A DNA stretch of 64,000 nt. Source: an uncultured Bacteroidota bacterium. Lineage in GTDB: Bacteria > Bacteroidota > Rhodothermia > Rhodothermales > UBA10348. Position numbers and translations under genes: made by a program. The stretch spans positions 5,002-69,001 of the forward strand of contig CALEEY010000026.1 in NCBI GenBank assembly GCA_937877085.1, in the 5' to 3' direction. Each line of letters begins with the position of its first letter. Position 1 is the stretch's first letter. Below the pieces are notes generated by a model, which saw only the letters and a program-made list of their open reading frames with translations, was not told where the DNA came from and made no database searches. Below are positions 1 through 64,000 of the stretch, in pieces.

Positions 1-899
1 CTGAGGCTGGAACGGTAGGCATGTTTAGTACTCAAACCCAGCGATTCTTTGGCGGTGGTGGCCGTGGCGAGGAAGCAACGACCTCTTCGGGCGGCGGAGG
101 GAGACGTCCTGCGACCACGGTGGCCACAGCAGACCTCGATTATTATACGACCGTTTCAAAAAAGTATGTGGAAATCACAGGCATCAAGAATGCACCGGCA
201 CTCGCTGCTCCGGCCGGCGCGTTTTTCCAATATGGATATTTCCAATATGGGGTACCGTCCTTCTCAACCCCTGGCTGGGGATTGATGGCTGCCACCCCCG
301 ATTCTTCGAAAGGGGATTCGGGACCCCGTGCAAAAGGTGGGAGTGATGCAGACGAAAAGCCATCCTTCGACAAAAAGCTGGTGAATTGGATGGATGGAGC
401 GAGTGTCGATGGCTTTGTCGCTTGGACGGCCTTCACTCACCCGACCTTAGGGGCCGTCGAAATTGGCGGATTTAAGCCGTATGAAGCCGTGAATCCACCG
501 ATGAGCGTAATTACGGACATGGCTCCGAAGAATGGCGAATTCGCCGTTTATCTGTCCACGCTGTTCGCTGACGTCAAGATTGCTAAAACAGAGGTTATCA
601 ATCATGGGGGCGGCGTTTTTCGCATTAAAGCGGAAGTCGAAAACGCTGGTTTCCTACCAACCTCGACCGCTCATGGAGTAACCTCGCGTTCAGTGAAGCC
701 TACCATGGTTCAGCTTGGCATAGCACCAGAGGCCCTCTTATCTGGTTCGACTAAAACGAGCTTTTTCCAGGCCATGGACGGCTCTGGCACCCGCCAAAAA
801 TTTGAGTGGCTGATTAAAGGAAAGAAAGGTGATGAAATAGAGCTCAAGGTGGCTGCCCAAAAAGGGGGCACCGATACCAAAAAACTTCGTCTCCAATAA
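1..899 (+). CDS. Hypothetical secreted protein, 5'-truncated by the window edge; possibly the C-terminal part of an M14 peptidase paralogue
   Basis: The frame stays open from nt 3 with no upstream stop, so the listed Met at 21 is probably internal. There is a Gly/Ser-rich low-complexity stretch. The C-terminal ~150 aa resemble in layout the C-terminal domain of the adjacent M14 peptidase. Confidence 0.5.
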   Translation, partial: EAGTVGMFSTQTQRFFGGGGRGEEATTSSGGGGRRPATTVATADLDYYTTVSKKYVEITGIKNAPALAAPAGAFFQYGYFQYGVPSFSTPGWGLMAATPDSSKGDSGPRAKGGSDADEKPSFDKKLVNWMDGASVDGFVAWTAFTHPTLGAVEIGGFKPYEAVNPPMSVITDMAPKNGEFAVYLSTLFADVKIAKTEVINHGGGVFRIKAEVENAGFLPTSTAHGVTSRSVKPTMVQLGIAPEALLSGSTKTSFFQAMDGSGTRQKFEWLIKGKKGDEIELKVAAQKGGTDTKKLRLQ

Positions 900-930
900 T
901 CTGCTTCACGCAACATCGCATTTAAACGTC

Positions 931-2703
931 ATGAAACGTTTCTCTACCCTTTTTCTCGCGTGGACCGGCTTGGCACTCGTTGCCGCTTTATCCTCGCCCC
1001 TGGCCGTCGCCCAAAAGGCTTCGGATCCCCAACACAAGCTTCGCCTCGACTTTAATCGCTGGCACGATTACGGCGAGCTCCAACAGGATATGAAAACCAT
1101 GGCCGCTACGTGGCCTGAGTTCTTAACCTACTCGTCGTTGGGTAAAAGCTACGACGGTCGCGACATAACGATGGTCACGATCAATAATCCCAAAACCGGC
1201 CCGGAACTGGAAAAACCAGCCATGTACATTGAGGCCAACGTGCATGGGAATGAAATTCAGGGTTCCGAAGTCTCCTTGTATACCATTTGGTATCTGATGG
1301 AGAACTACGGCAAGATCGAGATGATTACGCGTCTGGTGGACGAGCGGGTGTTTTACATCATCCCAACGGTTAATCCTGATGGGAGGCAATACTTTATGGA
1401 AAACAGCGGCAGTGACTCCCGCACTGGACACGTTCCTGTCGACGAGGATAACGACGGTCTCTATGACGAGGACCCTGCGAATGACCTAAATGGCAACGGA
1501 ATTAGCGATCAAATTCGTAAATACGTCCCCGGAGAAGGCAACTACCGTCTTAACCAGGATGACAAGCGCATTATGGAGCCTGTTCCGGCCGGTGAAAAGG
1601 GCGATTGGATCCTCCTTGGAAGCGAAGGCATTGACGATGATGGCGACGGTCAAATCGACGAAGATGGACCGGGTGGTTACGATCCCAATCGTAACTGGGC
1701 GTCCGACTGGCAGCCTAATTACATACAAGGCGGCTCGATGGACTATCCTTTTCAACTTCCTACGGCCCGCGCCATCAACGAATTCCTAACGTCACATCCC
1801 AACATTGCGGGCGTCCAGTCTTATCACAACAACGGCGGGATGATTCTTCGCGGCCCTGGTGCTGAGTGGCAGGGTACCTATCCGCGTCAGGATATCGCGG
1901 TCTACGATGAAATGGGAAAACAGGGCGAGCGCATGCTTCCCTACTACGATTATATCATTATCTGGAGCGGCCTGTACACCGTACACGGAGGTTTTATTGA
2001 CTGGACCAATGACGGGTTGGGCATTCTTTCGTTCTCGAACGAACTTTGGAACGGCGGGCAATACTTCAACAGTCCGAAGCTTCAAGAGCAACAAAAAGAC
2101 CCAGACAGCCCGATTGCAGGCCAAGCAGGAAGCTATTATTTCGATGACTATCTGCAGTTTGGATCGGAGTATTCCGAATGGACAGAGTTTGACCACCCCG
2201 TTTATGGAAAAGTAGAAATGGGAGGCTGGAGCAAAATGCGCGGCCGGATTCCTCCACGGTTTATGAGTGAGGAGCTATCCCACCGAAATATGGCATTTAC
2301 GCTGTACCAAGCCGATCAAATGCCTAAAATGCAGATTCACAAACCAGTCGTAGAAAAGGTCGCCGAGGACGTCTACCGCGTTCGGGTTGATCTAGAAAAC
2401 GATCGAGTGGCACCGACCATTACGCAACGCGCGGCTGAAAACAATGTAGTGGATCCAGACCTGTTGCTGGTTTCTGGGCGAAATGTTGAAGTCATTTCGG
2501 CCGGCTGGGTCAGCAGCAAATTCCGTCCGGACGCGACGCAGCTCATTGATCAGCATGACCTGAATCGCATCATGATTCGGAATGGGCACCCTGGTCGAAC
2601 CACAAGGACCATTGAATACCTTATTCGCGGTTCTGGAGAGGTAAACATAGCTTACGAGAGCCTAAAAGGCGGTGATGTGAAAACATCGGCTTCGTTAAAA
2701 TAG
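931..2703 (+). CDS. M14 family zinc carboxypeptidase, secreted
   Basis: 590-aa ORF with an N-terminal signal peptide (ALSSPLAVAQ). It has the HGNEIQGSE zinc-binding HxxE motif typical of M14. Asp-rich DxDxDG-like inserts are present (DEDNDGLYDEDPANDLNGNG, IDDDGDGQIDEDG). Confidence 0.8.
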   Translation: MKRFSTLFLAWTGLALVAALSSPLAVAQKASDPQHKLRLDFNRWHDYGELQQDMKTMAATWPEFLTYSSLGKSYDGRDITMVTINNPKTGPELEKPAMYIEANVHGNEIQGSEVSLYTIWYLMENYGKIEMITRLVDERVFYIIPTVNPDGRQYFMENSGSDSRTGHVPVDEDNDGLYDEDPANDLNGNGISDQIRKYVPGEGNYRLNQDDKRIMEPVPAGEKGDWILLGSEGIDDDGDGQIDEDGPGGYDPNRNWASDWQPNYIQGGSMDYPFQLPTARAINEFLTSHPNIAGVQSYHNNGGMILRGPGAEWQGTYPRQDIAVYDEMGKQGERMLPYYDYIIIWSGLYTVHGGFIDWTNDGLGILSFSNELWNGGQYFNSPKLQEQQKDPDSPIAGQAGSYYFDDYLQFGSEYSEWTEFDHPVYGKVEMGGWSKMRGRIPPRFMSEELSHRNMAFTLYQADQMPKMQIHKPVVEKVAEDVYRVRVDLENDRVAPTITQRAAENNVVDPDLLLVSGRNVEVISAGWVSSKFRPDATQLIDQHDLNRIMIRNGHPGRTTRTIEYLIRGSGEVNIAYESLKGGDVKTSASLK

Positions 2704-2740
2704 ACGGAGCGATTCTGCCGTTTTTTTAGAGCGACTAGAA

Positions 2741-2771
2741 GGGGCGGGGCATGCAAAGCATGCCCCGCCCC
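2741..2771. terminator. Bidirectional intrinsic terminator hairpin between convergent genes
   Basis: Perfect 14-bp GC-rich stem GGGGCGGGGCATGC / GCATGCCCCGCCCC with an AAA loop. It is flanked by T-runs on both sides and lies between the stop at 2703 (+) and the stop at 2773 (-). Confidence 0.8.
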
Positions 2772-2772
2772 T

Positions 2773-3624
2773 TTATTTGAAGCTCACGGTAGCCGCCGGA
2801 TTTCCAGGAAGACCGATGTACTGAACCGTGATGCCAAGACCGGATGCTGCGCGTTTTGGAGGAAAGAACCCACCTAAACTCAGTAAATCGCCGGCTTTCA
2901 ACTCAATTCCATCGGCTCGAAGTGCCCGGGCCAACCAGATGGCGGCTTCCATTGGATTACCCATCAAAGCTTGGCCTGTCGTGCGCCCAAGTTCTGTGCT
3001 ATTGCCATCGGTCATAACCACCGACATGGTACCAAGGGTCTCTACAAATGCTTCGGATGTCTCAACTGGTATCCAATCGCCCAAGACACCGCCCCGAAAA
3101 GTAATATTGGCTGCGATTACCTGCATCCCATTGGGATCGCCCATGAGAAGACCATCCGGCAATTCGATGAAAGGGACCACGTAGGAGATGTAGTTCAACG
3201 CTTCTAACGGCGTCGTGGCATCCGCCAAGCCAGGCTCCCCGACCACTACCAAAAAATCGGCTTCATACGACGGATAATTTCCGCTTTCAGGCGAAACTTC
3301 GGCGCCGCTTTTCACCATCCAGACATCGAACATGGCGCCCCAGGCTGGAGCAGAAAGGCCAAACTTCTCTTGTACGGGTAGGGCTGTGAAGCCAGCCTTG
3401 TATCCGATACTGGGTCCCAGGTTTTTTTCAAGTTCACGAATCACTTCTCGTTTGATGGTTTCCGCTTCATCTAGCGAAATATCCTTTCCAAATCCCTCAG
3501 TAGGTCGAAATTCGATGTAATCAGTTACGTATTTCTGGACAGGTGTCTGATTGGGAGCCTGAGTGCAGCCTGAGACCAGGCTGAACACCACTAAGACGAA
3601 GAAGAAACGAGTGCTATTTATCAT
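2773..3624 (-). CDS. Lipoprotein of the 2-keto-4-pentenoate hydratase / 4-oxalocrotonate decarboxylase-like (FAH) family
   Basis: Lipobox signal (FSLVSGCTQ). The stretch GYKAGFTALPVQEKFGLSAPAWGAMFD resembles the MhpD-type G-x-K-x-G-x-T ... Q..LG...P.(F/W)G motif. Confidence 0.5.
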   Translation of the reverse strand: MINSTRFFFVLVVFSLVSGCTQAPNQTPVQKYVTDYIEFRPTEGFGKDISLDEAETIKREVIRELEKNLGPSIGYKAGFTALPVQEKFGLSAPAWGAMFDVWMVKSGAEVSPESGNYPSYEADFLVVVGEPGLADATTPLEALNYISYVVPFIELPDGLLMGDPNGMQVIAANITFRGGVLGDWIPVETSEAFVETLGTMSVVMTDGNSTELGRTTGQALMGNPMEAAIWLARALRADGIELKAGDLLSLGGFFPPKRAASGLGITVQYIGLPGNPAATVSFK

Positions 3625-4174
3625 CGAAACAGGCTTTTAAGAGTGCTTGAACTTTTTCTGGACCCATTTTCCTGAGCAGCGTGATATTCTGTTCGGGAAT
3701 GCGCTCGGGCTCAGGATAGTCGGCGACCGCACTTGAAATACTTCGCTCTCTAAGAATGTGAAGGATGGGAAATGGGGAACGGTTGGTGGCATTGGCCACG
3801 TCATCGGGATCAGCATCGGCAAACTGATAGTGCGGATGAAAGCTGGCTATTTGAAAAACGCCGACCGATCCGCGGTGTTGAAGAAGGGTATCCACCACGT
3901 TCAAAAACTGATTATAGTCACCAAAATCTTCGAGCACCCAAGGATGGATCAGCAACGTGGTGGCCAAGGTCGAATCTCCTTGGAGCAAACTAATTTCCTC
4001 ATCCAGGTCGACAAGAAGGTCCTCCGGAGTTCGAGCTTCGCTCACCATCATCCGTACGCGATCGCTCACCCACTCTTTTCTCGCAAAAGGGCACAAATTT
4101 AGTCCAATAACAATGGTTTCGACCCATTTGATTACTGGCTTGAGGATGTTTTCGTAGTGCAGCGGTTCTTTCAC
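3614..4174 (-). CDS. DUF1415 family protein
   Basis: 186-aa ORF with an N-terminal VIGLNLCPFARKE motif that I recall as characteristic of DUF1415. It overlaps the downstream gene by 11 nt. Confidence 0.5.
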   Translation of the reverse strand: MKEPLHYENILKPVIKWVETIVIGLNLCPFARKEWVSDRVRMMVSEARTPEDLLVDLDEEISLLQGDSTLATTLLIHPWVLEDFGDYNQFLNVVDTLLQHRGSVGVFQIASFHPHYQFADADPDDVANATNRSPFPILHILRERSISSAVADYPEPERIPEQNITLLRKMGPEKVQALLKACFDDK

Positions 4175-4272
4175 TTGATATGAATGGGTGTTACAGCGTC
4201 GTTAAAGAGAGCACATACAATATCCCAACCAATCCGTTCGTTTGGAACGGGAAGGACAACTCTATTTCCGCT

Positions 4273-5271
4273 ATGATACTAAAGATCCCGTGTTTTTTGC
4301 TCTTATTGTTGGCCGGTTCAACCAGCTTAAGAGCCCAAGAAACCCAACTAGACGCCGCAGACAAGATTCGGCTGGTCGAAGCGTTTGAACTCTCCCGCCA
4401 GATGGGAGACTCCGTTTGGGATGGATGGAGTCAGATTCCGTTTACCGTCCTCCTTATAACAGAAAATGCCGAATTTTTGTTTAACCATCCCAACCCGACG
4501 GACGACTTTCAAGATCTTGGATACGATTCCGAGCTGCAGACGAACGTGTATGTTCGGCCTAGTTCCGGCGGCTTCTCCCCTAGTTTTTTGGCCACATTTC
4601 CAGCTATTAATGGGCAGAATACGGTTGTAATGGGGCAACCCGCGGCGACGGGGAAAACCTCGACTTATTGGGTTATTACGGCGCTACATGAGCATTTTCA
4701 TCAACTCCAATTTTCTAGCCCGGATTACTGGAACAAGGTGAGTGCCCTAGATCTAACGGGCGGAGATACTACCGGAATGTGGATGCTCAACTTCCCGTAT
4801 CCGTACGATTCGCCTGGTGTAGTTTCTGCTTACGAAGCATACGAAAACGCTTTAACCGCGGCCGTCTCCGATCCAGTACTTCCTGCTTTTCGGCTTCTAG
4901 AGGCTGCGCGGGTGCAATTGCGCTCGAGCGTGTCAGAAAAGGAGGCCCGGTATCAGGCTTTCCAACTTTGGCAAGAGGGCGTAGCTAGATATACTGAAAT
5001 GTTGGTGGCACAGTGGGCAGGTGAATCTTTCACCCCATCGCAAGCTTTTGCTTCGCTTCCAGACTACGTTTCGTATTCAGAGGCCTATCAAACGCTCACA
5101 GATTCGAACCTTAAGCAGTTGGCTGGGCATTCCATGGCGAGAATTGGCCGCGTGGCATTTTATGCAGCAGGCGCTACGGAAGCGTACCTTTTGGACTTTC
5201 AAAATTCAGCTTGGAAACAGTCGTATTTTGACGACATGCCCAGTCTTGAGGCCCATACCGTAAAGTTTTAG
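4273..5271 (+). CDS. Secreted putative zinc metallopeptidase (Peptidase_MA-like, HExxH)
   Basis: Start moved to the Met at 4273, which gives a clean signal peptide (MILKIPCFLLLLLAGSTSLRAQ). It has an ALHEHFHQL HExxH motif and a downstream WQEGVARYTE motif that looks like the third-ligand segment (EG.A.Y.E) of MA-clan peptidases. Confidence 0.5.
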   Translation: MILKIPCFLLLLLAGSTSLRAQETQLDAADKIRLVEAFELSRQMGDSVWDGWSQIPFTVLLITENAEFLFNHPNPTDDFQDLGYDSELQTNVYVRPSSGGFSPSFLATFPAINGQNTVVMGQPAATGKTSTYWVITALHEHFHQLQFSSPDYWNKVSALDLTGGDTTGMWMLNFPYPYDSPGVVSAYEAYENALTAAVSDPVLPAFRLLEAARVQLRSSVSEKEARYQAFQLWQEGVARYTEMLVAQWAGESFTPSQAFASLPDYVSYSEAYQTLTDSNLKQLAGHSMARIGRVAFYAAGATEAYLLDFQNSAWKQSYFDDMPSLEAHTVKF

Positions 5272-5301
5272 ACACCTTCTAGAGTCTGAAAACCGCCGGG
5301 T

Positions 5302-5790
5302 CTACCCCCAAACGCCTTCAATAATATCGATATCAGGCCTGTACGATTTTTGAAGTCCGTTGAGGAAATTACGCAGGACCTGGTCTTTACATTCTCTGAA
5401 GTGCTTGTGGCCTGGCTTTCTAAAAAATGCGCTCAATTCGTGCTTACTGAGCCAAAAATCGACCGACTGAAGCGTTTCTAAAACATCCTCCGCTTTCAAG
5501 TTCAGGGCTATTCTGAGCTTCATAAAGATGATGTTATTATTCAGCTTAGATTCTGGAACGGGCTGCGGGCCCTCTCTTCTTCCTCTTTTGTCGACGATTA
5601 AACCGTTCAAGAACGTGGCCAATTCAACATCTGTGCATTCCACATAGGCAGCGTCGTCGTCCTTTTTTAGCCAATTGCTAATCTGAGCACGCGATACTTC
5701 AAGCTCTGCGAGGCCGAAAAGCTCGATCATTTTGGTATCGCTAAAGTCAAAGACAAACCGGATTCGGCGCAGGACGTCGTTAGTGGTCAT
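5302..5790 (-). CDS. DUF1456 (YehS-like) protein
   Basis: 162 aa. The N-terminus MTTNDVLRRIRFVFDFSDTKMIELF and a second similar half (IFMKLRIALNLKAEDVLE) match the two-repeat YehS/DUF1456 layout. Confidence 0.65.
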   Translation of the reverse strand: MTTNDVLRRIRFVFDFSDTKMIELFGLAELEVSRAQISNWLKKDDDAAYVECTDVELATFLNGLIVDKRGRREGPQPVPESKLNNNIIFMKLRIALNLKAEDVLETLQSVDFWLSKHELSAFFRKPGHKHFRECKDQVLRNFLNGLQKSYRPDIDIIEGVWG

Positions 5791-5822
5791 AGAGGCATTT
5801 CAGCGTTTCTTGCCGCTGGTGT

Positions 5823-6233
5823 TTATACTATTTGTGCAGCTATTACTTCAATCTCGATCAGGAATCCATGGTGTAGGTCCCTAGTAGGCACAACGGCGCG
5901 GGCCGGCCTATGTTCACCGAATACGCTGGTATAAACGGTATTTACTTGACCCCACAGGTCAATGTTGGCCACATACACCGTTGCTTTGAGGACGTGATTC
6001 AAGTCACTTCCAGACGCTTCGAGGACCGCTTGTACATTTTTGAGGGCCTGCCCTGTCTGTTCTTCAATCGATCCAATTTTCTTTTCACCGGTTACGGGAT
6101 CGATCGGGAGCTGGCCCGACACAAAAACCAGACCGTTGTGGACCATGGCTTGAGAATAGTGGCCCGCAGGAATGGGAGCGTTTTTAGTTGAGACAGAGTT
6201 CATAGCTTTGGATGACTGAAGGGTAATGCTCAA
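5823..6233 (-). CDS. ridA: RidA/YjgF family reactive-intermediate deaminase
   Basis: APIPAGHYSQAMVHNGLVFVSGQLPIDPVTGE and the C-terminal RPARAVVPTRDLHHGFLIEIEVIA are typical RidA motifs. Confidence 0.85.
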   Translation of the reverse strand: MSITLQSSKAMNSVSTKNAPIPAGHYSQAMVHNGLVFVSGQLPIDPVTGEKKIGSIEEQTGQALKNVQAVLEASGSDLNHVLKATVYVANIDLWGQVNTVYTSVFGEHRPARAVVPTRDLHHGFLIEIEVIAAQIV

Positions 6234-7324
6234 GTCGCAGACAACGGACTTTTAGCTTTTCGCGATCTCCACGCGATGACTACCAAAGTAACGAGAGTCA
6301 GCGGGATGGCAAAATACAGCAGGGTGAAACTGAAAAGGGGGAGCGCATCATGTGAGGTGCTGGCCATGGTTAAATAGACCACATAGACCACGTAATAAGC
6401 AAAAAGCACGATTCCTTCCCATCTTGAAATGATTCCACCAGAGAAAAATATGGGGAGGCAGGCAAACGCCACCACGAACATAATGGGCAGATCAAACCCC
6501 GCAAATGAAGCCGTCAAGTCAATCCCAGAGGGGGCCACGAGGCTCGAAAGCCCAAGGACACCCAGAATGTTGAACAGATTGCTACCCACCACATTGCCGA
6601 CAGCAATATCACGCTCTCCTTTAATGGTTGCAACAATGGACGTTACAACCTCTGGAAGTGAGGTCCCAGCAGCAACTATGGTAAGCCCAATAACGATTTC
6701 ACTCACACCAAAAAGGGTCGCAATCCAAACGGCCCCGTCAACCAGCCATTTTGATCCTAGCACGAGTAATCCCAGACCGAGGACTACCAATGCAACATTT
6801 TGAATGAACTTGGGCGGCGCTTTCGTTTCTTCACTGCTAGGTGGTCCATCCATTCCTACGCTGGGCTCAGGCCCGGAATCCGTACGTTTCCCTTGGTAGA
6901 TCAGGAAGACGATATAAGATATTAAACCAGTTAAAAAAACGAGTCCTTCAAGCCAGCTGTAGTGCTGATCTAACCCAAAAAACCAGGCAAGCGCGGATGC
7001 CCCAATCATGAGCGGCACATCCAAACGAATAAGTTGCTGCGAGACCACGAGTGGCGCAATTATAGCAGACACTCCCAATATGAAGAGCACATTGAAAATG
7101 TTGCTCCCAACCACATTTCCCATGGCAATGCCTGCCTGCCCAGCGTTTACAGCATTAACGCTTACCGCCAATTCGGGAGAACTAGTACCAAATGCCACAA
7201 CTGTTAGGCCAACAATCAAAGGCGAAATTCCCCAAGCGGTTGCCATGCGCGAGGCGCCACGGACCAACATATCGGCTCCGAGAATGAGTAGGCCCAATCC
7301 GACAATCATTAGGAAGATTTCCAT
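6230..7324 (-). CDS. Ca2+/Na+ antiporter (CaCA family, YrbG-like)
   Basis: Multi-pass membrane protein with two alpha-repeat signatures (GTSSPELAVS...GNVVGSNIFN and GTSLPEVVTS...GNVVGSNLFN). It overlaps the ridA stop by 4 nt. Confidence 0.85.
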   Translation of the reverse strand: MEIFLMIVGLGLLILGADMLVRGASRMATAWGISPLIVGLTVVAFGTSSPELAVSVNAVNAGQAGIAMGNVVGSNIFNVLFILGVSAIIAPLVVSQQLIRLDVPLMIGASALAWFFGLDQHYSWLEGLVFLTGLISYIVFLIYQGKRTDSGPEPSVGMDGPPSSEETKAPPKFIQNVALVVLGLGLLVLGSKWLVDGAVWIATLFGVSEIVIGLTIVAAGTSLPEVVTSIVATIKGERDIAVGNVVGSNLFNILGVLGLSSLVAPSGIDLTASFAGFDLPIMFVVAFACLPIFFSGGIISRWEGIVLFAYYVVYVVYLTMASTSHDALPLFSFTLLYFAIPLTLVTLVVIAWRSRKAKSPLSAT

Positions 7325-7478
7325 AACAAAGCCAACCTCGTTGACGAACCATGGGGGTTATTTCTTCAACACGTTTCTGATAAATGCATTCAAAAGGTGT
7401 TGATACGGCCTCAGACAGCTACCAATGTACGCTCTGAAACGGAGACAACATCTTCCAGCCCGCGCTGTAATAAATGAA

Positions 7479-7509
7479 AATCGGAGTGGCAAATAATGCC
7501 ACTCCGATT
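7479..7509 (-). terminator. Intrinsic terminator hairpin, minus-strand orientation
   Basis: Perfect 13-bp stem AATCGGAGTGGCA / TGCCACTCCGATT with a 5-nt loop. On the minus strand it is followed by TTTTCATTTATT. Confidence 0.6.
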
Positions 7510-7682
7510 CATCCAATCGACCAGCGATGGTAATAGACAACGATCTGAACTTCGCGTCAACCGTATTTGGTGACCCTACCTAGCCATGTGCGGTTATCGC
7601 CAATCCGAGGGCTATCCCAAAAACACATGTCAGGCACCTTGTCACAAAAAACTGAGGCGCACGCGCGTCAAAATACGCCGAC

Positions 7683-7853
7683 TTAGTTTAGGCTTGCAGT
7701 CGTGTCAACTGGAGCTGCTTCTTCCATTGCAGGCTGCGCGGTCTGCGTGGTGTCAGGAGCAACCGTTTCTTCTTCCATTACTTCAGCTTTGCTGCATGCT
7801 GAAAAAGAAAGAACTAAAAGACAGGCAAGACATAGAGACTTTATGGATTTCAT
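7683..7853 (-). CDS. Small acidic lipoprotein (56 aa), below the ORF-track size cutoff
   Basis: Hand translation gives MKSIKSLCLACLLVLSFSACSKAEVMEEETVAPDTTQTAQPAMEEAAPVDTTASLN*. It has a signal peptide with a lipobox-like SFSAC and an acidic Thr/Pro-rich mature part. Confidence 0.55.
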   Translation of the reverse strand: MKSIKSLCLACLLVLSFSACSKAEVMEEETVAPDTTQTAQPAMEEAAPVDTTASLN

Positions 7854-8048
7854 TGTATTTGGCGAAAATGTGGGTGTGATAGTTTCCGGGCGGACAATAG
7901 TAGATATTATTTTTGAATTTCCAAATACCTCGATTAAGCGTATTTAGAGAAGGTATTTTTTGCAAAGACTTTCATGAGTGCGACCAATCTCTATAAATGG
8001 TCCCTTCAATCCGTCATCCAATATTTTATACACCCCTCGAATGCCGTA

Positions 8049-8069
8049 CATTTTCAACGCTTGAAAATG
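8049..8069. promoter_or_regulatory. 21-nt perfect palindrome upstream of the 8104 gene (candidate operator)
   Basis: CATTTTCAA-CGC-TTGAAAATG lies about 35 nt upstream of the ATG at 8104. Confidence 0.3.
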
Positions 8070-8103
8070 GCCGATTTAGCCTAAAACCAAACCTCCAACC
8101 CCT

Positions 8104-8619
8104 ATGAATCGTTTTTTACTTGTGTTCGGATTTTCTCTGGTAACCCTTTTGGGATGTCAACCTGCTGAAATCGAACCCGTTGCTGCTGTGTCCACGGACT
8201 ATTCCGCAACCCCATCTACCTTAGATGAATTTTGGGTTGAAGCCGCACGAACCGTCGCAGAAGGCGACTTTGATGGATACGCAGCGACGTACCACAAAGA
8301 CGCCGTGCTCGTAAATGGACTCTCAGGTTCAACGTATCCGATTGCTTCAGCTCTTTCCGGTTGGAAAAGCGGATTTGATATGACAGTTGCAGGAAAGCAA
8401 AAATCCAATGTGGAATTTCGGTTTTCTCGGCGTTTATCAGATGCTTCGACAGCGCACGAAACTGGCATTTTCAACTACACGGCCGAGGACTCGACGGGAG
8501 CGGTTTCACAATCCCTCATTCATTTTGAAGGACTGCTAGTCATGCACAACGGTTGGAAGCTAGCAATGGAGTATCAGAAATCGGTTGCCACCCAAGAAGA
8601 ATGGGACGCTCTGCAATAA
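8104..8619 (+). CDS. SnoaL-like / DUF4440 (NTF2 superfamily) lipoprotein
   Basis: Lipobox (TLLGCQP). The AEGDFDGYAATYHKDAVLV segment is typical of NTF2-like DUF4440 proteins. Confidence 0.55.
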   Translation: MNRFLLVFGFSLVTLLGCQPAEIEPVAAVSTDYSATPSTLDEFWVEAARTVAEGDFDGYAATYHKDAVLVNGLSGSTYPIASALSGWKSGFDMTVAGKQKSNVEFRFSRRLSDASTAHETGIFNYTAEDSTGAVSQSLIHFEGLLVMHNGWKLAMEYQKSVATQEEWDALQ

Positions 8620-8686
8620 ACAAGTAGAGACTACCGACCGACTCAACGCATTATTTCACGGCGTCGGATCCCGGCGTCGGAGCCTT

Positions 8687-9070
8687 TCAGTCGTTGGGGA
8701 CTTCCGCGATGCATTCGATTTCAACCATGCAGTCGAGTGGGTTTTCGCGGACGGCCACGGTGCTCCTGGCTGGTTTGTGGCCGTTAAACGCGGCTGCATA
8801 GACCCCGTTCATGCCTTGAAAGTCACGCATACTTCGAAGGAATACGGTCGTTTTAGCCACATTTTGAAGCGTTAAACCAAGACCCCCAAGAACGGCGGTC
8901 ATATTGGCAAACACCTGGGCCGTTTGCTCCTCAATCGTTTCCCCAACCAGTTTCATGGTAACTGGGTCTACGGGCGTTTGACCGGAGCAAAAAACTAAAT
9001 TCCCGACCCTAACGGCATGAGAATAGGGGCCAATGGCTGCTGGGGCATTTTCTATAACAAAAGTCTTCAT
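8687..9070 (-). CDS. RidA/YjgF family protein (second paralogue)
   Basis: Start moved to the Met at 9070 (MKTFVIENAPAAIGPYSHAVRVGNLVFCSGQ). The C-terminal KPARSTVAV...EIECIA motif is present. Confidence 0.85.
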   Translation of the reverse strand: MKTFVIENAPAAIGPYSHAVRVGNLVFCSGQTPVDPVTMKLVGETIEEQTAQVFANMTAVLGGLGLTLQNVAKTTVFLRSMRDFQGMNGVYAAAFNGHKPARSTVAVRENPLDCMVEIECIAEVPND

Positions 9071-9077
9071 ACGTGTA

Positions 9078-9275
9078 TTACTGTTTTTTCTGACTGAAAA
9101 GCCAGTCAATCATTTCATCAATTGAGACCCAGTGGTTTAGGAAACCCGTTTCGACGGTTTGGGCGGCTAATTGTCCTGTAATTGAAGTGAACATGAGCAA
9201 AACGAAAGCGGCCTTCAAAGACGACCTCACGTTTAGAATCGATGATTGCTTTAATGACATCCTAGTGTGACCCAT
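9078..9275 (-). CDS. Possible small secreted peptide
   Basis: 65-aa ORF ending 8 nt upstream of the RidA start. An internal Met gives a signal-like sequence (MSLKQ...AAFVLLMFTSITGQLAAQ) followed by about 25 aa. Confidence 0.3.
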   Translation of the reverse strand: MGHTRMSLKQSSILNVRSSLKAAFVLLMFTSITGQLAAQTVETGFLNHWVSIDEMIDWLFSQKKQ

Positions 9276-9316
9276 TGAGTTAAATGGAGGCTTTCTTTGT
9301 AAAACAGGCAGTCAGC

Positions 9317-10006
9317 CTATACTCGGTTAAGAAAGTAGTCAAAAAGGAGCCGACCGGCATCCTTTGAGGGGCCCTCTGAGGTTATTTTGTCTACATCGTA
9401 GCCATATTCCCGGAGGAGAGCCTGATCCTTTTTAAAGATTCTGTTTCCAACGGCGCTGGTTACTTCTGGATGAAACTGAGTACCAAGCAGGCGAAGTCCA
9501 GGATTTATGGTTGCCTGAATCTCGCTGTGATGGCTGCAAGCAATCACTTCTGAGCCGGGAGGAAGAGCGATTACTTCATCAAAATGATGTTGCCACATTT
9601 TTTCAATCGGATGTAAACCAAGCACTTCAATGCCCCGTTGGTTAAACGCTATCTCCCCCCAACCCGCTTCGAAGCCATTGGGAGATGCTCGAACAGCGGA
9701 CTCGCCGACTAATGCACGGCAGATAAGCTGATGCCCATAACAAATACCCATTTGAGCAATCCCCATTTTGGTTGCTTGTCGAATAAAAGATTCTGCTTTT
9801 AGGGTAAACGGGGAGCACTCGGTAATCGAGAGTTCTGATCCGGAGTGGATGACGTGCGTAAACCCTCGATCTACTAGATCGACGGGAAACGATGCTTCCG
9901 AATCGATAACCAGCGAAGTCACCTGGTCGCTATCAGGCAACCACGGACGAATGGTTGGGATGGCAATTCGCGATGTTGAATAATCTAGAATAAGAATGGA
10001 TGGCAT
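9317..10006 (-). CDS. Class I glutamine amidotransferase-like protein
   Basis: Nucleophile elbow GICYGHQL and a distal QFHPE (His/Glu of the triad). Confidence 0.75.
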   Translation of the reverse strand: MPSILILDYSTSRIAIPTIRPWLPDSDQVTSLVIDSEASFPVDLVDRGFTHVIHSGSELSITECSPFTLKAESFIRQATKMGIAQMGICYGHQLICRALVGESAVRASPNGFEAGWGEIAFNQRGIEVLGLHPIEKMWQHHFDEVIALPPGSEVIACSHHSEIQATINPGLRLLGTQFHPEVTSAVGNRIFKKDQALLREYGYDVDKITSEGPSKDAGRLLFDYFLNRV

Positions 10007-10024
10007 TTTCTTAACCGGCTTGTG

Positions 10025-10465
10025 TTATCCGTTTCCAAGCCGGGGGGCCACACCGAGCAACTTGGATACATATTTCTTGGCTTTGTTCAACTGTATTTCT
10101 GTTAAGGGCTCCACCAGAGTGGCCGCGTGCAAATCCAATGTCGCAGACGCCTCTTGGTAGATTTTACGTCCCGCTTTCGAGAGTCTTACAAGGCTTACAC
10201 GCGCATCCCTTGGGTTGATTTCCTTTTCAACCAATCCGATTTTTTCCATAGGGGCCAGCATCCTGGTGACTCCAGAAGCGCTTATTCCAATTGCTTCGGC
10301 TAGATCAATCCGTCGCATCGCCTCACCAGAAGTAGTGCCTAAGTAATGAAGGATCATATACTCAGAAAAGCTAATTCCATGCAAGCTCATACCGCCATCC
10401 AATCGTTTGATGAACTTGGCATGCAACCTGGTGTGCGAAAAAATAAAGTCTGCTGCAGTGCTCAT
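10025..10465 (-). CDS. MarR family transcriptional regulator
   Basis: 146 aa with a winged-HTH segment (RIDLAEAIGISASGVTRMLAPMEKIGLVEKEINPRDARVSLVRLSKAGR). Confidence 0.85.
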   Translation of the reverse strand: MSTAADFIFSHTRLHAKFIKRLDGGMSLHGISFSEYMILHYLGTTSGEAMRRIDLAEAIGISASGVTRMLAPMEKIGLVEKEINPRDARVSLVRLSKAGRKIYQEASATLDLHAATLVEPLTEIQLNKAKKYVSKLLGVAPRLGNG

Positions 10466-10519
10466 ATTTTTTAATCTGCTTGTTGGGTGCTATCTGTCCA
10501 AGCCTTTGAGTACAGATAA

Positions 10520-10558
10520 GTCAATCATTATATACTTGCTTAATGATTGACTAGTCAA
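10520..10558. promoter_or_regulatory. Candidate MarR operator (nested palindromes)
   Basis: GTCAATCATTA-N10-TAATGATTGAC has 11-bp perfect arms. It overlaps the 12-nt perfect palindrome TTGACTAGTCAA. The site lies 55-93 nt upstream of the MarR start. Confidence 0.45.
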
Positions 10559-10619
10559 ATATATGTCAAGTATTTACAAGGGTCAAGAGGCGACCTCAAA
10601 CGACCTGTCTGTTACAAAC

Positions 10620-10661
10620 GAAGAGCGGCCGTTTACCCGAATGGGTAAACGGCCGCTCTTC
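10620..10661 (-). terminator. Long stem-loop downstream of the LVIVD-repeat gene
   Basis: Perfect 19-bp stem GAAGAGCGGCCGTTTACCC / GGGTAAACGGCCGCTCTTC with a GAAT loop, about 100 nt after the stop at 10764. The T-tract is weak. Confidence 0.55.
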
Positions 10662-10763
10662 AGAATTCATCCTAAAAAAACCGAGGTCTTTTATCGGTTG
10701 TGCTTCAGTTCACTGAGAAATGCCAATTGTCTTTTGGGCTGCTTCCTCAGATAGCACCCTGAA

Positions 10764-12791
10764 TTACATGGAACCAAGGTCTTTCACAACGCCAGCAAGA
10801 GTTTTCACTTTTGCATTCGATGTGTTTTTACCTAGCTCGGAAGCCAGCGCAGAAAGGGCTGATTTACGAGCAGAGCCTGAAGCGCTTTCTGCAGCTGCCA
10901 AAGACTTCCGGGTAGATTCGATCTGAGCTTGAGGTAAGCCCTTAGAGCGTTCCAACTGATCGACATAAGCCTGAGCCAAAACAAACGTGGTTGGCCATTT
11001 ATACGTTGGCTGACCCTGTGCATTGAGGTAGGTTAGCTTGACCGTATTGGCAGCTGCTATTTCGTTCGCCGAAAGGAATCCGCTTGGCTTCAATTCGAAA
11101 ATGTCCAAGCCTCTGGAAATTTCTGAGCTTACGATAAGTCCATTATACCAATAGACGGACCAGCTACCGCCAGCACCTTGGTGATCGGCAGCACTTGGCC
11201 CGCGGTCATGGAATCCAATTTCAAATACGTTGTCCAAATCCGACCAATCAAAGATGGAAATACCACCCTGATACCAGGACTGGACCATGATTTCGCGTCC
11301 AGGAACCGGAATCAACGAACCGTTATGCGCAACACAGTTTTCTATGTTGGTTTGAGGTGCGGGCAGCTTGTAGTAGCTGTGGAAATTCATTTTGCCTTTG
11401 TCAATGCTGAAATAGGCATTAGCACCCCATTCCTTAGGATCGTCGGCGCGGCACTTAGGCTGGCCACCTCCACCCCATTCGTCGGTAAAGAGCATTTTGC
11501 TACCGTCATTGCTGAAGGTTGCCGAATGCCAATACGAGAAGTTAGAGTCGGCAACCGCGTCCATGCGGAAAGGATTAACCGGGTCCGTAATGTCTAGCAA
11601 CAATCCGTATCCACCACAAGCACCACCTGCGCGGCCAATTTCTGGATACAAGGTAATGTCATGGCACTGCGTTGGGCCTGGCCGCGGACCGTCTGACGGT
11701 GGGCCTGGTGGCCGAGGAGGAAAAGCCTCTGCAATAAGTGCAGGAAGTGCCGTTCTGAATGCTGCGCTATCTGCGGCATTCATGGTTTCCATCGTTTTGC
11801 CACGATCTTTCAAAAATGGCTCTAAAATGGGGGCTAGCATGCGTCCTGGAAGCACACGTTCTTGTCCAAATATTTCGGCTACGAATTCGCCGCGCGCTTT
11901 AGCTTCTGCCATTTCAACCGCATCTGCTGGAGATGCGCCGTGCTGTGGCGGTGCAACTAGGTCTTCAAAGATCTTAGGCTTACTTACAACAGCTGCATTT
12001 TCTGGGTGCGCAAGTGGCACTTTGATAATTTCAATGCGGAACAGGGATGAGTTTGGATCTTCACTCGGTTGAGCGGCAACACATCCGGGTACCTCTTCTT
12101 CAGAACGAACGCTTGAAGATCCCGAGATGTAGATATACACGTTATCGTTGTCTTTTGGATCTTTTAATACCGAGTGGGTATGTGATCCGCGACACGTCTG
12201 GACGTTCGCTACGTTTTTGGGATTATTGAGGTCGGTAATATCAAAAATACGAATACCGCGCAGACGTTCATGGCTTACAGCCTCGGCTACACCCTGGCTT
12301 CCGCAGTCAATACGACCCGTAAGCCCTTCGCCAGAAATGAACATCAAGTTTCCATAAACGGAAACGTCGCTCTGAGAAGCAGGGCAGACAAATTCCTTAG
12401 CCAATTTGGGGCTTTTGGGATTCGAAATATCCCAAACTTGGACGCCGTTATAGTTGCCCTGAAATACGTAATTCCCTTTGAACGCTAGGTCAGAGTTGGT
12501 TACGCCAATAAACGATTCGGATGGTTTCGAAGAAGATACTTTGGTGAGATTCCACATAGCCTCTTCAGCATCAAAAAGACCTGGCTTTAATCCGATGCGA
12601 GGATCCGGACTTGGAGCTTTCGTCGACATATTAGCCTGCGAACTCATCGCCATTGAAGAGGAAGATGAGGATGCCATTGGTTTTGGCGCACAAGCAGAAA
12701 CACCGACTGTAATGGCAATGACCACGACCAGCCATAGCCGACCGACGGTCGTTCCAAACAGGGAACGGTGATTTAAAGGATGACCTTTCAT
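10764..12791 (-). CDS. LVIVD-repeat beta-propeller protein, secreted
   Basis: Signal/TM segment at the N-terminus. Recurrent LVIVD-type repeats are visible (GVQVWDISNPKSPK, GIRIFDITDLNNPK, LLLDITDPVNPF, GISIFDWSDLDN, GLDIFELKP). Confidence 0.7.
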   Translation of the reverse strand: MKGHPLNHRSLFGTTVGRLWLVVVIAITVGVSACAPKPMASSSSSSMAMSSQANMSTKAPSPDPRIGLKPGLFDAEEAMWNLTKVSSSKPSESFIGVTNSDLAFKGNYVFQGNYNGVQVWDISNPKSPKLAKEFVCPASQSDVSVYGNLMFISGEGLTGRIDCGSQGVAEAVSHERLRGIRIFDITDLNNPKNVANVQTCRGSHTHSVLKDPKDNDNVYIYISGSSSVRSEEEVPGCVAAQPSEDPNSSLFRIEIIKVPLAHPENAAVVSKPKIFEDLVAPPQHGASPADAVEMAEAKARGEFVAEIFGQERVLPGRMLAPILEPFLKDRGKTMETMNAADSAAFRTALPALIAEAFPPRPPGPPSDGPRPGPTQCHDITLYPEIGRAGGACGGYGLLLDITDPVNPFRMDAVADSNFSYWHSATFSNDGSKMLFTDEWGGGGQPKCRADDPKEWGANAYFSIDKGKMNFHSYYKLPAPQTNIENCVAHNGSLIPVPGREIMVQSWYQGGISIFDWSDLDNVFEIGFHDRGPSAADHQGAGGSWSVYWYNGLIVSSEISRGLDIFELKPSGFLSANEIAAANTVKLTYLNAQGQPTYKWPTTFVLAQAYVDQLERSKGLPQAQIESTRKSLAAAESASGSARKSALSALASELGKNTSNAKVKTLAGVVKDLGSM

Positions 12792-12889
12792 AATAGATTC
12801 ATGGGTTGTTGTGACGGGGAGGACAGTTACAAGAAATGGCGGAGTTCAAATGTAAATCATTTACACTAAAAAGCCTTCAGGTTTTGAAA

Positions 12890-13576
12890 TCAGTTCGTAT
12901 TGGTCAATGCCTTTAGCATGAGTTCCATACGAGCAATTTCAGTGAGCTGGTCCACATTTATATCGTTGGCCACCTTGAACGCTAATTCATCCTGACCGGC
13001 GCCGTCATGACTGAAAAGTTCTTTCACCATAGACACGGCGCCCTGATGGTGTTGGATCATGTAGGTTAGAAACAATCGATCAAAATCGACTCCTTTGGCC
13101 ATATCTAGTTCGTCCAGCTGCTCTTGAGTTAGCATTCCTGGCATATGCATTGCGTGTTCACCGCCGCCATGGACCATTAACATCGTGCCATCGATATGAA
13201 CCTCAGGCACTTCTTGCTTGCGGTCCCGCAACCAATTTTGCATGGTTGCAATTTCATCTTTCTGAGCATTGGTGATTCTTGATGTCAGAATTAGAATTTC
13301 CGGGCCCGCGTCATTTTGGGGCGCCATTGCAGACATTATGAGCGCTTGCGCGTGATGTCCGATCATCCCTGTCATAAAATCGACGTCGGCCTTCACAAAT
13401 TTCGTCTTGGCGGCCTCCATTTTAGCCCAATACAGCTCTTCTAAGGCTTTTGTATCGCTTGAGCTAGCATCATTTGCCGCTGATTCGTCGGCCATTTTAC
13501 CTGAGGAGGCACAAGCGGACAAAAAGATGGTTGTGAAAAGGAGAACGACGAGGGAAAACGTACGATCATATTTCAT
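12890..13576 (-). CDS. DUF305 family lipoprotein (four-helix bundle, putative metal-binding)
   Basis: Start moved to the Met at 13576 (MKYDRTFSLVVLLFTTIFLSACASS). It has two DUF305-type His motifs, MIGHHAQAL and MIQHHQGAVSM. Confidence 0.7.
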   Translation of the reverse strand: MKYDRTFSLVVLLFTTIFLSACASSGKMADESAANDASSSDTKALEELYWAKMEAAKTKFVKADVDFMTGMIGHHAQALIMSAMAPQNDAGPEILILTSRITNAQKDEIATMQNWLRDRKQEVPEVHIDGTMLMVHGGGEHAMHMPGMLTQEQLDELDMAKGVDFDRLFLTYMIQHHQGAVSMVKELFSHDGAGQDELAFKVANDINVDQLTEIARMELMLKALTNTN

Positions 13577-13771
13577 TTGTACGGCCGTTTGGAAGGTTTT
13601 TATAGTCTGTAAGATAATAATTCGATTCGTTAAACGCTCGTACAAATGGGCCTATTATATCGAGCACGTTTAGGGAAAGCACCGACAAAAAGCGACTTTT
13701 TCCGGCCAGCTGTATCGCTCTCATCGTTTCTTCGATGACCTTCGCGATTCGGGCACGACCAGACCACGTAA

Positions 13772-14998
13772 TTATTTGGCCAGCTTTCTAGCGGCATCCA
13801 AAAACTCTCTTTTGCGAGCTACTCCTGCAGCGGTGATCGGGACACGGCCGGAGTGCATGGCTCCTACATTGCCCAGAACGGCAACCACTACATCTTCGCC
13901 CTCCACCCAATAGAGCGATCCATTGAATCCCAATACGTCGCCCGAGTGCCCGATGGTAACCAGTCCATCGGGGTAGGCTGATTTAAAAACGTTGTGGCCA
14001 ACCCAGCGGTCCTCCCGAACCTGAAACCAGTCCATCATGAAGGCCATGCTTTCCGGCTTTAACAATTGACCATCGCGTAGCGCTTTTCCGTAGAGCGCCA
14101 AGTCAGTCGCAGATGCCACCATACCGCCTGCTGTCCACTCCACAGAAAGATTGGAGCCCGTCGCATCAATCAAATCCGGTCTAATTTCTGCGAACACTGA
14201 ATTGACCCCGGCATCTGCCCTAAACTCCGGGGTAGCCCAATGATATCGGTGCGGAAGTTGAGCTGCGGGTACCTCTTCAAATCCCTCAAGATGGATGTCC
14301 TTTAGGCCCAATGGATCGAGAATCCTCAGGTGAATTTCATCTACGGCTTCCTTCCCAGTCACTTGCTCGATGATCATCCCAAGCAGCGTATAGTTTGTAT
14401 TGGCGTAACTGTGTTTTTCGCCCGGAGTAAAGAGCGGCTCGTGGCCCTGGATGTAGGGTAATGTCTGTGTTTTACCCCATATTTCGCTCGGATTGAGGGC
14501 GTCGCCCCGACCTTCCCGAATCCACAGAGGATCGTCTTCCCAGCTTGGGATGCCACCAGTATGGTTCAAAAGTTGGGCAATGGTGGCCTTGTCCGCATTG
14601 GGAATTCCGTTTACAGCATCTCCCAATATGCTTTCCGGCGTGGCATTTAGGTCAAGCTGCCCTTCCTCTGCAAGCTGCAAAATCACCACGTTTACAAACG
14701 TCTTGGTTATGCTTCCTATGCCAAAAAGCATTTCCGGCGATATGGGTTTGCCCGCCTCGATATCTGATAATCCTGCATTTCCGGCCCATACGAGGCCTTT
14801 TGAGGTAACAACGGCTGCCGAGATCCCCGGCATCCCCGTAATTACTGCTTCGTCAAGGATGGCTTGAAGCTCCGCCGCGGCGGCAACGTGTTCTGGGGTC
14901 TCCACATCGGGCTTGGAGCACGCCGAAAAAAACAATAGCCCCATACATAGGAGCATCCAAGTGAGTTTGTTTGGTTTGGTTTGCTGCCTATTGTTCAC
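13772..14998 (-). CDS. Serine hydrolase, class C beta-lactamase / DD-peptidase family
   Basis: Lipoprotein signal (FFSACSKP). It has the SxxK motif GSITK, a YAN (YxN) motif and HSG in IGHSGDVLGF. Confidence 0.8.
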   Translation of the reverse strand: MNNRQQTKPNKLTWMLLCMGLLFFSACSKPDVETPEHVAAAAELQAILDEAVITGMPGISAAVVTSKGLVWAGNAGLSDIEAGKPISPEMLFGIGSITKTFVNVVILQLAEEGQLDLNATPESILGDAVNGIPNADKATIAQLLNHTGGIPSWEDDPLWIREGRGDALNPSEIWGKTQTLPYIQGHEPLFTPGEKHSYANTNYTLLGMIIEQVTGKEAVDEIHLRILDPLGLKDIHLEGFEEVPAAQLPHRYHWATPEFRADAGVNSVFAEIRPDLIDATGSNLSVEWTAGGMVASATDLALYGKALRDGQLLKPESMAFMMDWFQVREDRWVGHNVFKSAYPDGLVTIGHSGDVLGFNGSLYWVEGEDVVVAVLGNVGAMHSGRVPITAAGVARKREFLDAARKLAK

Positions 14999-15073
14999 GT
15001 CGATGATCCTTTTTTAATGTGTAAATCCGAATGAAAACGCACGGGTTGCCGTCCCGAAAGGTAGATATCCGAC

Positions 15074-15418
15074 CTATGATTTCTTTTTCTTCCCTTTTTT
15101 CGACATTCGGGAGACTTCAATGGCCTTCCTCGACCACTCTTTTAAAGCATCCGAGTCTTCGATGACCGCGACCGGCACTTCATAATACTGCATGGTCCTT
15201 CCGTCTCCATAAGGTTCAAAAGCGCCCATGTCTACGGCTTCAAAGTCAGGCCGATTGGAGTCATTCACCTTGAAATATACCCGATCATTATCCAATAGGG
15301 CGAAGAAAAACTCTTCTGAGTACACCCCGACCCCTCCAAACATACCTTTGGAAGTAATATGAGGGAGCCCTTCTAGTTGCTCGATGATGTACGCGCGAAA
15401 ACTTGGGGAAACAGCCAT
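15074..15418 (-). CDS. TfoX N-terminal domain protein
   Basis: Start moved to the Met at 15418 (MAVSPSFRAYIIEQLEGL...MFGGVGVY...FFALLDNDRVYFKV), matching the TfoX_N pattern. The C-terminal tail is Lys-rich. Confidence 0.65.
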   Translation of the reverse strand: MAVSPSFRAYIIEQLEGLPHITSKGMFGGVGVYSEEFFFALLDNDRVYFKVNDSNRPDFEAVDMGAFEPYGDGRTMQYYEVPVAVIEDSDALKEWSRKAIEVSRMSKKGKKKKS

Positions 15419-15694
15419 CGTTTTAGTGTATGAGGTGATCGATCCTTGAAGAAAAGGCCCCAAGTGGCTCGGATGAAGGTGACATAAGCATATGAGTGGA
15501 CGCGACAAGTCAGGCAAACGTACGAAAGTAGATTCCTTTTTCATTCGGTACGATGGGATTTTCAAGGCGCATGCGTCGAAATAGGGAATAAACGGCGTTT
15601 CTTCGTCAAACCTCGTTATCTGAATCGATTTTCCTGCCTTAGCTTGCTTTGATATTGGTCCTTTCCCGCCCCAGCTGTCATTTAACCAACCCTG

Positions 15695-17599
15695 ATGAAC
15701 ATTCTTACGATTGAAGGCCTGCGCAAAAATTTTGGGGTGAAGCCGCTTTTGGATGCGGTCACTTTTGGATTGGCAGACGATGAGAAAATGGGGTTGATTG
15801 GCGCCAACGGATCCGGAAAGACAACCTTGATGCGCATCATTGCTGGCATTGAAAAGGCTGATGGTGGCCGGGTAATGATACCCAGCGGTTCGAGAGTGGC
15901 TTTTCTACCCCAAAATCCTGAATTCGCGGCAGACATGTCCGTTCTCGATGCGGTGTTTGACCAAGGCGATCCCAATCTTCGACTCCTTCATGATTACGAA
16001 GAAGCGACCCACGCTTTGACGGCCAGTAACGGTTCGGATGAGGCCCTGCTGGCCCGTGTTTTCGAGCTGAGCCACCAATTGGATGTTACGGGTGGCTGGG
16101 ATCGGGAAGCCAATGCTCATGCTATTCTGGATAGGCTCGGAATTGTCGATACCGACGCACTCGTAGGCACGCTTTCAGGGGGGCAACGCAAACGAGTCGC
16201 CCTTGCCCGCGCCCTGCTTCTTCAGCCCGATTTGCTCCTTCTTGATGAGCCCACCAACCATCTAGACACCGAGACCATTTCGTGGCTCGAAACCTATTTG
16301 GCTAGGTATCCTGGGGCGCTGCTGCTGGTTACCCACGATCGGTACTTCTTGGACCGGGTTACGAACCGCATGCTTGAAGTTGAGCCCGGTGGAGTGAAAA
16401 AGTATGAAGGCAATTACACCCGATATCTCGAACTGAAGGAAGTTCAGGAGCAGCTTGCCGAGGCTACGGAGCGCACGCGCCAGAATTTGGCTAAAAGAGA
16501 ACTTATTTGGCTTCGAAGAGGCGCCAAAGCGCGTACATCCAAATCCAAATATCGGCTGGAGCGTGCTCACGCCCTTCAAGAAGGAGGAAGAACCGGTCCT
16601 GGTGCTGGTATCGAGCTGTCTGCGGCATCAACCCGCCTTGGTAAGATGGTGTTGGAAATAGATGCGGTGTCCAAGTCCTATGGGGACATAACATTAGTCA
16701 AAAAGTACTCCCACCTTCTTACCCGCGAAGATCGTATTGGCATTATTGGTCCGAATGGTTCTGGAAAGACCACTCTTTTGGAGATGATTGCCGGCCGTAT
16801 TGCGCCTGATTCGGGTAAAATAGATGTGGGACCCACGGTAGTTATCGGCTATTTCGATCAGGAAGTCAGGGCGCTCAATGATTCTCTTCGGGTCATTGAC
16901 ACGGTTACCCAGGTAGCAGAACACGTTCGAACGGCCGATGGCACCCTCATTTCTGCCAGTGTGATGCTTGAGCGATTCCTCTTTCCCTCCGCCGTTCAGT
17001 ATACGCCCGTTGCCAAGCTCTCGGGTGGAGAACGCCGCCGGCTGCACCTGCTGCTCGTATTGATGGGAGCTCCTAACGTCCTCTTGCTAGACGAGCCTAC
17101 CAACGATTTGGATATCCCGACGCTCGCGGCGCTCGAAGAATACCTCGACACGTTTGCTGGTGTCCTGATTGTGGTTTCTCACGATCGTTGGTTTCTAGAT
17201 CGGACTATCGACAATATTTTGCGCTTTGAAGGCGATGGCACCATCCGCCCATACCCCGGCGATTACAGCGCTTACCTGGAAATCAAAGCTCGCGAAGAAA
17301 GCGCTGCTGCGGTGGCAAAGTCCGCCCCGGTTCCAGCGGCGCCTAAGCCAGTCGTAAAGCAGGAGCCATCCGCCGCCAAACCCCTTGCCAAGCTCAGTTT
17401 CAAAGAAAAAACGGAGCTGACTGAGCTCGAAAAGCGCATAGAAAAGGCGGAATCGCGCAAACTCGCCATTGAAACGGAGCTCGGCTCCAACGCCAGCAAT
17501 TTTGAAGCGGTTGCTGCGCTTTCCGGTGAACTGGGCGAACTGACCAAGAAGCTAGACCGAGACGTCGAACGCTGGGCGGAGTTGTCTGAGCGGGCATAA
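15695..17599 (+). CDS. ABC-F family ATPase (Uup/EttA-like)
   Basis: Two ABC cassettes: GANGSGKTT / LSGGQRKR / LLLDEPTNHLD and GPNGSGKTT / LSGGERRR / LLLDEPTNDLD. There are no TM segments and the tail is a C-terminal coiled coil. Confidence 0.9.
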   Translation: MNILTIEGLRKNFGVKPLLDAVTFGLADDEKMGLIGANGSGKTTLMRIIAGIEKADGGRVMIPSGSRVAFLPQNPEFAADMSVLDAVFDQGDPNLRLLHDYEEATHALTASNGSDEALLARVFELSHQLDVTGGWDREANAHAILDRLGIVDTDALVGTLSGGQRKRVALARALLLQPDLLLLDEPTNHLDTETISWLETYLARYPGALLLVTHDRYFLDRVTNRMLEVEPGGVKKYEGNYTRYLELKEVQEQLAEATERTRQNLAKRELIWLRRGAKARTSKSKYRLERAHALQEGGRTGPGAGIELSAASTRLGKMVLEIDAVSKSYGDITLVKKYSHLLTREDRIGIIGPNGSGKTTLLEMIAGRIAPDSGKIDVGPTVVIGYFDQEVRALNDSLRVIDTVTQVAEHVRTADGTLISASVMLERFLFPSAVQYTPVAKLSGGERRRLHLLLVLMGAPNVLLLDEPTNDLDIPTLAALEEYLDTFAGVLIVVSHDRWFLDRTIDNILRFEGDGTIRPYPGDYSAYLEIKAREESAAAVAKSAPVPAAPKPVVKQEPSAAKPLAKLSFKEKTELTELEKRIEKAESRKLAIETELGSNASNFEAVAALSGELGELTKKLDRDVERWAELSERA

Positions 17600-17649
17600 A
17601 CCGACATGTGGCGCCTCGAGCGGCTGTTTTGTGTACGCAGCGCTTGATG

Positions 17650-18909
17650 CTAGCCCGAATGATGCTGGGCTCGGTTCGTCATAACGACTAGACCTATGGC
17701 CGTAACCGCGGCAAATCCCGCCCCCGTGAAAAACGTGGCCGACGCTCCAAAGGATGTCCACAGGGTACCCGCGATTACGCTGGCCAAAAGAAGCGACAAC
17801 CCGCTAACCAAGTTAAAAATGCCGAATCCGGTACCGAGGATAGCCTCCGGGGTCGAATCTGCTACTAGTTTGGAGAGCAACCCTTGGGTAAAGGCCATGT
17901 GCAAGCCCCAGAGGGCGGCGCCTGCGAAAACCATCGACGGGCTGGACGCAAGGGCCAGAACCACGTCTGCGATTATGAGAAGAAGTAACCCCATGAGTAA
18001 GAGGGTATGCTTGTCGAAACGATCGGCAGCCGCACCGGCGGGCCAAGCGGCGCCTGAATAAAGCGCGTTCATCACAATCATAACGACCGGAACGTAGGCC
18101 ATTTCTAAACCAACGCCTTGCGCACGGATCACCAAAAATGCTTCACTAAATCGAGCCAATGAAAACACGGAGCCGAGTAAAACCGTCATCCAAAAGCTCC
18201 TTGGAAACCGTTTCATTGACTGGAGGCTAAAATGAAGCCTTTTTGACGCCGGTAATGACGCCGCTGGACGTTCTCGTGCCGGTTCTTGGATGAACAAAAA
18301 CAAAATGACCACAGCAACAACGGCTGGGATCACGGCAAACCAGAGCACCATTCTGATATCATTCAGGAAGATCAACATCAAAAACACGGCCAGTAGAGGC
18401 CCGAGAAGAGCACCTACGGAATCCAAGGCTTGACGAAGCCCAAAGGCGGCCCCTCGGCGCCCCTGAGGGGTGATTTCAGTAACTAAAGCATCGCGCGGAG
18501 CTCCACGTATTCCTTTTCCAATGCGGTCAATAAAACGGGCTGTAAACACCCAATTGGCAGAAGCAGCCAGCGGAAACAGGGGTTTGGTCAGCGCTGCCAG
18601 ACCATACCCGAAGACCATCAAGAATTTTCGATTTCTGAAATAATCGCTGAGCGCACCCGAAAATACTTTAGTGATAGCGGCAGTCGCTTCTGCAACCCCC
18701 TCGATTACGCCAACTGTGATCATCGAAGCCCCAAGAGAGGTTACCAAAAAGACCGGCAACAGACTGTGGACCAATTCTGAGGACATATCCATGAACAAGG
18801 ACCCCAAGCCCAATACCCAGATTCCTTTGGGCATGGCCTTCCACGCCGGGGACTTGCCACTGATGGGATTTGTCACGTTTATTCGCTCCAGCGCCTTAAA
18901 AATGTCCAA
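17650..18909 (-). CDS. MFS transporter
   Basis: 419 aa with about 12 predicted TM helices. A loop motif (FIDRIGKGIRGAPRDAL) resembles the MFS 2-3 loop. Confidence 0.75.
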   Translation of the reverse strand: MDIFKALERINVTNPISGKSPAWKAMPKGIWVLGLGSLFMDMSSELVHSLLPVFLVTSLGASMITVGVIEGVAEATAAITKVFSGALSDYFRNRKFLMVFGYGLAALTKPLFPLAASANWVFTARFIDRIGKGIRGAPRDALVTEITPQGRRGAAFGLRQALDSVGALLGPLLAVFLMLIFLNDIRMVLWFAVIPAVVAVVILFLFIQEPARERPAASLPASKRLHFSLQSMKRFPRSFWMTVLLGSVFSLARFSEAFLVIRAQGVGLEMAYVPVVMIVMNALYSGAAWPAGAAADRFDKHTLLLMGLLLLIIADVVLALASSPSMVFAGAALWGLHMAFTQGLLSKLVADSTPEAILGTGFGIFNLVSGLSLLLASVIAGTLWTSFGASATFFTGAGFAAVTAIGLVVMTNRAQHHSG

Positions 18910-18925
18910 TGTAAACCAAAGCCCA

Positions 18926-19585
18926 TCATCCTATTTTCAACTCTTTGAAAAACGCTTTCAGCTTTGTTTCATCGAGGTGTTTGTCGGTCCGAACTCCACT
19001 ACACAAATCGACTCCATAAGGCCCAACTTCCAGGATGGCAGCTCGGATATTATTGGCATTCAATCCACCAGCAAGAAACACAGGTACATTTACGGTTTCG
19101 CAAATTGTTCGGCTGATAGACCAATCATGGACGCGTCCAGTCCCACCTAGTTCTTTGATGATAAGGTCCAAATTGCCAGAGTCGAGTAGAATGGCGTCGA
19201 CATGCTCGGAGGCGTTCCTTGCTTCCTCAACAGATCTCTCATCTCTAACGTGAATGACTTGGACGAGTTGGACTTCCGGCAACGCCCGACGCAGTTTACT
19301 GTGTACTTCGGGGAGTATTTGTTCGCACAATTGTATAGCAGTGGTTGGACAGCGGCGGTGTTGAGCAACAATTAAATCCGCCGATTGCTCGCTTGTAAGT
19401 AGGAATGTGGCAATATGTGAGGGCACCGTCTGAAGGATTTCCGCGATTAAGGCTTCGTCAATTACCCCAGGTCCACTCGGCATATGCGATACCAATCCTA
19501 AAGCCGAGGCGCCGCATGCTATGGCTAGCTGTGCCTCGCGGACAGAACTAATGCAGCATACTTTAACGAAAGGAAGACTATGCAT
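18926..19585 (-). CDS. trpF: Phosphoribosylanthranilate isomerase
   Basis: VKVCCISSVREAQLAIACGASALGLV at the N-terminus and FLAGGLNANNI...GVDLCSGVR at the C-terminus are typical of PRAI. Confidence 0.75.
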   Translation of the reverse strand: MHSLPFVKVCCISSVREAQLAIACGASALGLVSHMPSGPGVIDEALIAEILQTVPSHIATFLLTSEQSADLIVAQHRRCPTTAIQLCEQILPEVHSKLRRALPEVQLVQVIHVRDERSVEEARNASEHVDAILLDSGNLDLIIKELGGTGRVHDWSISRTICETVNVPVFLAGGLNANNIRAAILEVGPYGVDLCSGVRTDKHLDETKLKAFFKELKIG

Positions 19586-19982
19586 GGGGTTGAACGGGTT
19601 CTATGAAATCCCACCAGTTGCCATACAGGTCTTCAAAAACAGCCACGGTTCCATATGGCTCCACTTTGGGCTCCCGCACGAACCGTATTCCCTTGTCCAC
19701 CATAGAGTTATAGTCTCTCCAAAAATCGTCGGTGTGAAGAAAAAGAAACACCCGACCACCCGTCTGATTGCCGATGCTAGCTCGTTGTACGTCGTTGGAA
19801 GCGCGGGCGAGTAGGAGGGTCGCGCCGCCAGTTCCTGGCGGCGCAACCACCACCCACCGTTTATCCTGCTCCGGTTGATAAGTATCTTCAACGAGCCTGA
19901 AACTGAGTTTTTCGGTGTAAAATTTTATGGCCTCATCGTAGTCGTGGACGACGACAGCTACCATTGCAAGGAATTGATTCAT
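19578..19982 (-). CDS. VOC (glyoxalase/bleomycin-resistance) family protein
   Basis: 134 aa. The segments VVVHDYDEAIKFYTEKLSF ... EPYGTVAVFEDLYGN fit the VOC fold pattern. Confidence 0.7.
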   Translation of the reverse strand: MNQFLAMVAVVVHDYDEAIKFYTEKLSFRLVEDTYQPEQDKRWVVVAPPGTGGATLLLARASNDVQRASIGNQTGGRVFLFLHTDDFWRDYNSMVDKGIRFVREPKVEPYGTVAVFEDLYGNWWDFIEPVQPHA

Positions 19983-20009
19983 GGTTTGTCCCTCCGAAAC
20001 GGGTAGTAA

Positions 20010-20444
20010 TTACCACTCAGTCCCAATTTGCCGAGCCCATTCCGCTTCATCATAATGTCCGATGGCGGATTGAATCAAGCCCGTTTCAGCCATTTCCAAA
20101 ACCTCGTATCCGCTAATTCGGAGGCTCTTTCCTGATCCTCCAGGGCCCGAATTCGTTCCAGTCATGGTCCAATAATATCGAAGTTGAGCCTTCTCCATAA
20201 CCAATCGATCCAGGGTTAAAACCATATCTGGAAAGTCGGTCATGAATTCCTGGGCGGCCCCTTCTATGGCCCTACGTCCTATGGAAGGGCGGCCACTATT
20301 TACTGCAAACGATCCGTTTTCTTCAAAACAAGCCGCTACAAGCGCAGCTTGTTGGCTGCACCATGCTTCTGTGTAGCGAATAGCAAATTGTTCTAGCTGG
20401 GCAGATACCATATCACGAAAGCTCCGTTGCACGAAAGGTGGCAA
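20010..20444 (-). CDS. SnoaL-like / ester cyclase (NTF2 superfamily) protein
   Basis: FAIRYTEAWCSQQAALVAACFEENGSFAVN ... GTNSGPGG resembles SnoaL-type polyketide cyclase-like proteins. Confidence 0.5.
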   Translation of the reverse strand: MPPFVQRSFRDMVSAQLEQFAIRYTEAWCSQQAALVAACFEENGSFAVNSGRPSIGRRAIEGAAQEFMTDFPDMVLTLDRLVMEKAQLRYYWTMTGTNSGPGGSGKSLRISGYEVLEMAETGLIQSAIGHYDEAEWARQIGTEW

Positions 20445-20476
20445 GTGCTTAAACCGTTAACAAGGTACGTCCTTTC

Positions 20477-21430
20477 TTACTCAGCTAAAGCTCCAGGGGC
20501 CATTTCCCATGCTTTTTGCCCAGGGAAACGGCTCATTTTTACCCAATAGTGTATGGCCACCATAGATAGGATCGTAAACGGGACGATAAGGATACTACCT
20601 TCTGCGCCGAATACCCCCCCAGACAACCAATCCGGACCGATTGGTACTTGAGATATTAAACTTGGCGATTCTTGGCCACTAGAGGCAAATCCAAAGACGG
20701 ATGCCTGGAAGAAATTCCAGCCTAAATGAAGGCCCATAGGCAGCCAAAGCTGACCCGTTTTGAGGTAGGCATAAATAAGTTGGGGTGCAATTACCGCGAT
20801 TAGCAAAGAGGTCACAATAGTCGCATTCGGATTGCCATAATGGAGGAACCCAAAGATGAGCGAGGACAGGATCAGGGTCCACTTTATGCTGGTCCCTTCA
20901 ACCAAATTTTGAACGAGGTATCCTCTAAAAACCAGCTCTTCCCACCACGCAACGATGGTCAATTGAAAAAAGACACCACCCGCAATGACCCACGCCGAAG
21001 TTTGAACAGCCGATTCCAAGGCCTCGGGATCCTGCCAAAATGTGTAGCCTGTAAATTCAATCAAATTGGTCCAAAGCATTACAAAATAAACACCCGCCAT
21101 TAGTAGGGCGCTATTCACGATTCCAGACAAAATGTCCAGAACGGCGAACTTATCCCACTTTAATCCCAGGGATACAAACGACTTTTTGTCCAGATATTTT
21201 CTTGCAATGAAAACACTCAACGTAGTTCCAATGGCCACAAGGGACCATTGAAGACTGGAGCCTCGCTTCAAACTTCCCAAGATGGTGCGGGTCCCTACCA
21301 TGAGTATGCTCACGACGGCAGCCAACAAAATAAGGAGGGCAAGAATGCGCCATCCTGCGCGCAGACGCCCTGTTTCTGGATTTATGAAGTAGTTTTTCAT
21401 CATGCCTCTCGCTTTTTTGGATGAAGGCAT
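20477..21430 (-). CDS. CPBP family intramembrane glutamic endopeptidase (CAAX protease-like)
   Basis: Multi-pass membrane protein with the EELVFRGYL and FGFLHYGN motifs. Confidence 0.8.
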   Translation of the reverse strand: MPSSKKARGMMKNYFINPETGRLRAGWRILALLILLAAVVSILMVGTRTILGSLKRGSSLQWSLVAIGTTLSVFIARKYLDKKSFVSLGLKWDKFAVLDILSGIVNSALLMAGVYFVMLWTNLIEFTGYTFWQDPEALESAVQTSAWVIAGGVFFQLTIVAWWEELVFRGYLVQNLVEGTSIKWTLILSSLIFGFLHYGNPNATIVTSLLIAVIAPQLIYAYLKTGQLWLPMGLHLGWNFFQASVFGFASSGQESPSLISQVPIGPDWLSGGVFGAEGSILIVPFTILSMVAIHYWVKMSRFPGQKAWEMAPGALAE

Positions 21431-21627
21431 TACGGGCTGCCCTAAACGATAGTTACAGCTTTGGAGCCAGCGCGAAAGTGCAGCGTGTGATCTGCGACAC
21501 GAATGAACTTCAAAAAGAGCAATGTGTGTGTAAATAAATAGCTCGGTTGGAATTGACTACTTTCCATAGGTGGGCGGACGCTTTCCGTTCGTTTGCCTGC
21601 AGTACTACCGACCCAGAGGAACCAAGA

Positions 21628-22572
21628 ATGAGTGACCAATTCAAAGTTGCAGCCGTGCAGGCAGCCCCTGTTTTTCTCAATCTAGAAGCCAGCATAGATA
21701 AGGCCATTTCCTTGATGGGAGAAGCCGCTCGACAAGGCGCCCAATTGGTTGTCTTCCCAGAGGCCTTCATCCCAGCCTATCCACTTTGGGTTTGGTTTAT
21801 ACCAGCGGGCGAGACTCATCCTCTGAGAGAGTTGTATTCGATACTCCACTCAAACTCAGTTTCCATCCCAGGACCACAAGTATCTCGATTGGCCGAGGCA
21901 GCCGGAGATCTAAAAGTTAATGTGGTGATGGGCGTAAACGAGGTGAATACAGAGAGCAGTGGTTCATCTCTCTATAACTCACTTGTTTATCTCGGGTCTA
22001 ATGGGAGGATTTTGGGAAAGCACCGCAAACTCGTCCCGACTGGAGGCGAACGCCTGGTTTGGGCTCAAGCGGCGTCCAGCGACTTGGAGGTTTACGATCT
22101 TGGGTTTGCCAAGGTGGGTGGGCTTATTTGTTGGGAGAACTATATGCCTCTCGCTCGCCATACCCTTACAGCCAAAGGCCAACATATTCATTGTGCACCC
22201 ACTTGGGATAGGGGAGAGCCGTGGATTTCGTCCATGCGCCATATTGCCAAAGAAGGTCGCTGCGTGGTTGTGAGCTCTTGTCAATACTTCACCATGAGCG
22301 ATATTCCGGATGAACTTAGTTTCAAATCAAAATATCTGAACCACATAGATGGAGTCATCAATCCAGGAAAAAGCGTGATCGTCGATCCGGACGGTAAAAT
22401 TGTCGCGGGTCCGGCTGAGCAGGGAGAGGAGATTCTATACGCCGAGTTTAACCTGGCGCAATTAATTGGACCACGCTGGCAATTAGACACGGCAGGCCAC
22501 TATTCCCGCCCGGACGTCTTCGACCTGAAGGTCGTGCGAGCGCCGAGACCTCAGTTGGATGAGTCCAACTAA
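21628..22572 (+). CDS. Nitrilase / C-N hydrolase family enzyme
   Basis: Start moved to MSDQFKVAAVQAAPVFL. The catalytic segments VVFPEAFIP (Glu), HRKLVPT (Lys) and GGLICWEN (Cys) are present. Confidence 0.85.
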   Translation: MSDQFKVAAVQAAPVFLNLEASIDKAISLMGEAARQGAQLVVFPEAFIPAYPLWVWFIPAGETHPLRELYSILHSNSVSIPGPQVSRLAEAAGDLKVNVVMGVNEVNTESSGSSLYNSLVYLGSNGRILGKHRKLVPTGGERLVWAQAASSDLEVYDLGFAKVGGLICWENYMPLARHTLTAKGQHIHCAPTWDRGEPWISSMRHIAKEGRCVVVSSCQYFTMSDIPDELSFKSKYLNHIDGVINPGKSVIVDPDGKIVAGPAEQGEEILYAEFNLAQLIGPRWQLDTAGHYSRPDVFDLKVVRAPRPQLDESN

Positions 22573-22816
22573 AGGCTTAGCCGAAGAAGGCTGAGTAATA
22601 AACCCGGGGCGAGTGTCAATGTCATAAAGCCAATTGCCTGACCTGTGCAGCCAGTTCGACTTGGGTGTCCGCGAGCCCGCGGCGCCAAAGGAACGCTATT
22701 CAGGGCGCGATGTATGAAAAGGGCGGTCATTCACGTGGTGCGTTCTGAAGCGAGAGCTTAGTACATGAACAGAGCGCCGAAGTAGTCAGGAACCATTCAC
22801 CTTTTTAAGTATCCTT

Positions 22817-23338
22817 ATGAACTACCGCCGCCCAATAGCCATTTCGGCCATCACTATTTGTTTTTTAGTCTTGTTTGCAGGCTTCACGGCGCCTTCTGCC
22901 CGAGCCCAGAGCCTGGAATCCTCAACGCACAAACAGGCCATTTCCGCCAATCCGTTTGGCCTGCTTCTTAACCTATTCAATGCTGAATACGAACGCGTTA
23001 TCTCGGAGTCCTCGACAGCCGGTTTGGGTGGCTCGACGTACTTTGGTAGTTCAGACAATTACGTCAATGCGGATGTCTTCTGGCGCTTCTATCCCTCTGG
23101 GAATCCGTTGAGTGGATGGGCATTTGGCGTTAAGGCCGGCCTGACGCGTGTAGGTGACGAAGGCACGTTCTTTGGGGCGGGATTCGATGTGAATCGGAGT
23201 TGGGTACTAGGAAAAAACGATGACTTCTACGTCGGGGTCGGCCTGGGTCTAAAGCGGATGTACGTATCCAATGATGCTTCGTTTGACCTCAAGTATATCC
23301 CGACTTTTCGCCTGATAAACGTTGGATATGTTTTCTAG
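22817..23338 (+). CDS. Small outer-membrane beta-barrel protein
   Basis: Signal peptide (APSARAQS), alternating beta-strand pattern, and a C-terminal aromatic residue (GYVF). Confidence 0.55.
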   Translation: MNYRRPIAISAITICFLVLFAGFTAPSARAQSLESSTHKQAISANPFGLLLNLFNAEYERVISESSTAGLGGSTYFGSSDNYVNADVFWRFYPSGNPLSGWAFGVKAGLTRVGDEGTFFGAGFDVNRSWVLGKNDDFYVGVGLGLKRMYVSNDASFDLKYIPTFRLINVGYVF

Positions 23339-23427
23339 CTAGTTCGTGATGGTCGGGTAATGGTCAGGATAGGCTGCATAGATCAGCCGATCGATGCTCT
23401 CTTTCTTGGTACTGCGTCCTATTGAGC

Positions 23428-24735
23428 CTACTCGGCCCAAATTTGAACCAGATGAACCAGCGTTTCCGTGGTTTTTTCCAAACCCATGCGCGAGTTAAAC
23501 TCCAGCTTTCCGTGGAAATTATGCCCACCAGTGAACAGATTCGGGGTTGGTAAGCCCATTGCGGTTAGCCGTGACCCGTCGGTACCACCCCGGATAGGCT
23601 GAAGCGCTGAAGGAACGCCGGCACGCCGCGCAGCTTCGATCGCAAAATCGGTCAATTGAGGATAATTCCTAAGTACCTCATTCATGTTGAGATAGCCTAA
23701 CTCCGATTCGTAATTGACCTTGACGTCAGCATACCGCGTTTGGATATTCGACGCGACTTTTCGAACGGTGTCTTCTTGCTCTTTCAGTCCGTCGATGTCA
23801 AAATTGCGAAGTAATATCTTGATGGTCGAAGTTTCTTCCGTAAACGATGCCGTATATGGGTGAATAAAGCCTTCACGCCCTTCGGTGGTCTCCGGACGGT
23901 TGGGGACTAACTTCTTAAACTCCTCCAGAAAAGCACCGGCGGCATACATGGAATTGATCATAATGCCCTTTGCGGTCCCAGGGTGGGTGCTCTTACCTTG
24001 AAATGTGACGGTTGCGGTTCTTGCAGACCACGTTTCGTTGGAAATATCCCCTAGCGGCCCTCCATCGACGGTATAAGCGAACTGTGCTCCCCAATTTTCG
24101 ATCTCGAATTTTTCGATGCCGCCGCCCACTTCTTCATCCGGAGTAAAGGCAATAGCAATGTTGCCGTGCTTAATGGACGGGTTGTTACGGAGAATATCGA
24201 TAAGCGTCATGATAGCAGCGCAACCAGATTTGTCGTCCGAGCCAAGCAGGGTAGTGCCGTCTGCTGTTATGATATCGTCACCGATCAGATCAAGGAGGTC
24301 AGGATTCAAAGCTACTGTGATGACTTGTGAAGGGTCATTCGGTAGGACGATGTCCCCGCCTTGGTAATTTTTATGGATGATAGGGTTTACGTTTGCCCCG
24401 GAAACGGCCGGCGATGTGTCCATATGAGCCATAAAGCCTATGGTTGGCACGGCCGAATTGTCCTCTAGGTTGCCGGGCACCATTCCGTACACAATACCCC
24501 ACTCACTCATTCGAACGCCTTGAACGCCCAAATCCTTCAACTCTTTTTCGAGTAATCGCGCCAAATCGAGCTGTTTTTTGGTGCTTGGCGGAGCTGGCTG
24601 ATCTTCGGCCGACTGGGTGTCGATTCGAACGTATCGCAGGAATCGGTCCATAACCGACTCTGTGGCCGCTTTTTGTTGGGCATTGGCCGAAAGGGTAAGG
24701 GCAAAGGTTGCGAGGAGGGGTAACCAGAATCTCAT
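23428..24735 (-). CDS. pepT: Peptidase T (tripeptide aminopeptidase, M20B) with signal peptide
   Basis: RFLRYVRIDTQS, GFMAHMDTSP, LGSDDKSGCAAIM, FTPDEEVG and GGTDGSRL are PepT/M20 signatures. Confidence 0.85.
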   Translation of the reverse strand: MRFWLPLLATFALTLSANAQQKAATESVMDRFLRYVRIDTQSAEDQPAPPSTKKQLDLARLLEKELKDLGVQGVRMSEWGIVYGMVPGNLEDNSAVPTIGFMAHMDTSPAVSGANVNPIIHKNYQGGDIVLPNDPSQVITVALNPDLLDLIGDDIITADGTTLLGSDDKSGCAAIMTLIDILRNNPSIKHGNIAIAFTPDEEVGGGIEKFEIENWGAQFAYTVDGGPLGDISNETWSARTATVTFQGKSTHPGTAKGIMINSMYAAGAFLEEFKKLVPNRPETTEGREGFIHPYTASFTEETSTIKILLRNFDIDGLKEQEDTVRKVASNIQTRYADVKVNYESELGYLNMNEVLRNYPQLTDFAIEAARRAGVPSALQPIRGGTDGSRLTAMGLPTPNLFTGGHNFHGKLEFNSRMGLEKTTETLVHLVQIWAE

Positions 24736-24865
24736 AAAAAGGTACTTGAATGGAATTTGATGATTCTTTGTGCACTGTATTCTGCTACTTCGAGCACCCG
24801 CAGATGTTTTTGGTGAAGGCTCTGTCGTGATTCAAATTGAACAGCTCACGACCCTTCTCGGCTGT

Positions 24866-25450
24866 TTAATTGAGGTAGAGCTCCGCACCATTCAAGAACA
24901 TTTGAATGGATATGGCGACCAAAATCATTCCCATTAAGCGTTCGATCGCAATGAGTCCTCGAGCACCCAACCGACTGGCCACCTGACTTCCAAAAAAAAC
25001 AATGATGGACGTTGCGGCCCAAGCCGCCACAACCGCCAGTAACCAAGTAGCCCATCTATCTGGAGCCTGGCTCATTAGCAGTAATTCTGAAGCTAAAAGG
25101 GACGGCCCAGCCACGTACGGGATGGCAAGAGGCACGATGAACGGTTCACCCTCAACTTCCTCCTTGTTTGACTGGCTATGGTTTGGGAAAACCATTTTTA
25201 TAGCTATTAAAAAAAGAATAACCCCTCCAGCAATGGTCAATGCCGGTATCGAAATGCCAAGGACCCCAAGAAAGACTTTTCCCAAAAACAGAAATGACAC
25301 CATTACCACAAGGGCTATCAGGAGCTCTCGAACAATTACCTTTCTTCGACGATCAGGATGGACACCGTTAAGTGCAGCCACAAAAAAGGGGACGTTTCCA
25401 AAGGGGTCAATCACCAGAAAAAGCAATACAAATGCGGAGCCTATAGTCAC
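24866..25450 (-). CDS. MarC family (UPF0056) integral membrane protein
   Basis: 194 aa with six TM segments. The N-terminal LVIDPFGNVPFF and later PLAIPYVAGPS motifs are present. Confidence 0.75.
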   Translation of the reverse strand: MTIGSAFVLLFLVIDPFGNVPFFVAALNGVHPDRRRKVIVRELLIALVVMVSFLFLGKVFLGVLGISIPALTIAGGVILFLIAIKMVFPNHSQSNKEEVEGEPFIVPLAIPYVAGPSLLASELLLMSQAPDRWATWLLAVVAAWAATSIIVFFGSQVASRLGARGLIAIERLMGMILVAISIQMFLNGAELYLN

Positions 25451-25549
25451 AAGTTAAATCCGAGGTTTGGGAGGTCGATGGGGTTGGGGAGGTTATAGAA
25501 GTCGTTGTGGAGTTATGAAATTGTGGAATTGTGGAATCTAAGGCGCGTT

Positions 25550-26272
25550 TTAGTTCTCGGACAGCGCCCCTTCAATTTCTTTAACTAAATCTAAAACCAC
25601 CGTGTGAACCGTACGCAAATCATCGGCCCATGCAAGCCTGACTACGACCCAATTCCGAAATTTACGGGTTCCTAGGACCTCTAGGATCGCCCCGGCGTGC
25701 GTAGGAGCCGGAGTTTGGACTTTTTCACTTGAGTACGAGGCGATCGCGAGGTAATCCAGATTTTCAAGAATGTACGGCTCGTAAATCGAGACATATTGGC
25801 GTTCTTGAGTCTGCTCAACCGTCCCGACCAAGCGAAGTTGACTTTCGAAGTCCGCAAGGCTCATTCGCAGATCTGCATTCGATAGTACCCGCAACTCACC
25901 GGCCCCCAAAATATTGTCGTACGTCCGAGTCACCGCATCGAAAGTTGGCAAATAGGACAACGTTCCGACCAGTTCATTCAGCGAATCGACACCCAATGTT
26001 TTTCCTTGCTCAGCCGTTTCGAAACTCAGTAAGATTTGAGCAGCGTCAACCACATCGTCAGCTGTTTTTATGGCCTCCTGAAGACGATATCTATTTTCTT
26101 CAAAATCGAGGGCAAGGTCCTGCAGGTATTCTTTTTCGCGACGACTCGTTTCAACGTCTTGCCACCAAGTGTTTATTGAAAAGGCGACCAGAATCCCTGC
26201 GACCACGACAATGAATTCTGACGCAAACCATTTTAGTCGGTCTACCCATTTCTTGGTTCGAGTCTCAGTCAT
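25550..26272 (-). CDS. Hypothetical single-pass membrane protein
   Basis: An N-terminal anchor (FIVVVAGILVAFSINTWW) is followed by a helical soluble domain. It resembles a widespread uncharacterised Bacteroidota family. Confidence 0.5.
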   Translation of the reverse strand: MTETRTKKWVDRLKWFASEFIVVVAGILVAFSINTWWQDVETSRREKEYLQDLALDFEENRYRLQEAIKTADDVVDAAQILLSFETAEQGKTLGVDSLNELVGTLSYLPTFDAVTRTYDNILGAGELRVLSNADLRMSLADFESQLRLVGTVEQTQERQYVSIYEPYILENLDYLAIASYSSEKVQTPAPTHAGAILEVLGTRKFRNWVVVRLAWADDLRTVHTVVLDLVKEIEGALSEN

Positions 26273-26376
26273 ATGGCCATTGTAAAAGGATTCTCATTAT
26301 AAAAGATTGGGTTAGGACCTTTCATGAGTCCTTTCCTACAAATAGAGGATATGTACTGCACGACTTAGTACAAAAT

Positions 26377-26790
26377 CTACAAGCACTTAAAAAGCCGCCC
26401 TTGTCGCCCACTAAATAGAATAAACGGTCCCAGTACGTCCCCGGTCTCAGTCAACAAAACGCTTAATTTCATCTGATTCCCAATAATTTGGCCTTGGTAT
26501 TGGGCTGGAACGGGGTCTGGGGGGTCGGAAGGGACGGGCCCTCCTTCCCTAGTATGCGAGCCGGTTAGATCAAATCTTCCGTTGATATCAAAAACAAAGG
26601 GACCGTCGATCTGGCCGTGGCCACAATCATACTCGATCCGGATCCCAGTGCTATCAGAAATCAATTCCACATGTTCAGCTCCCCACATCCCCTCAGCGCC
26701 GAGGATGGGGTCGTTTTCAACTGTTTGGCATCCGACATAAAACAGCCCAACCAACGAGGCCCAAAGGATGGAGGTTTTTAACGGTGTCAT
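26377..26790 (-). CDS. Hypothetical lipoprotein
   Basis: Lipobox (GLFYVGCQ). I recognise no family motif. Confidence 0.5.
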   Translation of the reverse strand: MTPLKTSILWASLVGLFYVGCQTVENDPILGAEGMWGAEHVELISDSTGIRIEYDCGHGQIDGPFVFDINGRFDLTGSHTREGGPVPSDPPDPVPAQYQGQIIGNQMKLSVLLTETGDVLGPFILFSGRQGRLFKCL

Positions 26791-27118
26791 TCAGGATCCT
26801 TTATTGGTATTCATCTTCATTTGCTCACTCTTTTTTAGAAAATCCGCCTCCTACCATGAAGAGAAAGTCTAACCGGTAGAATATGTAACAGGTTCAAATA
26901 ATCCACCACGCTGCAGAGGGCAAAAGCTACTGATTTTGGGAAAAATAGGTTTGTCGGGTATGGTCCGATGCTGTTGATTGCCGAATAAGAATCGACTACT
27001 TTTTTTCGCACGTCTAACGAAGCCCGGCCTCAACCGCTCGCAGGCGCGACCACCCACAAACCGAACATCCACTTGCGCACCCGCTATCGCAGTGCACATC
27101 TCAAACAGGGCACTTGAT

Positions 27119-28441
27119 ATGAAACGACTTTCAACACTCCTATTGTCCGTTTTTTTGCTGAGTATGTCATGGACTGCTTCGGCGCAGACCACCGTAATAA
27201 AAGCGGGACATCTGGTTGATGTGGCAGCGGGCACCGCCGCCGCTAATCAAATGGTACTCATTGTGGACGGGGTGATAACTGAAATTGGGAAAAATCTGAA
27301 AATCCCTGCGGGAGCTCAGGTAGTCGATCTGTCGGATTCCTATGTCATGCCGGGGCTCATCGATTCGCACACGCACGTGACTATGACCGAGATGCCGGGA
27401 GCCGACATTAACGACTTTGGGGCCTATTACTACACGGGTCTTATTGAAACGACTGCGTTCCGCGCCATCCAAGGTGTTGCACAGGCCCGCTCCCTATTGG
27501 AGTCTGGTTTCACGTACATCAGAGATGTGGGCAATAATGCCCTCTACGCAGATGTCGAAGTCCGCCGCGCTATTGAGGGGGGCTGGATCCCTGGTCCCAA
27601 CATGATTGCTTCCGGACGTCTTATTTCGCCATTTGGGGGGCAATTTCAAATGCAACCTGAAAAGCCGGGTCTGGGAAATCCAGAATACTTTTACGCCGAT
27701 ACGGAAGACGAAATCCGAAAAGCGATTCGGGAAAACATCCACTACGGCGCTACGGTAATCAAGATCATCGTGGACAATCAACCCTACATTTATTCGGTAG
27801 AAGACATTGCTGCGGCCGTTGACGAAGCTGGAGACGTTGGCATTAAAGTAGCTGCCCATGCCTACAGTCCAGAAGCCATTCACAATGCGGTTGTCGCAGG
27901 CGTTGCTTCAATCGAGCATGGAAATAATCCATCCGACGAAACACTTGCACTCATGAAAAAAATGGGTACTTATTTGGTAGGAACTGATTTTCCTGCCTCG
28001 CAAACCGGTCAGGCACGCTTTGAATTGATTTTAGAGCGCAATCGACGTGCTTATGCCGCTGGTACTCCAATGGCCTTTGGGTCGGACGTCGTTTATTCTC
28101 GCCCAGATTGGACCAGAGGCGAGCTGACACTAGAATTTCTGGAAAGCTTTACCGGGGCGGGCATCCCCAATGACTACATCCTTCGCATATTCACCATGAA
28201 TGCAGCTGATCTTCTGGGTGTCAATACCGGGCAGATCAAGGTTGGGCTCGCGGCCGACCTCATTGCCTTTGACAGCGATCCCTTGGCAGACGTTACCGCC
28301 TTACGCGGGGTTCACTTTGTCATGAAAGACGGCACGGTGTACAAGCAAGACGGCGAGTTTAAATGGGAAACGCCTCGCAATATGAATAACCCTCGCCGCA
28401 AACCTCGGCGTTCGGTTCTAGCGCCACGTACCGGCAACTGA
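27119..28441 (+). CDS. Secreted amidohydrolase (metal-dependent hydrolase superfamily)
   Basis: Start moved to MKRLSTLLLSVFLLSMSWTASAQ. PGLIDSHTH is the HxH metal motif, followed by downstream VAAHA, IEHG and AFGSD motifs. Confidence 0.8.
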   Translation: MKRLSTLLLSVFLLSMSWTASAQTTVIKAGHLVDVAAGTAAANQMVLIVDGVITEIGKNLKIPAGAQVVDLSDSYVMPGLIDSHTHVTMTEMPGADINDFGAYYYTGLIETTAFRAIQGVAQARSLLESGFTYIRDVGNNALYADVEVRRAIEGGWIPGPNMIASGRLISPFGGQFQMQPEKPGLGNPEYFYADTEDEIRKAIRENIHYGATVIKIIVDNQPYIYSVEDIAAAVDEAGDVGIKVAAHAYSPEAIHNAVVAGVASIEHGNNPSDETLALMKKMGTYLVGTDFPASQTGQARFELILERNRRAYAAGTPMAFGSDVVYSRPDWTRGELTLEFLESFTGAGIPNDYILRIFTMNAADLLGVNTGQIKVGLAADLIAFDSDPLADVTALRGVHFVMKDGTVYKQDGEFKWETPRNMNNPRRKPRRSVLAPRTGN

Positions 28442-28461
28442 GGTATTGACTGACCCGCGGT

Positions 28462-29220
28462 TTATGCGACGGAACGGAGGCTCGATCTCTGTTTTGCGCC
28501 TGACGCGTTCGAAGCACGTCCTTCGAAAAAAAGCACATTCATTCCGATAAGCAAAAAGGCATAGAAGGCATCCTCCACAGGGATGGAAAACATGCGTATG
28601 CCCATATTATGTTCATTCGAATACCATACCACCTGGTCGGCGATGTCCTGTGCTGTATTGTGAATAAGCGGGAATTGCCAAAAGTTGAGTCCCGTAAGAA
28701 TTCCGTTGGTCAAGACAAAAGGGAATATCAAGATGCTGAAAGCCAGCAGAAAATCGGCCAACCACACTGGATTTTTGTACCATAAGATCAAACAGAAAAT
28801 CGCGCACAATCCAGTAGCTGACGCCGTATACCACTGGCTCAGATGAAAAAGACATAGACTGGCGCTAAGTAGCGCTATTAGCAGAACGATGGTCCTTGCG
28901 GTGTTTCCTGAAACCGTTTTCCTATGCGACCGAAGCACGAAGTAGGTAAAAACACAGGCGTACGGAATGGCAATGAAAAACAACCACTCTTCTAGTGGTA
29001 GGCCAAAAAGCGAAAGCCCGACTAAATAGGCTTCGTTGAAGCCCCAAACGCCTTCTGCTGTAAAAAACACGTCCCAGACTATAAAAAACGCCATCGTAAG
29101 AAGGCATGCAGGCCAAAAACGGGGCCATTCGTCAACAAAACGAATTTTTGAATGCCATGAGAATGCCAGTGGAACCGCCAGGGCACATACAACCACTATG
29201 AGATATAGGCTGCCCGTCAC
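28462..29220 (-). CDS. crtY: Lycopene beta-cyclase, fused heterodimeric type (CrtYc/CrtYd-like)
   Basis: 252-aa polytopic membrane protein with two halves, each carrying the P-x-E-(E/D) cyclase motif (GLPLEEWLFF and SIPVEDAFYAF). It has a GTG start overlapping the crtZ stop (GTGA) and is the last gene of the crt operon. Confidence 0.7.
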   Translation of the reverse strand: MTGSLYLIVVVCALAVPLAFSWHSKIRFVDEWPRFWPACLLTMAFFIVWDVFFTAEGVWGFNEAYLVGLSLFGLPLEEWLFFIAIPYACVFTYFVLRSHRKTVSGNTARTIVLLIALLSASLCLFHLSQWYTASATGLCAIFCLILWYKNPVWLADFLLAFSILIFPFVLTNGILTGLNFWQFPLIHNTAQDIADQVVWYSNEHNMGIRMFSIPVEDAFYAFLLIGMNVLFFEGRASNASGAKQRSSLRSVA

Positions 29221-29867
29221 TTTTTGTCTCGACCTGACGATTTTGAGGACATGGGATCCGACTTAATCTGAGCACCTGGGCGAGGCAGTGGCGCTCCCTG
29301 GTCCACCGCTTTCGCCCCCACCATGTGCAGAGGAAGTTCGCTTCTGACGGTTCCGTCAGAAGCTACAAAACCGGGCCGGGGCATCTCAAATGGTAAGCTC
29401 CCAGCGCTTGATTTCGTCTTTATAGACTCTTTGAACAACCGCCAGGGAGCCCACAACATGCCAAAGCACTCTCCGTCCTCAGGGCCTAAATGTTTGTGGT
29501 GGAGTAAATGGGCTTTTCGAATAGCTTTGAAATAGGCATTATCCGTGCGTCGGAGCCATTTGAAGCGCTGATGGATAAAAATATCATGGACTATGAGATA
29601 ACATATCCCATATAAAAGGATACCTAACCCAATCCACACTCTAAAATCGCCATTCAGCGTTCCTGTGATAAAGCAATAGGCGCTTGGGATGGCAAAAATC
29701 AGAAAAAAGGAGTCATTTCTTTCAAAAAAGCCGGGTTCGTGGACGTGATGATCTTTGTGAAACCACCACATGAAACCATGCATGACGTATTTGTGTGCAA
29801 ACCACGCAATAGCCTCCATAGTCAAGAAGGTCGCTAGTACGATAGCTGAATTAATTAGGAAGGACAT
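29217..29867 (-). CDS. crtZ: Beta-carotene hydroxylase with a ~65-aa C-terminal extension
   Basis: His boxes of the fatty-acid hydroxylase superfamily are present: HKYVMH, HKDHH, HDIFIHQR and HLLHHKH. Confidence 0.85.
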   Translation of the reverse strand: MSFLINSAIVLATFLTMEAIAWFAHKYVMHGFMWWFHKDHHVHEPGFFERNDSFFLIFAIPSAYCFITGTLNGDFRVWIGLGILLYGICYLIVHDIFIHQRFKWLRRTDNAYFKAIRKAHLLHHKHLGPEDGECFGMLWAPWRLFKESIKTKSSAGSLPFEMPRPGFVASDGTVRSELPLHMVGAKAVDQGAPLPRPGAQIKSDPMSSKSSGRDKK

Positions 29868-29872
29868 CTCGT

Positions 29873-30463
29873 CTATTTATCTATCGAAAATGGTGTGTAC
29901 AGTGAGTCGACCCGATCAAAACAGATTTTAAACCATTCGGTGAAATGGTGTTCGTTGGCACCCATTTCTTCCCGAATCTTCTCCACAGAAACGTATCGCC
30001 AACTCGCGACTTCAGACGGATTCGGAACCGGATGATCATCCGAATAACCAACGAGGACGTGGTCAAGTTCGTGCTCAATCAAATCTTGGTCCAGATGGGC
30101 TTTGTAAAGGAAAGAAAATTGCGAACTAAAAGTACTTTTCATCCCCATTTCCTCCATTAATCGACGCTCCGCAGCGTTTTCAACAGATTCTCCAAGCCGG
30201 GGGTGGCTACAACAGGTATTGGTCCACAACCCGCCACTATGATATTTGGAATGGGCTCGTTGTTGAAGAAGCATTTCGCCTTTCGAGTTAAAGACAAATG
30301 CGGAAAATGCACGATGAAGGACTCCCAAGCGATGGGCCTTCATTTTTTCCATCGTGCCGAGCTCAGCATCTGATTCGTCAACTAAGATGACGTGATCTTC
30401 TGACTTCGTGGAGGAGTGGATATGCATCATGGGGAATGGTAAATCTGGAGAGATGTCAAACAT
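29873..30463 (-). CDS. idi: Isopentenyl-diphosphate delta-isomerase, type 1 (Nudix)
   Basis: HRAFSAFVFNSKGEMLLQQRAHSKYHSGGLWTNTCCSHP...GES...AAERRLMEEMG matches the Idi active-site Cys and Nudix region. The start is uncertain: 30463 or the MMHIH start at 30430. The 30517 start would overlap crtB. Confidence 0.8.
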   Translation of the reverse strand: MFDISPDLPFPMMHIHSSTKSEDHVILVDESDAELGTMEKMKAHRLGVLHRAFSAFVFNSKGEMLLQQRAHSKYHSGGLWTNTCCSHPRLGESVENAAERRLMEEMGMKSTFSSQFSFLYKAHLDQDLIEHELDHVLVGYSDDHPVPNPSEVASWRYVSVEKIREEMGANEHHFTEWFKICFDRVDSLYTPFSIDK

Positions 30464-30468
30464 GGAGA

Positions 30469-31323
30469 TTAAACCCAATTCAGCTGGTGCCGGGTGTAAA
30501 CAGATAGCCAAAGCCACGCTTTTTGCCCGTCGGGAACGCGGATGCGGCTCTGAAGAATTTCGGAGCTAGGTACCCGTTGAATTCGGCATAATAGTTTGGT
30601 GTAAAAGCTATGCGCCAGAAAAACGCCAAATCGGGCATCTTTTGGAAGTTCTACAATGCCCTCATACGCAGCCTTCAAATCGGCTTCTATATCGGCCTCG
30701 ATGGCTTGCTTTCCTTCTTGGTCGAGCCTAGAAATGTCTACGTTTGGAAAGTAGGAGCGTCCCAGTTTTTCGTAGTCCTCTTGCACATCTCGTAAGAAGT
30801 TGACCTTCTGGAAGGCGGCTCCGAGCCGAATGGCCGGAGCTTTAAGCTGGTTGTACTTCGTTTCGTCGCCGCGCACGAAAACTTTTAAACACATTAGCCC
30901 AACGACTTCCGCAGATCCCGTGATATAGGTCTCATAGGACTGTTGGTCGTAGTGCTGCTCCGTTAAGTCTCGTTCCATACTGTCCAAAAATTGATCAATA
31001 TGGCTGCGTTCGATCCGGTACTCATGTACGACGGATTGAAAAGCGTGCAAGATCGGATTGGTGCTTATTCCTTCCTCAAGAGCCTGATAGGTTTGCTCTT
31101 TCAACCGTCTGAATAACGTTTCCTGATCGTAGCCCTGAAAGGAATCGACCACTTCATCCACCAACCGGACGAATCCATAGATTGAAAAGATGGCGGGTTG
31201 AATTTCTTTTCCGAGGGCTCCAATACTTTTGCTAAAGGAAGTCGAGTAGTGCTTCGTTAAAGAAATACTACATGCTTCACTCATGTTTTCGAATATTGAA
31301 AGTCGGTCGCTTCTACGTTTCAT
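30469..31323 (-). CDS. crtB: Phytoene synthase
   Basis: Squalene/phytoene synthase Asp-rich motifs are present (VRLVDEVVD; FLRDVQEDY). It has an ATGA overlap with the crtI stop. Confidence 0.9.
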   Translation of the reverse strand: MKRRSDRLSIFENMSEACSISLTKHYSTSFSKSIGALGKEIQPAIFSIYGFVRLVDEVVDSFQGYDQETLFRRLKEQTYQALEEGISTNPILHAFQSVVHEYRIERSHIDQFLDSMERDLTEQHYDQQSYETYITGSAEVVGLMCLKVFVRGDETKYNQLKAPAIRLGAAFQKVNFLRDVQEDYEKLGRSYFPNVDISRLDQEGKQAIEADIEADLKAAYEGIVELPKDARFGVFLAHSFYTKLLCRIQRVPSSEILQSRIRVPDGQKAWLWLSVYTRHQLNWV

Positions 31324-32831
31324 ACGGCCTCCAAAGTGGTTTTCAATTTCTTAGAAAGCCATAAATGAGCCTGTTCTGCAGCTACTTGCCCACTTATTAG
31401 GCTTGGAGGTACTCCAGGGCCTGGCGTGGTAAGCTGCCCGGCGTAAAACAAGCCGGGTAGTTTGCTCCTCATTTTAGGCTTCATGAACGCTGTTTGGCTC
31501 ATGGTATTGGCTAGGCCGTACGCATTGCCACGGAACGCGTGGTAGTCTTCTTGGAAGTCCTTGTGCGCATAACTTCGTTTGAACACAACCGAAGATCGGA
31601 TGTCTGCTCCTACCGCTTGCTCGAGGCGCAACATTACTTTTTCAAATAATACCTCATGTTCATTGTCCTTGGCTTCTAGACCCGCGGCCAAAGGAATGAG
31701 AATGAACAAGTTTTCGCTTCCCTCGGGGGCTACAGACGCATCCGTCTTAGAGGGTACGGCCACATAAAACAACGGATCGGCCGGCCACCGCGGATGATCG
31801 TAAATGGCATCTGCGTGAGGCTCAAATGGCACATCAAAAAACAGATTGTGATGGTCCAAATGGGCCAAGCGCTTGTTCACTCCTAAGAAATAGATCAAAG
31901 CACCAGGCGACATTTTACGGCTTTTCCAGTAGGCATCGTCATAAAGACGCCACTGGGCTGGAAGCAATCGTTGCTCCACGTGGTGATAGTCTGCAGCGGC
32001 AACCACCACCTGGCAGCGGATGGAACCATCCTTGAACGTCACTTCGGAAACCCGACCTTCGCCTTCGACGATGCCGGTTACTTCCGTGTCAAAGCAAAAT
32101 CGAACGCCTTTTTTTCTGGCCACTGATTCCATAGCCCGAACGATCTGAATCATGCCCCCCATCGGATACCACGTACCGAGAGCGGTATCCGCGTAGTTCA
32201 TCAGACTATACAGCGCCGGCGAATGCTCCGGACGAGACCCCAAGAAGAGGACCGGAAATTCCAGTATTTCAATGATCTTCGGGTGGGAGAAGTGACTTCG
32301 AATATGCTTGCTCAAGGAGCTAAACATAGCCATGTTCATGGAGGACAGGATGGCTTCGAAATTGGCGAACTCCCAAATGGAGTTTCCGGGTTTCCACACG
32401 AATTCAGCCATTCCAAGCCGATATTTTTCTCCCGCTTCATTCATAAAACGGTCAAAAGCGTCTCCACATCCCGGTTCTAGGGACTCGAAAAGTGCCTTCA
32501 CTTTTCCTAAGGTTGCCGGAATATCGAGAGGACCGTCTTCAAACCACACCCGGTAGCTTGGATCTAATCGGACCAAATCGAAATAGGTGCTGACCGATTC
32601 TCCCGCTTTCTCGAAAAACTGCTCAAAAACGTCCGGCATCCAATACCAGCTCGGGCCCATATCGAATTTGAAACCGTCGCTCTCGAATAAGCGCGCTCTC
32701 CCGCCGGCTGTGGCATGTTTTTCTAAGACCGTGACCGAAAAACCCAAATCCGCTAAGCGAGTAGCCGCAGCGAGACCAGCAAACCCGGCCCCTATCACAA
32801 CAGCATCACGTTGTTGAATACTCATTTTCAT
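31320..32831 (-). CDS. crtI: Phytoene desaturase
   Basis: N-terminal FAD fold (VVIGAGFAGLAAATRLADLG) and a C-terminal GLFYAGQLTTPGPGVPPSLISG motif typical of CrtI. Confidence 0.9.
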   Translation of the reverse strand: MKMSIQQRDAVVIGAGFAGLAAATRLADLGFSVTVLEKHATAGGRARLFESDGFKFDMGPSWYWMPDVFEQFFEKAGESVSTYFDLVRLDPSYRVWFEDGPLDIPATLGKVKALFESLEPGCGDAFDRFMNEAGEKYRLGMAEFVWKPGNSIWEFANFEAILSSMNMAMFSSLSKHIRSHFSHPKIIEILEFPVLFLGSRPEHSPALYSLMNYADTALGTWYPMGGMIQIVRAMESVARKKGVRFCFDTEVTGIVEGEGRVSEVTFKDGSIRCQVVVAAADYHHVEQRLLPAQWRLYDDAYWKSRKMSPGALIYFLGVNKRLAHLDHHNLFFDVPFEPHADAIYDHPRWPADPLFYVAVPSKTDASVAPEGSENLFILIPLAAGLEAKDNEHEVLFEKVMLRLEQAVGADIRSSVVFKRSYAHKDFQEDYHAFRGNAYGLANTMSQTAFMKPKMRSKLPGLFYAGQLTTPGPGVPPSLISGQVAAEQAHLWLSKKLKTTLEAV

Positions 32832-33631
32832 TTGACGGTTGAGAGGGTTGATGCCACGGCACTGAAATCATGGATGCGAAATCCAAACGGGATGTTTTCT
32901 GGCCATGCGCCACTTCCGCCCACCAGCAGACGCGTTTCGGTCTTTTGGCACGACGCCGATATTGTCTGTATTTGTCGCGCCAAATCTTCAGCGTTGGTAG
33001 ACGCTTTTGAGGCGGAAAGGGCTACCATTTGGACAGATTGTGTTTCCAACATACGACATACTTCTGCAACCGGCGTATTAGCACCTAACCACAGGCAGCG
33101 CCAACCCAGTTCCCGAAGAACAACCTGCAACATCGACAAACCCAACGTATGCAGATCCCCCTCTGCGCTTGAAAGGAGGCACTTTGGTGCATTGGAAGCC
33201 ACCGGCATGGACTCATAGATAGAATCTAAAACGCGTGAAAGACGCTCAGTAGCCGCATGTTCTTCTCCGATGGTAATCGACTTATTTACCCATCGTTTTC
33301 CCGTTTCCCGGACTCCAGCCGACAGTTCGTCCATGGTCTTATACCACGAACCGTTTCGACCCCTAGCCTCCAACAGTCTGGACTGCAACCCATGAAACTC
33401 CAGATTCAGAATGGCATCGCCCCATTCATATCCGAGATTTTCATCCAGAGGCTGCAAGGAATGCCCTTCCGGGTCTTGAATAAAGGCCATAATATCCGAC
33501 AAGACCAAACGCCGATGGCCTCCGGGGGTCTTGACGGTACGAAGTTTACCTTCGTCTGCCCAGCGCTTGATACTGGACACGCCAACGCCAGCAAGTTTTG
33601 CTGCAGAAGTAGTGGTTAGGGTTTCTTTCAT
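32828..33631 (-). CDS. MerR-superfamily HTH regulator with a cobalamin-binding domain (CarH/LitR-like light-responsive repressor)
   Basis: N-terminal HTH (SAAKLAGVGVSSIKRWADEGKLRTVKTPGGHRR). It carries the W-x9-EH motif (RWVNKSITIGEEH) and the DxHxxG B12 lower-ligand motif (GDLHTLG). Its stop overlaps the crtI start (ATGA). Confidence 0.75.
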   Translation of the reverse strand: MKETLTTTSAAKLAGVGVSSIKRWADEGKLRTVKTPGGHRRLVLSDIMAFIQDPEGHSLQPLDENLGYEWGDAILNLEFHGLQSRLLEARGRNGSWYKTMDELSAGVRETGKRWVNKSITIGEEHAATERLSRVLDSIYESMPVASNAPKCLLSSAEGDLHTLGLSMLQVVLRELGWRCLWLGANTPVAEVCRMLETQSVQMVALSASKASTNAEDLARQIQTISASCQKTETRLLVGGSGAWPENIPFGFRIHDFSAVASTLSTVK

Positions 33632-33637
33632 GAACGT

Positions 33638-33666
33638 ATTTTACGACAAATGAACGAATTTGTCAA
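33638..33666 (-). promoter_or_regulatory. Near-consensus sigma70-type promoter of the regulator-crt operon, predicting a leaderless transcript
   Basis: The minus strand reads TTGACA-(17 nt)-TAAAAT-ACGTTC-ATG. The -35 is at 33661-33666 and the -10 at 33638-33643. Only 6 nt separate the -10 from the start codon, leaving no room for an SD. Confidence 0.5.
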
Positions 33667-33687
33667 TATATTCGTCCAAATCGTTCA
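33651..33687. promoter_or_regulatory. Imperfect inverted repeat (TGAACGA-type arms) spanning the -35 box; candidate operator
   Basis: TGAACGAATTTG ... CAAATCGTTCA differ by a 1-nt indel. Further TGAACG/CGTTCA-type copies lie at 33631-33636 and 33693-33699. Confidence 0.4.
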
Positions 33688-33784
33688 TTAAGGTTCACGT
33701 TTGGTCGTTTTTCTGCTTAAACAGACCCTTAACCAGTGGTTGTTGATCCTTTGAAATAGAACGTGACTTCGTGAAAGGCGGCCA

Positions 33785-34324
33785 TCACTCGCAAATGGTC
33801 AGCATATTCAAGCAGTCTTTGATCGAATTAAGCGTGGTGCGCTTGATTTCAGAATCGGCAATGTGCAGTTGCAACTTGCCATCGGTTGAAAAGACAAACA
33901 CGTTGACCAACGACGGCTTGACGCCATACAAACGATTAAACTGCCCTTTCCAATCCAATAAAACGGGGGCCAACCTATCGCGTTTAATCATCTTGCGGAC
34001 GAACGATCTAAAAATTGGTGGCACGTTTTCCACATGAGCGACGGCTAAAATGGCGACACCATGTGAGTTTGGCAGCTCCTCGGCAATCGTCTGAATGGCG
34101 CGTCCCCAATTTTCTGAATGTGTACTCCCCTCTCGATCCGATACAATGATGACCGTACTTTGCCCCGAAATGGCTTTACTGGAATGAAGGACATCAAATT
34201 GATCTCGCAGATCAAAAGGGACCAAAACCTTGGCTTGTCCAAAGGACACGCATGGCTCGAGGGCGATCCATAAAAAAATGCACGCAAACAATAGAATTGT
34301 TCGCCTTGCTACGTGGAGATCCAA
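33785..34324 (-). CDS. Hypothetical secreted protein (possibly thioredoxin-fold, YtfJ-like)
   Basis: It has an N-terminal signal peptide. Size and layout resemble periplasmic YtfJ-type proteins, but I see no diagnostic motif. Confidence 0.4.
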   Translation of the reverse strand: MDLHVARRTILLFACIFLWIALEPCVSFGQAKVLVPFDLRDQFDVLHSSKAISGQSTVIIVSDREGSTHSENWGRAIQTIAEELPNSHGVAILAVAHVENVPPIFRSFVRKMIKRDRLAPVLLDWKGQFNRLYGVKPSLVNVFVFSTDGKLQLHIADSEIKRTTLNSIKDCLNMLTICE

Positions 34325-34460
34325 ATTGTTGAAGGCCTTGAATTGGTAGGGTTAAAGGTGCCGCTGATACCGAGTAGTTTGATTTCTGTTACCAACGAAC
34401 GCGGATTTTTAAGCGAGTATTGTGTGTATTCCACGGTCTGTATTCTACAGTTGGTGGCGC

Positions 34461-34961
34461 CTAACCCAAAGCAACTTCGGCGAGCGATGCCGGACCGGTC
34501 GATTGAACAGATCCCGATAAAATGCGCCTCAAATACCCGGCCTGGCCCAGATGTAACGCGAAGTGCGAGCACAAATGCAGTAAAAACTGCTGCGTATTGA
34601 GCTCAAACCCCCCTACGCGTTCCGGATAAATCGTGCCTAATAGAGTGGAATCGATGGAGGAGAAAGCCCGCTTTAAAACCTCGATCGTACTTTCGATTTC
34701 GCGGCTTATTTCCGCTTTAGACAAGGAACGGTTCGCGAATTCGTTTTCACGATCTCGCGTATAGGGAATACCGCCCATCACGAATCCGACGTAATGCTTC
34801 AGATTGCCGCAGAGGTGAATGGCGAGCGTTCCGGCGGGATTCACAACGCCTGGAAGTACTTCCCAAATTTGTTGATCGTTCGGAAATGCTTCGATTTCCT
34901 TCTTCATGCCGCCTAAGTCGCGGATGAGTAGGGTTTGAATGTGGGCTAGAATGGGTGTCAT
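34461..34961 (-). CDS. DinB family (DinB_2) protein
   Basis: The His-triad pattern of the four-helix DinB fold is present (AIHLCGNLKHYVG ... LLHLCSHFALHLGQAGYLRR). Confidence 0.7.
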   Translation of the reverse strand: MTPILAHIQTLLIRDLGGMKKEIEAFPNDQQIWEVLPGVVNPAGTLAIHLCGNLKHYVGFVMGGIPYTRDRENEFANRSLSKAEISREIESTIEVLKRAFSSIDSTLLGTIYPERVGGFELNTQQFLLHLCSHFALHLGQAGYLRRILSGSVQSTGPASLAEVALG

Positions 34962-35737
34962 ATGGATGATTGGATTCGGAATAATGACCTGGCGCGCTTT
35001 AATCCTAAAAGCACCCCCAACGCAAGGGTAACTAAAACAAGTTCTTGAGCAGCCATTTCCACGGTCGGATTGGTGACATTGGCCTCTGCAATTCCATAGG
35101 CAGCCCAGGCAATGACCAGCAAATAGGCAGCGTTAGCTTGCCGCCAGCCAACAACAAAAGCCGCAGCACCCGCCAAGCCAAGCTTTAGAAAAGTCCACAC
35201 TTCTTGACTCAAAAGAACCTCATTGAATCCATACGCCGATTGTAATACGCTAACATTGGCAATTGTAGCCACGCTTATCCATCCAAAATAAATACTGAAC
35301 GGTAGGACCAGTAAAGCAAAATCGAGCGCTCCGACTATGCTCTTATCTGAACGAAGGATCGCGTTTATTTTTACCAACGTCACCAAAATTACGATCATCA
35401 GCGCCATCGATACGGCCAACTGGCCGTATTGCCATGCGAGTATCCATCCAACGTTGGCGAGGCAGTTTACCTTAAACAGGGGGGCGATCTGCTCGAGGGA
35501 CCGCTTCCCTCCTTCACGCTGCAGGAGCTGACGAACGACAAATCCAGCCAATGCTAAATAAATGACTCCCCAAATGGCGAAAGTAAATCCAGCTGGAGTA
35601 AACATCGAGGAGTAGCTGTCTGAAATCTCTCCAGTGGTACGTCCTCCCAGCGGCAGCGCCGTGGCGAGGTAATTGAACAAAATTACCAGCGCAAACGCGC
35701 CGACATTTCCATACCGATCGAGTTGGCTTTTAGTCAT
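34958..35737 (-). CDS. Polytopic membrane protein, TspO/MBR-related (tryptophan-rich sensory protein-like)
   Basis: Seven or so TM helices. The N-terminal segment TPAGFTFAIWGVIYLAL and Trp-rich helices resemble TspO-related proteins. It overlaps the DinB start by 4 nt. Confidence 0.45.
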   Translation of the reverse strand: MTKSQLDRYGNVGAFALVILFNYLATALPLGGRTTGEISDSYSSMFTPAGFTFAIWGVIYLALAGFVVRQLLQREGGKRSLEQIAPLFKVNCLANVGWILAWQYGQLAVSMALMIVILVTLVKINAILRSDKSIVGALDFALLVLPFSIYFGWISVATIANVSVLQSAYGFNEVLLSQEVWTFLKLGLAGAAAFVVGWRQANAAYLLVIAWAAYGIAEANVTNPTVEMAAQELVLVTLALGVLLGLKRARSLFRIQSSI

Positions 35738-35753
35738 TTAACTTTTGATTATT

Positions 35754-35792
35754 CCGCGTGTAAACGCCGCGTGCAAACGCCGCGTGTAAAAA
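35754..35792. repeat. 13-bp tandem repeat, 3 copies, immediately upstream of the TspO-like gene
   Basis: CCGCGTGTAAACG / CCGCGTGCAAACG / CCGCGTGTAAAAA begins 17 nt upstream of the start codon at 35737. Confidence 0.8.
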
Positions 35793-35901
35793 GTAGACCC
35801 AGTCAGAACAAACGCCTACGCCACAATATCAACTTTTCGATCGTAGGTTCAAATGCCGATCCCACAATGGGTATATTGGACGAAAATCCGTTCAGAAGCG
35901 A

Positions 35902-36081
35902 ATGAAACAAGAAAAAAAGCCTGAAGACAACTTACCTGAAAACAATGTGGCCGTCTGGATCGGCGTAGGCATTGCCATCGGATCCGGCGTAGGGGTGGCT
36001 CTTGGCAACATAGCCGTTGGGATCTCTCTTGGGATAGCCATAGGGGCCGCCATGGCATACAGCCGTAAGGCTGCTCAGTAG
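35902..36081 (+). CDS. Small glycine-zipper membrane protein (59 aa), below the ORF-track cutoff
   Basis: Hand translation gives MKQEKKPEDNLPENNVAVWIGVGIAIGSGVGVALGNIAVGISLGIAIGAAMAYSRKAAQ*. A polar N-terminus is followed by GxxxG-rich hydrophobic helices. The antisense 69-aa ORF is Cys/Arg-rich and implausible. Confidence 0.45.
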   Translation: MKQEKKPEDNLPENNVAVWIGVGIAIGSGVGVALGNIAVGISLGIAIGAAMAYSRKAAQ

Positions 36082-36111
36082 TCTGGTTCTAGAAACAGGG
36101 CCGGATACGCG

Positions 36112-38091
36112 TCACTCACGCACCGACCAAATCGACCCGTTGGCTTTCGCGAGCACATACAGTTCGCCTGCTGCATCCATCCCAAATCGAAGTTCTGTTC
36201 GAGGCCTGCCAGCAAAATGTTCAAACGTTTGCTCCACATTTTTAGCATCCATCAGGATGGCGCGCTGAATCTTGGCGTCCGCTTGTCCCAACTGAAGGTC
36301 CTCGGCATCTACGTAATAGATTCGGCCCGAAATCAGGTCCCCAAACACATATTTCCCGTAGAGCGCGGGGATACGTTTCCCTCGATATACGAAGCCTCCA
36401 ACCAAAGCAGCCAGCTCATCATGGTCTATACGGGCAACGGGATCCGTAAAGTCATCGTCTGAGCTGCGGCCTTTTGGATACACACTAGACGGGTCCCCTT
36501 TTTCGTATCGAAATCCACCTTCGCGATGATTCCAGCCGTAATTCGCTCCGCTTTCGCCCAAGAAAATACTTTCGACCTTAGCTTCACCAATGTGACCAAT
36601 AACCATGGTTCGCGTGAGCGTGTCCCAGCTAAATCGATGGGGATTTCGTAGCCCCAACGCCCATATTTCGCCCAAAGCATTCGTTTTGCCCACAAAAGGG
36701 TTGATCGACGGAATTCCGTACTGCCCATTGAGGCTGTTTTTGCCCAAAGGATCGATTCGAAGAATTTTCCCGGTGTGGGCGCCAAGCGATTGGGGGTTTT
36801 CTGTCTGAAAACCAGGTCTTTCTCCGTCGCCAACAGACAGGTAAAGAAGACCGTATTCGGAAGTCCCTTTCTTGGCCGTCGGATCAAATGCAATTTGTTG
36901 AATGCCGTGTAAGGTGGAATTGAATCCCAACCGGAGCACCTCTCTTACGGGTCCTTTGAATGTGGATGCCCCCGGATCTGCCGCCGTCCATTCCAACAGA
37001 ACTCCTTGAACAGCATCTCCTTCGCCATTGGAATAGTCCGGAATACGATCTTCTAGTGCTTTTCCAGCCTCCGTATGCACCGTGTACAGTTTTCCGTTCT
37101 GCGCAAACTCCGGATGAAATGCGAAGAAGGTGAAACCACTCGCCAACCCAGGATCGTCAATAAAGCTTGGGTTCTGACTACGCAGGTTGAGGTATTCGCT
37201 CACCTTTCCATCAACAATCGCGTACAATTTTCCTCGCAAATCATTGACAAATACTCGATTGGAGTCACCGTTTGCATACCCGAGATAGCCAATCCGCGCG
37301 AGGGGCCCGCCCGTGGCATCGCTCGCGGGAATAACGGCGAAGGGCTCCAGTCGCAGGCTCAGGCTACCCACTTCGATGGCTTCGGGAATGGGGTCTATAA
37401 GGGGAGCAGCGCCACTTACCAGCCGAATGTCCCGAAAAGCCCCTGTATCGTCGAAAGATCCAAATCCTATGGCTCCTTTTTTGAATGTCTTATCGGTCAT
37501 GGTCATGAGTGGCGTGCGCAGATCGTCCACATAAACCTGTGTCTCCCCGGTCGCGACGTTCCGATCTACCCGAATTTGATGCCATTCGGTGTCAGAAAGC
37601 CGGGTTTCTGGAGGATTTTCGAGCCCTTGATCGTCAATTCGGCGGCGGTCGGCATGATCTACGATGAAAATGCCGTTATGGGGCATCACCGTGTTATCGT
37701 TCGACAGGTGGGCATAGTAAAACTTTTCTGGAGACTGGTAACCAAAAACGATGATCACGTCCCGGCCCACGATGTCTGGACTCGTAGAAGATTTTACAAG
37801 AGCCGTTAAATGAAAGTTGGTCAACGATCGCGTGCCCCTAGCCGTAGCTAAGGCGCCCGGGCGCCGAATAGCCTCGGGAATCGAACCAGGCGCAATCAAT
37901 TCAAGCACACCATCCTCAAACGTCCAAAGTGCCGGCTCTTCAAAGTCCCATGCTTCTGGAGTTGTCATTTGGCCATCGGATAGCGATTCCGCAAATTCAT
38001 TCGACGGGGAATCATCTTTCTGCGTACAACCTGAGATGCACGGAAAAATGATACCGGAAACGAGAATCAGAGACAAAAGAGAACGATTCAT
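36112..38091 (-). CDS. Lipoprotein: N-terminal DUF1080-like (3-keto-disaccharide hydrolase/LamG fold) domain fused to a PQQ-dependent sugar (sorbosone/glucose) dehydrogenase-like beta-propeller
   Basis: Lipobox (CISGCTQ). The N-terminal WTFEDGVLEL...LTNFHLTALVKSS segment is followed by C-terminal GLRNPHRFSWD and GANYGWNHREG motifs typical of soluble quinoprotein dehydrogenases. Confidence 0.6.
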   Translation of the reverse strand: MNRSLLSLILVSGIIFPCISGCTQKDDSPSNEFAESLSDGQMTTPEAWDFEEPALWTFEDGVLELIAPGSIPEAIRRPGALATARGTRSLTNFHLTALVKSSTSPDIVGRDVIIVFGYQSPEKFYYAHLSNDNTVMPHNGIFIVDHADRRRIDDQGLENPPETRLSDTEWHQIRVDRNVATGETQVYVDDLRTPLMTMTDKTFKKGAIGFGSFDDTGAFRDIRLVSGAAPLIDPIPEAIEVGSLSLRLEPFAVIPASDATGGPLARIGYLGYANGDSNRVFVNDLRGKLYAIVDGKVSEYLNLRSQNPSFIDDPGLASGFTFFAFHPEFAQNGKLYTVHTEAGKALEDRIPDYSNGEGDAVQGVLLEWTAADPGASTFKGPVREVLRLGFNSTLHGIQQIAFDPTAKKGTSEYGLLYLSVGDGERPGFQTENPQSLGAHTGKILRIDPLGKNSLNGQYGIPSINPFVGKTNALGEIWALGLRNPHRFSWDTLTRTMVIGHIGEAKVESIFLGESGANYGWNHREGGFRYEKGDPSSVYPKGRSSDDDFTDPVARIDHDELAALVGGFVYRGKRIPALYGKYVFGDLISGRIYYVDAEDLQLGQADAKIQRAILMDAKNVEQTFEHFAGRPRTELRFGMDAAGELYVLAKANGSIWSVRE

Positions 38092-38137
38092 CGAAGCAAC
38101 GAATGGGATTTCGGTCGAAAAACTTTCTGAATATCGG

Positions 38138-39520
38138 TTACCGATCTTGAATAATCGCTACGACCTGGGTATCAAAGTTTTCATAGGTCGTGTAGGAGCC
38201 TCGAAGCCACAGTACAACCCGTCGCTCGCTTTTCCACGACGGGATGATGGGTCGAATATTATCCATGGTCGAATGTTGGGTGATGGCCTTCCAATCAAAC
38301 GATTTTCCACCGTCAATCGAAGTGCCTTCAAAGAGTTCATAATGACGTTTTTGATCGGCCCGGCTCACCAGGGCTTCGCCGGTAACCGGGTCGGCATTGG
38401 TCGAGATCACCAAGTGATTGACATTTTCGGGGTCTATGGCCACTAAACCCGTGTAATCGTCCTCAAACGGATATAGTCTTTCACCAGCAAATGCAATCTC
38501 GTGCTGCTGCCAGCCATCTCCGGAAAAACGGGCCAAATGAAAACGGTGGTCTAAACCAGCCAATTTGGGTGGATGGTCTCTCCCATCCTTTTGCACCGAA
38601 AACGCGATTACCGGTTGGTCCTGCTCATCCACGGCGACATCGGCCATCCACGCCACATTGTCGGGATTACCGGCAAAAACCAATGTAAGCGCCGACGGCG
38701 GGACGGCATCTTGATCGCGTAATTCCGCGTCTAGGACACTACCGAACGAGTCGTAGAGCGAGTGACCGTCCGTGGAGCCATGATAGATTGAATTGTCAAA
38801 GTTACGGGGATGCTGATCCGTTGCGACAACGTGAATCCTAGACCCGTCGCGGTTGTCCACATACTTTAGGTACGGACGACCTTCGCTACTCAACAAACGA
38901 CCACCATACTGCCACTGACCCCCCAAGGAGTCAAGGACTAAAAAATTTGGATTCCATCCTCGCGAGCGGGAAAAGTCGTATAGCTTGCGATCCTTGCCGA
39001 CTCCGGCTGTCAGCAGGTTGTTGTACGTGACATTGGCCTCGTCTTGATAGATCTCCAGGTCGTTCCATTTTTGGGGATTATGGGCTTCAGAATGGGCCAC
39101 GTAAACGTTTTTATCGCTACCGTGTCTTGAAAAAAGGGCGAGAACCTGTCCGTTTTCCTGTTGAAACAGCGCCGCCGCGTTGTGATCGTCTTGGCCAAGG
39201 CGGTCATACAGTTCTACGGCTCCGCCCTGTCCACTGTTCAATCCGAACCAGTGAAAGTCCAGATCTCCTTGCTCGGTCGAATCCCGATCCGAGGCAGAAA
39301 TCGACGTGAACATGAGCATGGGTTCGTCCGGATGGTTTGCATCGACAATGGCGCGCTCATCTTGAAACCAACACCACGCTCCGTTGGGACTGCCAGCCGT
39401 TCCGGTGAAGATAATCAGGTCGCCCCGAACAAAATCGATCGCATGTTCTTGGGGTTCGTCCGGTCCACAGCCAGCGAATACCACGATCAATAAAACCACT
39501 ACACTCCTTTGGATCATCAT
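38138..39520 (-). CDS. Hypothetical lipoprotein, possibly a BNR_4/sialidase-like beta-propeller
   Basis: Lipobox (VFAGCGPD). WCWFQDERAIVD and DDHNAAALFQQENGQVLALFSRHG weakly resemble BNR-4 repeat proteins. The function is uncertain. Confidence 0.35.
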   Translation of the reverse strand: MMIQRSVVVLLIVVFAGCGPDEPQEHAIDFVRGDLIIFTGTAGSPNGAWCWFQDERAIVDANHPDEPMLMFTSISASDRDSTEQGDLDFHWFGLNSGQGGAVELYDRLGQDDHNAAALFQQENGQVLALFSRHGSDKNVYVAHSEAHNPQKWNDLEIYQDEANVTYNNLLTAGVGKDRKLYDFSRSRGWNPNFLVLDSLGGQWQYGGRLLSSEGRPYLKYVDNRDGSRIHVVATDQHPRNFDNSIYHGSTDGHSLYDSFGSVLDAELRDQDAVPPSALTLVFAGNPDNVAWMADVAVDEQDQPVIAFSVQKDGRDHPPKLAGLDHRFHLARFSGDGWQQHEIAFAGERLYPFEDDYTGLVAIDPENVNHLVISTNADPVTGEALVSRADQKRHYELFEGTSIDGGKSFDWKAITQHSTMDNIRPIIPSWKSERRVVLWLRGSYTTYENFDTQVVAIIQDR

Positions 39521-39642
39521 TCAATGCCTTTTTTTTGAAAAAGCCTCCTAGTTAATAGACCAGCTTGTTTTCGTCCAAAATACGGTCTCCGGACCAAGCC
39601 GGATCAAGTGGCGCGTAAACACTTGGTGAGGCTACCAAAACG

Positions 39643-40989
39643 TCAAGAACTGAGGCATTTGCGCGCATATCGGGTGTCGATGTGCGCACCAAGTTGAGTT
39701 AAAATGGACATCAGACCGCCCAAGAGTCGATTTACAAATACAAAGTGGTGGGATCCAATGGGGCGTCTATACTTGTAGGCTTCTCGTCCCATGAATTTAG
39801 GCATGACTTCTTTGAAGCGTTCTAATAACACGCCTGAGCCAAAATCGTACACATCGGCTTCGTACAAAGAAGCGATAATATCTCCCATGGCACCGATTAT
39901 TTCCAACAGGTAGGCCCTTTCGTCTGGCTTTAAATCCGCAGGAAGTAGCTCCAGCGCCGTGTATACACGCTCCTGCCTCGCCTGGTCTCCAGACATTCGG
40001 GCCTTAAAAAGCTCCAATAGATTGTCCCTGAAATCCCGCGGGAATCGCTTCACACATCCAAAGTCCAATATGGCTAGACGCCCATCCGGTCGAAACATGA
40101 AATTCCCTGGATGAGCATCCGCGTGGACCGTCAAATGGTCAGCGACAATTTGGGTGTGAATGGTATCCCACAATAATTGGCCGTATCGATCGCGATCCTC
40201 CTGAGTGGGATTCGAGGCCAGATATTCTTTGAGGTGAACGCCCTCAACATAGGTCATAGTCAGAACCCGCTCGGTACTGGTTTCTTTGACCCATTGGGGA
40301 ATTATTATTTGAGAGCTATCGAACCGCCCAGCGAAAACCTCCAAATTTTGGCCTTCCAACAAGTAATTCGTCTCTTCCATCATCCGGTCTCGGACTTCTT
40401 TGAGATAGGGATCAATGGCCTGGGCGTCAATAAATCTTCCAGCGATCCCTCGCACCAACCTCAGATCCGAGTCAATGCTTTCCCGAACGTTAGGGTATTG
40501 CACCTTAACAGCGACTTGGCGCCCATCGTGCAAGGTGGCTCGGTGAACCTGTCCCAAAGAAGCAGCTGCCATGGCTGGAAACGAAAAATCGGCAAATGCC
40601 TTTTCAGGAGGCGCCCCCAAAGCCTGGGTTACGAGGCGTCTCACTAGGGCTGGACCCATGGCCGGGACTTCGTATTGGGCCTTAGATAATATCTGGTGGA
40701 ATTGCTCTGGCAGTACGCCCGGTTCCATGCTCAGCCCTTGCGCCATTTTCAGAGCGGTCCCTCGCAATTTGGACAACTCAGCAAACAGATCTTCCGCATT
40801 ACGCGTGTGTAGCTCGCCCCTAGCCTCTTCCTTATTGGTGCCTGTAATCCTTCTGGATAAATACCGCGCGTAGTTGGAGCCAATTTTCAAACCCGTTTTG
40901 GCCGCGATTAGGCCTCGGTCGGTGGCGCCGCCTGGCGGCGCCCCATATTCATCCCCTTTGTCTTGACCCCCTTTGTCTTGATCTTCCAT
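39643..40989 (-). CDS. ABC1/UbiB (AarF) atypical kinase family protein
   Basis: AAASLGQVHRATLHDGRQVAVKVQYP, the HADAHPGNF catalytic loop and ILDFG are present. Confidence 0.85.
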   Translation of the reverse strand: MEDQDKGGQDKGDEYGAPPGGATDRGLIAAKTGLKIGSNYARYLSRRITGTNKEEARGELHTRNAEDLFAELSKLRGTALKMAQGLSMEPGVLPEQFHQILSKAQYEVPAMGPALVRRLVTQALGAPPEKAFADFSFPAMAAASLGQVHRATLHDGRQVAVKVQYPNVRESIDSDLRLVRGIAGRFIDAQAIDPYLKEVRDRMMEETNYLLEGQNLEVFAGRFDSSQIIIPQWVKETSTERVLTMTYVEGVHLKEYLASNPTQEDRDRYGQLLWDTIHTQIVADHLTVHADAHPGNFMFRPDGRLAILDFGCVKRFPRDFRDNLLELFKARMSGDQARQERVYTALELLPADLKPDERAYLLEIIGAMGDIIASLYEADVYDFGSGVLLERFKEVMPKFMGREAYKYRRPIGSHHFVFVNRLLGGLMSILTQLGAHIDTRYARKCLSS

Positions 40990-40991
40990 AA

Positions 40992-41588
40992 TCAGCTATT
41001 TTCCTCGCCGTCCTGAGCACTTTCTTCCGCATGTTTGGAAGGGTTAAACCATTCTGAAATGAAAGGAATCCGGTTTAGCGGCAAATAGCCAGCTTCTACG
41101 CTGTAGCGAGCGAGATCAACTGCTTTTTGAGGAATGGGATTCGCCCAGACGGATGCCACAAAAGCCAACGTCTTGTCTGCCAAGGCTGCCGATCGGTGCC
41201 GGTCCGGCGACGTGTCTTTTAAAGTGGCTAGAAGCAGTTGCACCAACACCTCAGCGGCCACAAAACGCGCGGGAGCCGTATCGGTAATCCATTGATTGAT
41301 GCTCGAAACATCGGGCGCACGGGCTACCGAAGTCAGCGCATTTCGAAGCGCGCTATGAAAGGGCGAGTTAAACCCGGCGGCCTCCGACTCAAATATTTCA
41401 GCGAACTCGGGACTCTCCGCTGTGGGATCAGCTTTTGAGGCATGATGCGCTTGGCTCCATTCATCCAACGCATCCAACAGCATAAAAAAGAAGGCCGTCA
41501 TGCGTTCGGAAACGGGCCATGAATGGACATCCGGGACTTGATTTAACTGATCAAGGGCATCGGAAACGGACTGCTTAAACTGGATCAA
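40992..41588 (-). CDS. Hypothetical protein, probably co-transcribed with the ABC1 kinase
   Basis: 198-aa ORF whose stop lies 2 nt before the kinase start. I recognise no motif. Confidence 0.5.
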   Translation of the reverse strand: MIQFKQSVSDALDQLNQVPDVHSWPVSERMTAFFFMLLDALDEWSQAHHASKADPTAESPEFAEIFESEAAGFNSPFHSALRNALTSVARAPDVSSINQWITDTAPARFVAAEVLVQLLLATLKDTSPDRHRSAALADKTLAFVASVWANPIPQKAVDLARYSVEAGYLPLNRIPFISEWFNPSKHAEESAQDGEENS

Positions 41589-41814
41589 CTGAATGCCTTT
41601 TGTAGGACGAGCTTGGGAAAGGGTTCGGGCTGCTTTTGCGAATTAGTGCATGCTAAGCGTACGGCGATGGAGGATCAAAGCTCCCCAAAAAACACGTTGG
41701 GACGATTCGGCCAGGGCCGCAGAGCCGCTGCTAAATTCAAAGCTTCCCAGATCTTCCATACCGGAAAGCAGGGGTAGGGACACCAACCAGGCCACTTACC
41801 CATTTTAAAATTCT

Positions 41815-42603
41815 TTAATCTCCAGTGACCTCTGTAAAAAAGCCGTGTTGCAAAAAATAGAGGGCGTGTGAGATAACCTTTTGGTTCTCCATGATAAAGG
41901 GATGTGATACGGGTACTACCAAAAAATCCGTCATCCCTTCCAGTTTCGCGTTCTCAACAGATACCTTGCCGTCGTCTCGGCCGTTAATCAGGAAAGAAAG
42001 TATCGGATTGACGGTTCGGCTTCCGGTTATTATACCGACGTCAAATGTTGCCGCTCCCAATTGAAGTGGTAAACTGGACGTACTCGTTCCTAATTCTCCA
42101 CCTGCAGGTCCATTCATTTTCTTGAAGAGCCACCAATGGCCTAGTTTGTCGACAACCTCACTTCCGCCGTTGGGCGGGCTTAACATGACGACGCGTCCGA
42201 TGCGAGGAAGCTGGTCGTGAAGCGCCAAATACCTAACCAGGATCCCACCCATAGAATGGGTAACAAAGTCTATCTCGGAGTCCAAGCTGCCAAAACAAGC
42301 TTTGATCTCAGGCAGGACAAAATGTAAAGCTAGTGTTTCTATCGGATGCTCCGTTGACGGGTAATCAATATTACACGTACTGAAGCCGGCCTTATCCAGG
42401 GCAGTCTGCATTTTTTGCATAGAATAACTTGATCTAGCCAGCCCGTGAAGGAGCACGACCTTTCGCCCTTCCACAACTTTTTCCGGCGCCACCTCCACCG
42501 TTTGGGTCGCTGCTTGCCCCGCCGGGTTCTCTCCCACAGGGCCGTGCTTCGCCGCCCGGCCACCCAAGAAATAAGCAAAAGCTACAATCAAGACATATTT
42601 CAT
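41815..42603 (-). CDS. Alpha/beta hydrolase (lipase/esterase, PGAP1-like)
   Basis: Start moved to MKYVLIVAFAYFLGG. It has an LLHGL oxyanion region and a THSMGG nucleophile elbow. Confidence 0.7.
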   Translation of the reverse strand: MKYVLIVAFAYFLGGRAAKHGPVGENPAGQAATQTVEVAPEKVVEGRKVVLLHGLARSSYSMQKMQTALDKAGFSTCNIDYPSTEHPIETLALHFVLPEIKACFGSLDSEIDFVTHSMGGILVRYLALHDQLPRIGRVVMLSPPNGGSEVVDKLGHWWLFKKMNGPAGGELGTSTSSLPLQLGAATFDVGIITGSRTVNPILSFLINGRDDGKVSVENAKLEGMTDFLVVPVSHPFIMENQKVISHALYFLQHGFFTEVTGD

Positions 42604-42722
42604 TCGGTTAACACCATCGGTGAAACTCGATTCTAAGGACTCAAAAGCACGCCCGAGCAACTGGACCGGTTTCAGGGCTGTCTTTATCGGGCCTGCCCCT
42701 CCCATATAAACCAGCCCCTCTC

Positions 42723-43913
42723 CTATAGACTTTGTGCGCCCTCCAAAAGAGCCATAATCTGTTTTAGAGCCTTCAATCGCTCGACGTAATATTCCTTCAC
42801 TTCTGGGGAATCTGACTCCGCGACCTTCTTTTCGCCCGATTGACTCGATTCGTAGACTAAATCGAATGCCGTTTGGCCTTGATCTGTTTCTAACTGCTGA
42901 TTAACGCCGCGCTTTAGTAAAAGCCGAACTTGATCGACATAGGCAAAAGAAGCGGCAATGTGGAGCGCATTCTGACCATTTCTGTCCCCAAATTCTGGAT
43001 CTAGCCCGCGGTCCAAAAACTCTGCCAACAAAGATAGATCGTTAGCAAACACCACGGATGTGGCTACATGATAGCGCTCGCTACGGGCGAGTGACGGATC
43101 TGCCCCCAAGTCCAATAACGTGCGTAAGCAGCCTCCGTTTTCAAGTCGGTGCGCGCGCGTTAGCGCTACAAACAAAGGGGAGGCACCATCGGGGTCAGGT
43201 CTATTGGCGACCTCCGGGTCTTTTTCGATGGCCTCCTTAAGCTCGTCACATTTCCCTAAACCCACAAGATTGTACGAGGTGAGCGTCGCATGATTAGCAA
43301 GACTGAGTGCGACCAATTCATTTTGCCGGACGCTCGGATGGTCCAAAATTAGTGAAAGAGGAGTTTGTCCATTTTCAAACGGTTCACTTAATAAATCGGG
43401 GCGTTGCGGCAACATCGCTTCAATTTCTGCTACTGCTTTGGTGTCCAAGTAATGGCGTCTAAACGAATCAAATTCCAATAACTCCAGCGTCGCGTCCAGC
43501 GCGCTTTCTCCTCCAATCATCGTTTCCAGGTATTTTACATAGGTTTCCTTGCTTTGAGGACTCGAAATGCGGTCCTCTTCACGGCCATTGTTAAAAAACA
43601 CGATCGTTGGGACCCCATTGACCCGCAAGTCGGCGTAAATACCTGGCGACTGGTCAATGTCCACTTTGACAATCTTTGCGCGATCCCCCATTTCTGATAC
43701 GAGGCTCTCCACAACGGGGTCAACTTCCTTACAAGGGCCACACCAAACTGCCGTAAAGTCTACTAAAACCGGAACAGAAGCTTGCATAACCTCAACTTCA
43801 AAACTTTGGTCGGTCACATAAGCAACGGTGTGGGCCATCCCCTCTGTATCGCTACTTGGAGCCGCGCAGCCGGCCAGTATGCAAAAAACAAAGATCCCTA
43901 CAAATGGCTTCAT
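42723..43913 (-). CDS. Lipoprotein with an N-terminal thioredoxin domain and C-terminal ankyrin repeats
   Basis: Lipobox (ILAGCAAP). It has a VLVDFTAVWCGPCK redox motif and GVPTIVFF. Ankyrin-type repeats are visible (DGASPLFVALTRAH...LLDLGADP; GQNALHIAASFAYVDQVRLLLKRGVN). Confidence 0.7.
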   Translation of the reverse strand: MKPFVGIFVFCILAGCAAPSSDTEGMAHTVAYVTDQSFEVEVMQASVPVLVDFTAVWCGPCKEVDPVVESLVSEMGDRAKIVKVDIDQSPGIYADLRVNGVPTIVFFNNGREEDRISSPQSKETYVKYLETMIGGESALDATLELLEFDSFRRHYLDTKAVAEIEAMLPQRPDLLSEPFENGQTPLSLILDHPSVRQNELVALSLANHATLTSYNLVGLGKCDELKEAIEKDPEVANRPDPDGASPLFVALTRAHRLENGGCLRTLLDLGADPSLARSERYHVATSVVFANDLSLLAEFLDRGLDPEFGDRNGQNALHIAASFAYVDQVRLLLKRGVNQQLETDQGQTAFDLVYESSQSGEKKVAESDSPEVKEYYVERLKALKQIMALLEGAQSL

Positions 43914-44127
43914 TTTGATTTTTTAGATTGATTTAAGGCTATTCCCTCTCGAATGAGCCTACATGCTTGATGATGTCATCATTTTATTACGGTAGAAGAT
44001 AGTCCGGTTTGGTAAATTGGCAACGGTGATTGATGCCGGCACGATGGCCGTTTTTCAATAACACTCATTTCGGCTCCCTGAATGGTTCCATAACCTACAC
44101 CTTCTGAACGGCCAAACGGCATACATC

Positions 44128-44841
44128 ATGCGCTATCCCATCTGCCTTTTACTCTTGGGGCTCTTCGTCCTTCCCTTTACGGCTACTGCTAGCGCTCAAA
44201 GTAGTCCTCCGGAAGGTTTTTCAGCCCTGTTTAACGGCGAAAACCTGGATGGTTGGTTCGGACACGGTACAGAGGACCCGCGCATGCTATGGAACATGTC
44301 CGCTGAAGAGCTGGAGATGCACAAAGAAAAGACCCGGGAGGACGTTCGGCAGCACTGGAGCGTAGAGAATGGCGAACTAGTCAACGACGGCGAGGGACTT
44401 TACCTTACCACCGACAAAGATTATGGCGACTTCGAGCTACTCCTCGAGTACAAGACGGTACCGCTAGCGGACAGCGGTATTTACCTACGCGGCGTCCCTC
44501 AGGTGCAGATCTGGGATACGACTAAAGAAGGTGGGAAGTGGGACTTAGGTGCGGATAGAGGGTCAGGCGGATTATGGAATAACAGCGCCGGAGCCCCCGG
44601 AAAGGACCCTTCGAAACATATGGACAAATCGTTCGGCGAGTGGAATAGCTTCCGCATCCTCATGATCGGAAATCAGGTCACTGTTTATTTCAACGGTGTG
44701 AAAGTCGTCGACCAAGCTGTGATGGAAAACTACTTCGATCGCAGTATCCCAATCTTCGAGAACGGACCGATCCAGCTACAAACCCACGGGGGTGAAATCC
44801 GTTGGCGCAATGTGTTTATCCGCGAGATCGCAAAGAAGTAA
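44128..44841 (+). CDS. Secreted DUF1080 (3-keto-disaccharide hydrolase family) protein
   Basis: Signal peptide, then FNGENLDGWFG, WSVENGELVNDG, YGDFELLLEYK, DSGIYLRG and GPIQLQTHGGEIRWRNVFIREI, which together form the canonical DUF1080 pattern. Confidence 0.8.
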   Translation: MRYPICLLLLGLFVLPFTATASAQSSPPEGFSALFNGENLDGWFGHGTEDPRMLWNMSAEELEMHKEKTREDVRQHWSVENGELVNDGEGLYLTTDKDYGDFELLLEYKTVPLADSGIYLRGVPQVQIWDTTKEGGKWDLGADRGSGGLWNNSAGAPGKDPSKHMDKSFGEWNSFRILMIGNQVTVYFNGVKVVDQAVMENYFDRSIPIFENGPIQLQTHGGEIRWRNVFIREIAKK

Positions 44842-44852
44842 TTTCTTAGGAA

Positions 44853-46835
44853 TTACCGCCCGACCACGCGCATAATGCCTCTCATGGTGAAGGAGTGGCC
44901 AGGGAAACTGCATACGTACATGTAGTCCCCGGGTTTATCCGGCACCGTGAAATAAATGGCTTCTGTAGCTCCGGGCTCCAGGAGCACCGTATGGAAAAGG
45001 ACCTCGTCAAGGTCTGGGATATAATTCTTTCCCGGCCCATCGAGTCCTAAAGCGATGGCTTTCTCGCCCACTTTGTCGGCGCTGCCAGGCGCTACAACGA
45101 GCAGATTGTGCATCATGCCGTCGTCATTGTCGAACACGATTTTCAACCGACTTCCCGCCTTGACATCAAATGTCGCGAGATTGAACTGTAGGCCCGGTTT
45201 CGTTCCAATGGTGATGGTCGCGTCTGGACCGCCTTTCCACTCGGCAGGCTGCGTTGTTACGCGCTTGCTCTTGGGTTTGGGCGCCTGATTCGTTCGATTT
45301 TCCGTCTTTGCAGGGCCTTTCTGATCCGTTTTCAACTCCATTCGAGGCCCACTAGGGATCTCGTTCAACGTATAGTAGGCTACGTCGTGCAAGAGCGGCT
45401 CAGCATCACCGGAAGATCGTATGCTCGTTAATTTAAGCTCATGGATGTACCCTTTACGCAGGCCATCGACGGCAATCCGAGCGCGAAGGCCATCATCCGA
45501 AACCTGAACGCCGCGAACAACTCCCGTTTCTTGATTGACGATATCACTGCCGTATGTGCTATGATACTGATACGTAAATCCGGTCACGTGGTAAGTGGAC
45601 GGATCCGCAGCAATATTGCGGTCAACTGGTTTCGTAAAGGTTACTTCAAATCCATCGGACCGTGCTTCAACCTTAAGGATTTCGAAAGGCGTTAGGCCAG
45701 TCCATTCGAGGCGTTGAAGGGCGTACGGCGCAGGGCCGGTCGAACCCCATCCGCGGCTGGTCATGCCGACGAACATCGAACCATCTTTGCCCCAAACCAT
45801 CCGCAAAACGCCTGAAGAGAACCCGTCACGAAAGGGGAAAGCCGCCCCTTGATACACGCCGTTTACTTTCTCTAGAAAAATGCGCATCACTTTGCTCTGG
45901 CCCTGATCCCCTACGAAAAGCTGCCCGGCAAAAGGCCCAAAAGCTCCTTTCGTGGTGTCTGCCAAGATACCGGACGTGGAAATTCCCATAATTGAGTGAG
46001 GTAGCCACACGGCAGGCATTTTCAAGTCTGGAACATTGGGGGCAACTTCGACCATGGGAAGACCTGAATCGGGCACATCTTCTGGTTTGAGCTTGAGCGG
46101 AGATCCCGGTAAGCCCGTCCAGCGCAAGCCCGCCGGGTTACCCACAAAATCGCCTCGTTCTACATGCGTTATATACCCAGAGCCAATCCAATCCCCCTGA
46201 TTCTCACCATAAAACACTTCGCCATCCGTATTTAATCCGAAACCAGCCGGGGAACGCATCCCTGTGGCATACGGGGTCATTTCGCCATCCGGAGTGATTT
46301 CCAGCATCCAGCCCCGCCATTTTGAGAGGCTAGCCCCGTAGCCGACCCACGCTAGGTTGAGGGTTACGACCATCGTACTGTCATTTCTGAACAACGGCCC
46401 GAACGAATATTCGTGATAGTTGCCGGCCAGCGGCCAAGTGTAGACCGTCTCATATCGATCGGCTCGGCCATCGCCATCGAGATCCCGGAGCCGGGTCAAT
46501 TCGCTACGTTGGGCCGCGTAGATGGCACCATTGTGATAGGCTAGACCTAGCGCCTCATGCAAACCATGCGCAAATCGTTTGAATTGAGGCCGCATCGAAC
46601 CCGTCATATAAGGATTCTTGATTAGCCAGACATCTCCCCGTCGGGTCGAAACGGCCAATTGACCATCGGGCAGGATGTCCAAGCCACCCACTTCAAGAAC
46701 AATGTCTTCCGGAATGGGAAGCGTGACCATTTTGTAGTAGTCGTTCTCCCCTTTCGTGACCTGGGCAAAAAGAGGTGTGGAGCAGAAGCAAACATAAAAT
46801 AATAGGATGCCTAGTGCTCGGGAAGTGCGAGCCAT
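44853..46835 (-). CDS. Secreted dehydrogenase-like beta-propeller protein with a C-terminal azurin-type cupredoxin domain
   Basis: The most plausible start is the Met at 46835 (MARTSRALGILLFYVCFCSTPLFAQ); the maximal ORF reaches 46928. The N-terminal region resembles the putative membrane-bound dehydrogenase domain of Planctomycetes and Bacteroidota (DLDGDGRADRYE). The C-terminus has MHNLLV ... YMYVCSFPGHSFTMRG, matching the azurin Cu ligands His, Cys, His and Met. Confidence 0.65.
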   Translation of the reverse strand: MARTSRALGILLFYVCFCSTPLFAQVTKGENDYYKMVTLPIPEDIVLEVGGLDILPDGQLAVSTRRGDVWLIKNPYMTGSMRPQFKRFAHGLHEALGLAYHNGAIYAAQRSELTRLRDLDGDGRADRYETVYTWPLAGNYHEYSFGPLFRNDSTMVVTLNLAWVGYGASLSKWRGWMLEITPDGEMTPYATGMRSPAGFGLNTDGEVFYGENQGDWIGSGYITHVERGDFVGNPAGLRWTGLPGSPLKLKPEDVPDSGLPMVEVAPNVPDLKMPAVWLPHSIMGISTSGILADTTKGAFGPFAGQLFVGDQGQSKVMRIFLEKVNGVYQGAAFPFRDGFSSGVLRMVWGKDGSMFVGMTSRGWGSTGPAPYALQRLEWTGLTPFEILKVEARSDGFEVTFTKPVDRNIAADPSTYHVTGFTYQYHSTYGSDIVNQETGVVRGVQVSDDGLRARIAVDGLRKGYIHELKLTSIRSSGDAEPLLHDVAYYTLNEIPSGPRMELKTDQKGPAKTENRTNQAPKPKSKRVTTQPAEWKGGPDATITIGTKPGLQFNLATFDVKAGSRLKIVFDNDDGMMHNLLVVAPGSADKVGEKAIALGLDGPGKNYIPDLDEVLFHTVLLEPGATEAIYFTVPDKPGDYMYVCSFPGHSFTMRGIMRVVGR

Positions 46836-46887
46836 ACGGGCTTCGAAGGTCGTGCGGGCCATACGGGCTTCGAGGGTCGTGCGGGCC
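46825..46887. repeat. 27-bp tandem repeat (2 full copies plus a partial one) at the 5' end of the cupredoxin-fusion gene
   Basis: GTGCGAGCCATACGGGCTTCGAAGGTC / GTGCGGGCCATACGGGCTTCGAGGGTC / GTGCGGGCC... Each full copy carries an in-frame ATG on the minus strand (Met at 46835 and 46862). Confidence 0.85.
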
Positions 46888-46932
46888 GCTGAGGCTTCCT
46901 GGGCTGAAAATGTAGATGTCGGTTTCATGGGA

Positions 46933-48840
46933 TTACCAAATCAAAGCGTAACGCACGGCAACAGGGCCCGTACTAAGTGAGATAGGGATGAGGAGTTCTT
47001 GGCCTTCGTCCGACGCGCGGACAACAGCCTTCCCGCCACCCGTATCGAGTACGCTTACGTAGTACATCCTTCCATCGATGCTGTAATTCCCATCAGCTAG
47101 TTGGCTGATCTCTTTTCCGGAGGCCACGCGAACCCAATAATGGCCCGCCACCTCCTCGGTGTTTGAAGCTCCGGGGCGAAGAGTCACCTCCCGGACAAGC
47201 TGCCGGCCACCTTCCTCCGGAAATAGATGATCGGAAACGGAGATATTTCTCATTTTGTAGAGAAAAGAAGGGTGACCATCCGAATCCAATTCATACCCTT
47301 TGAGGGTGTAGTCCATCCCCATGCTATCCGGCCAAACAGCGCTCGGAGAATCGAGCAGAGCTACGGCCGGTTTGCCCGAAAAATCGAGCACACTGCCCAG
47401 TGGAACAGCCAGTTGTTCGGTTCCTCGGCTATTCCACATATCGGTTGTCTCAATAAAACCACCCTTCCACGCTTGGATCAAAGCTCCCTGGTCCAAATCC
47501 ATCGCGTAGTGGACGCCACTGGGGTGCCCTACTGCAATCGTGCGAATCTTCTTTTTGCCGTCGTGGCGAATAAATCCCCTGATTAACTCGGGTTCTGAGG
47601 CCGCATCGACCGTGATGGCTGGTATCATGCGCGGCGTAGCTACCGATCCAGGCGCATTCAGGGACTGAAGCGGAGTGCCACCTCCTTCGACATAGAGGGC
47701 AATACTGGGCGCCGGTCCCGGTTGGTTTTTGAAAAATGACAGTGAAAACGGATGCGTTCCTGCTTGGAGTTCAACATCGCCTGTAACGGTTCGCTGCTTT
47801 CCTGGATGCTGGAACACTAAGCGATCTCCAATAACAAGCTCACCAGCCCCAATAGTCGCTCCCTGGTAATGTGGATCCCCGGTAACCCAATCGAGCATGA
47901 GTTGGAACCGATACAACCCGTCATAAGGAACTTGCATGCTGCCCGAGAAACGCATGGCAAATTGATCCCTAACTCCACTGGCGCGCCAATCTATTCCTTG
48001 CACTTCGCCTTCTTTTTGAGGGGTGATGGTGGTCCAGTCGGGTAGGGCATTGAAGGCCCCTTCCACGGATTGGAATCGCGTATCAGACAGCGTTACTGGA
48101 TTCGGTTGATAGTGTTTGTAGCGAATGTTGCGAATGGCTACCGGGCCATGGTCTCCTTGGATCATGAGCGGACCTAAGGCCTTTTCGTCTTGGAATGCGG
48201 CGGCCCTAGTTGGACCCGTTAATTCTACGTTTTCGTGAATCACCACGCCGTTGTGCACCACTTTCACCATTTTGGCGTTGGCAATTTTTCGCCCTTTATC
48301 GTCGAATCGAGGCGCTTGAAACTCGATTTGGAACGTCTGCCATAAACCAGGAGCCCGGCTAACATTCATGCTCGGCGGATGCCCTTGATATCCTTGTTGC
48401 CCGGCGGAACGAGACGGATCCCAGCGTTCGTAAATACCGCCGGCATCCGCATACGTGGGATTAGTGACGCCCCAGCTATCGAACATCTGGATTTCGTAAC
48501 GACCCTGCAAGTAAACGCCCGCGTTCGACCCTTTCGGCATCATAAACTCCAACTCGAGCTCCATGTCGCCATGCTCCCATTGGGTAAACAGATTGTCCCG
48601 CGCGCCATCGGACGGGAGGTTGACCAGTACACCGCTGCCCGCCATCGAATGAAGGTCCTGCTCCTTACTGCGATCTGCCGATACTCCCCCAACGATTCGC
48701 CAATTAGCGGCTGCGGGCCGAAAACCGTCCATAGTAGACAAGGACTGACCGGACATAGGGAGGGATTGGGGCTGTGCGCCTGCGATAGGTGGCACCAACA
48801 ACAAAATGCCTAACATCAGGCATGAAAAGAGAAGCTTCAT
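46933..48840 (-). CDS. Secreted DUF1080 domain plus PA14-like domain protein
   Basis: Signal peptide (PPIAGAQ). WRIVGG...FTQWEHGDMELELEFMMPKGSNAGVYLQGRYEIQMFDSWG and GPLMIQGDHGPVAIRNIRY form the DUF1080 part. FAMRFSGSMQVPYDGLYRFQL is PA14-like. Confidence 0.7.
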   Translation of the reverse strand: MKLLFSCLMLGILLLVPPIAGAQPQSLPMSGQSLSTMDGFRPAAANWRIVGGVSADRSKEQDLHSMAGSGVLVNLPSDGARDNLFTQWEHGDMELELEFMMPKGSNAGVYLQGRYEIQMFDSWGVTNPTYADAGGIYERWDPSRSAGQQGYQGHPPSMNVSRAPGLWQTFQIEFQAPRFDDKGRKIANAKMVKVVHNGVVIHENVELTGPTRAAAFQDEKALGPLMIQGDHGPVAIRNIRYKHYQPNPVTLSDTRFQSVEGAFNALPDWTTITPQKEGEVQGIDWRASGVRDQFAMRFSGSMQVPYDGLYRFQLMLDWVTGDPHYQGATIGAGELVIGDRLVFQHPGKQRTVTGDVELQAGTHPFSLSFFKNQPGPAPSIALYVEGGGTPLQSLNAPGSVATPRMIPAITVDAASEPELIRGFIRHDGKKKIRTIAVGHPSGVHYAMDLDQGALIQAWKGGFIETTDMWNSRGTEQLAVPLGSVLDFSGKPAVALLDSPSAVWPDSMGMDYTLKGYELDSDGHPSFLYKMRNISVSDHLFPEEGGRQLVREVTLRPGASNTEEVAGHYWVRVASGKEISQLADGNYSIDGRMYYVSVLDTGGGKAVVRASDEGQELLIPISLSTGPVAVRYALIW

Positions 48841-48914
48841 CGATTCGGTGGTAATTACTCGTTACAAATACCGGCGCCTCAACACGGAGAATCACATGTC
48901 GATTCCCATGCCTT

Positions 48915-48933
48915 GGTTAACGATCTGTTAACC
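48915..48933. promoter_or_regulatory. 19-nt perfect palindrome in the divergent intergenic region upstream of katG (T-N11-A type, candidate LysR/OxyR-like site)
   Basis: GGTTAAC-GATCT-GTTAACC, with an inner TAAC-N5-GTTA that fits T-N11-A. Confidence 0.25.
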
Positions 48934-49101
48934 CAAACCTCGAATGTAGACAAGAGAATTTGAAAAGTCGAAGGTAGACCTCAAAATCTCGGACGTCCTT
49001 CCTCCGCTGGAAGCTTTCTGGGTTGAACACTCCCGACCGATTCAGCCATCGGGGAGGTACACCGAAACCCGATGAATATTGCGTTATGAATCGGCCTTTA
49101 G

Positions 49102-51366
<2,265 letters not shown>

Positions 51367-51395
51367 TTGCCGCGGGCTTGTATCGGGTGTTAAGT

Positions 51396-51434
51396 GCCTA
51401 GAGTGGCGCGCCGAAGCGGCGCGCCACTCTAGGC
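51396..51434. terminator. Bidirectional terminator hairpin between katG and the convergent permease gene
   Basis: Perfect 17-bp stem GCCTAGAGTGGCGCGCC / GGCGCGCCACTCTAGGC with a 5-nt loop. Confidence 0.7.
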
Positions 51435-51444
51435 GGCCGGAACC

Positions 51445-52803
51445 CTAAAGAAGGTCGGCTCCTTCGGTAGGCCGGACCCCATTTTTTCTCTTCAGCCAAA
51501 AATAAATCGGATATCCAGCGGCAAGAAGAATCAGCCCTAGGGATGCGTCCCTAAACCCCGCGCCCGCTATCACAAAAAGAGAAAAACCCAAGGCGCCGAC
51601 GGAAATCAGAACGGATTTCCAGCGCAAACCACCTGACGCAACATCTCTTTTTTGAAGCACTAAATCGGCTATGGACGATGTGGCGTAGGGAAGTACGGAC
51701 GTGAGTGTGGAGAGAACGATGAGGGTTTTATAGGCTGAAACGAGCCCTTCAGAGTAGTTCATCACTACCAATACCGACGCGAATGCTCCAGCGAAAGTCA
51801 GGGCGAAGGCGGGTGAGCCTGCTTTGCTGAGAGAGGCAAAACGGGACGGAAACAACTTGTCCAGGGCCACGGCTCGAATGGTCATTCCGCTGAGAAGAAT
51901 ATTTCCATTCGTTCCTCCGACAATGGAAATTAGGGCGCCAATGGTCACCAGTGTCGCGCCCCACGGTCCAAATACAATCAAAGCTGCATCGGCAAAAGGA
52001 GAGGTCGAGACGGCAAGTTCAGGTCCTGGAATTAAAGCCATCACACCGTAGGTCGCCAAAATGTACACACTGGTCACAGTAAGGGTGCCAAAAATAAGCG
52101 CCCGTGGAATCGTTTTTTCCGGTTGAATAATATCGTCGGCGGGGATGGTTGCCGCTTCAACTCCTACGAACGCCCACATCGTGATGGTTATCATACCCGC
52201 AATCAGCGCAAATAAGGACTCATCGTTGGGATTCGTTGCTGGAACCGAGGTGACGTCTCCAAGCAAAATGCCGGTACCCGCAATTAGAAAAAGCGGCAGC
52301 AACTTCAAAAGTGTGGTAACGAGCTGGACGATCCCTGCAGATTTTACCCCCGCCACATTGATTCCAGTAAAAAGCCAAATAACGATCAACGCCGCAATGG
52401 CGCCAGGAACCGCCTCAGAACTGACAGAGGGTACAAAAACGCCGAAATATCCCGCAAAAGCGACACCTCCCGCTGCCGTTGCGAGGCACAAAGACACCCA
52501 ATAGCCCCAACCGATCAGGAATCCGGGCAAATCCCCGAGAGCCTCGCGTGTGTAGGCGTATGGACCGCCCAATTTGGGGATACGCCGTGCGAGAGACCCA
52601 AACATGAGCGCAATGAAAAGGGTACCACCCCCCGTAAAAACCCAGCCCAGCAAGCTCCAGCTGCCATAAGGCGCCAAAAGGGCCGGTAGCAACAAAATGC
52701 CATTACCGATCATGACACCAACTAAGAGGGCCCAGGTGCGCCAAAACCCAAATGATCTCTGCATGGTAGATTTGTTTACTGATTGATGCCGCCGTCGACT
52801 CAA
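51445..52803 (-). CDS. APC superfamily amino acid/polyamine permease
   Basis: 452 aa with about 12 TM helices. The N-terminal VGVMIGNGILLLP and GGPYAYTREA motifs are typical of APC/APA antiporters. Confidence 0.8.
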   Translation of the reverse strand: MSRRRHQSVNKSTMQRSFGFWRTWALLVGVMIGNGILLLPALLAPYGSWSLLGWVFTGGGTLFIALMFGSLARRIPKLGGPYAYTREALGDLPGFLIGWGYWVSLCLATAAGGVAFAGYFGVFVPSVSSEAVPGAIAALIVIWLFTGINVAGVKSAGIVQLVTTLLKLLPLFLIAGTGILLGDVTSVPATNPNDESLFALIAGMITITMWAFVGVEAATIPADDIIQPEKTIPRALIFGTLTVTSVYILATYGVMALIPGPELAVSTSPFADAALIVFGPWGATLVTIGALISIVGGTNGNILLSGMTIRAVALDKLFPSRFASLSKAGSPAFALTFAGAFASVLVVMNYSEGLVSAYKTLIVLSTLTSVLPYATSSIADLVLQKRDVASGGLRWKSVLISVGALGFSLFVIAGAGFRDASLGLILLAAGYPIYFWLKRKNGVRPTEGADLL

Positions 52804-52931
52804 AAACGTTTCTACTCGCTATCCGCGGGCGTTCAGTCGACAGGTCTGGCACTCCTGCGCATGGTACCCAATTATTCCAACAGAAACTCGCTAATGGCGA
52901 GGAGAATGACTATTAAACACCCTATTTTTTA

Positions 52932-54125
52932 ATGGATCAATCTAAATCACTCATGACCCCTAACAAGAACTCAAAAAGGACCAAAAACGTGATTCGAACG
53001 GCCGGAGTTATTGGAGGCGGTATTATTGGCGCTTGGACGGCGCTGCATCTAGCGGAAGCCGGCGTAAAAACAACCCTTTTCGAGCAATTTCCGCTTCCTC
53101 ATACGCGAGGAAGCTCACACGGACAGTCCAGAGCTTTCCGCTTTTTGGGCGACAATGAATTGGATCGACTGGATTATTCTTTGGATCGCTGGAAGGACTT
53201 GGAAAAGGCGTCGGACGAACTACTTTTCGTCAAAACAGGTCTGCTCAATTTTGGAACGGCTGGGGATCCTTACCTCAAAAAACACATGGACATTCTCCGG
53301 GCGGGAGGACGTCCTTGCGAGTGGTTAGAAAGTCACGAAATTGCACGTCGCTTTCCGATGATGCGATATCCAGAAGCGTGGGGCGCCGCTTGGGACCCAA
53401 ATGGAGGGATCCTCCTAGCTCATCGATGCCTCACTGCGGTGCAAAGAAAATTTCAAAGCTTGGGAGGAAGCATCGTTGCGGCAGACGTCCGCTCGGTCCG
53501 ATCTATCCCTGGTTCAGGCGTACGCATCGAGTCGAGATCCAGCGTCAACGGGGTAGTGGGTAAAATTGATCTTGACACGGCCGTCGTTTGTGCAGGTCCT
53601 TGGACGGGCAAACTGCTCCCGGTCTTGAGAGAACACCTTCAACCACTTCTGACCCCGGTGACCTACTGGAGAGATCCCGAAGAAACATGCAGTGTTGCCA
53701 ATGGATTTCCTATTCTCTTTAATGCCCGTCTGACAGATATGTACGGACTGCCTTCCTGCGAATATCCGGGCCTAGTCAAGGTGTTATATCACGGAGGGCC
53801 GCCAACCGACCCTGACCATCGAGACCACGCTTCGCTGGCGCCTTATATCGAATTGATCAGGCGCTATGTGGCGGAATATTTGCCGAGCCTGGATGCGAGC
53901 CAACCAGCCATCCTTGAAACGTGCATGTACACCATGACTCCGGACAGCGAACCGATCATTGACCGGATGGAGCCAAATTTGATCGTAGGCTGCGGTTTTT
54001 CGGGCAGTGGGTTCAAACACAGTCCTGCCACTGGGCAGATGCTAGCAGCTTTTGCACTGGAGCGTGAAGACTTCCTGCCCTTGGGATACGCCACCAAGCG
54101 TTACCAAATCAGTCGCTTCTCGTGA
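52932..54125 (+). CDS. FAD-dependent amine oxidase of the monomeric sarcosine oxidase / N-methyltryptophan oxidase family
   Basis: GVIGGGIIGAWTALHLAEAG dinucleotide fold. ETCMYTMTPD matches the covalent-FAD Cys context of MSOX/SolA. GFSGSGFKHSP is also present. Confidence 0.75.
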   Translation: MDQSKSLMTPNKNSKRTKNVIRTAGVIGGGIIGAWTALHLAEAGVKTTLFEQFPLPHTRGSSHGQSRAFRFLGDNELDRLDYSLDRWKDLEKASDELLFVKTGLLNFGTAGDPYLKKHMDILRAGGRPCEWLESHEIARRFPMMRYPEAWGAAWDPNGGILLAHRCLTAVQRKFQSLGGSIVAADVRSVRSIPGSGVRIESRSSVNGVVGKIDLDTAVVCAGPWTGKLLPVLREHLQPLLTPVTYWRDPEETCSVANGFPILFNARLTDMYGLPSCEYPGLVKVLYHGGPPTDPDHRDHASLAPYIELIRRYVAEYLPSLDASQPAILETCMYTMTPDSEPIIDRMEPNLIVGCGFSGSGFKHSPATGQMLAAFALEREDFLPLGYATKRYQISRFS

Positions 54126-54570
54126 ATTTGGACATGTTTGGGTGATTGGACCGCATCCAAACGGCCTGTTCCGACTCGGGATCTATCAGTTCGAAGTCCT
54201 CGAATTCGAATCCGGGAGCCACGGAACAACCTACCAATACGGTATCTGCCACGGGTTCAGCAGCCTGCCACATCCCGGCTGGAACAACATGGCAAAACGT
54301 GTTTGATTCTGCGGATAGCGTAACCGTTTGGGGTGGGGCTTGGGAGCCATCCCACGTGTGAATCTTGACTCCTATACCCTGATACAAATTCCAAATTTCG
54401 TCGCTTGAAACGCGGTGGAATAGACTAAATTCGCCAGGATTCAAGGAAAAATAAATATGAGTGAGAGCACTCCGGACATTCCCCGTTGGTGAAGTGACTG
54501 TCGTGGGTGACCTGAAGACTTCTAGGTACCGCCCACCTTCCGGATGCTCGATTAAATGGATGGGTTGCAT
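54109..54570 (-). CDS. Cupin domain protein (DUF985 family)
   Basis: LIEHPEGGRYLEVFRS ... IYFSLNPGEFSLFHRVSSDEIWNLYQG matches the DUF985 cupin pattern. It overlaps the convergent oxidase gene by 17 nt. Confidence 0.65.
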   Translation of the reverse strand: MQPIHLIEHPEGGRYLEVFRSPTTVTSPTGNVRSALTHIYFSLNPGEFSLFHRVSSDEIWNLYQGIGVKIHTWDGSQAPPQTVTLSAESNTFCHVVPAGMWQAAEPVADTVLVGCSVAPGFEFEDFELIDPESEQAVWMRSNHPNMSKFTRSD

Positions 54571-55427
54571 TACGATGGTAGGGTTGGTTGACTCATAAAT
54601 TCGGCGAACGATTCCTCAGCGGCACCCGCGAAGCTTGGATACGCAGGAAACCAGCCAATTGATAAAGATCTCCTATTTGAGGTTAAAACCGAAGCTTGGA
54701 GCAAACTTTGGACATAGGGTCGCGATTCTGGGCTCGAGATCCCGTGGGCCTCATAAATGGATCGCGCTGTTTCAATGACTTCTGGGGCAAGATCTATCAT
54801 CCCGTCATAGGCGTGAAATACTCCGACGGACGCGGTTTCTAAGACGGAAGCGTATAAAGACGCGACATCTCTTACATGAACCATAGGCCAGTTCACCTTC
54901 GGAATTGAAGCTCTTTCTAGGTGCGCCACGGTTCCGGGGGATAAAATCTCCCAGAAATATCCACCCGTACTGCCGTAGACGAAACCTAGGCGGATAACAG
55001 ACCTGAGGTGGGGCGATTCCAAAACGGTAGTTTCGGATTGAAATCTCCAATTCGTGCTGTTAAGCTGAAGAGCTTCCTCCATTTGAAGATCCGCGCCCTG
55101 TCGTTCTGAAAAGAGATTGCCGGTGTAAATGAAGTGGCCTCGAAAAGTGCGCATACTCGAAACGAATGCGGCGTCAAGATCTGAGTTTTCCGAGCCCGAC
55201 GAGGAATAGTCCATGGCGCAGTGGACAACGGCATCTGAGGACTCTAGCATGGTCCAATACTGGTCGAAATCCTTTAGGTCTGAATAGCACCATACAACCT
55301 CTTTCGAATACTCCGTTCTAATCGAAGCTTGTCTTGCCAAGCCAATGACTTCATGCCCTCGAGACAACAGTTCTAGAGCAACGTGTCTGCCGATATAGCC
55401 CGAGGCTCCTGTTAGAAATACTTTCAT
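54570..55427 (-). CDS. NAD(P)-dependent epimerase/dehydratase-like (atypical SDR) protein
   Basis: MKVFLTGASGYIGRHV Rossmann motif. It shares 1 nt with the downstream cupin gene's start. Confidence 0.7.
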   Translation of the reverse strand: MKVFLTGASGYIGRHVALELLSRGHEVIGLARQASIRTEYSKEVVWCYSDLKDFDQYWTMLESSDAVVHCAMDYSSSGSENSDLDAAFVSSMRTFRGHFIYTGNLFSERQGADLQMEEALQLNSTNWRFQSETTVLESPHLRSVIRLGFVYGSTGGYFWEILSPGTVAHLERASIPKVNWPMVHVRDVASLYASVLETASVGVFHAYDGMIDLAPEVIETARSIYEAHGISSPESRPYVQSLLQASVLTSNRRSLSIGWFPAYPSFAGAAEESFAEFMSQPTLPS

Positions 55428-55628
55428 GTAAAAGCTCGAAACTAGGGGAAAGGGTGTAATTGGGATCCAACTCTTGTACTCCTAAAAGTAGCTGTTTTGG
55501 GTTGAACCTTCTAACGCCAGATAGCGAGTTGGTTAAGATGATGAAGTAGATCTAGTCAGAATATGGTTAGATTAGGGGCGTTGCGCATCCGCTGATTTTT
55601 CCACTCTACGTTTGATAGGAATCGTGCT

Positions 55629-57032
55629 GTGAACAGAGTTTTACTACTTCTAGCTGTCTTGGCATGCTCCGGCTTCCTCGAGCCCGCATTCGATAATGGT
55701 CAACCCAGCAGGCCCAATCTCCTGTTTATCATCACCGACGATCAGCGGTTCGACATGCTAGGCGTGGTCAATCCCATGCTCGAAACCCCGAACATGGATC
55801 AAATGGCCGCCAACGGAATCCGGTTTGAATACGCGTTCGTGACGACTCCCATCTGCGCCGCCAGTCGGGCCAGTATCTTGACGGGCCTCGTCGAGCGGAC
55901 CCATCAATACACATTTGGGACGCCGCCCCTAGCGACCACCCTGACGGAGCAAAGCTATCCTGCGTTGTTGAGGACGGCGGGATATCGAACTGGATTCATT
56001 GGAAAATTTGGCGTCAACACGGAGCCCGGCGTGGCGAAGGCCCTTTTTGACGTTTTTGAGCCCCTTTCCCCGGCGCCCTACCTCAAAAAACAGGCCGATG
56101 GCTCCTTTCGCCACCTTACGGACATCACGACCGACCGCGCGATTGAATACCTGAACGCGATGGACAAATCGATGCCCTTCGCCCTTACGCTTAGTTTCAA
56201 CGCTCCTCATGCCGACGATGGCGACGAGCGGCAGTTCATTTGGCCAGCCGCCATGGACAACAAGTATGTCGACGTAACCATACCAGATCCACCCTTATCC
56301 GACCCAGCGTTTTTCGAAGCACTCCCCGAATTCCTCAAAGACGCCTCGTTGAACCGCGAACGGTGGCATTGGCGGTTTGACACCCCCGAAAAGGCGCAAG
56401 GAATGACGAAAGGCTATTTTCGGATGATAAGCGGCGTAGATGCAGGAATCGGACGCGTAATGGAACGATTACAAGAATTGGATCTCGCTGATAACACGAT
56501 CGTGATTCTCATGGGGGATAACGGTTATTTCATCGGGGAACGCGGATACGCCGGCAAATGGCTCCCCTACGAGTTGTCAATTCGGGTTCCACTCATCGTA
56601 TTTGATCCACGGAGCGAACAGCGACTTCGCGGCAAAACGCCCGCCGAACCGGTTCTAAACATCGATATTGCGCCAACCTTGCTCGAAATGGCTGGTGTTG
56701 CAGTACCTCCAGAAATGCAAGGAAGAAGCTTGGTGCCTCTTCTTCGCGGAGAAGTGCCCCCGGATTGGAGGACCGATTTTTTTGTCGAACACCTCTACGA
56801 TCACCCCCAGATTCCAAAGCATGAAGGTGTTCGCGGAGAACGCTACAAATATGCTCGATATTTTGAGCAGACGCCCATCTACGAAGAACTGTACGATCTC
56901 TTCGAGGACCCCATGGAGACCATAAATCTAGCGGGAGATCCGGCCTATCTCGACATCCTCAACCAACTCAGACATCGAACGGACAAACTCGTGGCGGGTT
57001 ACGGCGGCCCGTATAAACCGGCGTCACGTTAA
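55629..57032 (+). CDS. Sulfatase (formylglycine-dependent, S1 family) lipoprotein
   Basis: GTG start and lipobox (AVLACSG). LLFIITDDQR, PICAASRASILTG (C-x-A-x-R variant of the FGly motif) and GDNGY are present. Confidence 0.85.
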   Translation: MNRVLLLLAVLACSGFLEPAFDNGQPSRPNLLFIITDDQRFDMLGVVNPMLETPNMDQMAANGIRFEYAFVTTPICAASRASILTGLVERTHQYTFGTPPLATTLTEQSYPALLRTAGYRTGFIGKFGVNTEPGVAKALFDVFEPLSPAPYLKKQADGSFRHLTDITTDRAIEYLNAMDKSMPFALTLSFNAPHADDGDERQFIWPAAMDNKYVDVTIPDPPLSDPAFFEALPEFLKDASLNRERWHWRFDTPEKAQGMTKGYFRMISGVDAGIGRVMERLQELDLADNTIVILMGDNGYFIGERGYAGKWLPYELSIRVPLIVFDPRSEQRLRGKTPAEPVLNIDIAPTLLEMAGVAVPPEMQGRSLVPLLRGEVPPDWRTDFFVEHLYDHPQIPKHEGVRGERYKYARYFEQTPIYEELYDLFEDPMETINLAGDPAYLDILNQLRHRTDKLVAGYGGPYKPASR

Positions 57033-59911
57033 ATGCTAGCCATAAATTGAAACCGACCTGAGCCGAGTTCGAATTCCACCATTCCCGGCCACCGACTGGG
57101 CAGCACCCGGACGAATGGCAACTCGGTAATCGGCTGTCCCCCCTCCTGCACCAATGATGCCTTCGCAGCCGGTATTTGCACGACCGCTTTCGTGTTTACG
57201 GGGATATTAACGTTCATCTGAATGGTGTCCCCCGTTCGGCGCCAACTGCACGATATGGGGCCGCGCACCGAAGCATAACTGACATCGAGCCATTCCAGGT
57301 CTTGAGACATAAACGGTGCGATACGAAACCTATTGAAGCCAATGGCCTCTCGCACGGGCTCAATTCCGCCCAATGATTTGAAAAACCACTCGCTCACTGC
57401 GCCAAACATAGGGTGATTTTGGGAATAGACATTATCGCTCTGAGCCCATGTCTCCCATAGCGTTGTAGCTCCATTTTCGAGCATATGCCCCCATCCTGGG
57501 TACGTATCCTTATCGACCATACGGTAAGCGACTTCCGAATGGCCCGTGCTCGACAGCATATTCAACAGATACTTCGTTCCAAAAATACCGGTGGCAATGT
57601 GGCCTTCGTGATCCACCAGCACCGCATCGACCATGCGTTTTACCGCGTTTTGAGCCTCGGAATCGGGGACGAGTCCCATATACAACGCAGCGGATTGCGC
57701 TGCTTGAGTTGCAATCCCAACGCGCCCTGTTCCCTGTTCCACGAAGCGCTCCACAAACGCCTGTTTGATTTGCCCCGAAAGTCCTCGGTAGCGTTCGATA
57801 TCGGCCTTTTTCCCGAGAATCACCGCAAATTCAGCCACCATCGCAGCCGCCTGGTAAAACTGCGCCGTGGCGATCAATTCGATGGGTTTGGGGTCCAGGC
57901 TTTCATGATCTCCGATGCATCGGTCTATGATGTAGTTCTCGGATGATGCTTCAAGCAAGTCCACCCAGGTCTTAGCGGCGTCATAATGGTCTTCTACAAG
58001 GCGAAGATCGCCATAATATTGAGCCAATTGGGAGACCAACAGCGGATGAGCCAGCCCCCAGCCAATTGGCCCGGCTCCCTTCGCATAGTTTTCGGCGGAA
58101 ATACCTACGTAAGGCGCCGTTTCGGTAAACCAGCCATCAAGGGAAGCATCTCTAAAATCAGACACGGATTTGGCATAAAACGTAGCCATGTCGTAGTTGT
58201 AGATGGCCATCTCGCTAGAGGCCACGATATCCCCACCATACTGGAATTTCTCGCGGGCGGGGCAGTCGGACTGTACGCTGAACAAATTGCTCAAAAAGGT
58301 CCATCTCACCATGTTGTGGATGCGATTGAATCGTTCATTGGAGCAACTGAATGTGCCGACCGATTCGACGTCGGTGTTGAGCCGGAGGCCTTCAACGGAA
58401 GAAAGGTCTGGCTTTCCTGGAAATCCGGTCACCTCTACGTAGCGAAATCCGTGAAAGGTGAAACGTGGCGTGTATTCTTCCATTTCGCCACCTCGAAGGG
58501 TATACGAGTTGGCCTGCCAGGCTATTTCGGGAGCTCCCGGGCCGCCTTGCGGCGTTCCGTCTTTCTTCAGGCCCTTTATTTGACCAGCTACAGCGGTCAT
58601 CGGATTAAGGGTTCCGTCGGCGTGGAGCAGTTCGCCCATACGCATCCGAACGGTGGTGCCTCTCGGTCCCGTGACCCGAAGCCGTGCCCATCCAGCAAAA
58701 TTCTGCCCAAGATCAAAAATGTACACGCCAGCCTCGACTTCGTGTAGGCTAATGGCAGATGCCCTTCTCGTTACCCGAATCGGTGGGATTGGAGAGGCCT
58801 GGCATCGTTCACCGGCTGCCGAACCGAAAGCGTCAGACGCTGAAGCCGTCGCCCGCCCCCATGCGGAGTCATCAAATCCCGGACGGTCCCAACCGGATTG
58901 TTCGAGTCTGGCATCGTACGATTCGCCGAGATAGACGCTATTTCGCAGCAGCGGTCCGGAGGTCATCCGCCAGGTGTCATCGCTTGCAATGCGCTGCATC
59001 GAGCCATCTTGGTATTCAACGACCATTTCAGACAAAAACTTTGGCCGGCCAACAGGAAGATGCTCGCGGGGGTTGATTCGGCCCCACATGCGCAGCGGCA
59101 GCGGATTATGCCACCCATTTCCCAGCATAACTCCGATAACATTTTCGCCCTCCTTCAAACGCTCGGTCACATCGTGTGTGGCGTAATACACCCGCTTTTC
59201 GGTGCTCGTCCACGCAGGATCGAGGACGTGATCGCTCGCTGCCGCGCCATTGAGTCGTAATTCGTGATATCCAAGCGCCGTGGCATATAGTCGCGCCCGC
59301 CTAACTGGCTTATTTACCCAAAAACTCCGGCGAATAAGCGGTGCCGGGTCATCCTCATAGTAACCTGCATCATCCTCTGGTAGTTCTTTTGCGTCCCCAA
59401 TCCAGTCCCCAATCCAGGCCCCAATCCAGGCCCCGGTCCAATCTGAAGCAGAAAGGAGCCCCATTTCCCACCAAGAAACCTCACTTTGGGTAGATTGTAG
59501 CCCCTCTTGGTCCCAAACTTCTACTCTCCAATAGCAACGGGTGCCACTTTTAAGGGACTGCCCTTGGTATTCCACGTGCAATTGACGGTCGGACACGACG
59601 CACCCGCTATCCCACAAATCGGGAGTATCCGACGAAAGCAACATCCGGGTCGTGGCAACCTGAATCCTGTAGGCCGATTGGACTTGATTGCGGGCATTTC
59701 CAACCGCTTTTAGCTTCCAACTAAGACGGGGCACAGCCGCGTCAATCCCGAGAGGTTCAGATAAAGATTCACATCGAAGGTCGACAGGCGCAATCGATGC
59801 TTCGCCTCGAGAGTCACGGCCCGAAAACGTTTCTGCTACAGACGTCGCTGAAAGGCTTACAACACCTACCCCCGACACCAACGATCCTTTCAGGAAATCT
59901 CTTCTGCGCAT
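57029..59911 (-). CDS. Alpha-L-rhamnosidase (GH78) with a twin-arginine signal
   Basis: MRRRDFLKGS TAT motif. The N-terminal LRCESLSEPLGID...PRLSW, the SDCPAREKFQYGGD motif (the DCPxRE of GH78) and a (alpha/alpha)6-type C-terminal region are present. Confidence 0.8.
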   Translation of the reverse strand: MRRRDFLKGSLVSGVGVVSLSATSVAETFSGRDSRGEASIAPVDLRCESLSEPLGIDAAVPRLSWKLKAVGNARNQVQSAYRIQVATTRMLLSSDTPDLWDSGCVVSDRQLHVEYQGQSLKSGTRCYWRVEVWDQEGLQSTQSEVSWWEMGLLSASDWTGAWIGAWIGDWIGDAKELPEDDAGYYEDDPAPLIRRSFWVNKPVRRARLYATALGYHELRLNGAAASDHVLDPAWTSTEKRVYYATHDVTERLKEGENVIGVMLGNGWHNPLPLRMWGRINPREHLPVGRPKFLSEMVVEYQDGSMQRIASDDTWRMTSGPLLRNSVYLGESYDARLEQSGWDRPGFDDSAWGRATASASDAFGSAAGERCQASPIPPIRVTRRASAISLHEVEAGVYIFDLGQNFAGWARLRVTGPRGTTVRMRMGELLHADGTLNPMTAVAGQIKGLKKDGTPQGGPGAPEIAWQANSYTLRGGEMEEYTPRFTFHGFRYVEVTGFPGKPDLSSVEGLRLNTDVESVGTFSCSNERFNRIHNMVRWTFLSNLFSVQSDCPAREKFQYGGDIVASSEMAIYNYDMATFYAKSVSDFRDASLDGWFTETAPYVGISAENYAKGAGPIGWGLAHPLLVSQLAQYYGDLRLVEDHYDAAKTWVDLLEASSENYIIDRCIGDHESLDPKPIELIATAQFYQAAAMVAEFAVILGKKADIERYRGLSGQIKQAFVERFVEQGTGRVGIATQAAQSAALYMGLVPDSEAQNAVKRMVDAVLVDHEGHIATGIFGTKYLLNMLSSTGHSEVAYRMVDKDTYPGWGHMLENGATTLWETWAQSDNVYSQNHPMFGAVSEWFFKSLGGIEPVREAIGFNRFRIAPFMSQDLEWLDVSYASVRGPISCSWRRTGDTIQMNVNIPVNTKAVVQIPAAKASLVQEGGQPITELPFVRVLPSRWPGMVEFELGSGRFQFMASI
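59395..59442. repeat. 12-bp in-frame tandem repeat (4 copies) inside the GH78 gene
   Basis: CCCCAATCCAGT / CCCCAATCCAGG / CCCCAATCCAGG / CCCCGGTCCAAT encodes WTGAWIGAWIGDWIGD on the minus strand. Confidence 0.85.
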
Positions 59912-59949
59912 ACTGTATTAACTCTTTTTGTTTGAAAGCACACCCCACG

Positions 59950-61203
59950 CTAATCATTGCCCAGTTGGGACCTGACGCGTTCTACGTAGTCACCACCACC
60001 GGCTAACCCATCCGCCAGCTTAGCATGATTCATGGCGCACTCCAGATCGGCCAGAGCCACGCACATGTCGACCATGGAGGCGTGTGCAGATTCGCTTTCT
60101 GGATAATACTCCGACGAAATTTCGAAAACAGCTCGAGCTTTTTCCGTCTGATTACTATCCATTGACATGTGCCCCAGCATGTCTAACAACTCCTCTACCA
60201 TGGGTGAAGCATACCCCATACCGGCTGTTTGCGCTTCGCTCTGGGCCCGAATCAGCGATACGATCTTCGCCGTAGACGTATTCGGGTCGTTGTATAGAGA
60301 GGGCGTTTTCAGCCGCCAAAAATCATACAAAAACACGAGCCCGTCCCGCATCCCAACTAGCGGAATGGAACCGTGGATGTCCTCCTCGTAAAACTTCCAA
60401 CCAAAATGCAGTCCCTGGGGAGGATCTTGCTCCAATTGATTCACAAATTGTAATGTCGAACGAACTCCTAAGCTGAATTCAGTCGTATCCGAGGACACAT
60501 TATCAATGGTAAGCTGATCCGAAAAGCGAACTATTTCGTTTGCCATAGAGACATGCAGTCCCTTACCCGCAAAATTCTGGGTCGCTGCTGTAGTCAAAGC
60601 TCCCTCCATCCAGCGCTGATCGTCCCAATCCAAACTCGGATCTATGGCCACGTAATTGGTAAACAATTCCGGATGATAGACGAGCGTATTGACCGCGAAC
60701 AAGCCTCCATATGAGTGCCCAATGAGTGTTCGATGGATAGTTGTGGGATATTTAGAGTCGATGAACGGAATGAGTTCATCAGCAATAAATGATGTAAACG
60801 CTTCAGAGCCTCCCGACTCGTCCGCCATCATCCCATTCCGGGATTCGATGACCGTCGGCGTCAGGTCTCTTGTTCGGTGAATTCTGTTCGAGATTCCGAC
60901 TACGATCATTTCGGGAAGTCGAAAAAAGTTGTAATACTCTTGAACCATGGCAAGTCCGCCCAAATGCACGCCGCCATCTAGGAGATAAATTACAGGATAT
61001 TGTTGCCCTTTGATCAGATTTCCCTGATTGGGAAGATGAATCCAAAATTGGCGCTGTTCCTTCAGAACGGTGGAATAAACACTGTCAACTTTTCCAACTT
61101 CAAAAAGAAAGCCCTCTTCGCTGCCAGATTGAGCCTTCACCTCCATGGAAACGCTCGTAAAAAGGACTAGGACGGTGACAAAACCTAAGAATCTGATCAT
61201 CAA
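59950..61203 (-). CDS. Secreted alpha/beta hydrolase (putative esterase family) with a helical C-terminal domain
   Basis: Signal peptide (SMEVKAQ), a YPVIYLLDG segment and the LIGHSYGG nucleophile elbow. Confidence 0.7.
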   Translation of the reverse strand: MMIRFLGFVTVLVLFTSVSMEVKAQSGSEEGFLFEVGKVDSVYSTVLKEQRQFWIHLPNQGNLIKGQQYPVIYLLDGGVHLGGLAMVQEYYNFFRLPEMIVVGISNRIHRTRDLTPTVIESRNGMMADESGGSEAFTSFIADELIPFIDSKYPTTIHRTLIGHSYGGLFAVNTLVYHPELFTNYVAIDPSLDWDDQRWMEGALTTAATQNFAGKGLHVSMANEIVRFSDQLTIDNVSSDTTEFSLGVRSTLQFVNQLEQDPPQGLHFGWKFYEEDIHGSIPLVGMRDGLVFLYDFWRLKTPSLYNDPNTSTAKIVSLIRAQSEAQTAGMGYASPMVEELLDMLGHMSMDSNQTEKARAVFEISSEYYPESESAHASMVDMCVALADLECAMNHAKLADGLAGGGDYVERVRSQLGND

Positions 61204-61307
61204 AAAGTTGGTCTAAAATGAGATGTGAAGGATGCGATTGCGGCGTAAGAAATACAACGAGCTTGCGCCCACCATTTTAAAGATAGCCATTCTCCACAAA
61301 CAACTGC

Positions 61308-61820
61308 TCAAACCTTGCGGGTGTCGTATCCCCATTGAAGAAGAGCTTGCCGCTGCCGTTTTCGGCAATCCATCGCCTTTTCTGGGCAGTTTTTCTTGAT
61401 TTGCGCCAGATGGCGTGTCATGGCCTTCCAGCGACGAATTTGACGGGCATCGTCGGGGCCGCGTCTACCCATATAGTAGCGGCAATACCACTGAAACCAG
61501 CCCCGAGGGTCATCCGCAAATATCCATCCTTTTTCTCGCCAAACCGCCAAGGACTGAGATGCCAACACTCCAAAATAGTTATAACTCGGATCACACTTTG
61601 AGGGTGAAAGACGAGCTTTTTCAAACCATTCATCCGGAAATTCGTCGACACAGTCCGTCATGTATTTGCCTCCAAACACCCCAAGCTCCAACATTTCAGG
61701 TGGGCTCAGATCTGGGCAAAAATCGGGCTCAAAGCCGATTCCTACCGGCTCCGTTAAAACGTACTGATAGCCTGACTGCATCTGGTCATGTACGGTGATA
61801 ATTGTTCGATCCACAATCAA
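61308..61820 (-). CDS. Conserved hypothetical protein
   Basis: 170-aa ORF with a distinctive GWFQWYCRYYMGRRGPDDARQIRRW segment. I cannot name the family. Confidence 0.5.
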   Translation of the reverse strand: MIVDRTIITVHDQMQSGYQYVLTEPVGIGFEPDFCPDLSPPEMLELGVFGGKYMTDCVDEFPDEWFEKARLSPSKCDPSYNYFGVLASQSLAVWREKGWIFADDPRGWFQWYCRYYMGRRGPDDARQIRRWKAMTRHLAQIKKNCPEKAMDCRKRQRQALLQWGYDTRKV

Positions 61821-62125
61821 CTTGAATGGGCCAGGAAATGCCTGACGGATGAAAATTGCCGCACATCTTACTTGATCTGCGCGCCCTGAGATGGTCTACC
61901 GTTTAACGCCCTTCCGAACGCAATCGTTTCTGGCCTTCTCTGGTAGAAGGGAGCGTGCCCATTTCAGGATCGAACCTTGAAATAACTCAGGAGCTTCCCG
62001 GCAGAAGACCTCGGATTAACCCTCTGATCAACCATTGGACCTTCTAAGTAGCCATTGTAATTGTAGAATATTTTATGTCTATTGCTAGTCCGCTTTGCCT
62101 GTCAACTCTAAGGAAGGAACCCTCC

Positions 62126-64000
62126 ATGCGCCCCTCGATCCTCCGATTCGCTCTTTTGATAACCGCCCTTCTTTGGGTACCAGCGGACTTTTCCGTCGCC
62201 CAATCCCAAGATCTCTACGGCGACATGCATTGGCGCTCCATTGGGCCGCCTCGCGCGGGGCGCACACGAGCACTGGACGGAGTCCCGAGCCAGCCAAACG
62301 TGTTTTACATCGGGTTTGACAACGGCGGTGTGTTTCGTTCTACCGATTACGGCTCCAACTGGGAGCCCTTGTTCGACGAACAACCTACCAGTTCGATTGG
62401 TGCCATTGCCGTGGCCCCATCCGATCCAAACGTCATCTACTTGGGAAGCGGCGGCGGCATTATTCGCCCTGACCTCTCCACGGGGGACGGGATGTACAAA
62501 TCTATTGATGCCGGCGCCACCTGGACGCATTTGGGACTACGCGACAGCCAAATGATTGCCGACGTGGTTGTTGATCCTAAAAACCCCAATCGACTGTTCG
62601 TTGCCGTTCTCGGACACCCCTATGGCCCCAATGAAGAGCGAGGTGTCTATCGGTCATTAGATGGAGGAAAGACCTTTGAAAAAGTGCTTTATCGAGATGA
62701 GTATACCAGTGCCAATGACCTGTTAATGGACCCCAAGGATCCGAACACCCTCTACGCCACCCTTTGGCCCCAACAGCAGAGCTTCCGGGAGGGCCTCGCC
62801 TTTGGCGGCGCCGACACGGGCATTTTCAAATCGACAGACGGAGGAACGACTTGGAAGCCTCTTTCCGAAGGGCTCCCGAACGTTATCCAGGCCAATTTGG
62901 CCGTTGCGCCGACCAATCCGAAGCTCCTGTACGCCATGGTAGCTGGTACGCCCAAGGGGGAAGAGCCCACGAGCACGACCGGCGTTGTGGGATTGTATAC
63001 ATCCACGGACGCCGGTGAGCACTGGACTCCGGTAAACGTTCCCGAGGGTCCAATGGGGGCCGCCACGGCTCACGTGGACACGCGGCCGCTGGCGCGTATT
63101 GGCGGCGGTGACCTGCCCACCATAACCGTCGATCCAAAGAACGAAAACGTGATTTATAGTGCCACGGTAGTCATGTGGCGGAGTGACGACGGCGGAGTTC
63201 ATTGGACGGCCATTCGAGGGGCCTACGGAGGAGACGATTATCAAAAGATCTGGATCAATCCGAACAACCCCGACCTCATTCTGGCCGTTTCCGATCAAGG
63301 CGCCGTCATTTCGGGAAACCGAGGTAAATCGTGGAGCAACTGGTACAACCAGCCCACAGCCGCCATGTATCACGTGACGGCCGATAACGACTTCCCCTAC
63401 CGTTTGTGTGGGGGACAGCAAGACTCTGGTTCCGCATGCGTCGCTTCCCGTTCGGATGATGGTATGATTACGTTTGCCGATTGGCACCCCGTCAATATTC
63501 AGGAATATGGTATGGCCGCGCCCGACCCAAGGGATCCAGACGTTGTTTATGGCAGCAGCCGCAGCGACGTCACTCGCTACGACAGACGAACAGCACAGAC
63601 TTCAAGCGTAGGCCCCGACATGGGTCCTCGCGGGGGTCCATTCAACCGAAACGTCCGTACGATGCCTCTCCAGTGGTCCCCGTTGGATCCTGATCTGCTT
63701 TTCTATACTTCAAACGCGGTTTGGAAGACCCTGGATCGTGGCACGAGCTGGTCCCGAATTAGCCCCGACTTGTCGCGCGCCACGTGGACAGCGCCAAAGA
63801 GTGCGGGCAAATATGCTGCATCCGTAGAAGTGAGCGCTCAAGGCACCATTACGGCCTTATCCCCTTCGCCCATGGATGTGAATGTCATTTGGGCGGGCAC
63901 AGACGATGGTAATATTCAGGTAACCATGGATGGAGGTGCCAACTGGTCAAACGTAACGCCGCCTACCATTCAGCCATGGACTCGCATTTTCAATATCGAA
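62126..64000 (+). CDS. Secreted BNR/Asp-box repeat (sortilin/VPS10-like) glycosidase-like protein, 3'-truncated by the window edge
   Basis: Not in the ORF track because no stop occurs before nt 64000; I checked 625 open codons by hand. AAGGAAGGA lies upstream of the ATG. There is a signal peptide (MRPSILRFALLITALLWVPADFSVAQS). At least 8 Asp-box motifs are present (STDYGSNW, SIDAGATW, SLDGGKTF, STDGGTTW, STDAGEHW, SDDGGVHW, TLDRGTSW, TMDGGANW). Confidence 0.8.
   Translation, partial: MRPSILRFALLITALLWVPADFSVAQSQDLYGDMHWRSIGPPRAGRTRALDGVPSQPNVFYIGFDNGGVFRSTDYGSNWEPLFDEQPTSSIGAIAVAPSDPNVIYLGSGGGIIRPDLSTGDGMYKSIDAGATWTHLGLRDSQMIADVVVDPKNPNRLFVAVLGHPYGPNEERGVYRSLDGGKTFEKVLYRDEYTSANDLLMDPKDPNTLYATLWPQQQSFREGLAFGGADTGIFKSTDGGTTWKPLSEGLPNVIQANLAVAPTNPKLLYAMVAGTPKGEEPTSTTGVVGLYTSTDAGEHWTPVNVPEGPMGAATAHVDTRPLARIGGGDLPTITVDPKNENVIYSATVVMWRSDDGGVHWTAIRGAYGGDDYQKIWINPNNPDLILAVSDQGAVISGNRGKSWSNWYNQPTAAMYHVTADNDFPYRLCGGQQDSGSACVASRSDDGMITFADWHPVNIQEYGMAAPDPRDPDVVYGSSRSDVTRYDRRTAQTSSVGPDMGPRGGPFNRNVRTMPLQWSPLDPDLLFYTSNAVWKTLDRGTSWSRISPDLSRATWTAPKSAGKYAASVEVSAQGTITALSPSPMDVNVIWAGTDDGNIQVTMDGGANWSNVTPPTIQPWTRIFNIE

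Follow-up and report, generated by a model that had tools for sequence, protein, structure and literature searches.

A six-gene carotenoid operon headed by a CtMerR-like, predicted B12-binding regulator in a Rhodothermales-type bacterium

The minus strand of the 64-kb window (the whole stretch of DNA analysed, 64,000 nucleotides) carries a six-gene carotenoid operon of a Rhodothermales-type bacterium, a kind of operon that is already well known. The sequence of the regulator encoded by its first gene places this protein, which has a BldC-like DNA-binding domain, in the CtMerR-like branch and not among canonical CarH proteins. We consider it likely that the operon is autoregulated and derepressed by light, the regulator acting in the dark as an adenosylcobalamin (AdoCbl)-binding repressor. 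The branch to which this regulator is assigned was described recently, and its DNA target can now be predicted.

Organization and products of the operon

All six ORFs of the original prediction were found at the coordinates given beforehand, packed on the minus strand within 28462–33631 and in the order foreseen: the regulator gene (32828–33631, 267 aa); crtI, encoding a phytoene desaturase (31320–32831, 503 aa); crtB, encoding a phytoene synthase (30469–31323, 284 aa); idi, encoding a type-1 isopentenyl-diphosphate isomerase of the Nudix type (29873–30463); crtZ, encoding a CrtZ-type carotene hydroxylase whose C-terminal 60 aa or so form a low-complexity tail (29217–29867, 216 aa); and a gene encoding a fused two-domain lycopene cyclase of the CrtYc–CrtYd type (28462–29220, 252 aa). 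Read from the sequence, the regulator stop codon overlaps the crtI start (ATGA, 32831–32828), crtI overlaps crtB (ATGA, 31323–31320), the start of which is preceded at 6 nt by GGAGG, the crtZ stop codon overlaps the GTG start codon of the cyclase gene (GTGA, 29220–29217), and idi and crtZ are separated by 5 nt. The 5-nt gap that had also been proposed between crtB and idi holds only if idi starts at the ATG at 30463 (196 aa). This gene, listed as an ORF spanning 29873–30517, is the sole one with an ambiguous start, and the later ATG at 30430 (185 aa), which is favoured by the public gene call and by homologue N-termini, gives a spacing of 38 nt.

The same gene order is found in eight Rhodothermales/Rubricoccaceae MAG loci, in which the gene at the crtZ position is 56–80% identical to crtZ. 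Together with the tight junctions and the presence of a single strong promoter/operator 5' of the regulator gene (see below), this conservation argues for one operon. It might be objected that the six genes do not form one unit, the action of the regulator being limited to its own gene or to distant ones and the crt genes being expressed from internal constitutive promoters, as a weak promoter-like match at 30266–30239 (9/12) and the possible 38-nt crtB–idi gap could suggest. We find this very hard to reconcile with three overlapping junctions and with remaining gaps of at most 38 nt, with promoter-like matches that are fewer in the region than in shuffled sequence (4 versus 7.0), and with a regulator-first order that all eight loci retain, even where regulator identity has fallen to 40%.

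Profile searches identified each of the enzymes: CrtI (crtI_fam, TIGR02734, 425 bits), CrtB (SQS_PSY, PF00494, 140 bits), IDI (NF002995, 163 bits, cut-off 127), CrtZ (FA_hydroxylase, PF04116, 39 bits, cut-off 31) and the cyclase (two Lycopene_cyc/CarR domains, 108 bits; PF18916 and TIGR03462 each match two stretches). A Pfam scan of the ORFs of at least 150 aa in the 64-kb window and of the operon's neighbours revealed no ketolase, glycosyltransferase, cruF, crtE, rhodopsin or blh, the first three in keeping with what had been predicted. The products would be hydroxylated cyclic carotenoids, zeaxanthin being the simplest prediction. A zeaxanthin-type end product, as originally proposed, is plausible but uncertain, because CrtI also exceeds the cut-off of the NCBIfam "bifunctional phytoene desaturase/3,4-desaturase" model ("CrtID", NF058655; 675 bits, cut-off 640).

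Domains and conserved residues of the regulator

The regulator comprises an N-terminal winged HTH of the BldC/HTH_17 type (residues 4–52), a four-helix bundle (residues 62–141 in the AF2 model) and a Rossmann B12-binding domain. Of the three Pfam models proposed for it, HTH_17 (34.6 bits, cut-off 27) and B12-binding (PF02310; 43.2 bits, gathering cut-off 32.1) gave significant matches, whereas B12-binding_2 remained under its gathering score (20.1 versus 23); the B12-binding domain on which the original prediction turned is therefore recognized. The fold of the AF2 model (pLDDT 91.3) matches full-length TtCarH (5C8E/5C8D, E 6e-13) and the cobalamin-binding domain of CtMerR (8JBS; TM 0.79, rmsd 2.8 Å).

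The photoreceptor hallmarks claimed to accompany the N-terminal HTH are borne out: W114-x9-E124-H125 lies in the four-helix bundle (WVNKSITIGEEH), and D159-L-H161-T-L-G164 (D159xH161xxG164) lies in the Rossmann domain, which also contains S206xS208 and G238G239. In an alignment of 30 homologues (37–75% identity), W114, E124, H125 and H161 are invariant, which argues that the two motifs do not occur by chance, and T186 and P187 of the G183xxxP187 signature are nearly invariant. The regulator carries all four "light-responsive" signatures, GxxW, EH, GxxH and GxxxP, defined in a study of CtMerR (PMC11796333). By comparison with PDB sequences, CtMerR is also its closest solved relative (E 3.6e-24 over both domains). 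This protein of Chloracidobacterium thermophilum (WP_157850694) binds AdoCbl and goes from a tetramer to a monomer under green light (dark state, 8JBS; light state, 8JBT; FEBS J 2024, PMC11796333).

Regulators endowed with a B12-binding domain that do not use light-labile AdoCbl are known, for example CarA and the class II LitR proteins (PMC9304148, PMC9758184). The regulator could likewise bind its operator without being a photoreceptor, either independently of B12, as Myxococcus CarA does, and requiring a separate anti-repressor, or as a reporter of cobalamin availability or redox state. W114 is directly followed by a Val and not by a His, which would fit such a protein, as would the sub-threshold B12-binding_2 score. 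We nevertheless regard this as rather improbable: CarA lacks the Trp of Wx9EH, whereas the W, E, H and lower-ligand His are all invariant here; CtMerR, the nearest characterised homologue, is photoactive with AdoCbl though it also lacks the second His; and no anti-repressor-like gene was noticed adjoining the operon.

As for the DNA-binding domain, it resembles BldC more closely than classical MerR proteins: the N-terminal 70 aa match BldC (6AMA) with an E value of 3e-5 versus 0.14 for the classical MerR protein SoxR, and the NCBIfam HTH_BldC model is matched at 1e-10. The recognition helix reads IKRWADEGKL, and BldC Arg30, which reads a C-G pair, aligns with the invariant R23 of the regulator.

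Promoter, candidate operator and proposed mechanism

The best sigma-70-type promoter match in 28200–34400 lies on the minus strand immediately 5' of the regulator gene (33638–33666, TTGACA-17 nt-TAAAAT, 11/12 consensus positions), a call that presumes sigma-70-type hexamers to be the relevant signal in the lineage. Since the −10 hexamer ends just 6 nt before the regulator ATG, the operon transcript is probably leaderless; across a set of nine Rhodothermales sequences, made up of the window and loci L001, L002, L004–L007, L012 and L023, this distance ranges from 5 to 7 nt.

Around this promoter, and centred on the −35 hexamer, lie 9-bp repeats of consensus AAATCGTCC (core on the other strand, T-R-R-A-C-G), two of which are directed away from the regulator gene and two or three towards it. 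The left arm (33669–33686, minus strand) consists of the tandem units GAACGATTT and GGACGAATA, in the reverse complement of the consensus and directed away from the gene; inverted repeats I3 and I6 of a repeat search fall there, the arm is also kept in related loci, and the tandem has the top PWM score of the window (24.7; runner-up 13.8). The right arm (33632–33660, minus strand; PWM scores 12.6 and 11.1), directed towards the gene, comprises AATTCGTTC (33652–33660), the degenerate unit ATTTGTCGT (33643–33651), which overlaps the −10 hexamer, and AATACGTTC (33632–33640), which abuts the start codon; the repeat search returned direct repeat D2 (12 nt, spaced 20) there. More distant relatives have two right-hand units, at about −26 and −17, with a spacing of 9 bp. 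In the window, as in its two nearest relatives, the second right-hand unit is degenerate and a unit is found at −5 instead of −17, which makes the precise count of occupied sites uncertain. The role of a distal operator-like unit (AAAACGACC, 33703–33711, minus strand, about 76 nt 5' of the ATG; PWM score 8.5) is also uncertain: it is present at equal distance in L001, L004 and L007 but in the latter two overlaps a divergent gene at its start.

The two arms constitute the only high-scoring PWM site in the 64 kb. The PWM was trained on Rhodothermales sites; in 47 of 69 homologue loci outside the training set, its best site in the whole locus of about 16 kb lies just 5' of the regulator gene, versus a mean of 5.3 for column-permuted PWMs, and this operator grammar recurs in several phyla. 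Homologues in other phyla adjoin genes for a YfcH-like oxidoreductase, a cyclopropane-fatty-acid-synthase-like protein and DUF1365, which we take to be typical of light/singlet-oxygen stress clusters.

The HTH of the regulator belongs to the MerR-like superfamily, and classical MerR proteins activate transcription when bound between −35 and −10; one may thus ask whether the regulator is a MerR-style activator that remodels the promoter on a signal. Very little speaks for this. The spacer already has the optimal 17 bp and the hexamers are near consensus, so MerR-type realignment is not needed; the repeats extend over both hexamers, from about −55 to +1, a repressor layout like that of CarH operators; and the MerR coiled-coil dimerisation helix is absent, its place in the model being taken by the four-helix bundle.

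As a dark-state repressor, the regulator would bind AdoCbl via H161 as the lower axial ligand and a cap formed by W114, E124 and H125, and would assemble into a tetramer, the four BldC-like winged-helix domains of which would sit on the 9-bp units. The two opposed unit pairs, centred on −35 and covering the −10 and the start site, would then exclude RNA polymerase. Green, blue or UV light would cleave the Co–C bond and dissociate the oligomer, allowing the promoter to fire; a single transcript would give rise to the regulator, CrtI, CrtB, IDI, CrtZ and the fused cyclase, the stop/start codon overlaps coupling translation of several of the genes. As the regulator would be made with the enzymes, repression could be restored fast once light ends, provided AdoCbl is available. 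The predicted light derepression has a precedent in the same order, which supports it by analogy: in Rhodothermus marinus a litR homologue heads a crt operon, and dark-grown cells are colourless (PMC7414004, PMC11730185).

Comparison with known systems

A MerR/LitR-type gene also comes first in the crt operons of the flavobacterium Nonlabens spongiae (MerR-crtI-crtB-crtZ..., PMC11855829) and of R. marinus (MerR-cruF/crtB-...-crtI, PMC7414004), the pigmentation of which is light-dependent (PMC11730185). Compared to such regulator-led clusters of Bacteroidota and Rhodothermota, the operon described here contains idi, crtZ and a fused CrtYcd cyclase and is devoid of cruF, cruD, crtO and crtY.

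The CarH/LitR-like label originally given to the regulator is apt for its domain architecture. Like class I CarH/LitR proteins (Thermus thermophilus CarH, 5C8D/5C8E; Bacillus megaterium CarH/LitR; Myxococcus xanthus CarH), it has three modules, the Wx9EH motif and a D/ExHxxG lower ligand, and it is predicted to control carotenoid genes and its own synthesis from an operator spread over −35 and −10, the half-site core of which, T-R-R-A-C-G, resembles the CarH TnnACA core. The label does not extend to canonical CarH, as the match to the NCBIfam CarH equivalog reaches 51 bits where 400 are required and the RxWERRY recognition helix is absent. Moreover, CarH operators have an 11-bp period with three to four units in one direction, whereas the period here is 9 bp and the units form two opposed pairs; and the regulator lacks the bis-His residue of TtCarH, so that a bis-His light state could not form.

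BldC of Streptomyces (6AMA/6AMK), a stand-alone homologue of the DNA-binding domain, lines up head to tail on direct repeats of 9 bp (Nat Commun 2018, PMC5859096). Its AATTxxxxC pattern (AT-rich plus C/G) is fitted by operator unit AATTCGTTC, and both systems share the 9-bp period, which differs from the helical repeat and which BldC accommodates by DNA bending. In contrast to the regulator, BldC has no sensor domain, oligomerises only on DNA and controls development, not pigments.

Finally, CtMerR has the same HTH type, a common ...KRW..G.L...TPGGHRR motif and the same four signatures, and a His after the Trp is absent from both proteins. CtMerR is longer (327 aa), with a longer linker, its identity to the regulator in the structural alignment is only about 22%, and it has an Arg after the Trp, yet responds to light, where the regulator has a Val. 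Whereas the DNA target and the regulated genes of CtMerR are unreported, the regulator described here comes with a crt operon context and a predicted operator.

The carotenoid operon and its surroundings

The original prediction described six tightly packed minus-strand ORFs, and all six are present exactly where it placed them (28462–33631), together with their overlapping junctions: the TGA of the regulator gene overlaps the ATG of crtI in an ATGA (32831–32828, read on the minus strand), the crtI TGA overlaps the crtB ATG in the same manner (31323–31320), where reading the sequence also reveals a GGAGG 6 nt upstream of the crtB start, and the crtZ TGA overlaps the cyclase GTG in a GTGA (29220–29217). 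As for the 5-nt gaps expected elsewhere, the one between idi and crtZ is indeed of 5 nt, but that between crtB and idi has this length only with ATG 30463 as the idi start codon. The stretch has an identical copy on an ENA metagenome contig, and the public gene call on the identical contig uses a later idi ATG (30430, giving 185 aa); since homologous IDI proteins begin 7–13 residues before the conserved HVILVD motif, their N-termini favor this later start and a 38-nt crtB–idi gap. With either start, the packing of the genes is operon-like.

A genome scan with the regulator family alignment yielded 80 homologous loci (L001–L080). The full order regulator–crtI–crtB–idi–crtZ–cyclase is kept in eight of them, all from Rhodothermales/Rubricoccaceae MAGs (L001–L005, L007, L008 and L012), over which the identity of the regulator falls from 77% to 40%; the window stems from an uncultured Rhodothermales-like bacterium, of which the closest named relatives are MAGs labeled 'Rhodothermales bacterium' and 'uncultured Bacteroidetes'. 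The overlapping junctions and this conserved gene order both speak against transcription of the crt genes independently of the regulator's promoter, which we consider unlikely. Two details of the related loci deserve mention. The tblastn matches of crtZ and the cyclase overlap by ~80–110 nt in L003 (12205–12283) and L008 (12798–12906), reflecting either a later cyclase start or a true crtZ/cyclase overlap, and in L004 and three further loci, a 504-aa gene located after the cyclase proved to encode an epimerase-like protein and not a carotenoid enzyme.

The five predicted enzymes of the operon can be assigned without ambiguity to families by using Pfam and NCBIfam: CrtI (31320–32831, minus strand; crtI_fam, 425 bits), CrtB (SQS_PSY, 140 bits), a type-1 IPP isomerase (163 bits for a cut-off of 127), a CrtZ-type di-iron hydroxylase (FA_hydroxylase, 39 bits) and a cyclase of the fused CrtYc–CrtYd type, with two CarR/Lycopene_cyc domains. 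Note that CrtZ (216 aa in total) ends in a low-complexity tail of ~60 aa (29217–29400, minus strand), which is kept in the closest relatives. Thus, the CrtB, CrtI, cyclase and CrtZ families of the zeaxanthin pathway are all found in one transcription unit, and a zeaxanthin-type pigment, as originally proposed, is the simplest predicted product. This assignment is nevertheless insecure, because CrtI exceeds the cut-off of the NCBIfam equivalog NF058655, 'bifunctional phytoene desaturase/3,4-desaturase' (675 vs 640), so that the products may instead be monocyclic 3′,4′-didehydro carotenoids. The predicted absence of a ketolase, a glycosyltransferase and cruF holds among the larger ORFs of the window, which likewise comprise no crtE, crtO/W, crtD, acyltransferase, rhodopsin or blh gene; crtE, which codes for the GGPP synthase, must therefore be encoded elsewhere. 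A cruF-type hydratase is missing from both the operon and the window, although CrtI passes the 3,4-desaturase model. According to the Rhodothermus marinus papers, the 3′,4′-desaturase of this organism has not been identified; this activity may be supplied by the CrtI clade of Rhodothermales.

Several neighboring genes were recorded alongside the operon. A 179-aa ORF with a signal-peptide-like N-terminus (33785–34324, minus strand) lies directly upstream of the operon promoter; it has no match in Pfam or NCBIfam, a similar ORF occupies this position in four related loci (e.g. L002, 6493–7080), and no terminator was detected between it and the promoter. About 0.8 kb upstream of the operon, two genes overlapping by 4 nt (34461–35737, minus strand) encode a TspO/MBR-family membrane protein (259 aa, 26 bits for a cut-off of 24) and a DinB/DUF1572-like protein (166 aa). 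In Rhodobacter, the tetrapyrrole-binding protein TspO (CrtK) is linked with the control of carotenoid and photosynthesis genes, and the position of a family member so close to a putatively light-regulated crt operon may not be accidental. Further on, a run of secreted-protein genes (36112–48840) includes three with 3-keto-disaccharide hydrolase (DUF1080-type) domains, as well as a glucose/sorbosone dehydrogenase domain, a plastocyanin-like copper domain, a BNR protein and a thioredoxin–ankyrin fusion, and is followed by a KatG-like catalase-peroxidase (49180–51366, 728 aa). An Rfam scan of the whole 64 kb returned nothing at the gathering score, be it a tRNA, a riboswitch (e.g. cobalamin) or a small RNA.

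A predicted B12-binding regulator related to CtMerR

The start codon of the regulator gene (32828–33631, minus strand) is the first one that follows a stop, with no in-frame alternative further upstream, and the N-terminus of its 267-aa product lines up with those of its homologues. The anticipated N-terminal HTH is recovered by Pfam as HTH_17 (residues 5–52, 34.6 bits for a cut-off of 27), and the B12-binding domain (PF02310, residues 150–241) likewise exceeds its gathering score, with 43.2 bits for a cut-off of 32.1; the other two models proposed for this protein remain below theirs, MerR with 26.7 vs 28.2 and B12-binding_2 slightly (residues 72–137, 20.1 bits). Both hallmarks initially ascribed to the protein can be read from the sequence, namely W114-x9-E124-H125 and D159xH161xxG164. 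The latter belongs to a B12 motif, D159xH161xxG164-x41-S206xS208-x29-G238G239, that corresponds to the classic motif of the Rossmann domain (D/ExHxxG-x41-SxT/V-x22–27-GG) with two small deviations: Thr/Val is replaced by Ser, and the spacer before GG is 29 residues long. Residues W114, E124, H125, H161, G111, G183 and G238–G239 are invariant across 30 aligned homologues (37–75% identity), while T186 and P187 are nearly so. This conservation bears on the possibility of a B12-independent, CarA-like regulator or of one that merely senses B12: CarA lacks the Trp of the Wx9EH motif, whereas the signature is complete and invariant here, which makes either alternative unlikely.

An AlphaFold model built from the 30-homologue alignment is confident (mean pLDDT 91.3) and shows helices 62–141 forming a four-helix bundle that carries the Wx9EH motif. 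In the PDB, it is best matched by the full-length CarH of Thermus thermophilus, in both its dark and its DNA-bound states (TtCarH; 5C8E/5C8D, E about 1e-12), and by the cobalamin-binding domain of CtMerR from Chloracidobacterium thermophilum (WP_157850694, PDB code: 8JBS; TM 0.79, rmsd 2.8 Å). By sequence, the closest solved protein is CtMerR (8JBS_A, matching residues 3–50 and 104–260, E 3.6e-24), the match to TtCarH reaching only 6e-9. The NCBIfam CarH equivalog gives 51.3 for a cut-off of 400 in a match limited to residues 99–245, and thus fails to recognize the protein. The light-responsive signatures GxxW/EH/GxxH/GxxxP defined in the CtMerR paper are all present (G111xxW114, E124H125, G158xxH161 and G183xxxP187). 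CtMerR lacks the second His of the bis-His light state of TtCarH and has an Arg at that position (PMC11796333); the regulator also lacks a His after the Trp (V115), and this residue, variable among the 30 homologues, is never a His. With its divergent N-terminal HTH and full-length homology, both characteristic of CtMerR-type proteins, the predicted regulator is, judging from its sequence, a member of the CtMerR-like branch of B12 photoreceptors. The cobalamin-binding domain of CtMerR binds AdoCbl and undergoes a CarH-like spectral change in green light (PMC11796333), and an AdoCbl-dependent dark oligomer that dissociates in the light has been shown for both TtCarH and this domain.

When the N-terminal 70 residues were searched alone, CtMerR (7.5e-9) was followed by BldC of Streptomyces (6AMA/6AMK, 3e-5), the classical MerR protein SoxR reaching only 0.14, and the NCBIfam model HTH_BldC (NF033787) matched the regulator with an E-value of 1e-10 and 41 bits, below its cut-off of 77. 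BldC and the regulator share a TxGGHRR wing (T35-P-G-G-H-R-R41 in the latter), and Arg30 of BldC, which reads the C–G pair of each repeat, aligns with R23, a residue that is invariant in the regulator family. BldC binds 9-bp direct repeats (AATTxxxxC) head to tail, with bending of the DNA (PMC5859096).

The promoter and its 9-bp repeats

The best sigma-70-type match of the 6-kb region, TTGACA-17-TAAAAT (33666–33638, 11 of 12 positions), lies in the 153-nt region upstream of the regulator gene. Because 6 nt lie between the −10 hexamer and the ATG (33631), and these include no purine-rich stretch, transcription should begin on the A of the start codon or beside it, and the operon transcript is probably leaderless.

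Around this promoter lie operator-like repeats of 9 bp. Two units, GAACGATTT and GGACGAATA (33686–33669, minus strand), are found on one side of the −35 hexamer; on the other side, in the opposite orientation, are AATTCGTTC (33660–33652, minus strand), a degenerate unit, ATTTGTCGT, that overlaps the −10 hexamer, and AATACGTTC (33640–33632, minus strand), which abuts the ATG. A general repeat search recovered the 9-bp units as two inverted repeats (I3 and I6) and a direct repeat (D2). A position weight matrix (PWM) of such units from Rhodothermales gives the promoter site a score of 24.7, compared with 13.8 for the runner-up in the 64 kb; a search of the window for further operators, by strict tandem pattern and PWM, gave a high score at the operon promoter only, so nothing points to a local regulon extending past the operon. 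Four sites arranged in two opposed pairs over −35, −10 and +1 would be the layout that a tetrameric repressor needs. Activation in the manner of MerR is unlikely, since the spacer already measures 17 bp and the sites cover both hexamers.

This design is shared by the related Rhodothermales: two units facing away from the gene, near −54 and −45, precede a −35-like hexamer and are followed by two gene-facing units near −26 and −17, the second of which runs into a −10-like hexamer. The inner units are 17–18 bp apart, the pairs are centered on −35, and the −10-like hexamer lies 5–7 nt before the ATG in nine of the 11 Rhodothermales sequences (the window, L001, L002, L004–L007, L012 and L023). The PWM was trained on the Rhodothermales units only (consensus AAATCGTCC) and used to find the best tandem pair per whole locus (~16 kb, both strands). 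This pair fell within 160 nt upstream of the regulator start in 57 of 78 loci, against 1.1 expected by uniform chance, a control that seemed too lenient for AT-rich intergenic DNA and was therefore replaced by column-permuted matrices. For the untrained loci alone, the best pair was upstream of the regulator in 47 of 69, the permuted matrices giving a mean of 5.3 (sd 5.9, maximum 31) on the same 69 loci. The same 2+2 layout is visible in loci from Myxococcota, Acidobacteriota, Binatia and Nitrospirales, where the ATG is further from the −10 hexamer, so the leaderless arrangement seems specific to Rhodothermales.

Outside Rhodothermales (L009–L080; Myxococcota, Planctomycetota, Acidobacteriota and others), the regulator homologues are mostly not beside crtI/crtB. 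Their recurrent neighbors are a divergent YfcH-like (TIGR01777) oxidoreductase gene (24 loci), with the same 9-bp-repeat operator in the shared intergenic region, a CMAS-type/cyclopropane-fatty-acid-synthase-like methyltransferase gene and DUF1365. We take this set to be typical of light/singlet-oxygen stress clusters, in agreement with a light-sensing role for the whole regulator family.

Some loci have peculiarities of their own. In eight Planctomycetota loci (L022, L024, L026, L035, L039, L040, L043 and L044), the first codons of the regulator gene, ATG-GAC-GA(A/T), contain a GGACGA half-site, with additional GGACGA units upstream; the operator may extend into the coding region there, or the match may be a coincidence of an M-D-E N-terminus. 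The Rubricoccaceae MAG Ww533 encodes two regulator paralogues, one heading the crt operon (L004) and the other elsewhere (L006). Operator-like repeats also precede the latter, at −25 and −16, which suggests a second light-controlled promoter; its genomic context says little, because the contig has just 300 nt upstream of it and the genes that follow (T9SS-tailed proteins, LacI) are uninformative. Finally, a 30%-identical homologue occurs in L073 (CAMDBH010000090.1), labeled 'MAG: Klebsiella pneumoniae', which looks like a binning or naming error.

Comparison with known light-dependent regulators

The proposed interpretation of the locus as a light-derepressed, autoregulated crt operon is supported, at the level of sequence, by the B12 signature, the promoter/operator arrangement and synteny, and by the light-dependent pigmentation of a cultured member of the same order: in R. 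marinus, a small crt operon is headed by a MerR/LitR homologue (PMC7414004), and cells are colorless in the dark and pigmented in the light (PMC11730185). MerR–crtI–crtB–crtZ clusters are also found in Flavobacteria (PMC11855829). B12 photoreceptors switching carotenoid genes on in the light are an established paradigm, and a regulator-led crt operon is expected in this group, a cultured relative of which already shows the phenotype. In that sense the locus is ordinary, one more representative of a familiar type of system.

Wx9EH in a four-helix bundle and the B12 motif are shared with canonical CarH, but the RxWERRY recognition helix, a hallmark of the DNA-binding domains of CarH and CarA (PMC9304148), is absent from the regulator, which reads S20-IKRWADEGKL. 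The operators of CarH tetramers consist of three or four tandem 11-bp repeats (nnnnTnnACAn) that share one orientation (PMC9304148), whereas the repeats of the window have a 9-bp period and opposed orientations; the promoter region contains no TnnACA pair spaced by 11 bp, only the −35 hexamer fitting the pattern. On the other strand, the core of the present unit reads T-R-R-A-C-G, one base apart from the TnnACA core, as expected of a diverged homologous recognition helix. The repeats resemble those of BldC in their 9-bp period and in the fit of AATTCGTTC to AATTxxxxC; BldC, however, is a stand-alone protein and the regulator is not. BldC is mentioned in none of the papers listed by our literature search, which is weak evidence that its link with a cobalamin photoreceptor is undescribed, and a search for 'CrtID' returned nothing relevant.

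There is, in our estimation, an even chance that the CtMerR-like branch joins a CarH-type light module to a BldC-type winged helix, acts on a conserved 2+2 AAATCGTCC-like operator and, in Rhodothermales, governs a leaderless, autoregulated crt operon. The grammar implied by this reading consists of four 9-bp AAATCGTCC-like units in two opposed pairs ~17 bp apart, centered on −35, and would be conserved ahead of the regulator gene across Rhodothermota, Myxococcota, Planctomycetota, Acidobacteriota and further phyla; no description of it for this branch was found in the literature searched. If the reading is correct, CtMerR gains its missing DNA target, and optogenetics could gain a second repressor/operator pair switched by green light, one that may work orthogonally to CarH.

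Set against the known systems, the present comparison contributes a candidate operator for the CtMerR-like branch, the possible link to BldC-type recognition and the design of an autoregulated operon whose transcript is probably leaderless. The photochemistry and the structure of the cobalamin-binding domain of this branch were published in 2024 without a DNA target or regulated genes, the CtMerR paper naming no target (PMC11796333). The present locus and its relatives supply both in predicted form: the targets would be a carotenoid operon in Rhodothermales and, elsewhere, light-stress genes, and the operator would be the conserved 2+2 array of 9-bp repeats overlapping the promoter. Light sensing of the CarH type would thereby be joined to DNA recognition of the BldC type.

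Follow-up and report, generated by a model that had tools for sequence, protein, structure and literature searches.

A conserved gene pair encoding a propeller-cupredoxin protein and a DUF1080 partner, a candidate periplasmic carbohydrate-oxidising system

Within a 64,000-nucleotide stretch of DNA from an uncultured Bacteroidota bacterium (the window), we analysed three adjacent genes, g1, g2 and g3 (Table 1), whose coordinates and strands agree with those given in a preliminary description of this DNA. Sec-type signal peptides can be read from the sequence at the N-termini of all three products. The longest open reading frame of g2 reaches upstream of the probable real start because of a 27-bp tandem duplication at its 5' end; the true start is probably the ATG at 46832, giving a protein of 659 aa, and g2 orthologues are some 25-35 aa shorter at the N-terminus than the 691-aa frame.

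Table 1. Genes, domains and repeat at the g1-g2-g3 locus (positions in the window; aa, residue numbers of the encoded protein)
Feature	Position	Strand	Description
g1	44128..44841	+	237 aa, secreted stand-alone DUF1080 protein; convergent with g2
g2	44853..46928	-	691-aa ORF; propeller, Ig-like domain, linker and cupredoxin; second gene of the pair
Predicted type-1 copper cupredoxin, auracyanin-like	44856..45233	-	g2 aa ~566-691; ligands H607, C673, H678, M682
Low-complexity flexible linker	45234..45353	-	g2 aa ~526-565; variable in the homologue alignment
Ig-like beta-sandwich	45354..45680	-	g2 aa ~417-525; AF2 secondary structure
Six-bladed beta-propeller, DUF7133/sGDH-like	45684..46757	-	g2 aa ~58-415; Foldseek
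27-bp tandem duplication	46825..46898		2.3-2.7 copies; 5' end of g2; TRF and sequence
g3	46933..48840	-	635 aa, secreted; signal peptide, DUF1080, PA14-like and C-terminal domains; first gene of the pair
C-terminal all-beta domain, unnamed	46936..47628	-	g3 aa ~405-635; weak DUF6797 resemblance
PA14-like domain	47641..48105	-	g3 aa ~246-400; optional in the family
DUF1080 / ConA-like jelly roll	48112..48723	-	g3 aa ~40-243; PF06439

The three genes had been described as a trio, and comparison of 85 related loci reduces this unit to a pair. In 84 of these loci g2 is directly preceded, on its own strand, by a g3 homologue, the sole exception (L083) having an unrelated protein where g3 would be expected, and the intergenic gap has a median of 13 nt. 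g3 and g2 are thus a strictly conserved two-gene operon, and no third gene is kept beside them in this set. g1 is indeed a full-length stand-alone DUF1080 protein (PF06439, E 1e-41, 143.5 bits against a cut-off of 26.8); it lies on the opposite strand, its orthologue adjoins g2 only in a 99%-identical twin contig (L001), and the remaining g1 matches at the loci are the DUF1080 domains of g3 homologues, at about 25% identity. It is a neighbour outside the conserved unit. A further protein, encoded at 36112-38091 and previously grouped with the trio as a fusion of a DUF1080-like domain to a sorbosone-dehydrogenase-like propeller, has a clear GSDH domain (E 6e-28) and a weak DUF1080-like N-terminus (E 1e-3, below the cut-off); it is not matched by the g3-type DUF1080 profile and is unrelated to the g3-g2 unit.

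Loci with the pair were found in Rhodothermales, Balneolales, Cytophagales, Chitinophagales and Gemmatimonadota, and cover at least five orders and two to three phyla. There are more than 7391 homologues of g2 and 4158 of g3, and the g2 architecture, encoded in at least 589 GTDB species genomes, is not rare and already carries the database label 'glucose/arabinose dehydrogenase/azurin'. The hosts are abundant soil, freshwater and marine heterotrophs. The preliminary description knew of no characterised fusion of this kind, and our literature search likewise found no characterised member of the exact g3-g2 family. Outside the pair the gene context varies (sulfatases, SDRs, peptidases) and therefore does not indicate the substrate. 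Neither a TIM-barrel lyase nor a reductase is conserved as a partner at the compared loci, and a domain profile search found no GMC oxidoreductase domain in g2 or g3; GMC genes occur near the loci only sporadically. In the window, KatG adjoins the pair.

The C-terminal domain of g2 had been called azurin-type on the strength of the motifs MHNLLV and CSFPGHSFTM. Both motifs are present, and PF00127 matches aa 577-688 above its cut-off (33.8 bits against 21.2, E 4.6e-8). Across 63 homologues of 57-99% identity, the four ligands H607, C673, H678 and M682 never vary. Among PDB sequences the domain matches 6kol (E 6.5e-12) and 2aan (4.5e-11), its ligands aligning with those of auracyanin, while azurins reach only about 1e-7; its Greek-key beta-sandwich superposes with a TM of 0.87 on both 6kol and 2aan and of 0.80 on 1qhq (Foldseek). 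The cupredoxin part of the earlier assignment is therefore retained and azurin proper is replaced by an auracyanin-like protein, the domain being a predicted type-1 copper domain nearer to auracyanin than to azurin. Azurin in the strict sense was also tried as an equivalog (TIGR02695) and rejected, at 36.4 bits against a cut-off of 105.1, auracyanins scoring better.

The AlphaFold (AF2) model of g2 has a pLDDT of 88.7 and a pTM of 0.82; the linker in front of the cupredoxin is devoid of secondary structure, with pLDDT values of about 43-66 at aa 531-560. The dehydrogenase-like propeller of the preliminary description is borne out by this model at the level of fold, whereas in sequence g2 gives only sub-threshold matches to DUF7133/TIGR02604. 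The best PDB folds for the propeller are PQQ-type six-bladed sugar dehydrogenases (Foldseek, probability 1.0), with TM values of 0.72 for 2ism and 0.74 for 3a9g, followed by 1c9u and the AA12 structures 6jt5/6h7t. Against DUF7133, g2 scores 23.8-24.8 bits (cut-off 27), and most g2 orthologues have a precomputed PF23500 match. The profile search found no PF07995 (GSDH) match in g2; paralogous propellers score 20-24 bits against GSDH (cut-off 25) and exceed the DUF7133 cut-off (for example P0241, 44.4 bits against 27). No PDB sequence was matched by the propeller profile.

In sGDH we take His144 to be catalytic and Arg228, Asn229, Gln246-Gly247-Pro248, Lys377, Arg406 and Arg408 to be PQQ/Ca ligands. 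Aligning a 94-sequence propeller profile to sGDH with hhalign gave a weak match over 328 columns (E 0.0017, probability 15%), in which H172 pairs with His144, R225 with Arg228 and Q244-G245 with Gln246-Gly247, and R376 lies one column off Arg408. Residues R225, Q244, G245 and R349 do not vary across the 94 paralogues, 85 of which also have H172. In the same alignment Ser replaces Asn229, and Lys377 and Arg406 are unmatched; these gaps and so weak an alignment make PQQ binding by g2 no more than tentative. On our reading the propeller is probably a PQQ/Ca-type quinoprotein. A point against this is that many of the host lineages (Bacteroidota) are not known as PQQ producers.

g3 (AF2 pLDDT 88.5) had been described as a DUF1080-PA14 fusion. 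Its DUF1080 domain is confirmed (PF06439, E 2.7e-26, 93.2 bits against a cut-off of 26.8). The PA14 match falls below threshold in g3 itself (PF07691, E 0.024-0.074, 13-15 bits against 24) and holds at the family level, where 42 of 57 g3 orthologues are matched (best E 1.7e-12) and the g3-family profile finds the PDB PA14 domains 6qdi and 9s8a (E 3.7e-7). PA14 is dispensable in the family, about 12 loci having 478-aa versions of g3 without it. What had been overlooked is a third domain of 230 aa at the C-terminus, which is present in 84 of the 85 loci; nothing else that accompanies g2 is so well conserved. PF20601 matches it below threshold in 13 of 57 orthologues (aa ~445-535). A fused cytochrome c/PA14/propeller protein (P0252) resembles this domain over aa 729-841, with 36% identity, and a second protein (P0282) matches it directly after its own cytochrome c domain.

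The fold of the g3 DUF1080 domain matches DUF1080 structures (4qhz, 3u1x, 3hbk), hydratases (8v31, 3osd, 9fbe) and also CBM66 (Foldseek). Its profile finds 4qhz at 8e-28 and BT2157/AL2 at about 1e-6, and the match to 3osd, 8tda and 8v31, also at about 1e-6, spans only some 35 residues, so remote from the characterised hydratases that active-site residues cannot be mapped. Within the g3 family N106, E116, Q118, Y137, K185 and Q228 are invariant and H231 nearly so, in an order that recalls BT2157; the active-site and metal residues of BT2157 are, we assume, Glu103, Asn134, Glu164, Gln166, Tyr190, Lys245, Gln273 and His275.

The g3 DUF1080 domain may then be a lectin-like module, which opens a different and rather doubtful explanation of the whole pair: g2 would be an ordinary C1 aldose dehydrogenase of the sGDH/Asd type, producing sugar lactones and passing electrons to the cupredoxin, and g3 a non-catalytic, lectin-like subunit, its ConA-like DUF1080 and its PA14 both serving as binding modules, for glycan recruitment or for anchoring of the enzyme, with neither 3-keto chemistry nor glycosidic cleavage. 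The closest structural matches of the propeller (2ism, 3a9g and 1c9u) do oxidise C1, the ConA-like jelly roll of g3 resembles CBM66 and is distant from proven hydratases, and PA14 is a known carbohydrate-binding domain. However, the near or complete invariance in g3 of residues that typify DUF1080 (of the types N-S-G, E-x-Q and Q-x-x-H) is more conservation than a mere tether requires, C1 is not dictated by the fold, as AA12 relatives act at C2/C3 (PMC4133262, PMC6881810), and the recurrent fusion of such propellers to DUF1080 and ThuA, both 3-keto-sugar families, would be left unexplained.

These fusions became apparent in the paralogues. A propeller followed by the Ig-like domain (PROP-Ig) forms the core of most of 150 representative paralogues, always in this order, and at least 24 of the 150 are PROP-Ig-DUF1080 proteins, whose DUF1080 is 32-36% identical to that of g3; others unite the propeller in one chain with ThuA, PA14, cytochrome c or the g3 C-terminal domain. 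In the closest paralogues (P0241, P0243, P0247), with propellers 58-61% identical to that of g2, a C-terminal cytochrome c occupies the position of the cupredoxin, and in a further one (P0245) the cytochrome c is N-terminal. The cytochrome c variants retain the g3 partner (L086-L088), and at two of these loci (L087/L088) the pair is located behind a SusC/SusD pair. Such an exchange of type-1 copper for heme c, one one-electron carrier for another, among close paralogues is hard to explain if the propeller were non-redox, as a hydrolase, lactonase or lyase in which the cupredoxin served copper handling or structure. This we regard as very unlikely, the invariance of 4/4 copper ligands also arguing against it, even though PQQ-pocket conservation is incomplete, non-redox proteins of the sGDH fold are known (HHIP; a propeller lactonase fused to Cu/Zn-SOD, PMC12362111) and one DUF7133-type protein has been described as a beta-galactosidase and nothing more (PMC5342196).

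Taken with the adjacency of g3 and g2 in 84 of 85 loci, the single-polypeptide fusions strongly support the view, drawn from sequence comparison, of one extracytoplasmic carbohydrate module made up of DUF1080/PA14 and an oxidising propeller with an electron-transfer domain built in. The preliminary description had proposed a glycoside-oxidation and cleavage module, and its grouping of propeller, electron carrier and DUF1080/PA14 stands, while g1 and the 36112-38091 protein drop out of it. It had named missing cupredoxin or DUF1080 matches, variable copper ligands and loss of adjacency as grounds against its proposal; for g3 and g2 we found both domain matches, invariant ligands and adjacency maintained.

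We hypothesise, with a probability of about 0.5, that g3-g2 combines a glycoside dehydrogenase of the periplasm, whose copper outlet leads to respiration, with a partner that processes 3-keto-glycosides or binds sugar. Both products would be extracytoplasmic, most likely periplasmic, and part of a carbohydrate-oxidising system in which a sugar or glycoside would be oxidised, at C3 or C1, by the sGDH-like propeller of g2. Both electrons would leave singly through the cupredoxin, held on a flexible tether of about 40 residues, which could pass them to the aerobic respiratory chain by analogy with free auracyanin, azurin and amicyanin. g3 would be the obligatory partner, its DUF1080 and optional PA14 domains either processing the oxidised product or binding and presenting the glycan, and its C-terminal domain probably docking it onto the propeller in a physical complex. 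The net outcome would be an oxidative, non-hydrolytic cleavage of glycosides whose reducing equivalents enter respiration. Published work points the same way: a periplasmic DUF1080 acts alongside the cytochrome-linked lactose 3-dehydrogenase LacABC (PMC9007349), lactose is cleaved in vitro by a DUF7133-type propeller/HEAT/cytochrome c protein (PMC5342196), and a role as respiratory dehydrogenases has been proposed for six-bladed PQQ propellers of bacteria that have cytochromes beside them or fused to them (bioRxiv 10.64898/2026.07.10.737718).

More specifically, and as a tentative possibility only, g3-g2 could represent, wired through copper, one form of a large class of glycoside-cleaving enzymes that act in the periplasm and feed respiration, with oxidation at C3, elimination and hydration by DUF1080, and electrons flowing from copper to a terminal oxidase. 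The propeller cofactor would be PQQ or another, and heme c would take the place of copper in the cousins of g2.

Cupredoxins and c-type cytochromes serve as donors or acceptors, and the electrons could in principle run in reverse, from cupredoxin to propeller, reducing for instance a 3-keto-sugar or another periplasmic oxidant, or else the substrate may be no sugar (an alcohol, a polyol, an aromatic). We consider this unlikely. The variable context fixes no substrate, and the neighbouring KatG would be compatible with such a role, but the associations with DUF1080, PA14, ThuA and SusC/SusD indicate carbohydrates, and the catalytic His and the Arg of sugar-oxidising sGDH appear to be kept, in the weak alignment described above. 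Type-1 copper centres generally have a high potential, which is better suited to accepting electrons from a quinol-level cofactor than to donating them for the reduction of a ketone.

Several known systems share features with g3-g2 as we interpret it, a glycoside dehydrogenase with a copper outlet. Nearest are the PVC-type heme-binding CxxCH proteins (N-terminal 'membrane-bound dehydrogenase' domain TIGR02604, equivalent to DUF7133, with HEAT repeats and cytochrome c; for example Lac161_ORF7, PMC5342196), which belong to the same propeller subfamily (39-63% identity to the g2 propeller), share the PROP-Ig core and a tethered one-electron carrier, and are frequently associated or fused with DUF1080, PA14 and ThuA. 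g2 differs from them in having a cupredoxin in place of heme c and in lacking both CxxCH and HEAT repeats, and in g3-g2 the DUF1080/PA14 part resides on a separate upstream gene. This family is essentially uncharacterised too. The six-bladed fold is common to g2 and the soluble PQQ dehydrogenases (sGDH 1C9U, Asd/YliI 2G8S, TTHA0570 2ISM, PaeASD 3A9G and fungal AA12), and g2 seems, in the weak alignment, to have kept the catalytic His along with the Arg and Gln-Gly of the PQQ/Ca site; however, g2 has no significant sequence similarity to the solved members and leaves several PQQ ligands unmatched. CcPDH, which joins an AA12 pyranose dehydrogenase to an AA8 cytochrome and a CBM1, offers the same combination of catalytic propeller, tethered electron carrier and carbohydrate-binding module, with heme b where g2 has copper, whereas in g3-g2 the carbohydrate modules are on a second polypeptide.

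In the 3-keto-glycoside pathways, LacABC with DUF1080 in Caulobacter and BT2156-2160 / AL1-4, there is likewise a genetic link between DUF1080 and a sugar dehydrogenase of the periplasm (PMC9007349; bioRxiv 2024.03.25.586180). The LacABC dehydrogenase delivers electrons to respiration via a dedicated carrier (PMC9007349), and BT2156-2160 / AL1-4 comprise a Gfo/Idh/MocA oxidase, a TIM-barrel lyase and a DUF1080 lyase/hydratase. Unlike these, g3-g2 has a propeller and not a Rossmann or FAD-GMC enzyme, its carrier is a fused cupredoxin, and the DUF1080 of g3, from a distant subfamily, is joined by PA14 and C-terminal domains as additions. The type-1 copper acceptor that we propose for g2 would have counterparts dedicated to periplasmic quinoproteins in methylamine dehydrogenase-amicyanin and aromatic amine dehydrogenase-azurin, although in g2 it is covalently tethered and not, as in the amicyanin, azurin and auracyanin systems, a separate soluble or lipid-anchored protein. 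Copper nitrite reductases with tethered redox partners (PMC9358711) give a precedent for the cupredoxin/cytochrome c swap on one catalytic core, and nitrous oxide reductase, like g2, places a cupredoxin after a propeller; the catalytic domains and chemistry of both are unrelated to those of g2, and the resemblance to nitrous oxide reductase is one of architecture alone (rmsd ~23 A, TM 0.25; Foldseek).

Every part of g3-g2 is of a known kind, the combination is apparently uncharacterised, and the g2 propeller family has thousands of uncharacterised members. The natural swap of cupredoxin and cytochrome c on one catalytic core would allow tethered electron-transfer partners to be studied cleanly. 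If our reading is true, built-in blue copper would wire an oxidative, non-hydrolytic breakage of glycosidic bonds to aerobic respiration. This would bear on the role of DUF1080 and 'PVC-type heme-binding' proteins. It would also bear on the genome-based prediction of carbohydrate degradation, since annotation based on glycoside hydrolases is blind to g3-g2 genes, and a sugar dehydrogenase whose copper relay is tethered to it would be a candidate for direct-electron-transfer biosensors. On the more tentative C3 reading, glycan depolymerisation would itself be a source of respiratory energy, a function would be provided for the whole DUF7133/'PVC-type heme-binding' expansion, whose proteins number in the thousands across Planctomycetota, Verrucomicrobiota, Bacteroidota and Gemmatimonadota, and a respiration-coupled, non-hydrolytic route of carbohydrate turnover would be added in soils and oceans.

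We found that the conserved entity is a two-gene operon, formed by g3 (a DUF1080/PA14-like/C-terminal-domain gene) and g2 (a propeller/Ig/linker/cupredoxin gene), and not the trio with the stand-alone DUF1080 gene g1 that the preliminary description had put forward. The three ORFs of that trio are present (table below), and adjacency across genomes holds for two of them: a g3 homologue lies directly upstream of g2 on the same strand in 84 of the 85 loci, g3 and g2 share a strand in 79/79 ORF-called pairs with a median gap of 13 nt, and a g1 orthologue adjoins the pair solely in the near-identical (99%) contig L001, hence the reading as a pair. When all flanking ORFs were clustered, no further gene proved to be conserved; behind the pair ranked sulfatase, SDR, xylose-isomerase-like TIM barrel, M28 peptidase and TonB-dependent receptor, in at most 9 of 84 loci apiece; sulfatases are the commonest neighbours, yet sporadic (9/84 loci). 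More than 7391 homologues of g2 exist in the protein database, named in some sources 'plastocyanin/azurin family copper-binding protein' or 'glucose/arabinose dehydrogenase/azurin', and when each GTDB species was represented by a single genome, at least 589 genomes contained a relative, the top 80 falling in Rhodothermales, Balneolaceae, Salinibacter, Cytophagales, Chitinophagaceae and Gemmatimonadota. The sole locus without a g3 homologue, L083, has an otherwise normal g2 orthologue and carries upstream of it, where g3 would normally stand (5132-6865), a 577-aa secreted protein. This ORF was ruled out as a divergent g3, since neither hhalign nor HMMs linked it to g3 and Pfam gave no match, and may be a non-homologous replacement partner.

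Coordinates of the three genes in the window and of the parts of the g2 protein
Feature	Position	Strand	Description
g1	44128-44841	+	ORF, 237 aa
g2	44853-46928	-	ORF, 691 aa
g3	46933-48840	-	ORF, 635 aa
g2 beta-propeller	aa ~58-415		AlphaFold model
g2 Ig-like sandwich	aa ~417-525		AlphaFold model
g2 disordered low-complexity linker	aa ~526-565		AlphaFold model
g2 cupredoxin	C-terminal to linker		AlphaFold model

Sec-type signal peptides can be read from the sequence at the N-termini of g1, g2 and g3. For g2, the longest ORF probably includes about 32 codons too many, with the true start probably at the ATG at 46832: a 27-bp tandem duplication in the start region (window 46825-46898; 2.3-2.7 copies, 85-94% match; repeated sequence 'ATGGCCCGCACGACC...GAAGCCCGT') produces an in-frame N-terminal extension of EARMARTT repeats, and g2 orthologues begin near MARTSRALGILL, a good signal peptide.

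The protein encoded at 36112-38091 (-; 659 aa) had been proposed as a fourth member, combining a DUF1080-like domain with a propeller. Its glucose/sorbosone dehydrogenase (GSDH) propeller was recovered (PF07995, E 6e-28) and the DUF1080-like domain was not (E 1e-3, below the cut-off); we rejected this protein as a member, as it is a separate HHIP/GSDH-type gene 6 kb off without a match to the g3-type DUF1080 profile. Its PDB sequence matches are led by Hedgehog-interacting protein, and its N-terminal domain is weakly ConA/DUF1080-like. A BNR_4 (sialidase-like) gene at 38138-39520 (-) adjoins it, and this separate, uncharacterised two-gene arrangement recurs in L001. Elsewhere in the window, a gene at 42723-43913 (-) encodes a secreted 396-aa protein with a thioredoxin domain and ankyrin repeats (Pfam matches on the identical L001 gene), an architecture that is unusual for a periplasmic thiol-disulfide protein. 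A KatG-type catalase-peroxidase (49180-51366, +), assigned by PF00141 in the identical gene of L001, is divergent from g3 across an intergenic region of ~340 bp, an adjacency that other loci do not conserve. A glycan-degradation cluster at 55629-61203 comprises an SGSH-like sulfatase, a GH78 alpha-L-rhamnosidase (960 aa) and an esterase. The 675-aa ORF at 10764-12791 (-) had no Pfam match at E <= 1e-5, and Rfam and tRNA scans of the whole window were empty.

The AlphaFold model of g2 (pLDDT 88.7) has four parts, and the copper domain expected at its C-terminus was confirmed (Pfam plastocyanin/azurin family, 33.8 bits against a cut-off of 21.2). The ligand motifs quoted earlier were found in the sequence, and an alignment of 63 homologues (57-99% identity) shows no variation at the copper ligands H607, C673, H678 and M682. 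The label 'azurin-type' stands at the level of the plastocyanin/azurin family and not for azurin proper, since the domain falls below the threshold of the azurin equivalog model and is closer by sequence and fold to auracyanins (6kol, E 6.5e-12; 2aan, E 4.5e-11; TM 0.87) than to azurins (E about 1e-7). Kinship with nitrous oxide reductase, which occupied many Foldseek rows, was rejected as a matter of architecture alone (TM ~0.25, rmsd ~23 A).

The dehydrogenase-like propeller of the preliminary description holds by predicted fold, for which Foldseek returned PQQ-dependent six-bladed sugar dehydrogenases with probability 1.0, among them TTHA0570 (2ism, TM 0.72), PaeASD (3a9g, TM 0.74), soluble PQQ glucose dehydrogenase (sGDH, 1c9u) and the fungal AA12 structures 6jt5 and 6h7t; the sequence signal is a sub-threshold DUF7133/TIGR02604 match, and the propeller family profile found no PDB sequence at E <= 10. 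A 15-sequence profile gave a 20-residue local match to sGDH and nothing longer, and after addition of 93 paralogous propellers hhalign returned a weak alignment of 328 columns (E 0.0017, probability 15%), pairing g2 H172 with the catalytic His144 of sGDH, R225 with Arg228, and Q244-G245 with the Gln246-Gly247 PQQ/Ca loop. R225, Q244, G245 and R349 are invariant in 94/94 propellers, and H172 is kept in 85/94. Ser stands in place of sGDH Asn229, and Lys377 and Arg406 have no match, so that PQQ dependence is plausible and no firmer. The sGDH-like fold, together with the retained His and Arg, argues for sugar oxidation by the g2 propeller, and electron flow in the reverse direction, or a substrate other than a carbohydrate, seems improbable to us.

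When the g2 propeller served as query in an exhaustive search, 3356 cluster representatives emerged at E <= 1e-3 (520 at E <= 1e-30), and domain architectures were read for the best 150 of the 3356. In phylogenetic terms, the g3-g2 system makes up the copper-bearing branch within the propeller family DUF7133/'PVC-type heme-binding'. In the closest representatives of g2 (P0241, P0243 and P0247, 58-61% identity) a cytochrome c at aa ~565-660 sits exactly at the position of the g2 cupredoxin, P0245 (59% identity) has an N-terminal cytochrome c, and the heme variants keep the g3 partner upstream (loci L086, L087 and L088). The one-electron carrier, be it copper or heme, is thus an interchangeable cassette. 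This interchange speaks for a redox role of the propeller, with the tethered domain as its electron outlet, and a non-redox propeller is accordingly rated very improbable. At least 24 propeller-Ig-DUF1080 fusions occur among the best 150 representatives, their DUF1080s being 32-36% identical to that of g3 (E 1e-27 to 2e-32); P0268 and P0278 contain ThuA, and P0252, P0282 and P0286 unite cytochrome c, PA14, a domain like the g3 C-terminal one (36% identity for P0252 aa 729-841) and the propeller in a single chain. Through these fusions and architectures, each of the domains that make up g3 and g2 occurs covalently joined to this propeller in some protein. Many of the paralogous propellers (P0258, P0264, P0266, P0272, P0277, P0284, P0294, P0268 and P0257) share a conserved N-terminal domain of ~220-260 aa with no Pfam assignment, which displays motifs such as 'Y.K..TR.ET...', 'GPF', 'YPPE', 'G.DD...W.NG' and 'G.N.LL.K'; this domain may represent a PA14/galactose-binding-like sandwich, and blastp found no relation to the g3 C-terminal domain.

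DUF1080 itself was verified by Pfam in g1 (full-length, E 1e-41) and in g3 (E 2.7e-26). The PA14 domain claimed for g3 is below threshold in g3 itself and present in the family, with PF07691 in 42 of 57 orthologues and a family profile matching PDB PA14 domains (E 3.7e-7). The predicted structure of g3 (pLDDT 88.5) has three parts, including a PA14-like domain, whose segment is cleanly missing from the ~478-aa versions at about 12 loci, and an all-beta C-terminal region of ~230 aa, overlooked earlier and present in 84 loci, which has a sub-threshold resemblance to DUF6797 and no other identity signal.

The obligatory presence of a DUF1080 partner suggests that 3-keto-glycosides are involved, as the propeller is fused with both DUF1080 and ThuA, two families tied to 3-keto-sugar metabolism. 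There are also precedents: a periplasmic DUF1080 works with the cytochrome-linked lactose 3-dehydrogenase LacABC (PMC9007349), and lactose cleavage was reported for Lac161_ORF7, a DUF7133-type propeller/HEAT/cytochrome c protein (PMC5342196). The serious rival is that g2 is simply an aldose dehydrogenase acting at C1, with a lectin-like protein as its partner, since the best structural neighbours of the g2 propeller oxidise C1 and the DUF1080 of g3 is just remotely akin to proven hydratases (~1e-6 over 35 residues), no placement of the BT2157 active-site residues on it being obtained; we consider this rival unlikely. From the carrier interchange, the sGDH-like fold, the DUF1080 partner and the published precedents, we hypothesise a four-step scheme, in which the substrate would be oxidised on the g2 propeller, electrons would reach the respiratory chain by way of the mobile cupredoxin, the DUF1080 of g3, with or without PA14, would process the oxidised glycoside or present the substrate, and the g3 C-terminal domain would dock g3 onto g2. 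Observation underlies the domain identities, the fold, the conserved ligands and operon, the fusions and the exchange of carriers, and we infer from these the cofactor, the substrate, the oxidation site, catalysis by g3, formation of a complex, localisation and the acceptor. At L087 and L088 (1-8076), a SusC/SusD-like pair lies directly upstream of the P0245-type sister and its DUF1080+PA14 partner, a PUL-like order that would put the system behind the uptake of glycans across the outer membrane.

A recent survey, in which copper domains go unmentioned, proposes a role as respiratory dehydrogenases for those six-bladed PQQ propellers of bacteria that have a cytochrome fused to them or next to them (bioRxiv 10.64898/2026.07.10.737718). 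In agreement with the earlier remark that no characterised fusion of this kind was known, we found no paper on it or on the g3-g2 gene pair, and nothing in the literature that brings together DUF1080 and a cupredoxin, auracyanin and sorbosone dehydrogenase, or a quinoprotein and a cupredoxin domain fused to it; database homologues of g2 and g3 carry domain-derived names and nothing further. The g2 protein is neither an azurin nor a curated GSDH, and the g3-g2 system is not a GMC glycoside 3-dehydrogenase. By analogy, it may be likened to a quinoprotein dehydrogenase whose electron carrier is tethered, as in quinohemoproteins and AA12-AA8; a further resemblance is to couples of a quinoprotein and a cupredoxin, for instance MADH-amicyanin, and the tethered carrier of g2 is comparable to that of redox-partner-tethered nitrite reductases (PMC9358711). 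With familiar modules and a hypothetical chemistry, g3-g2 is a widespread, strictly conserved and uncharacterised system.
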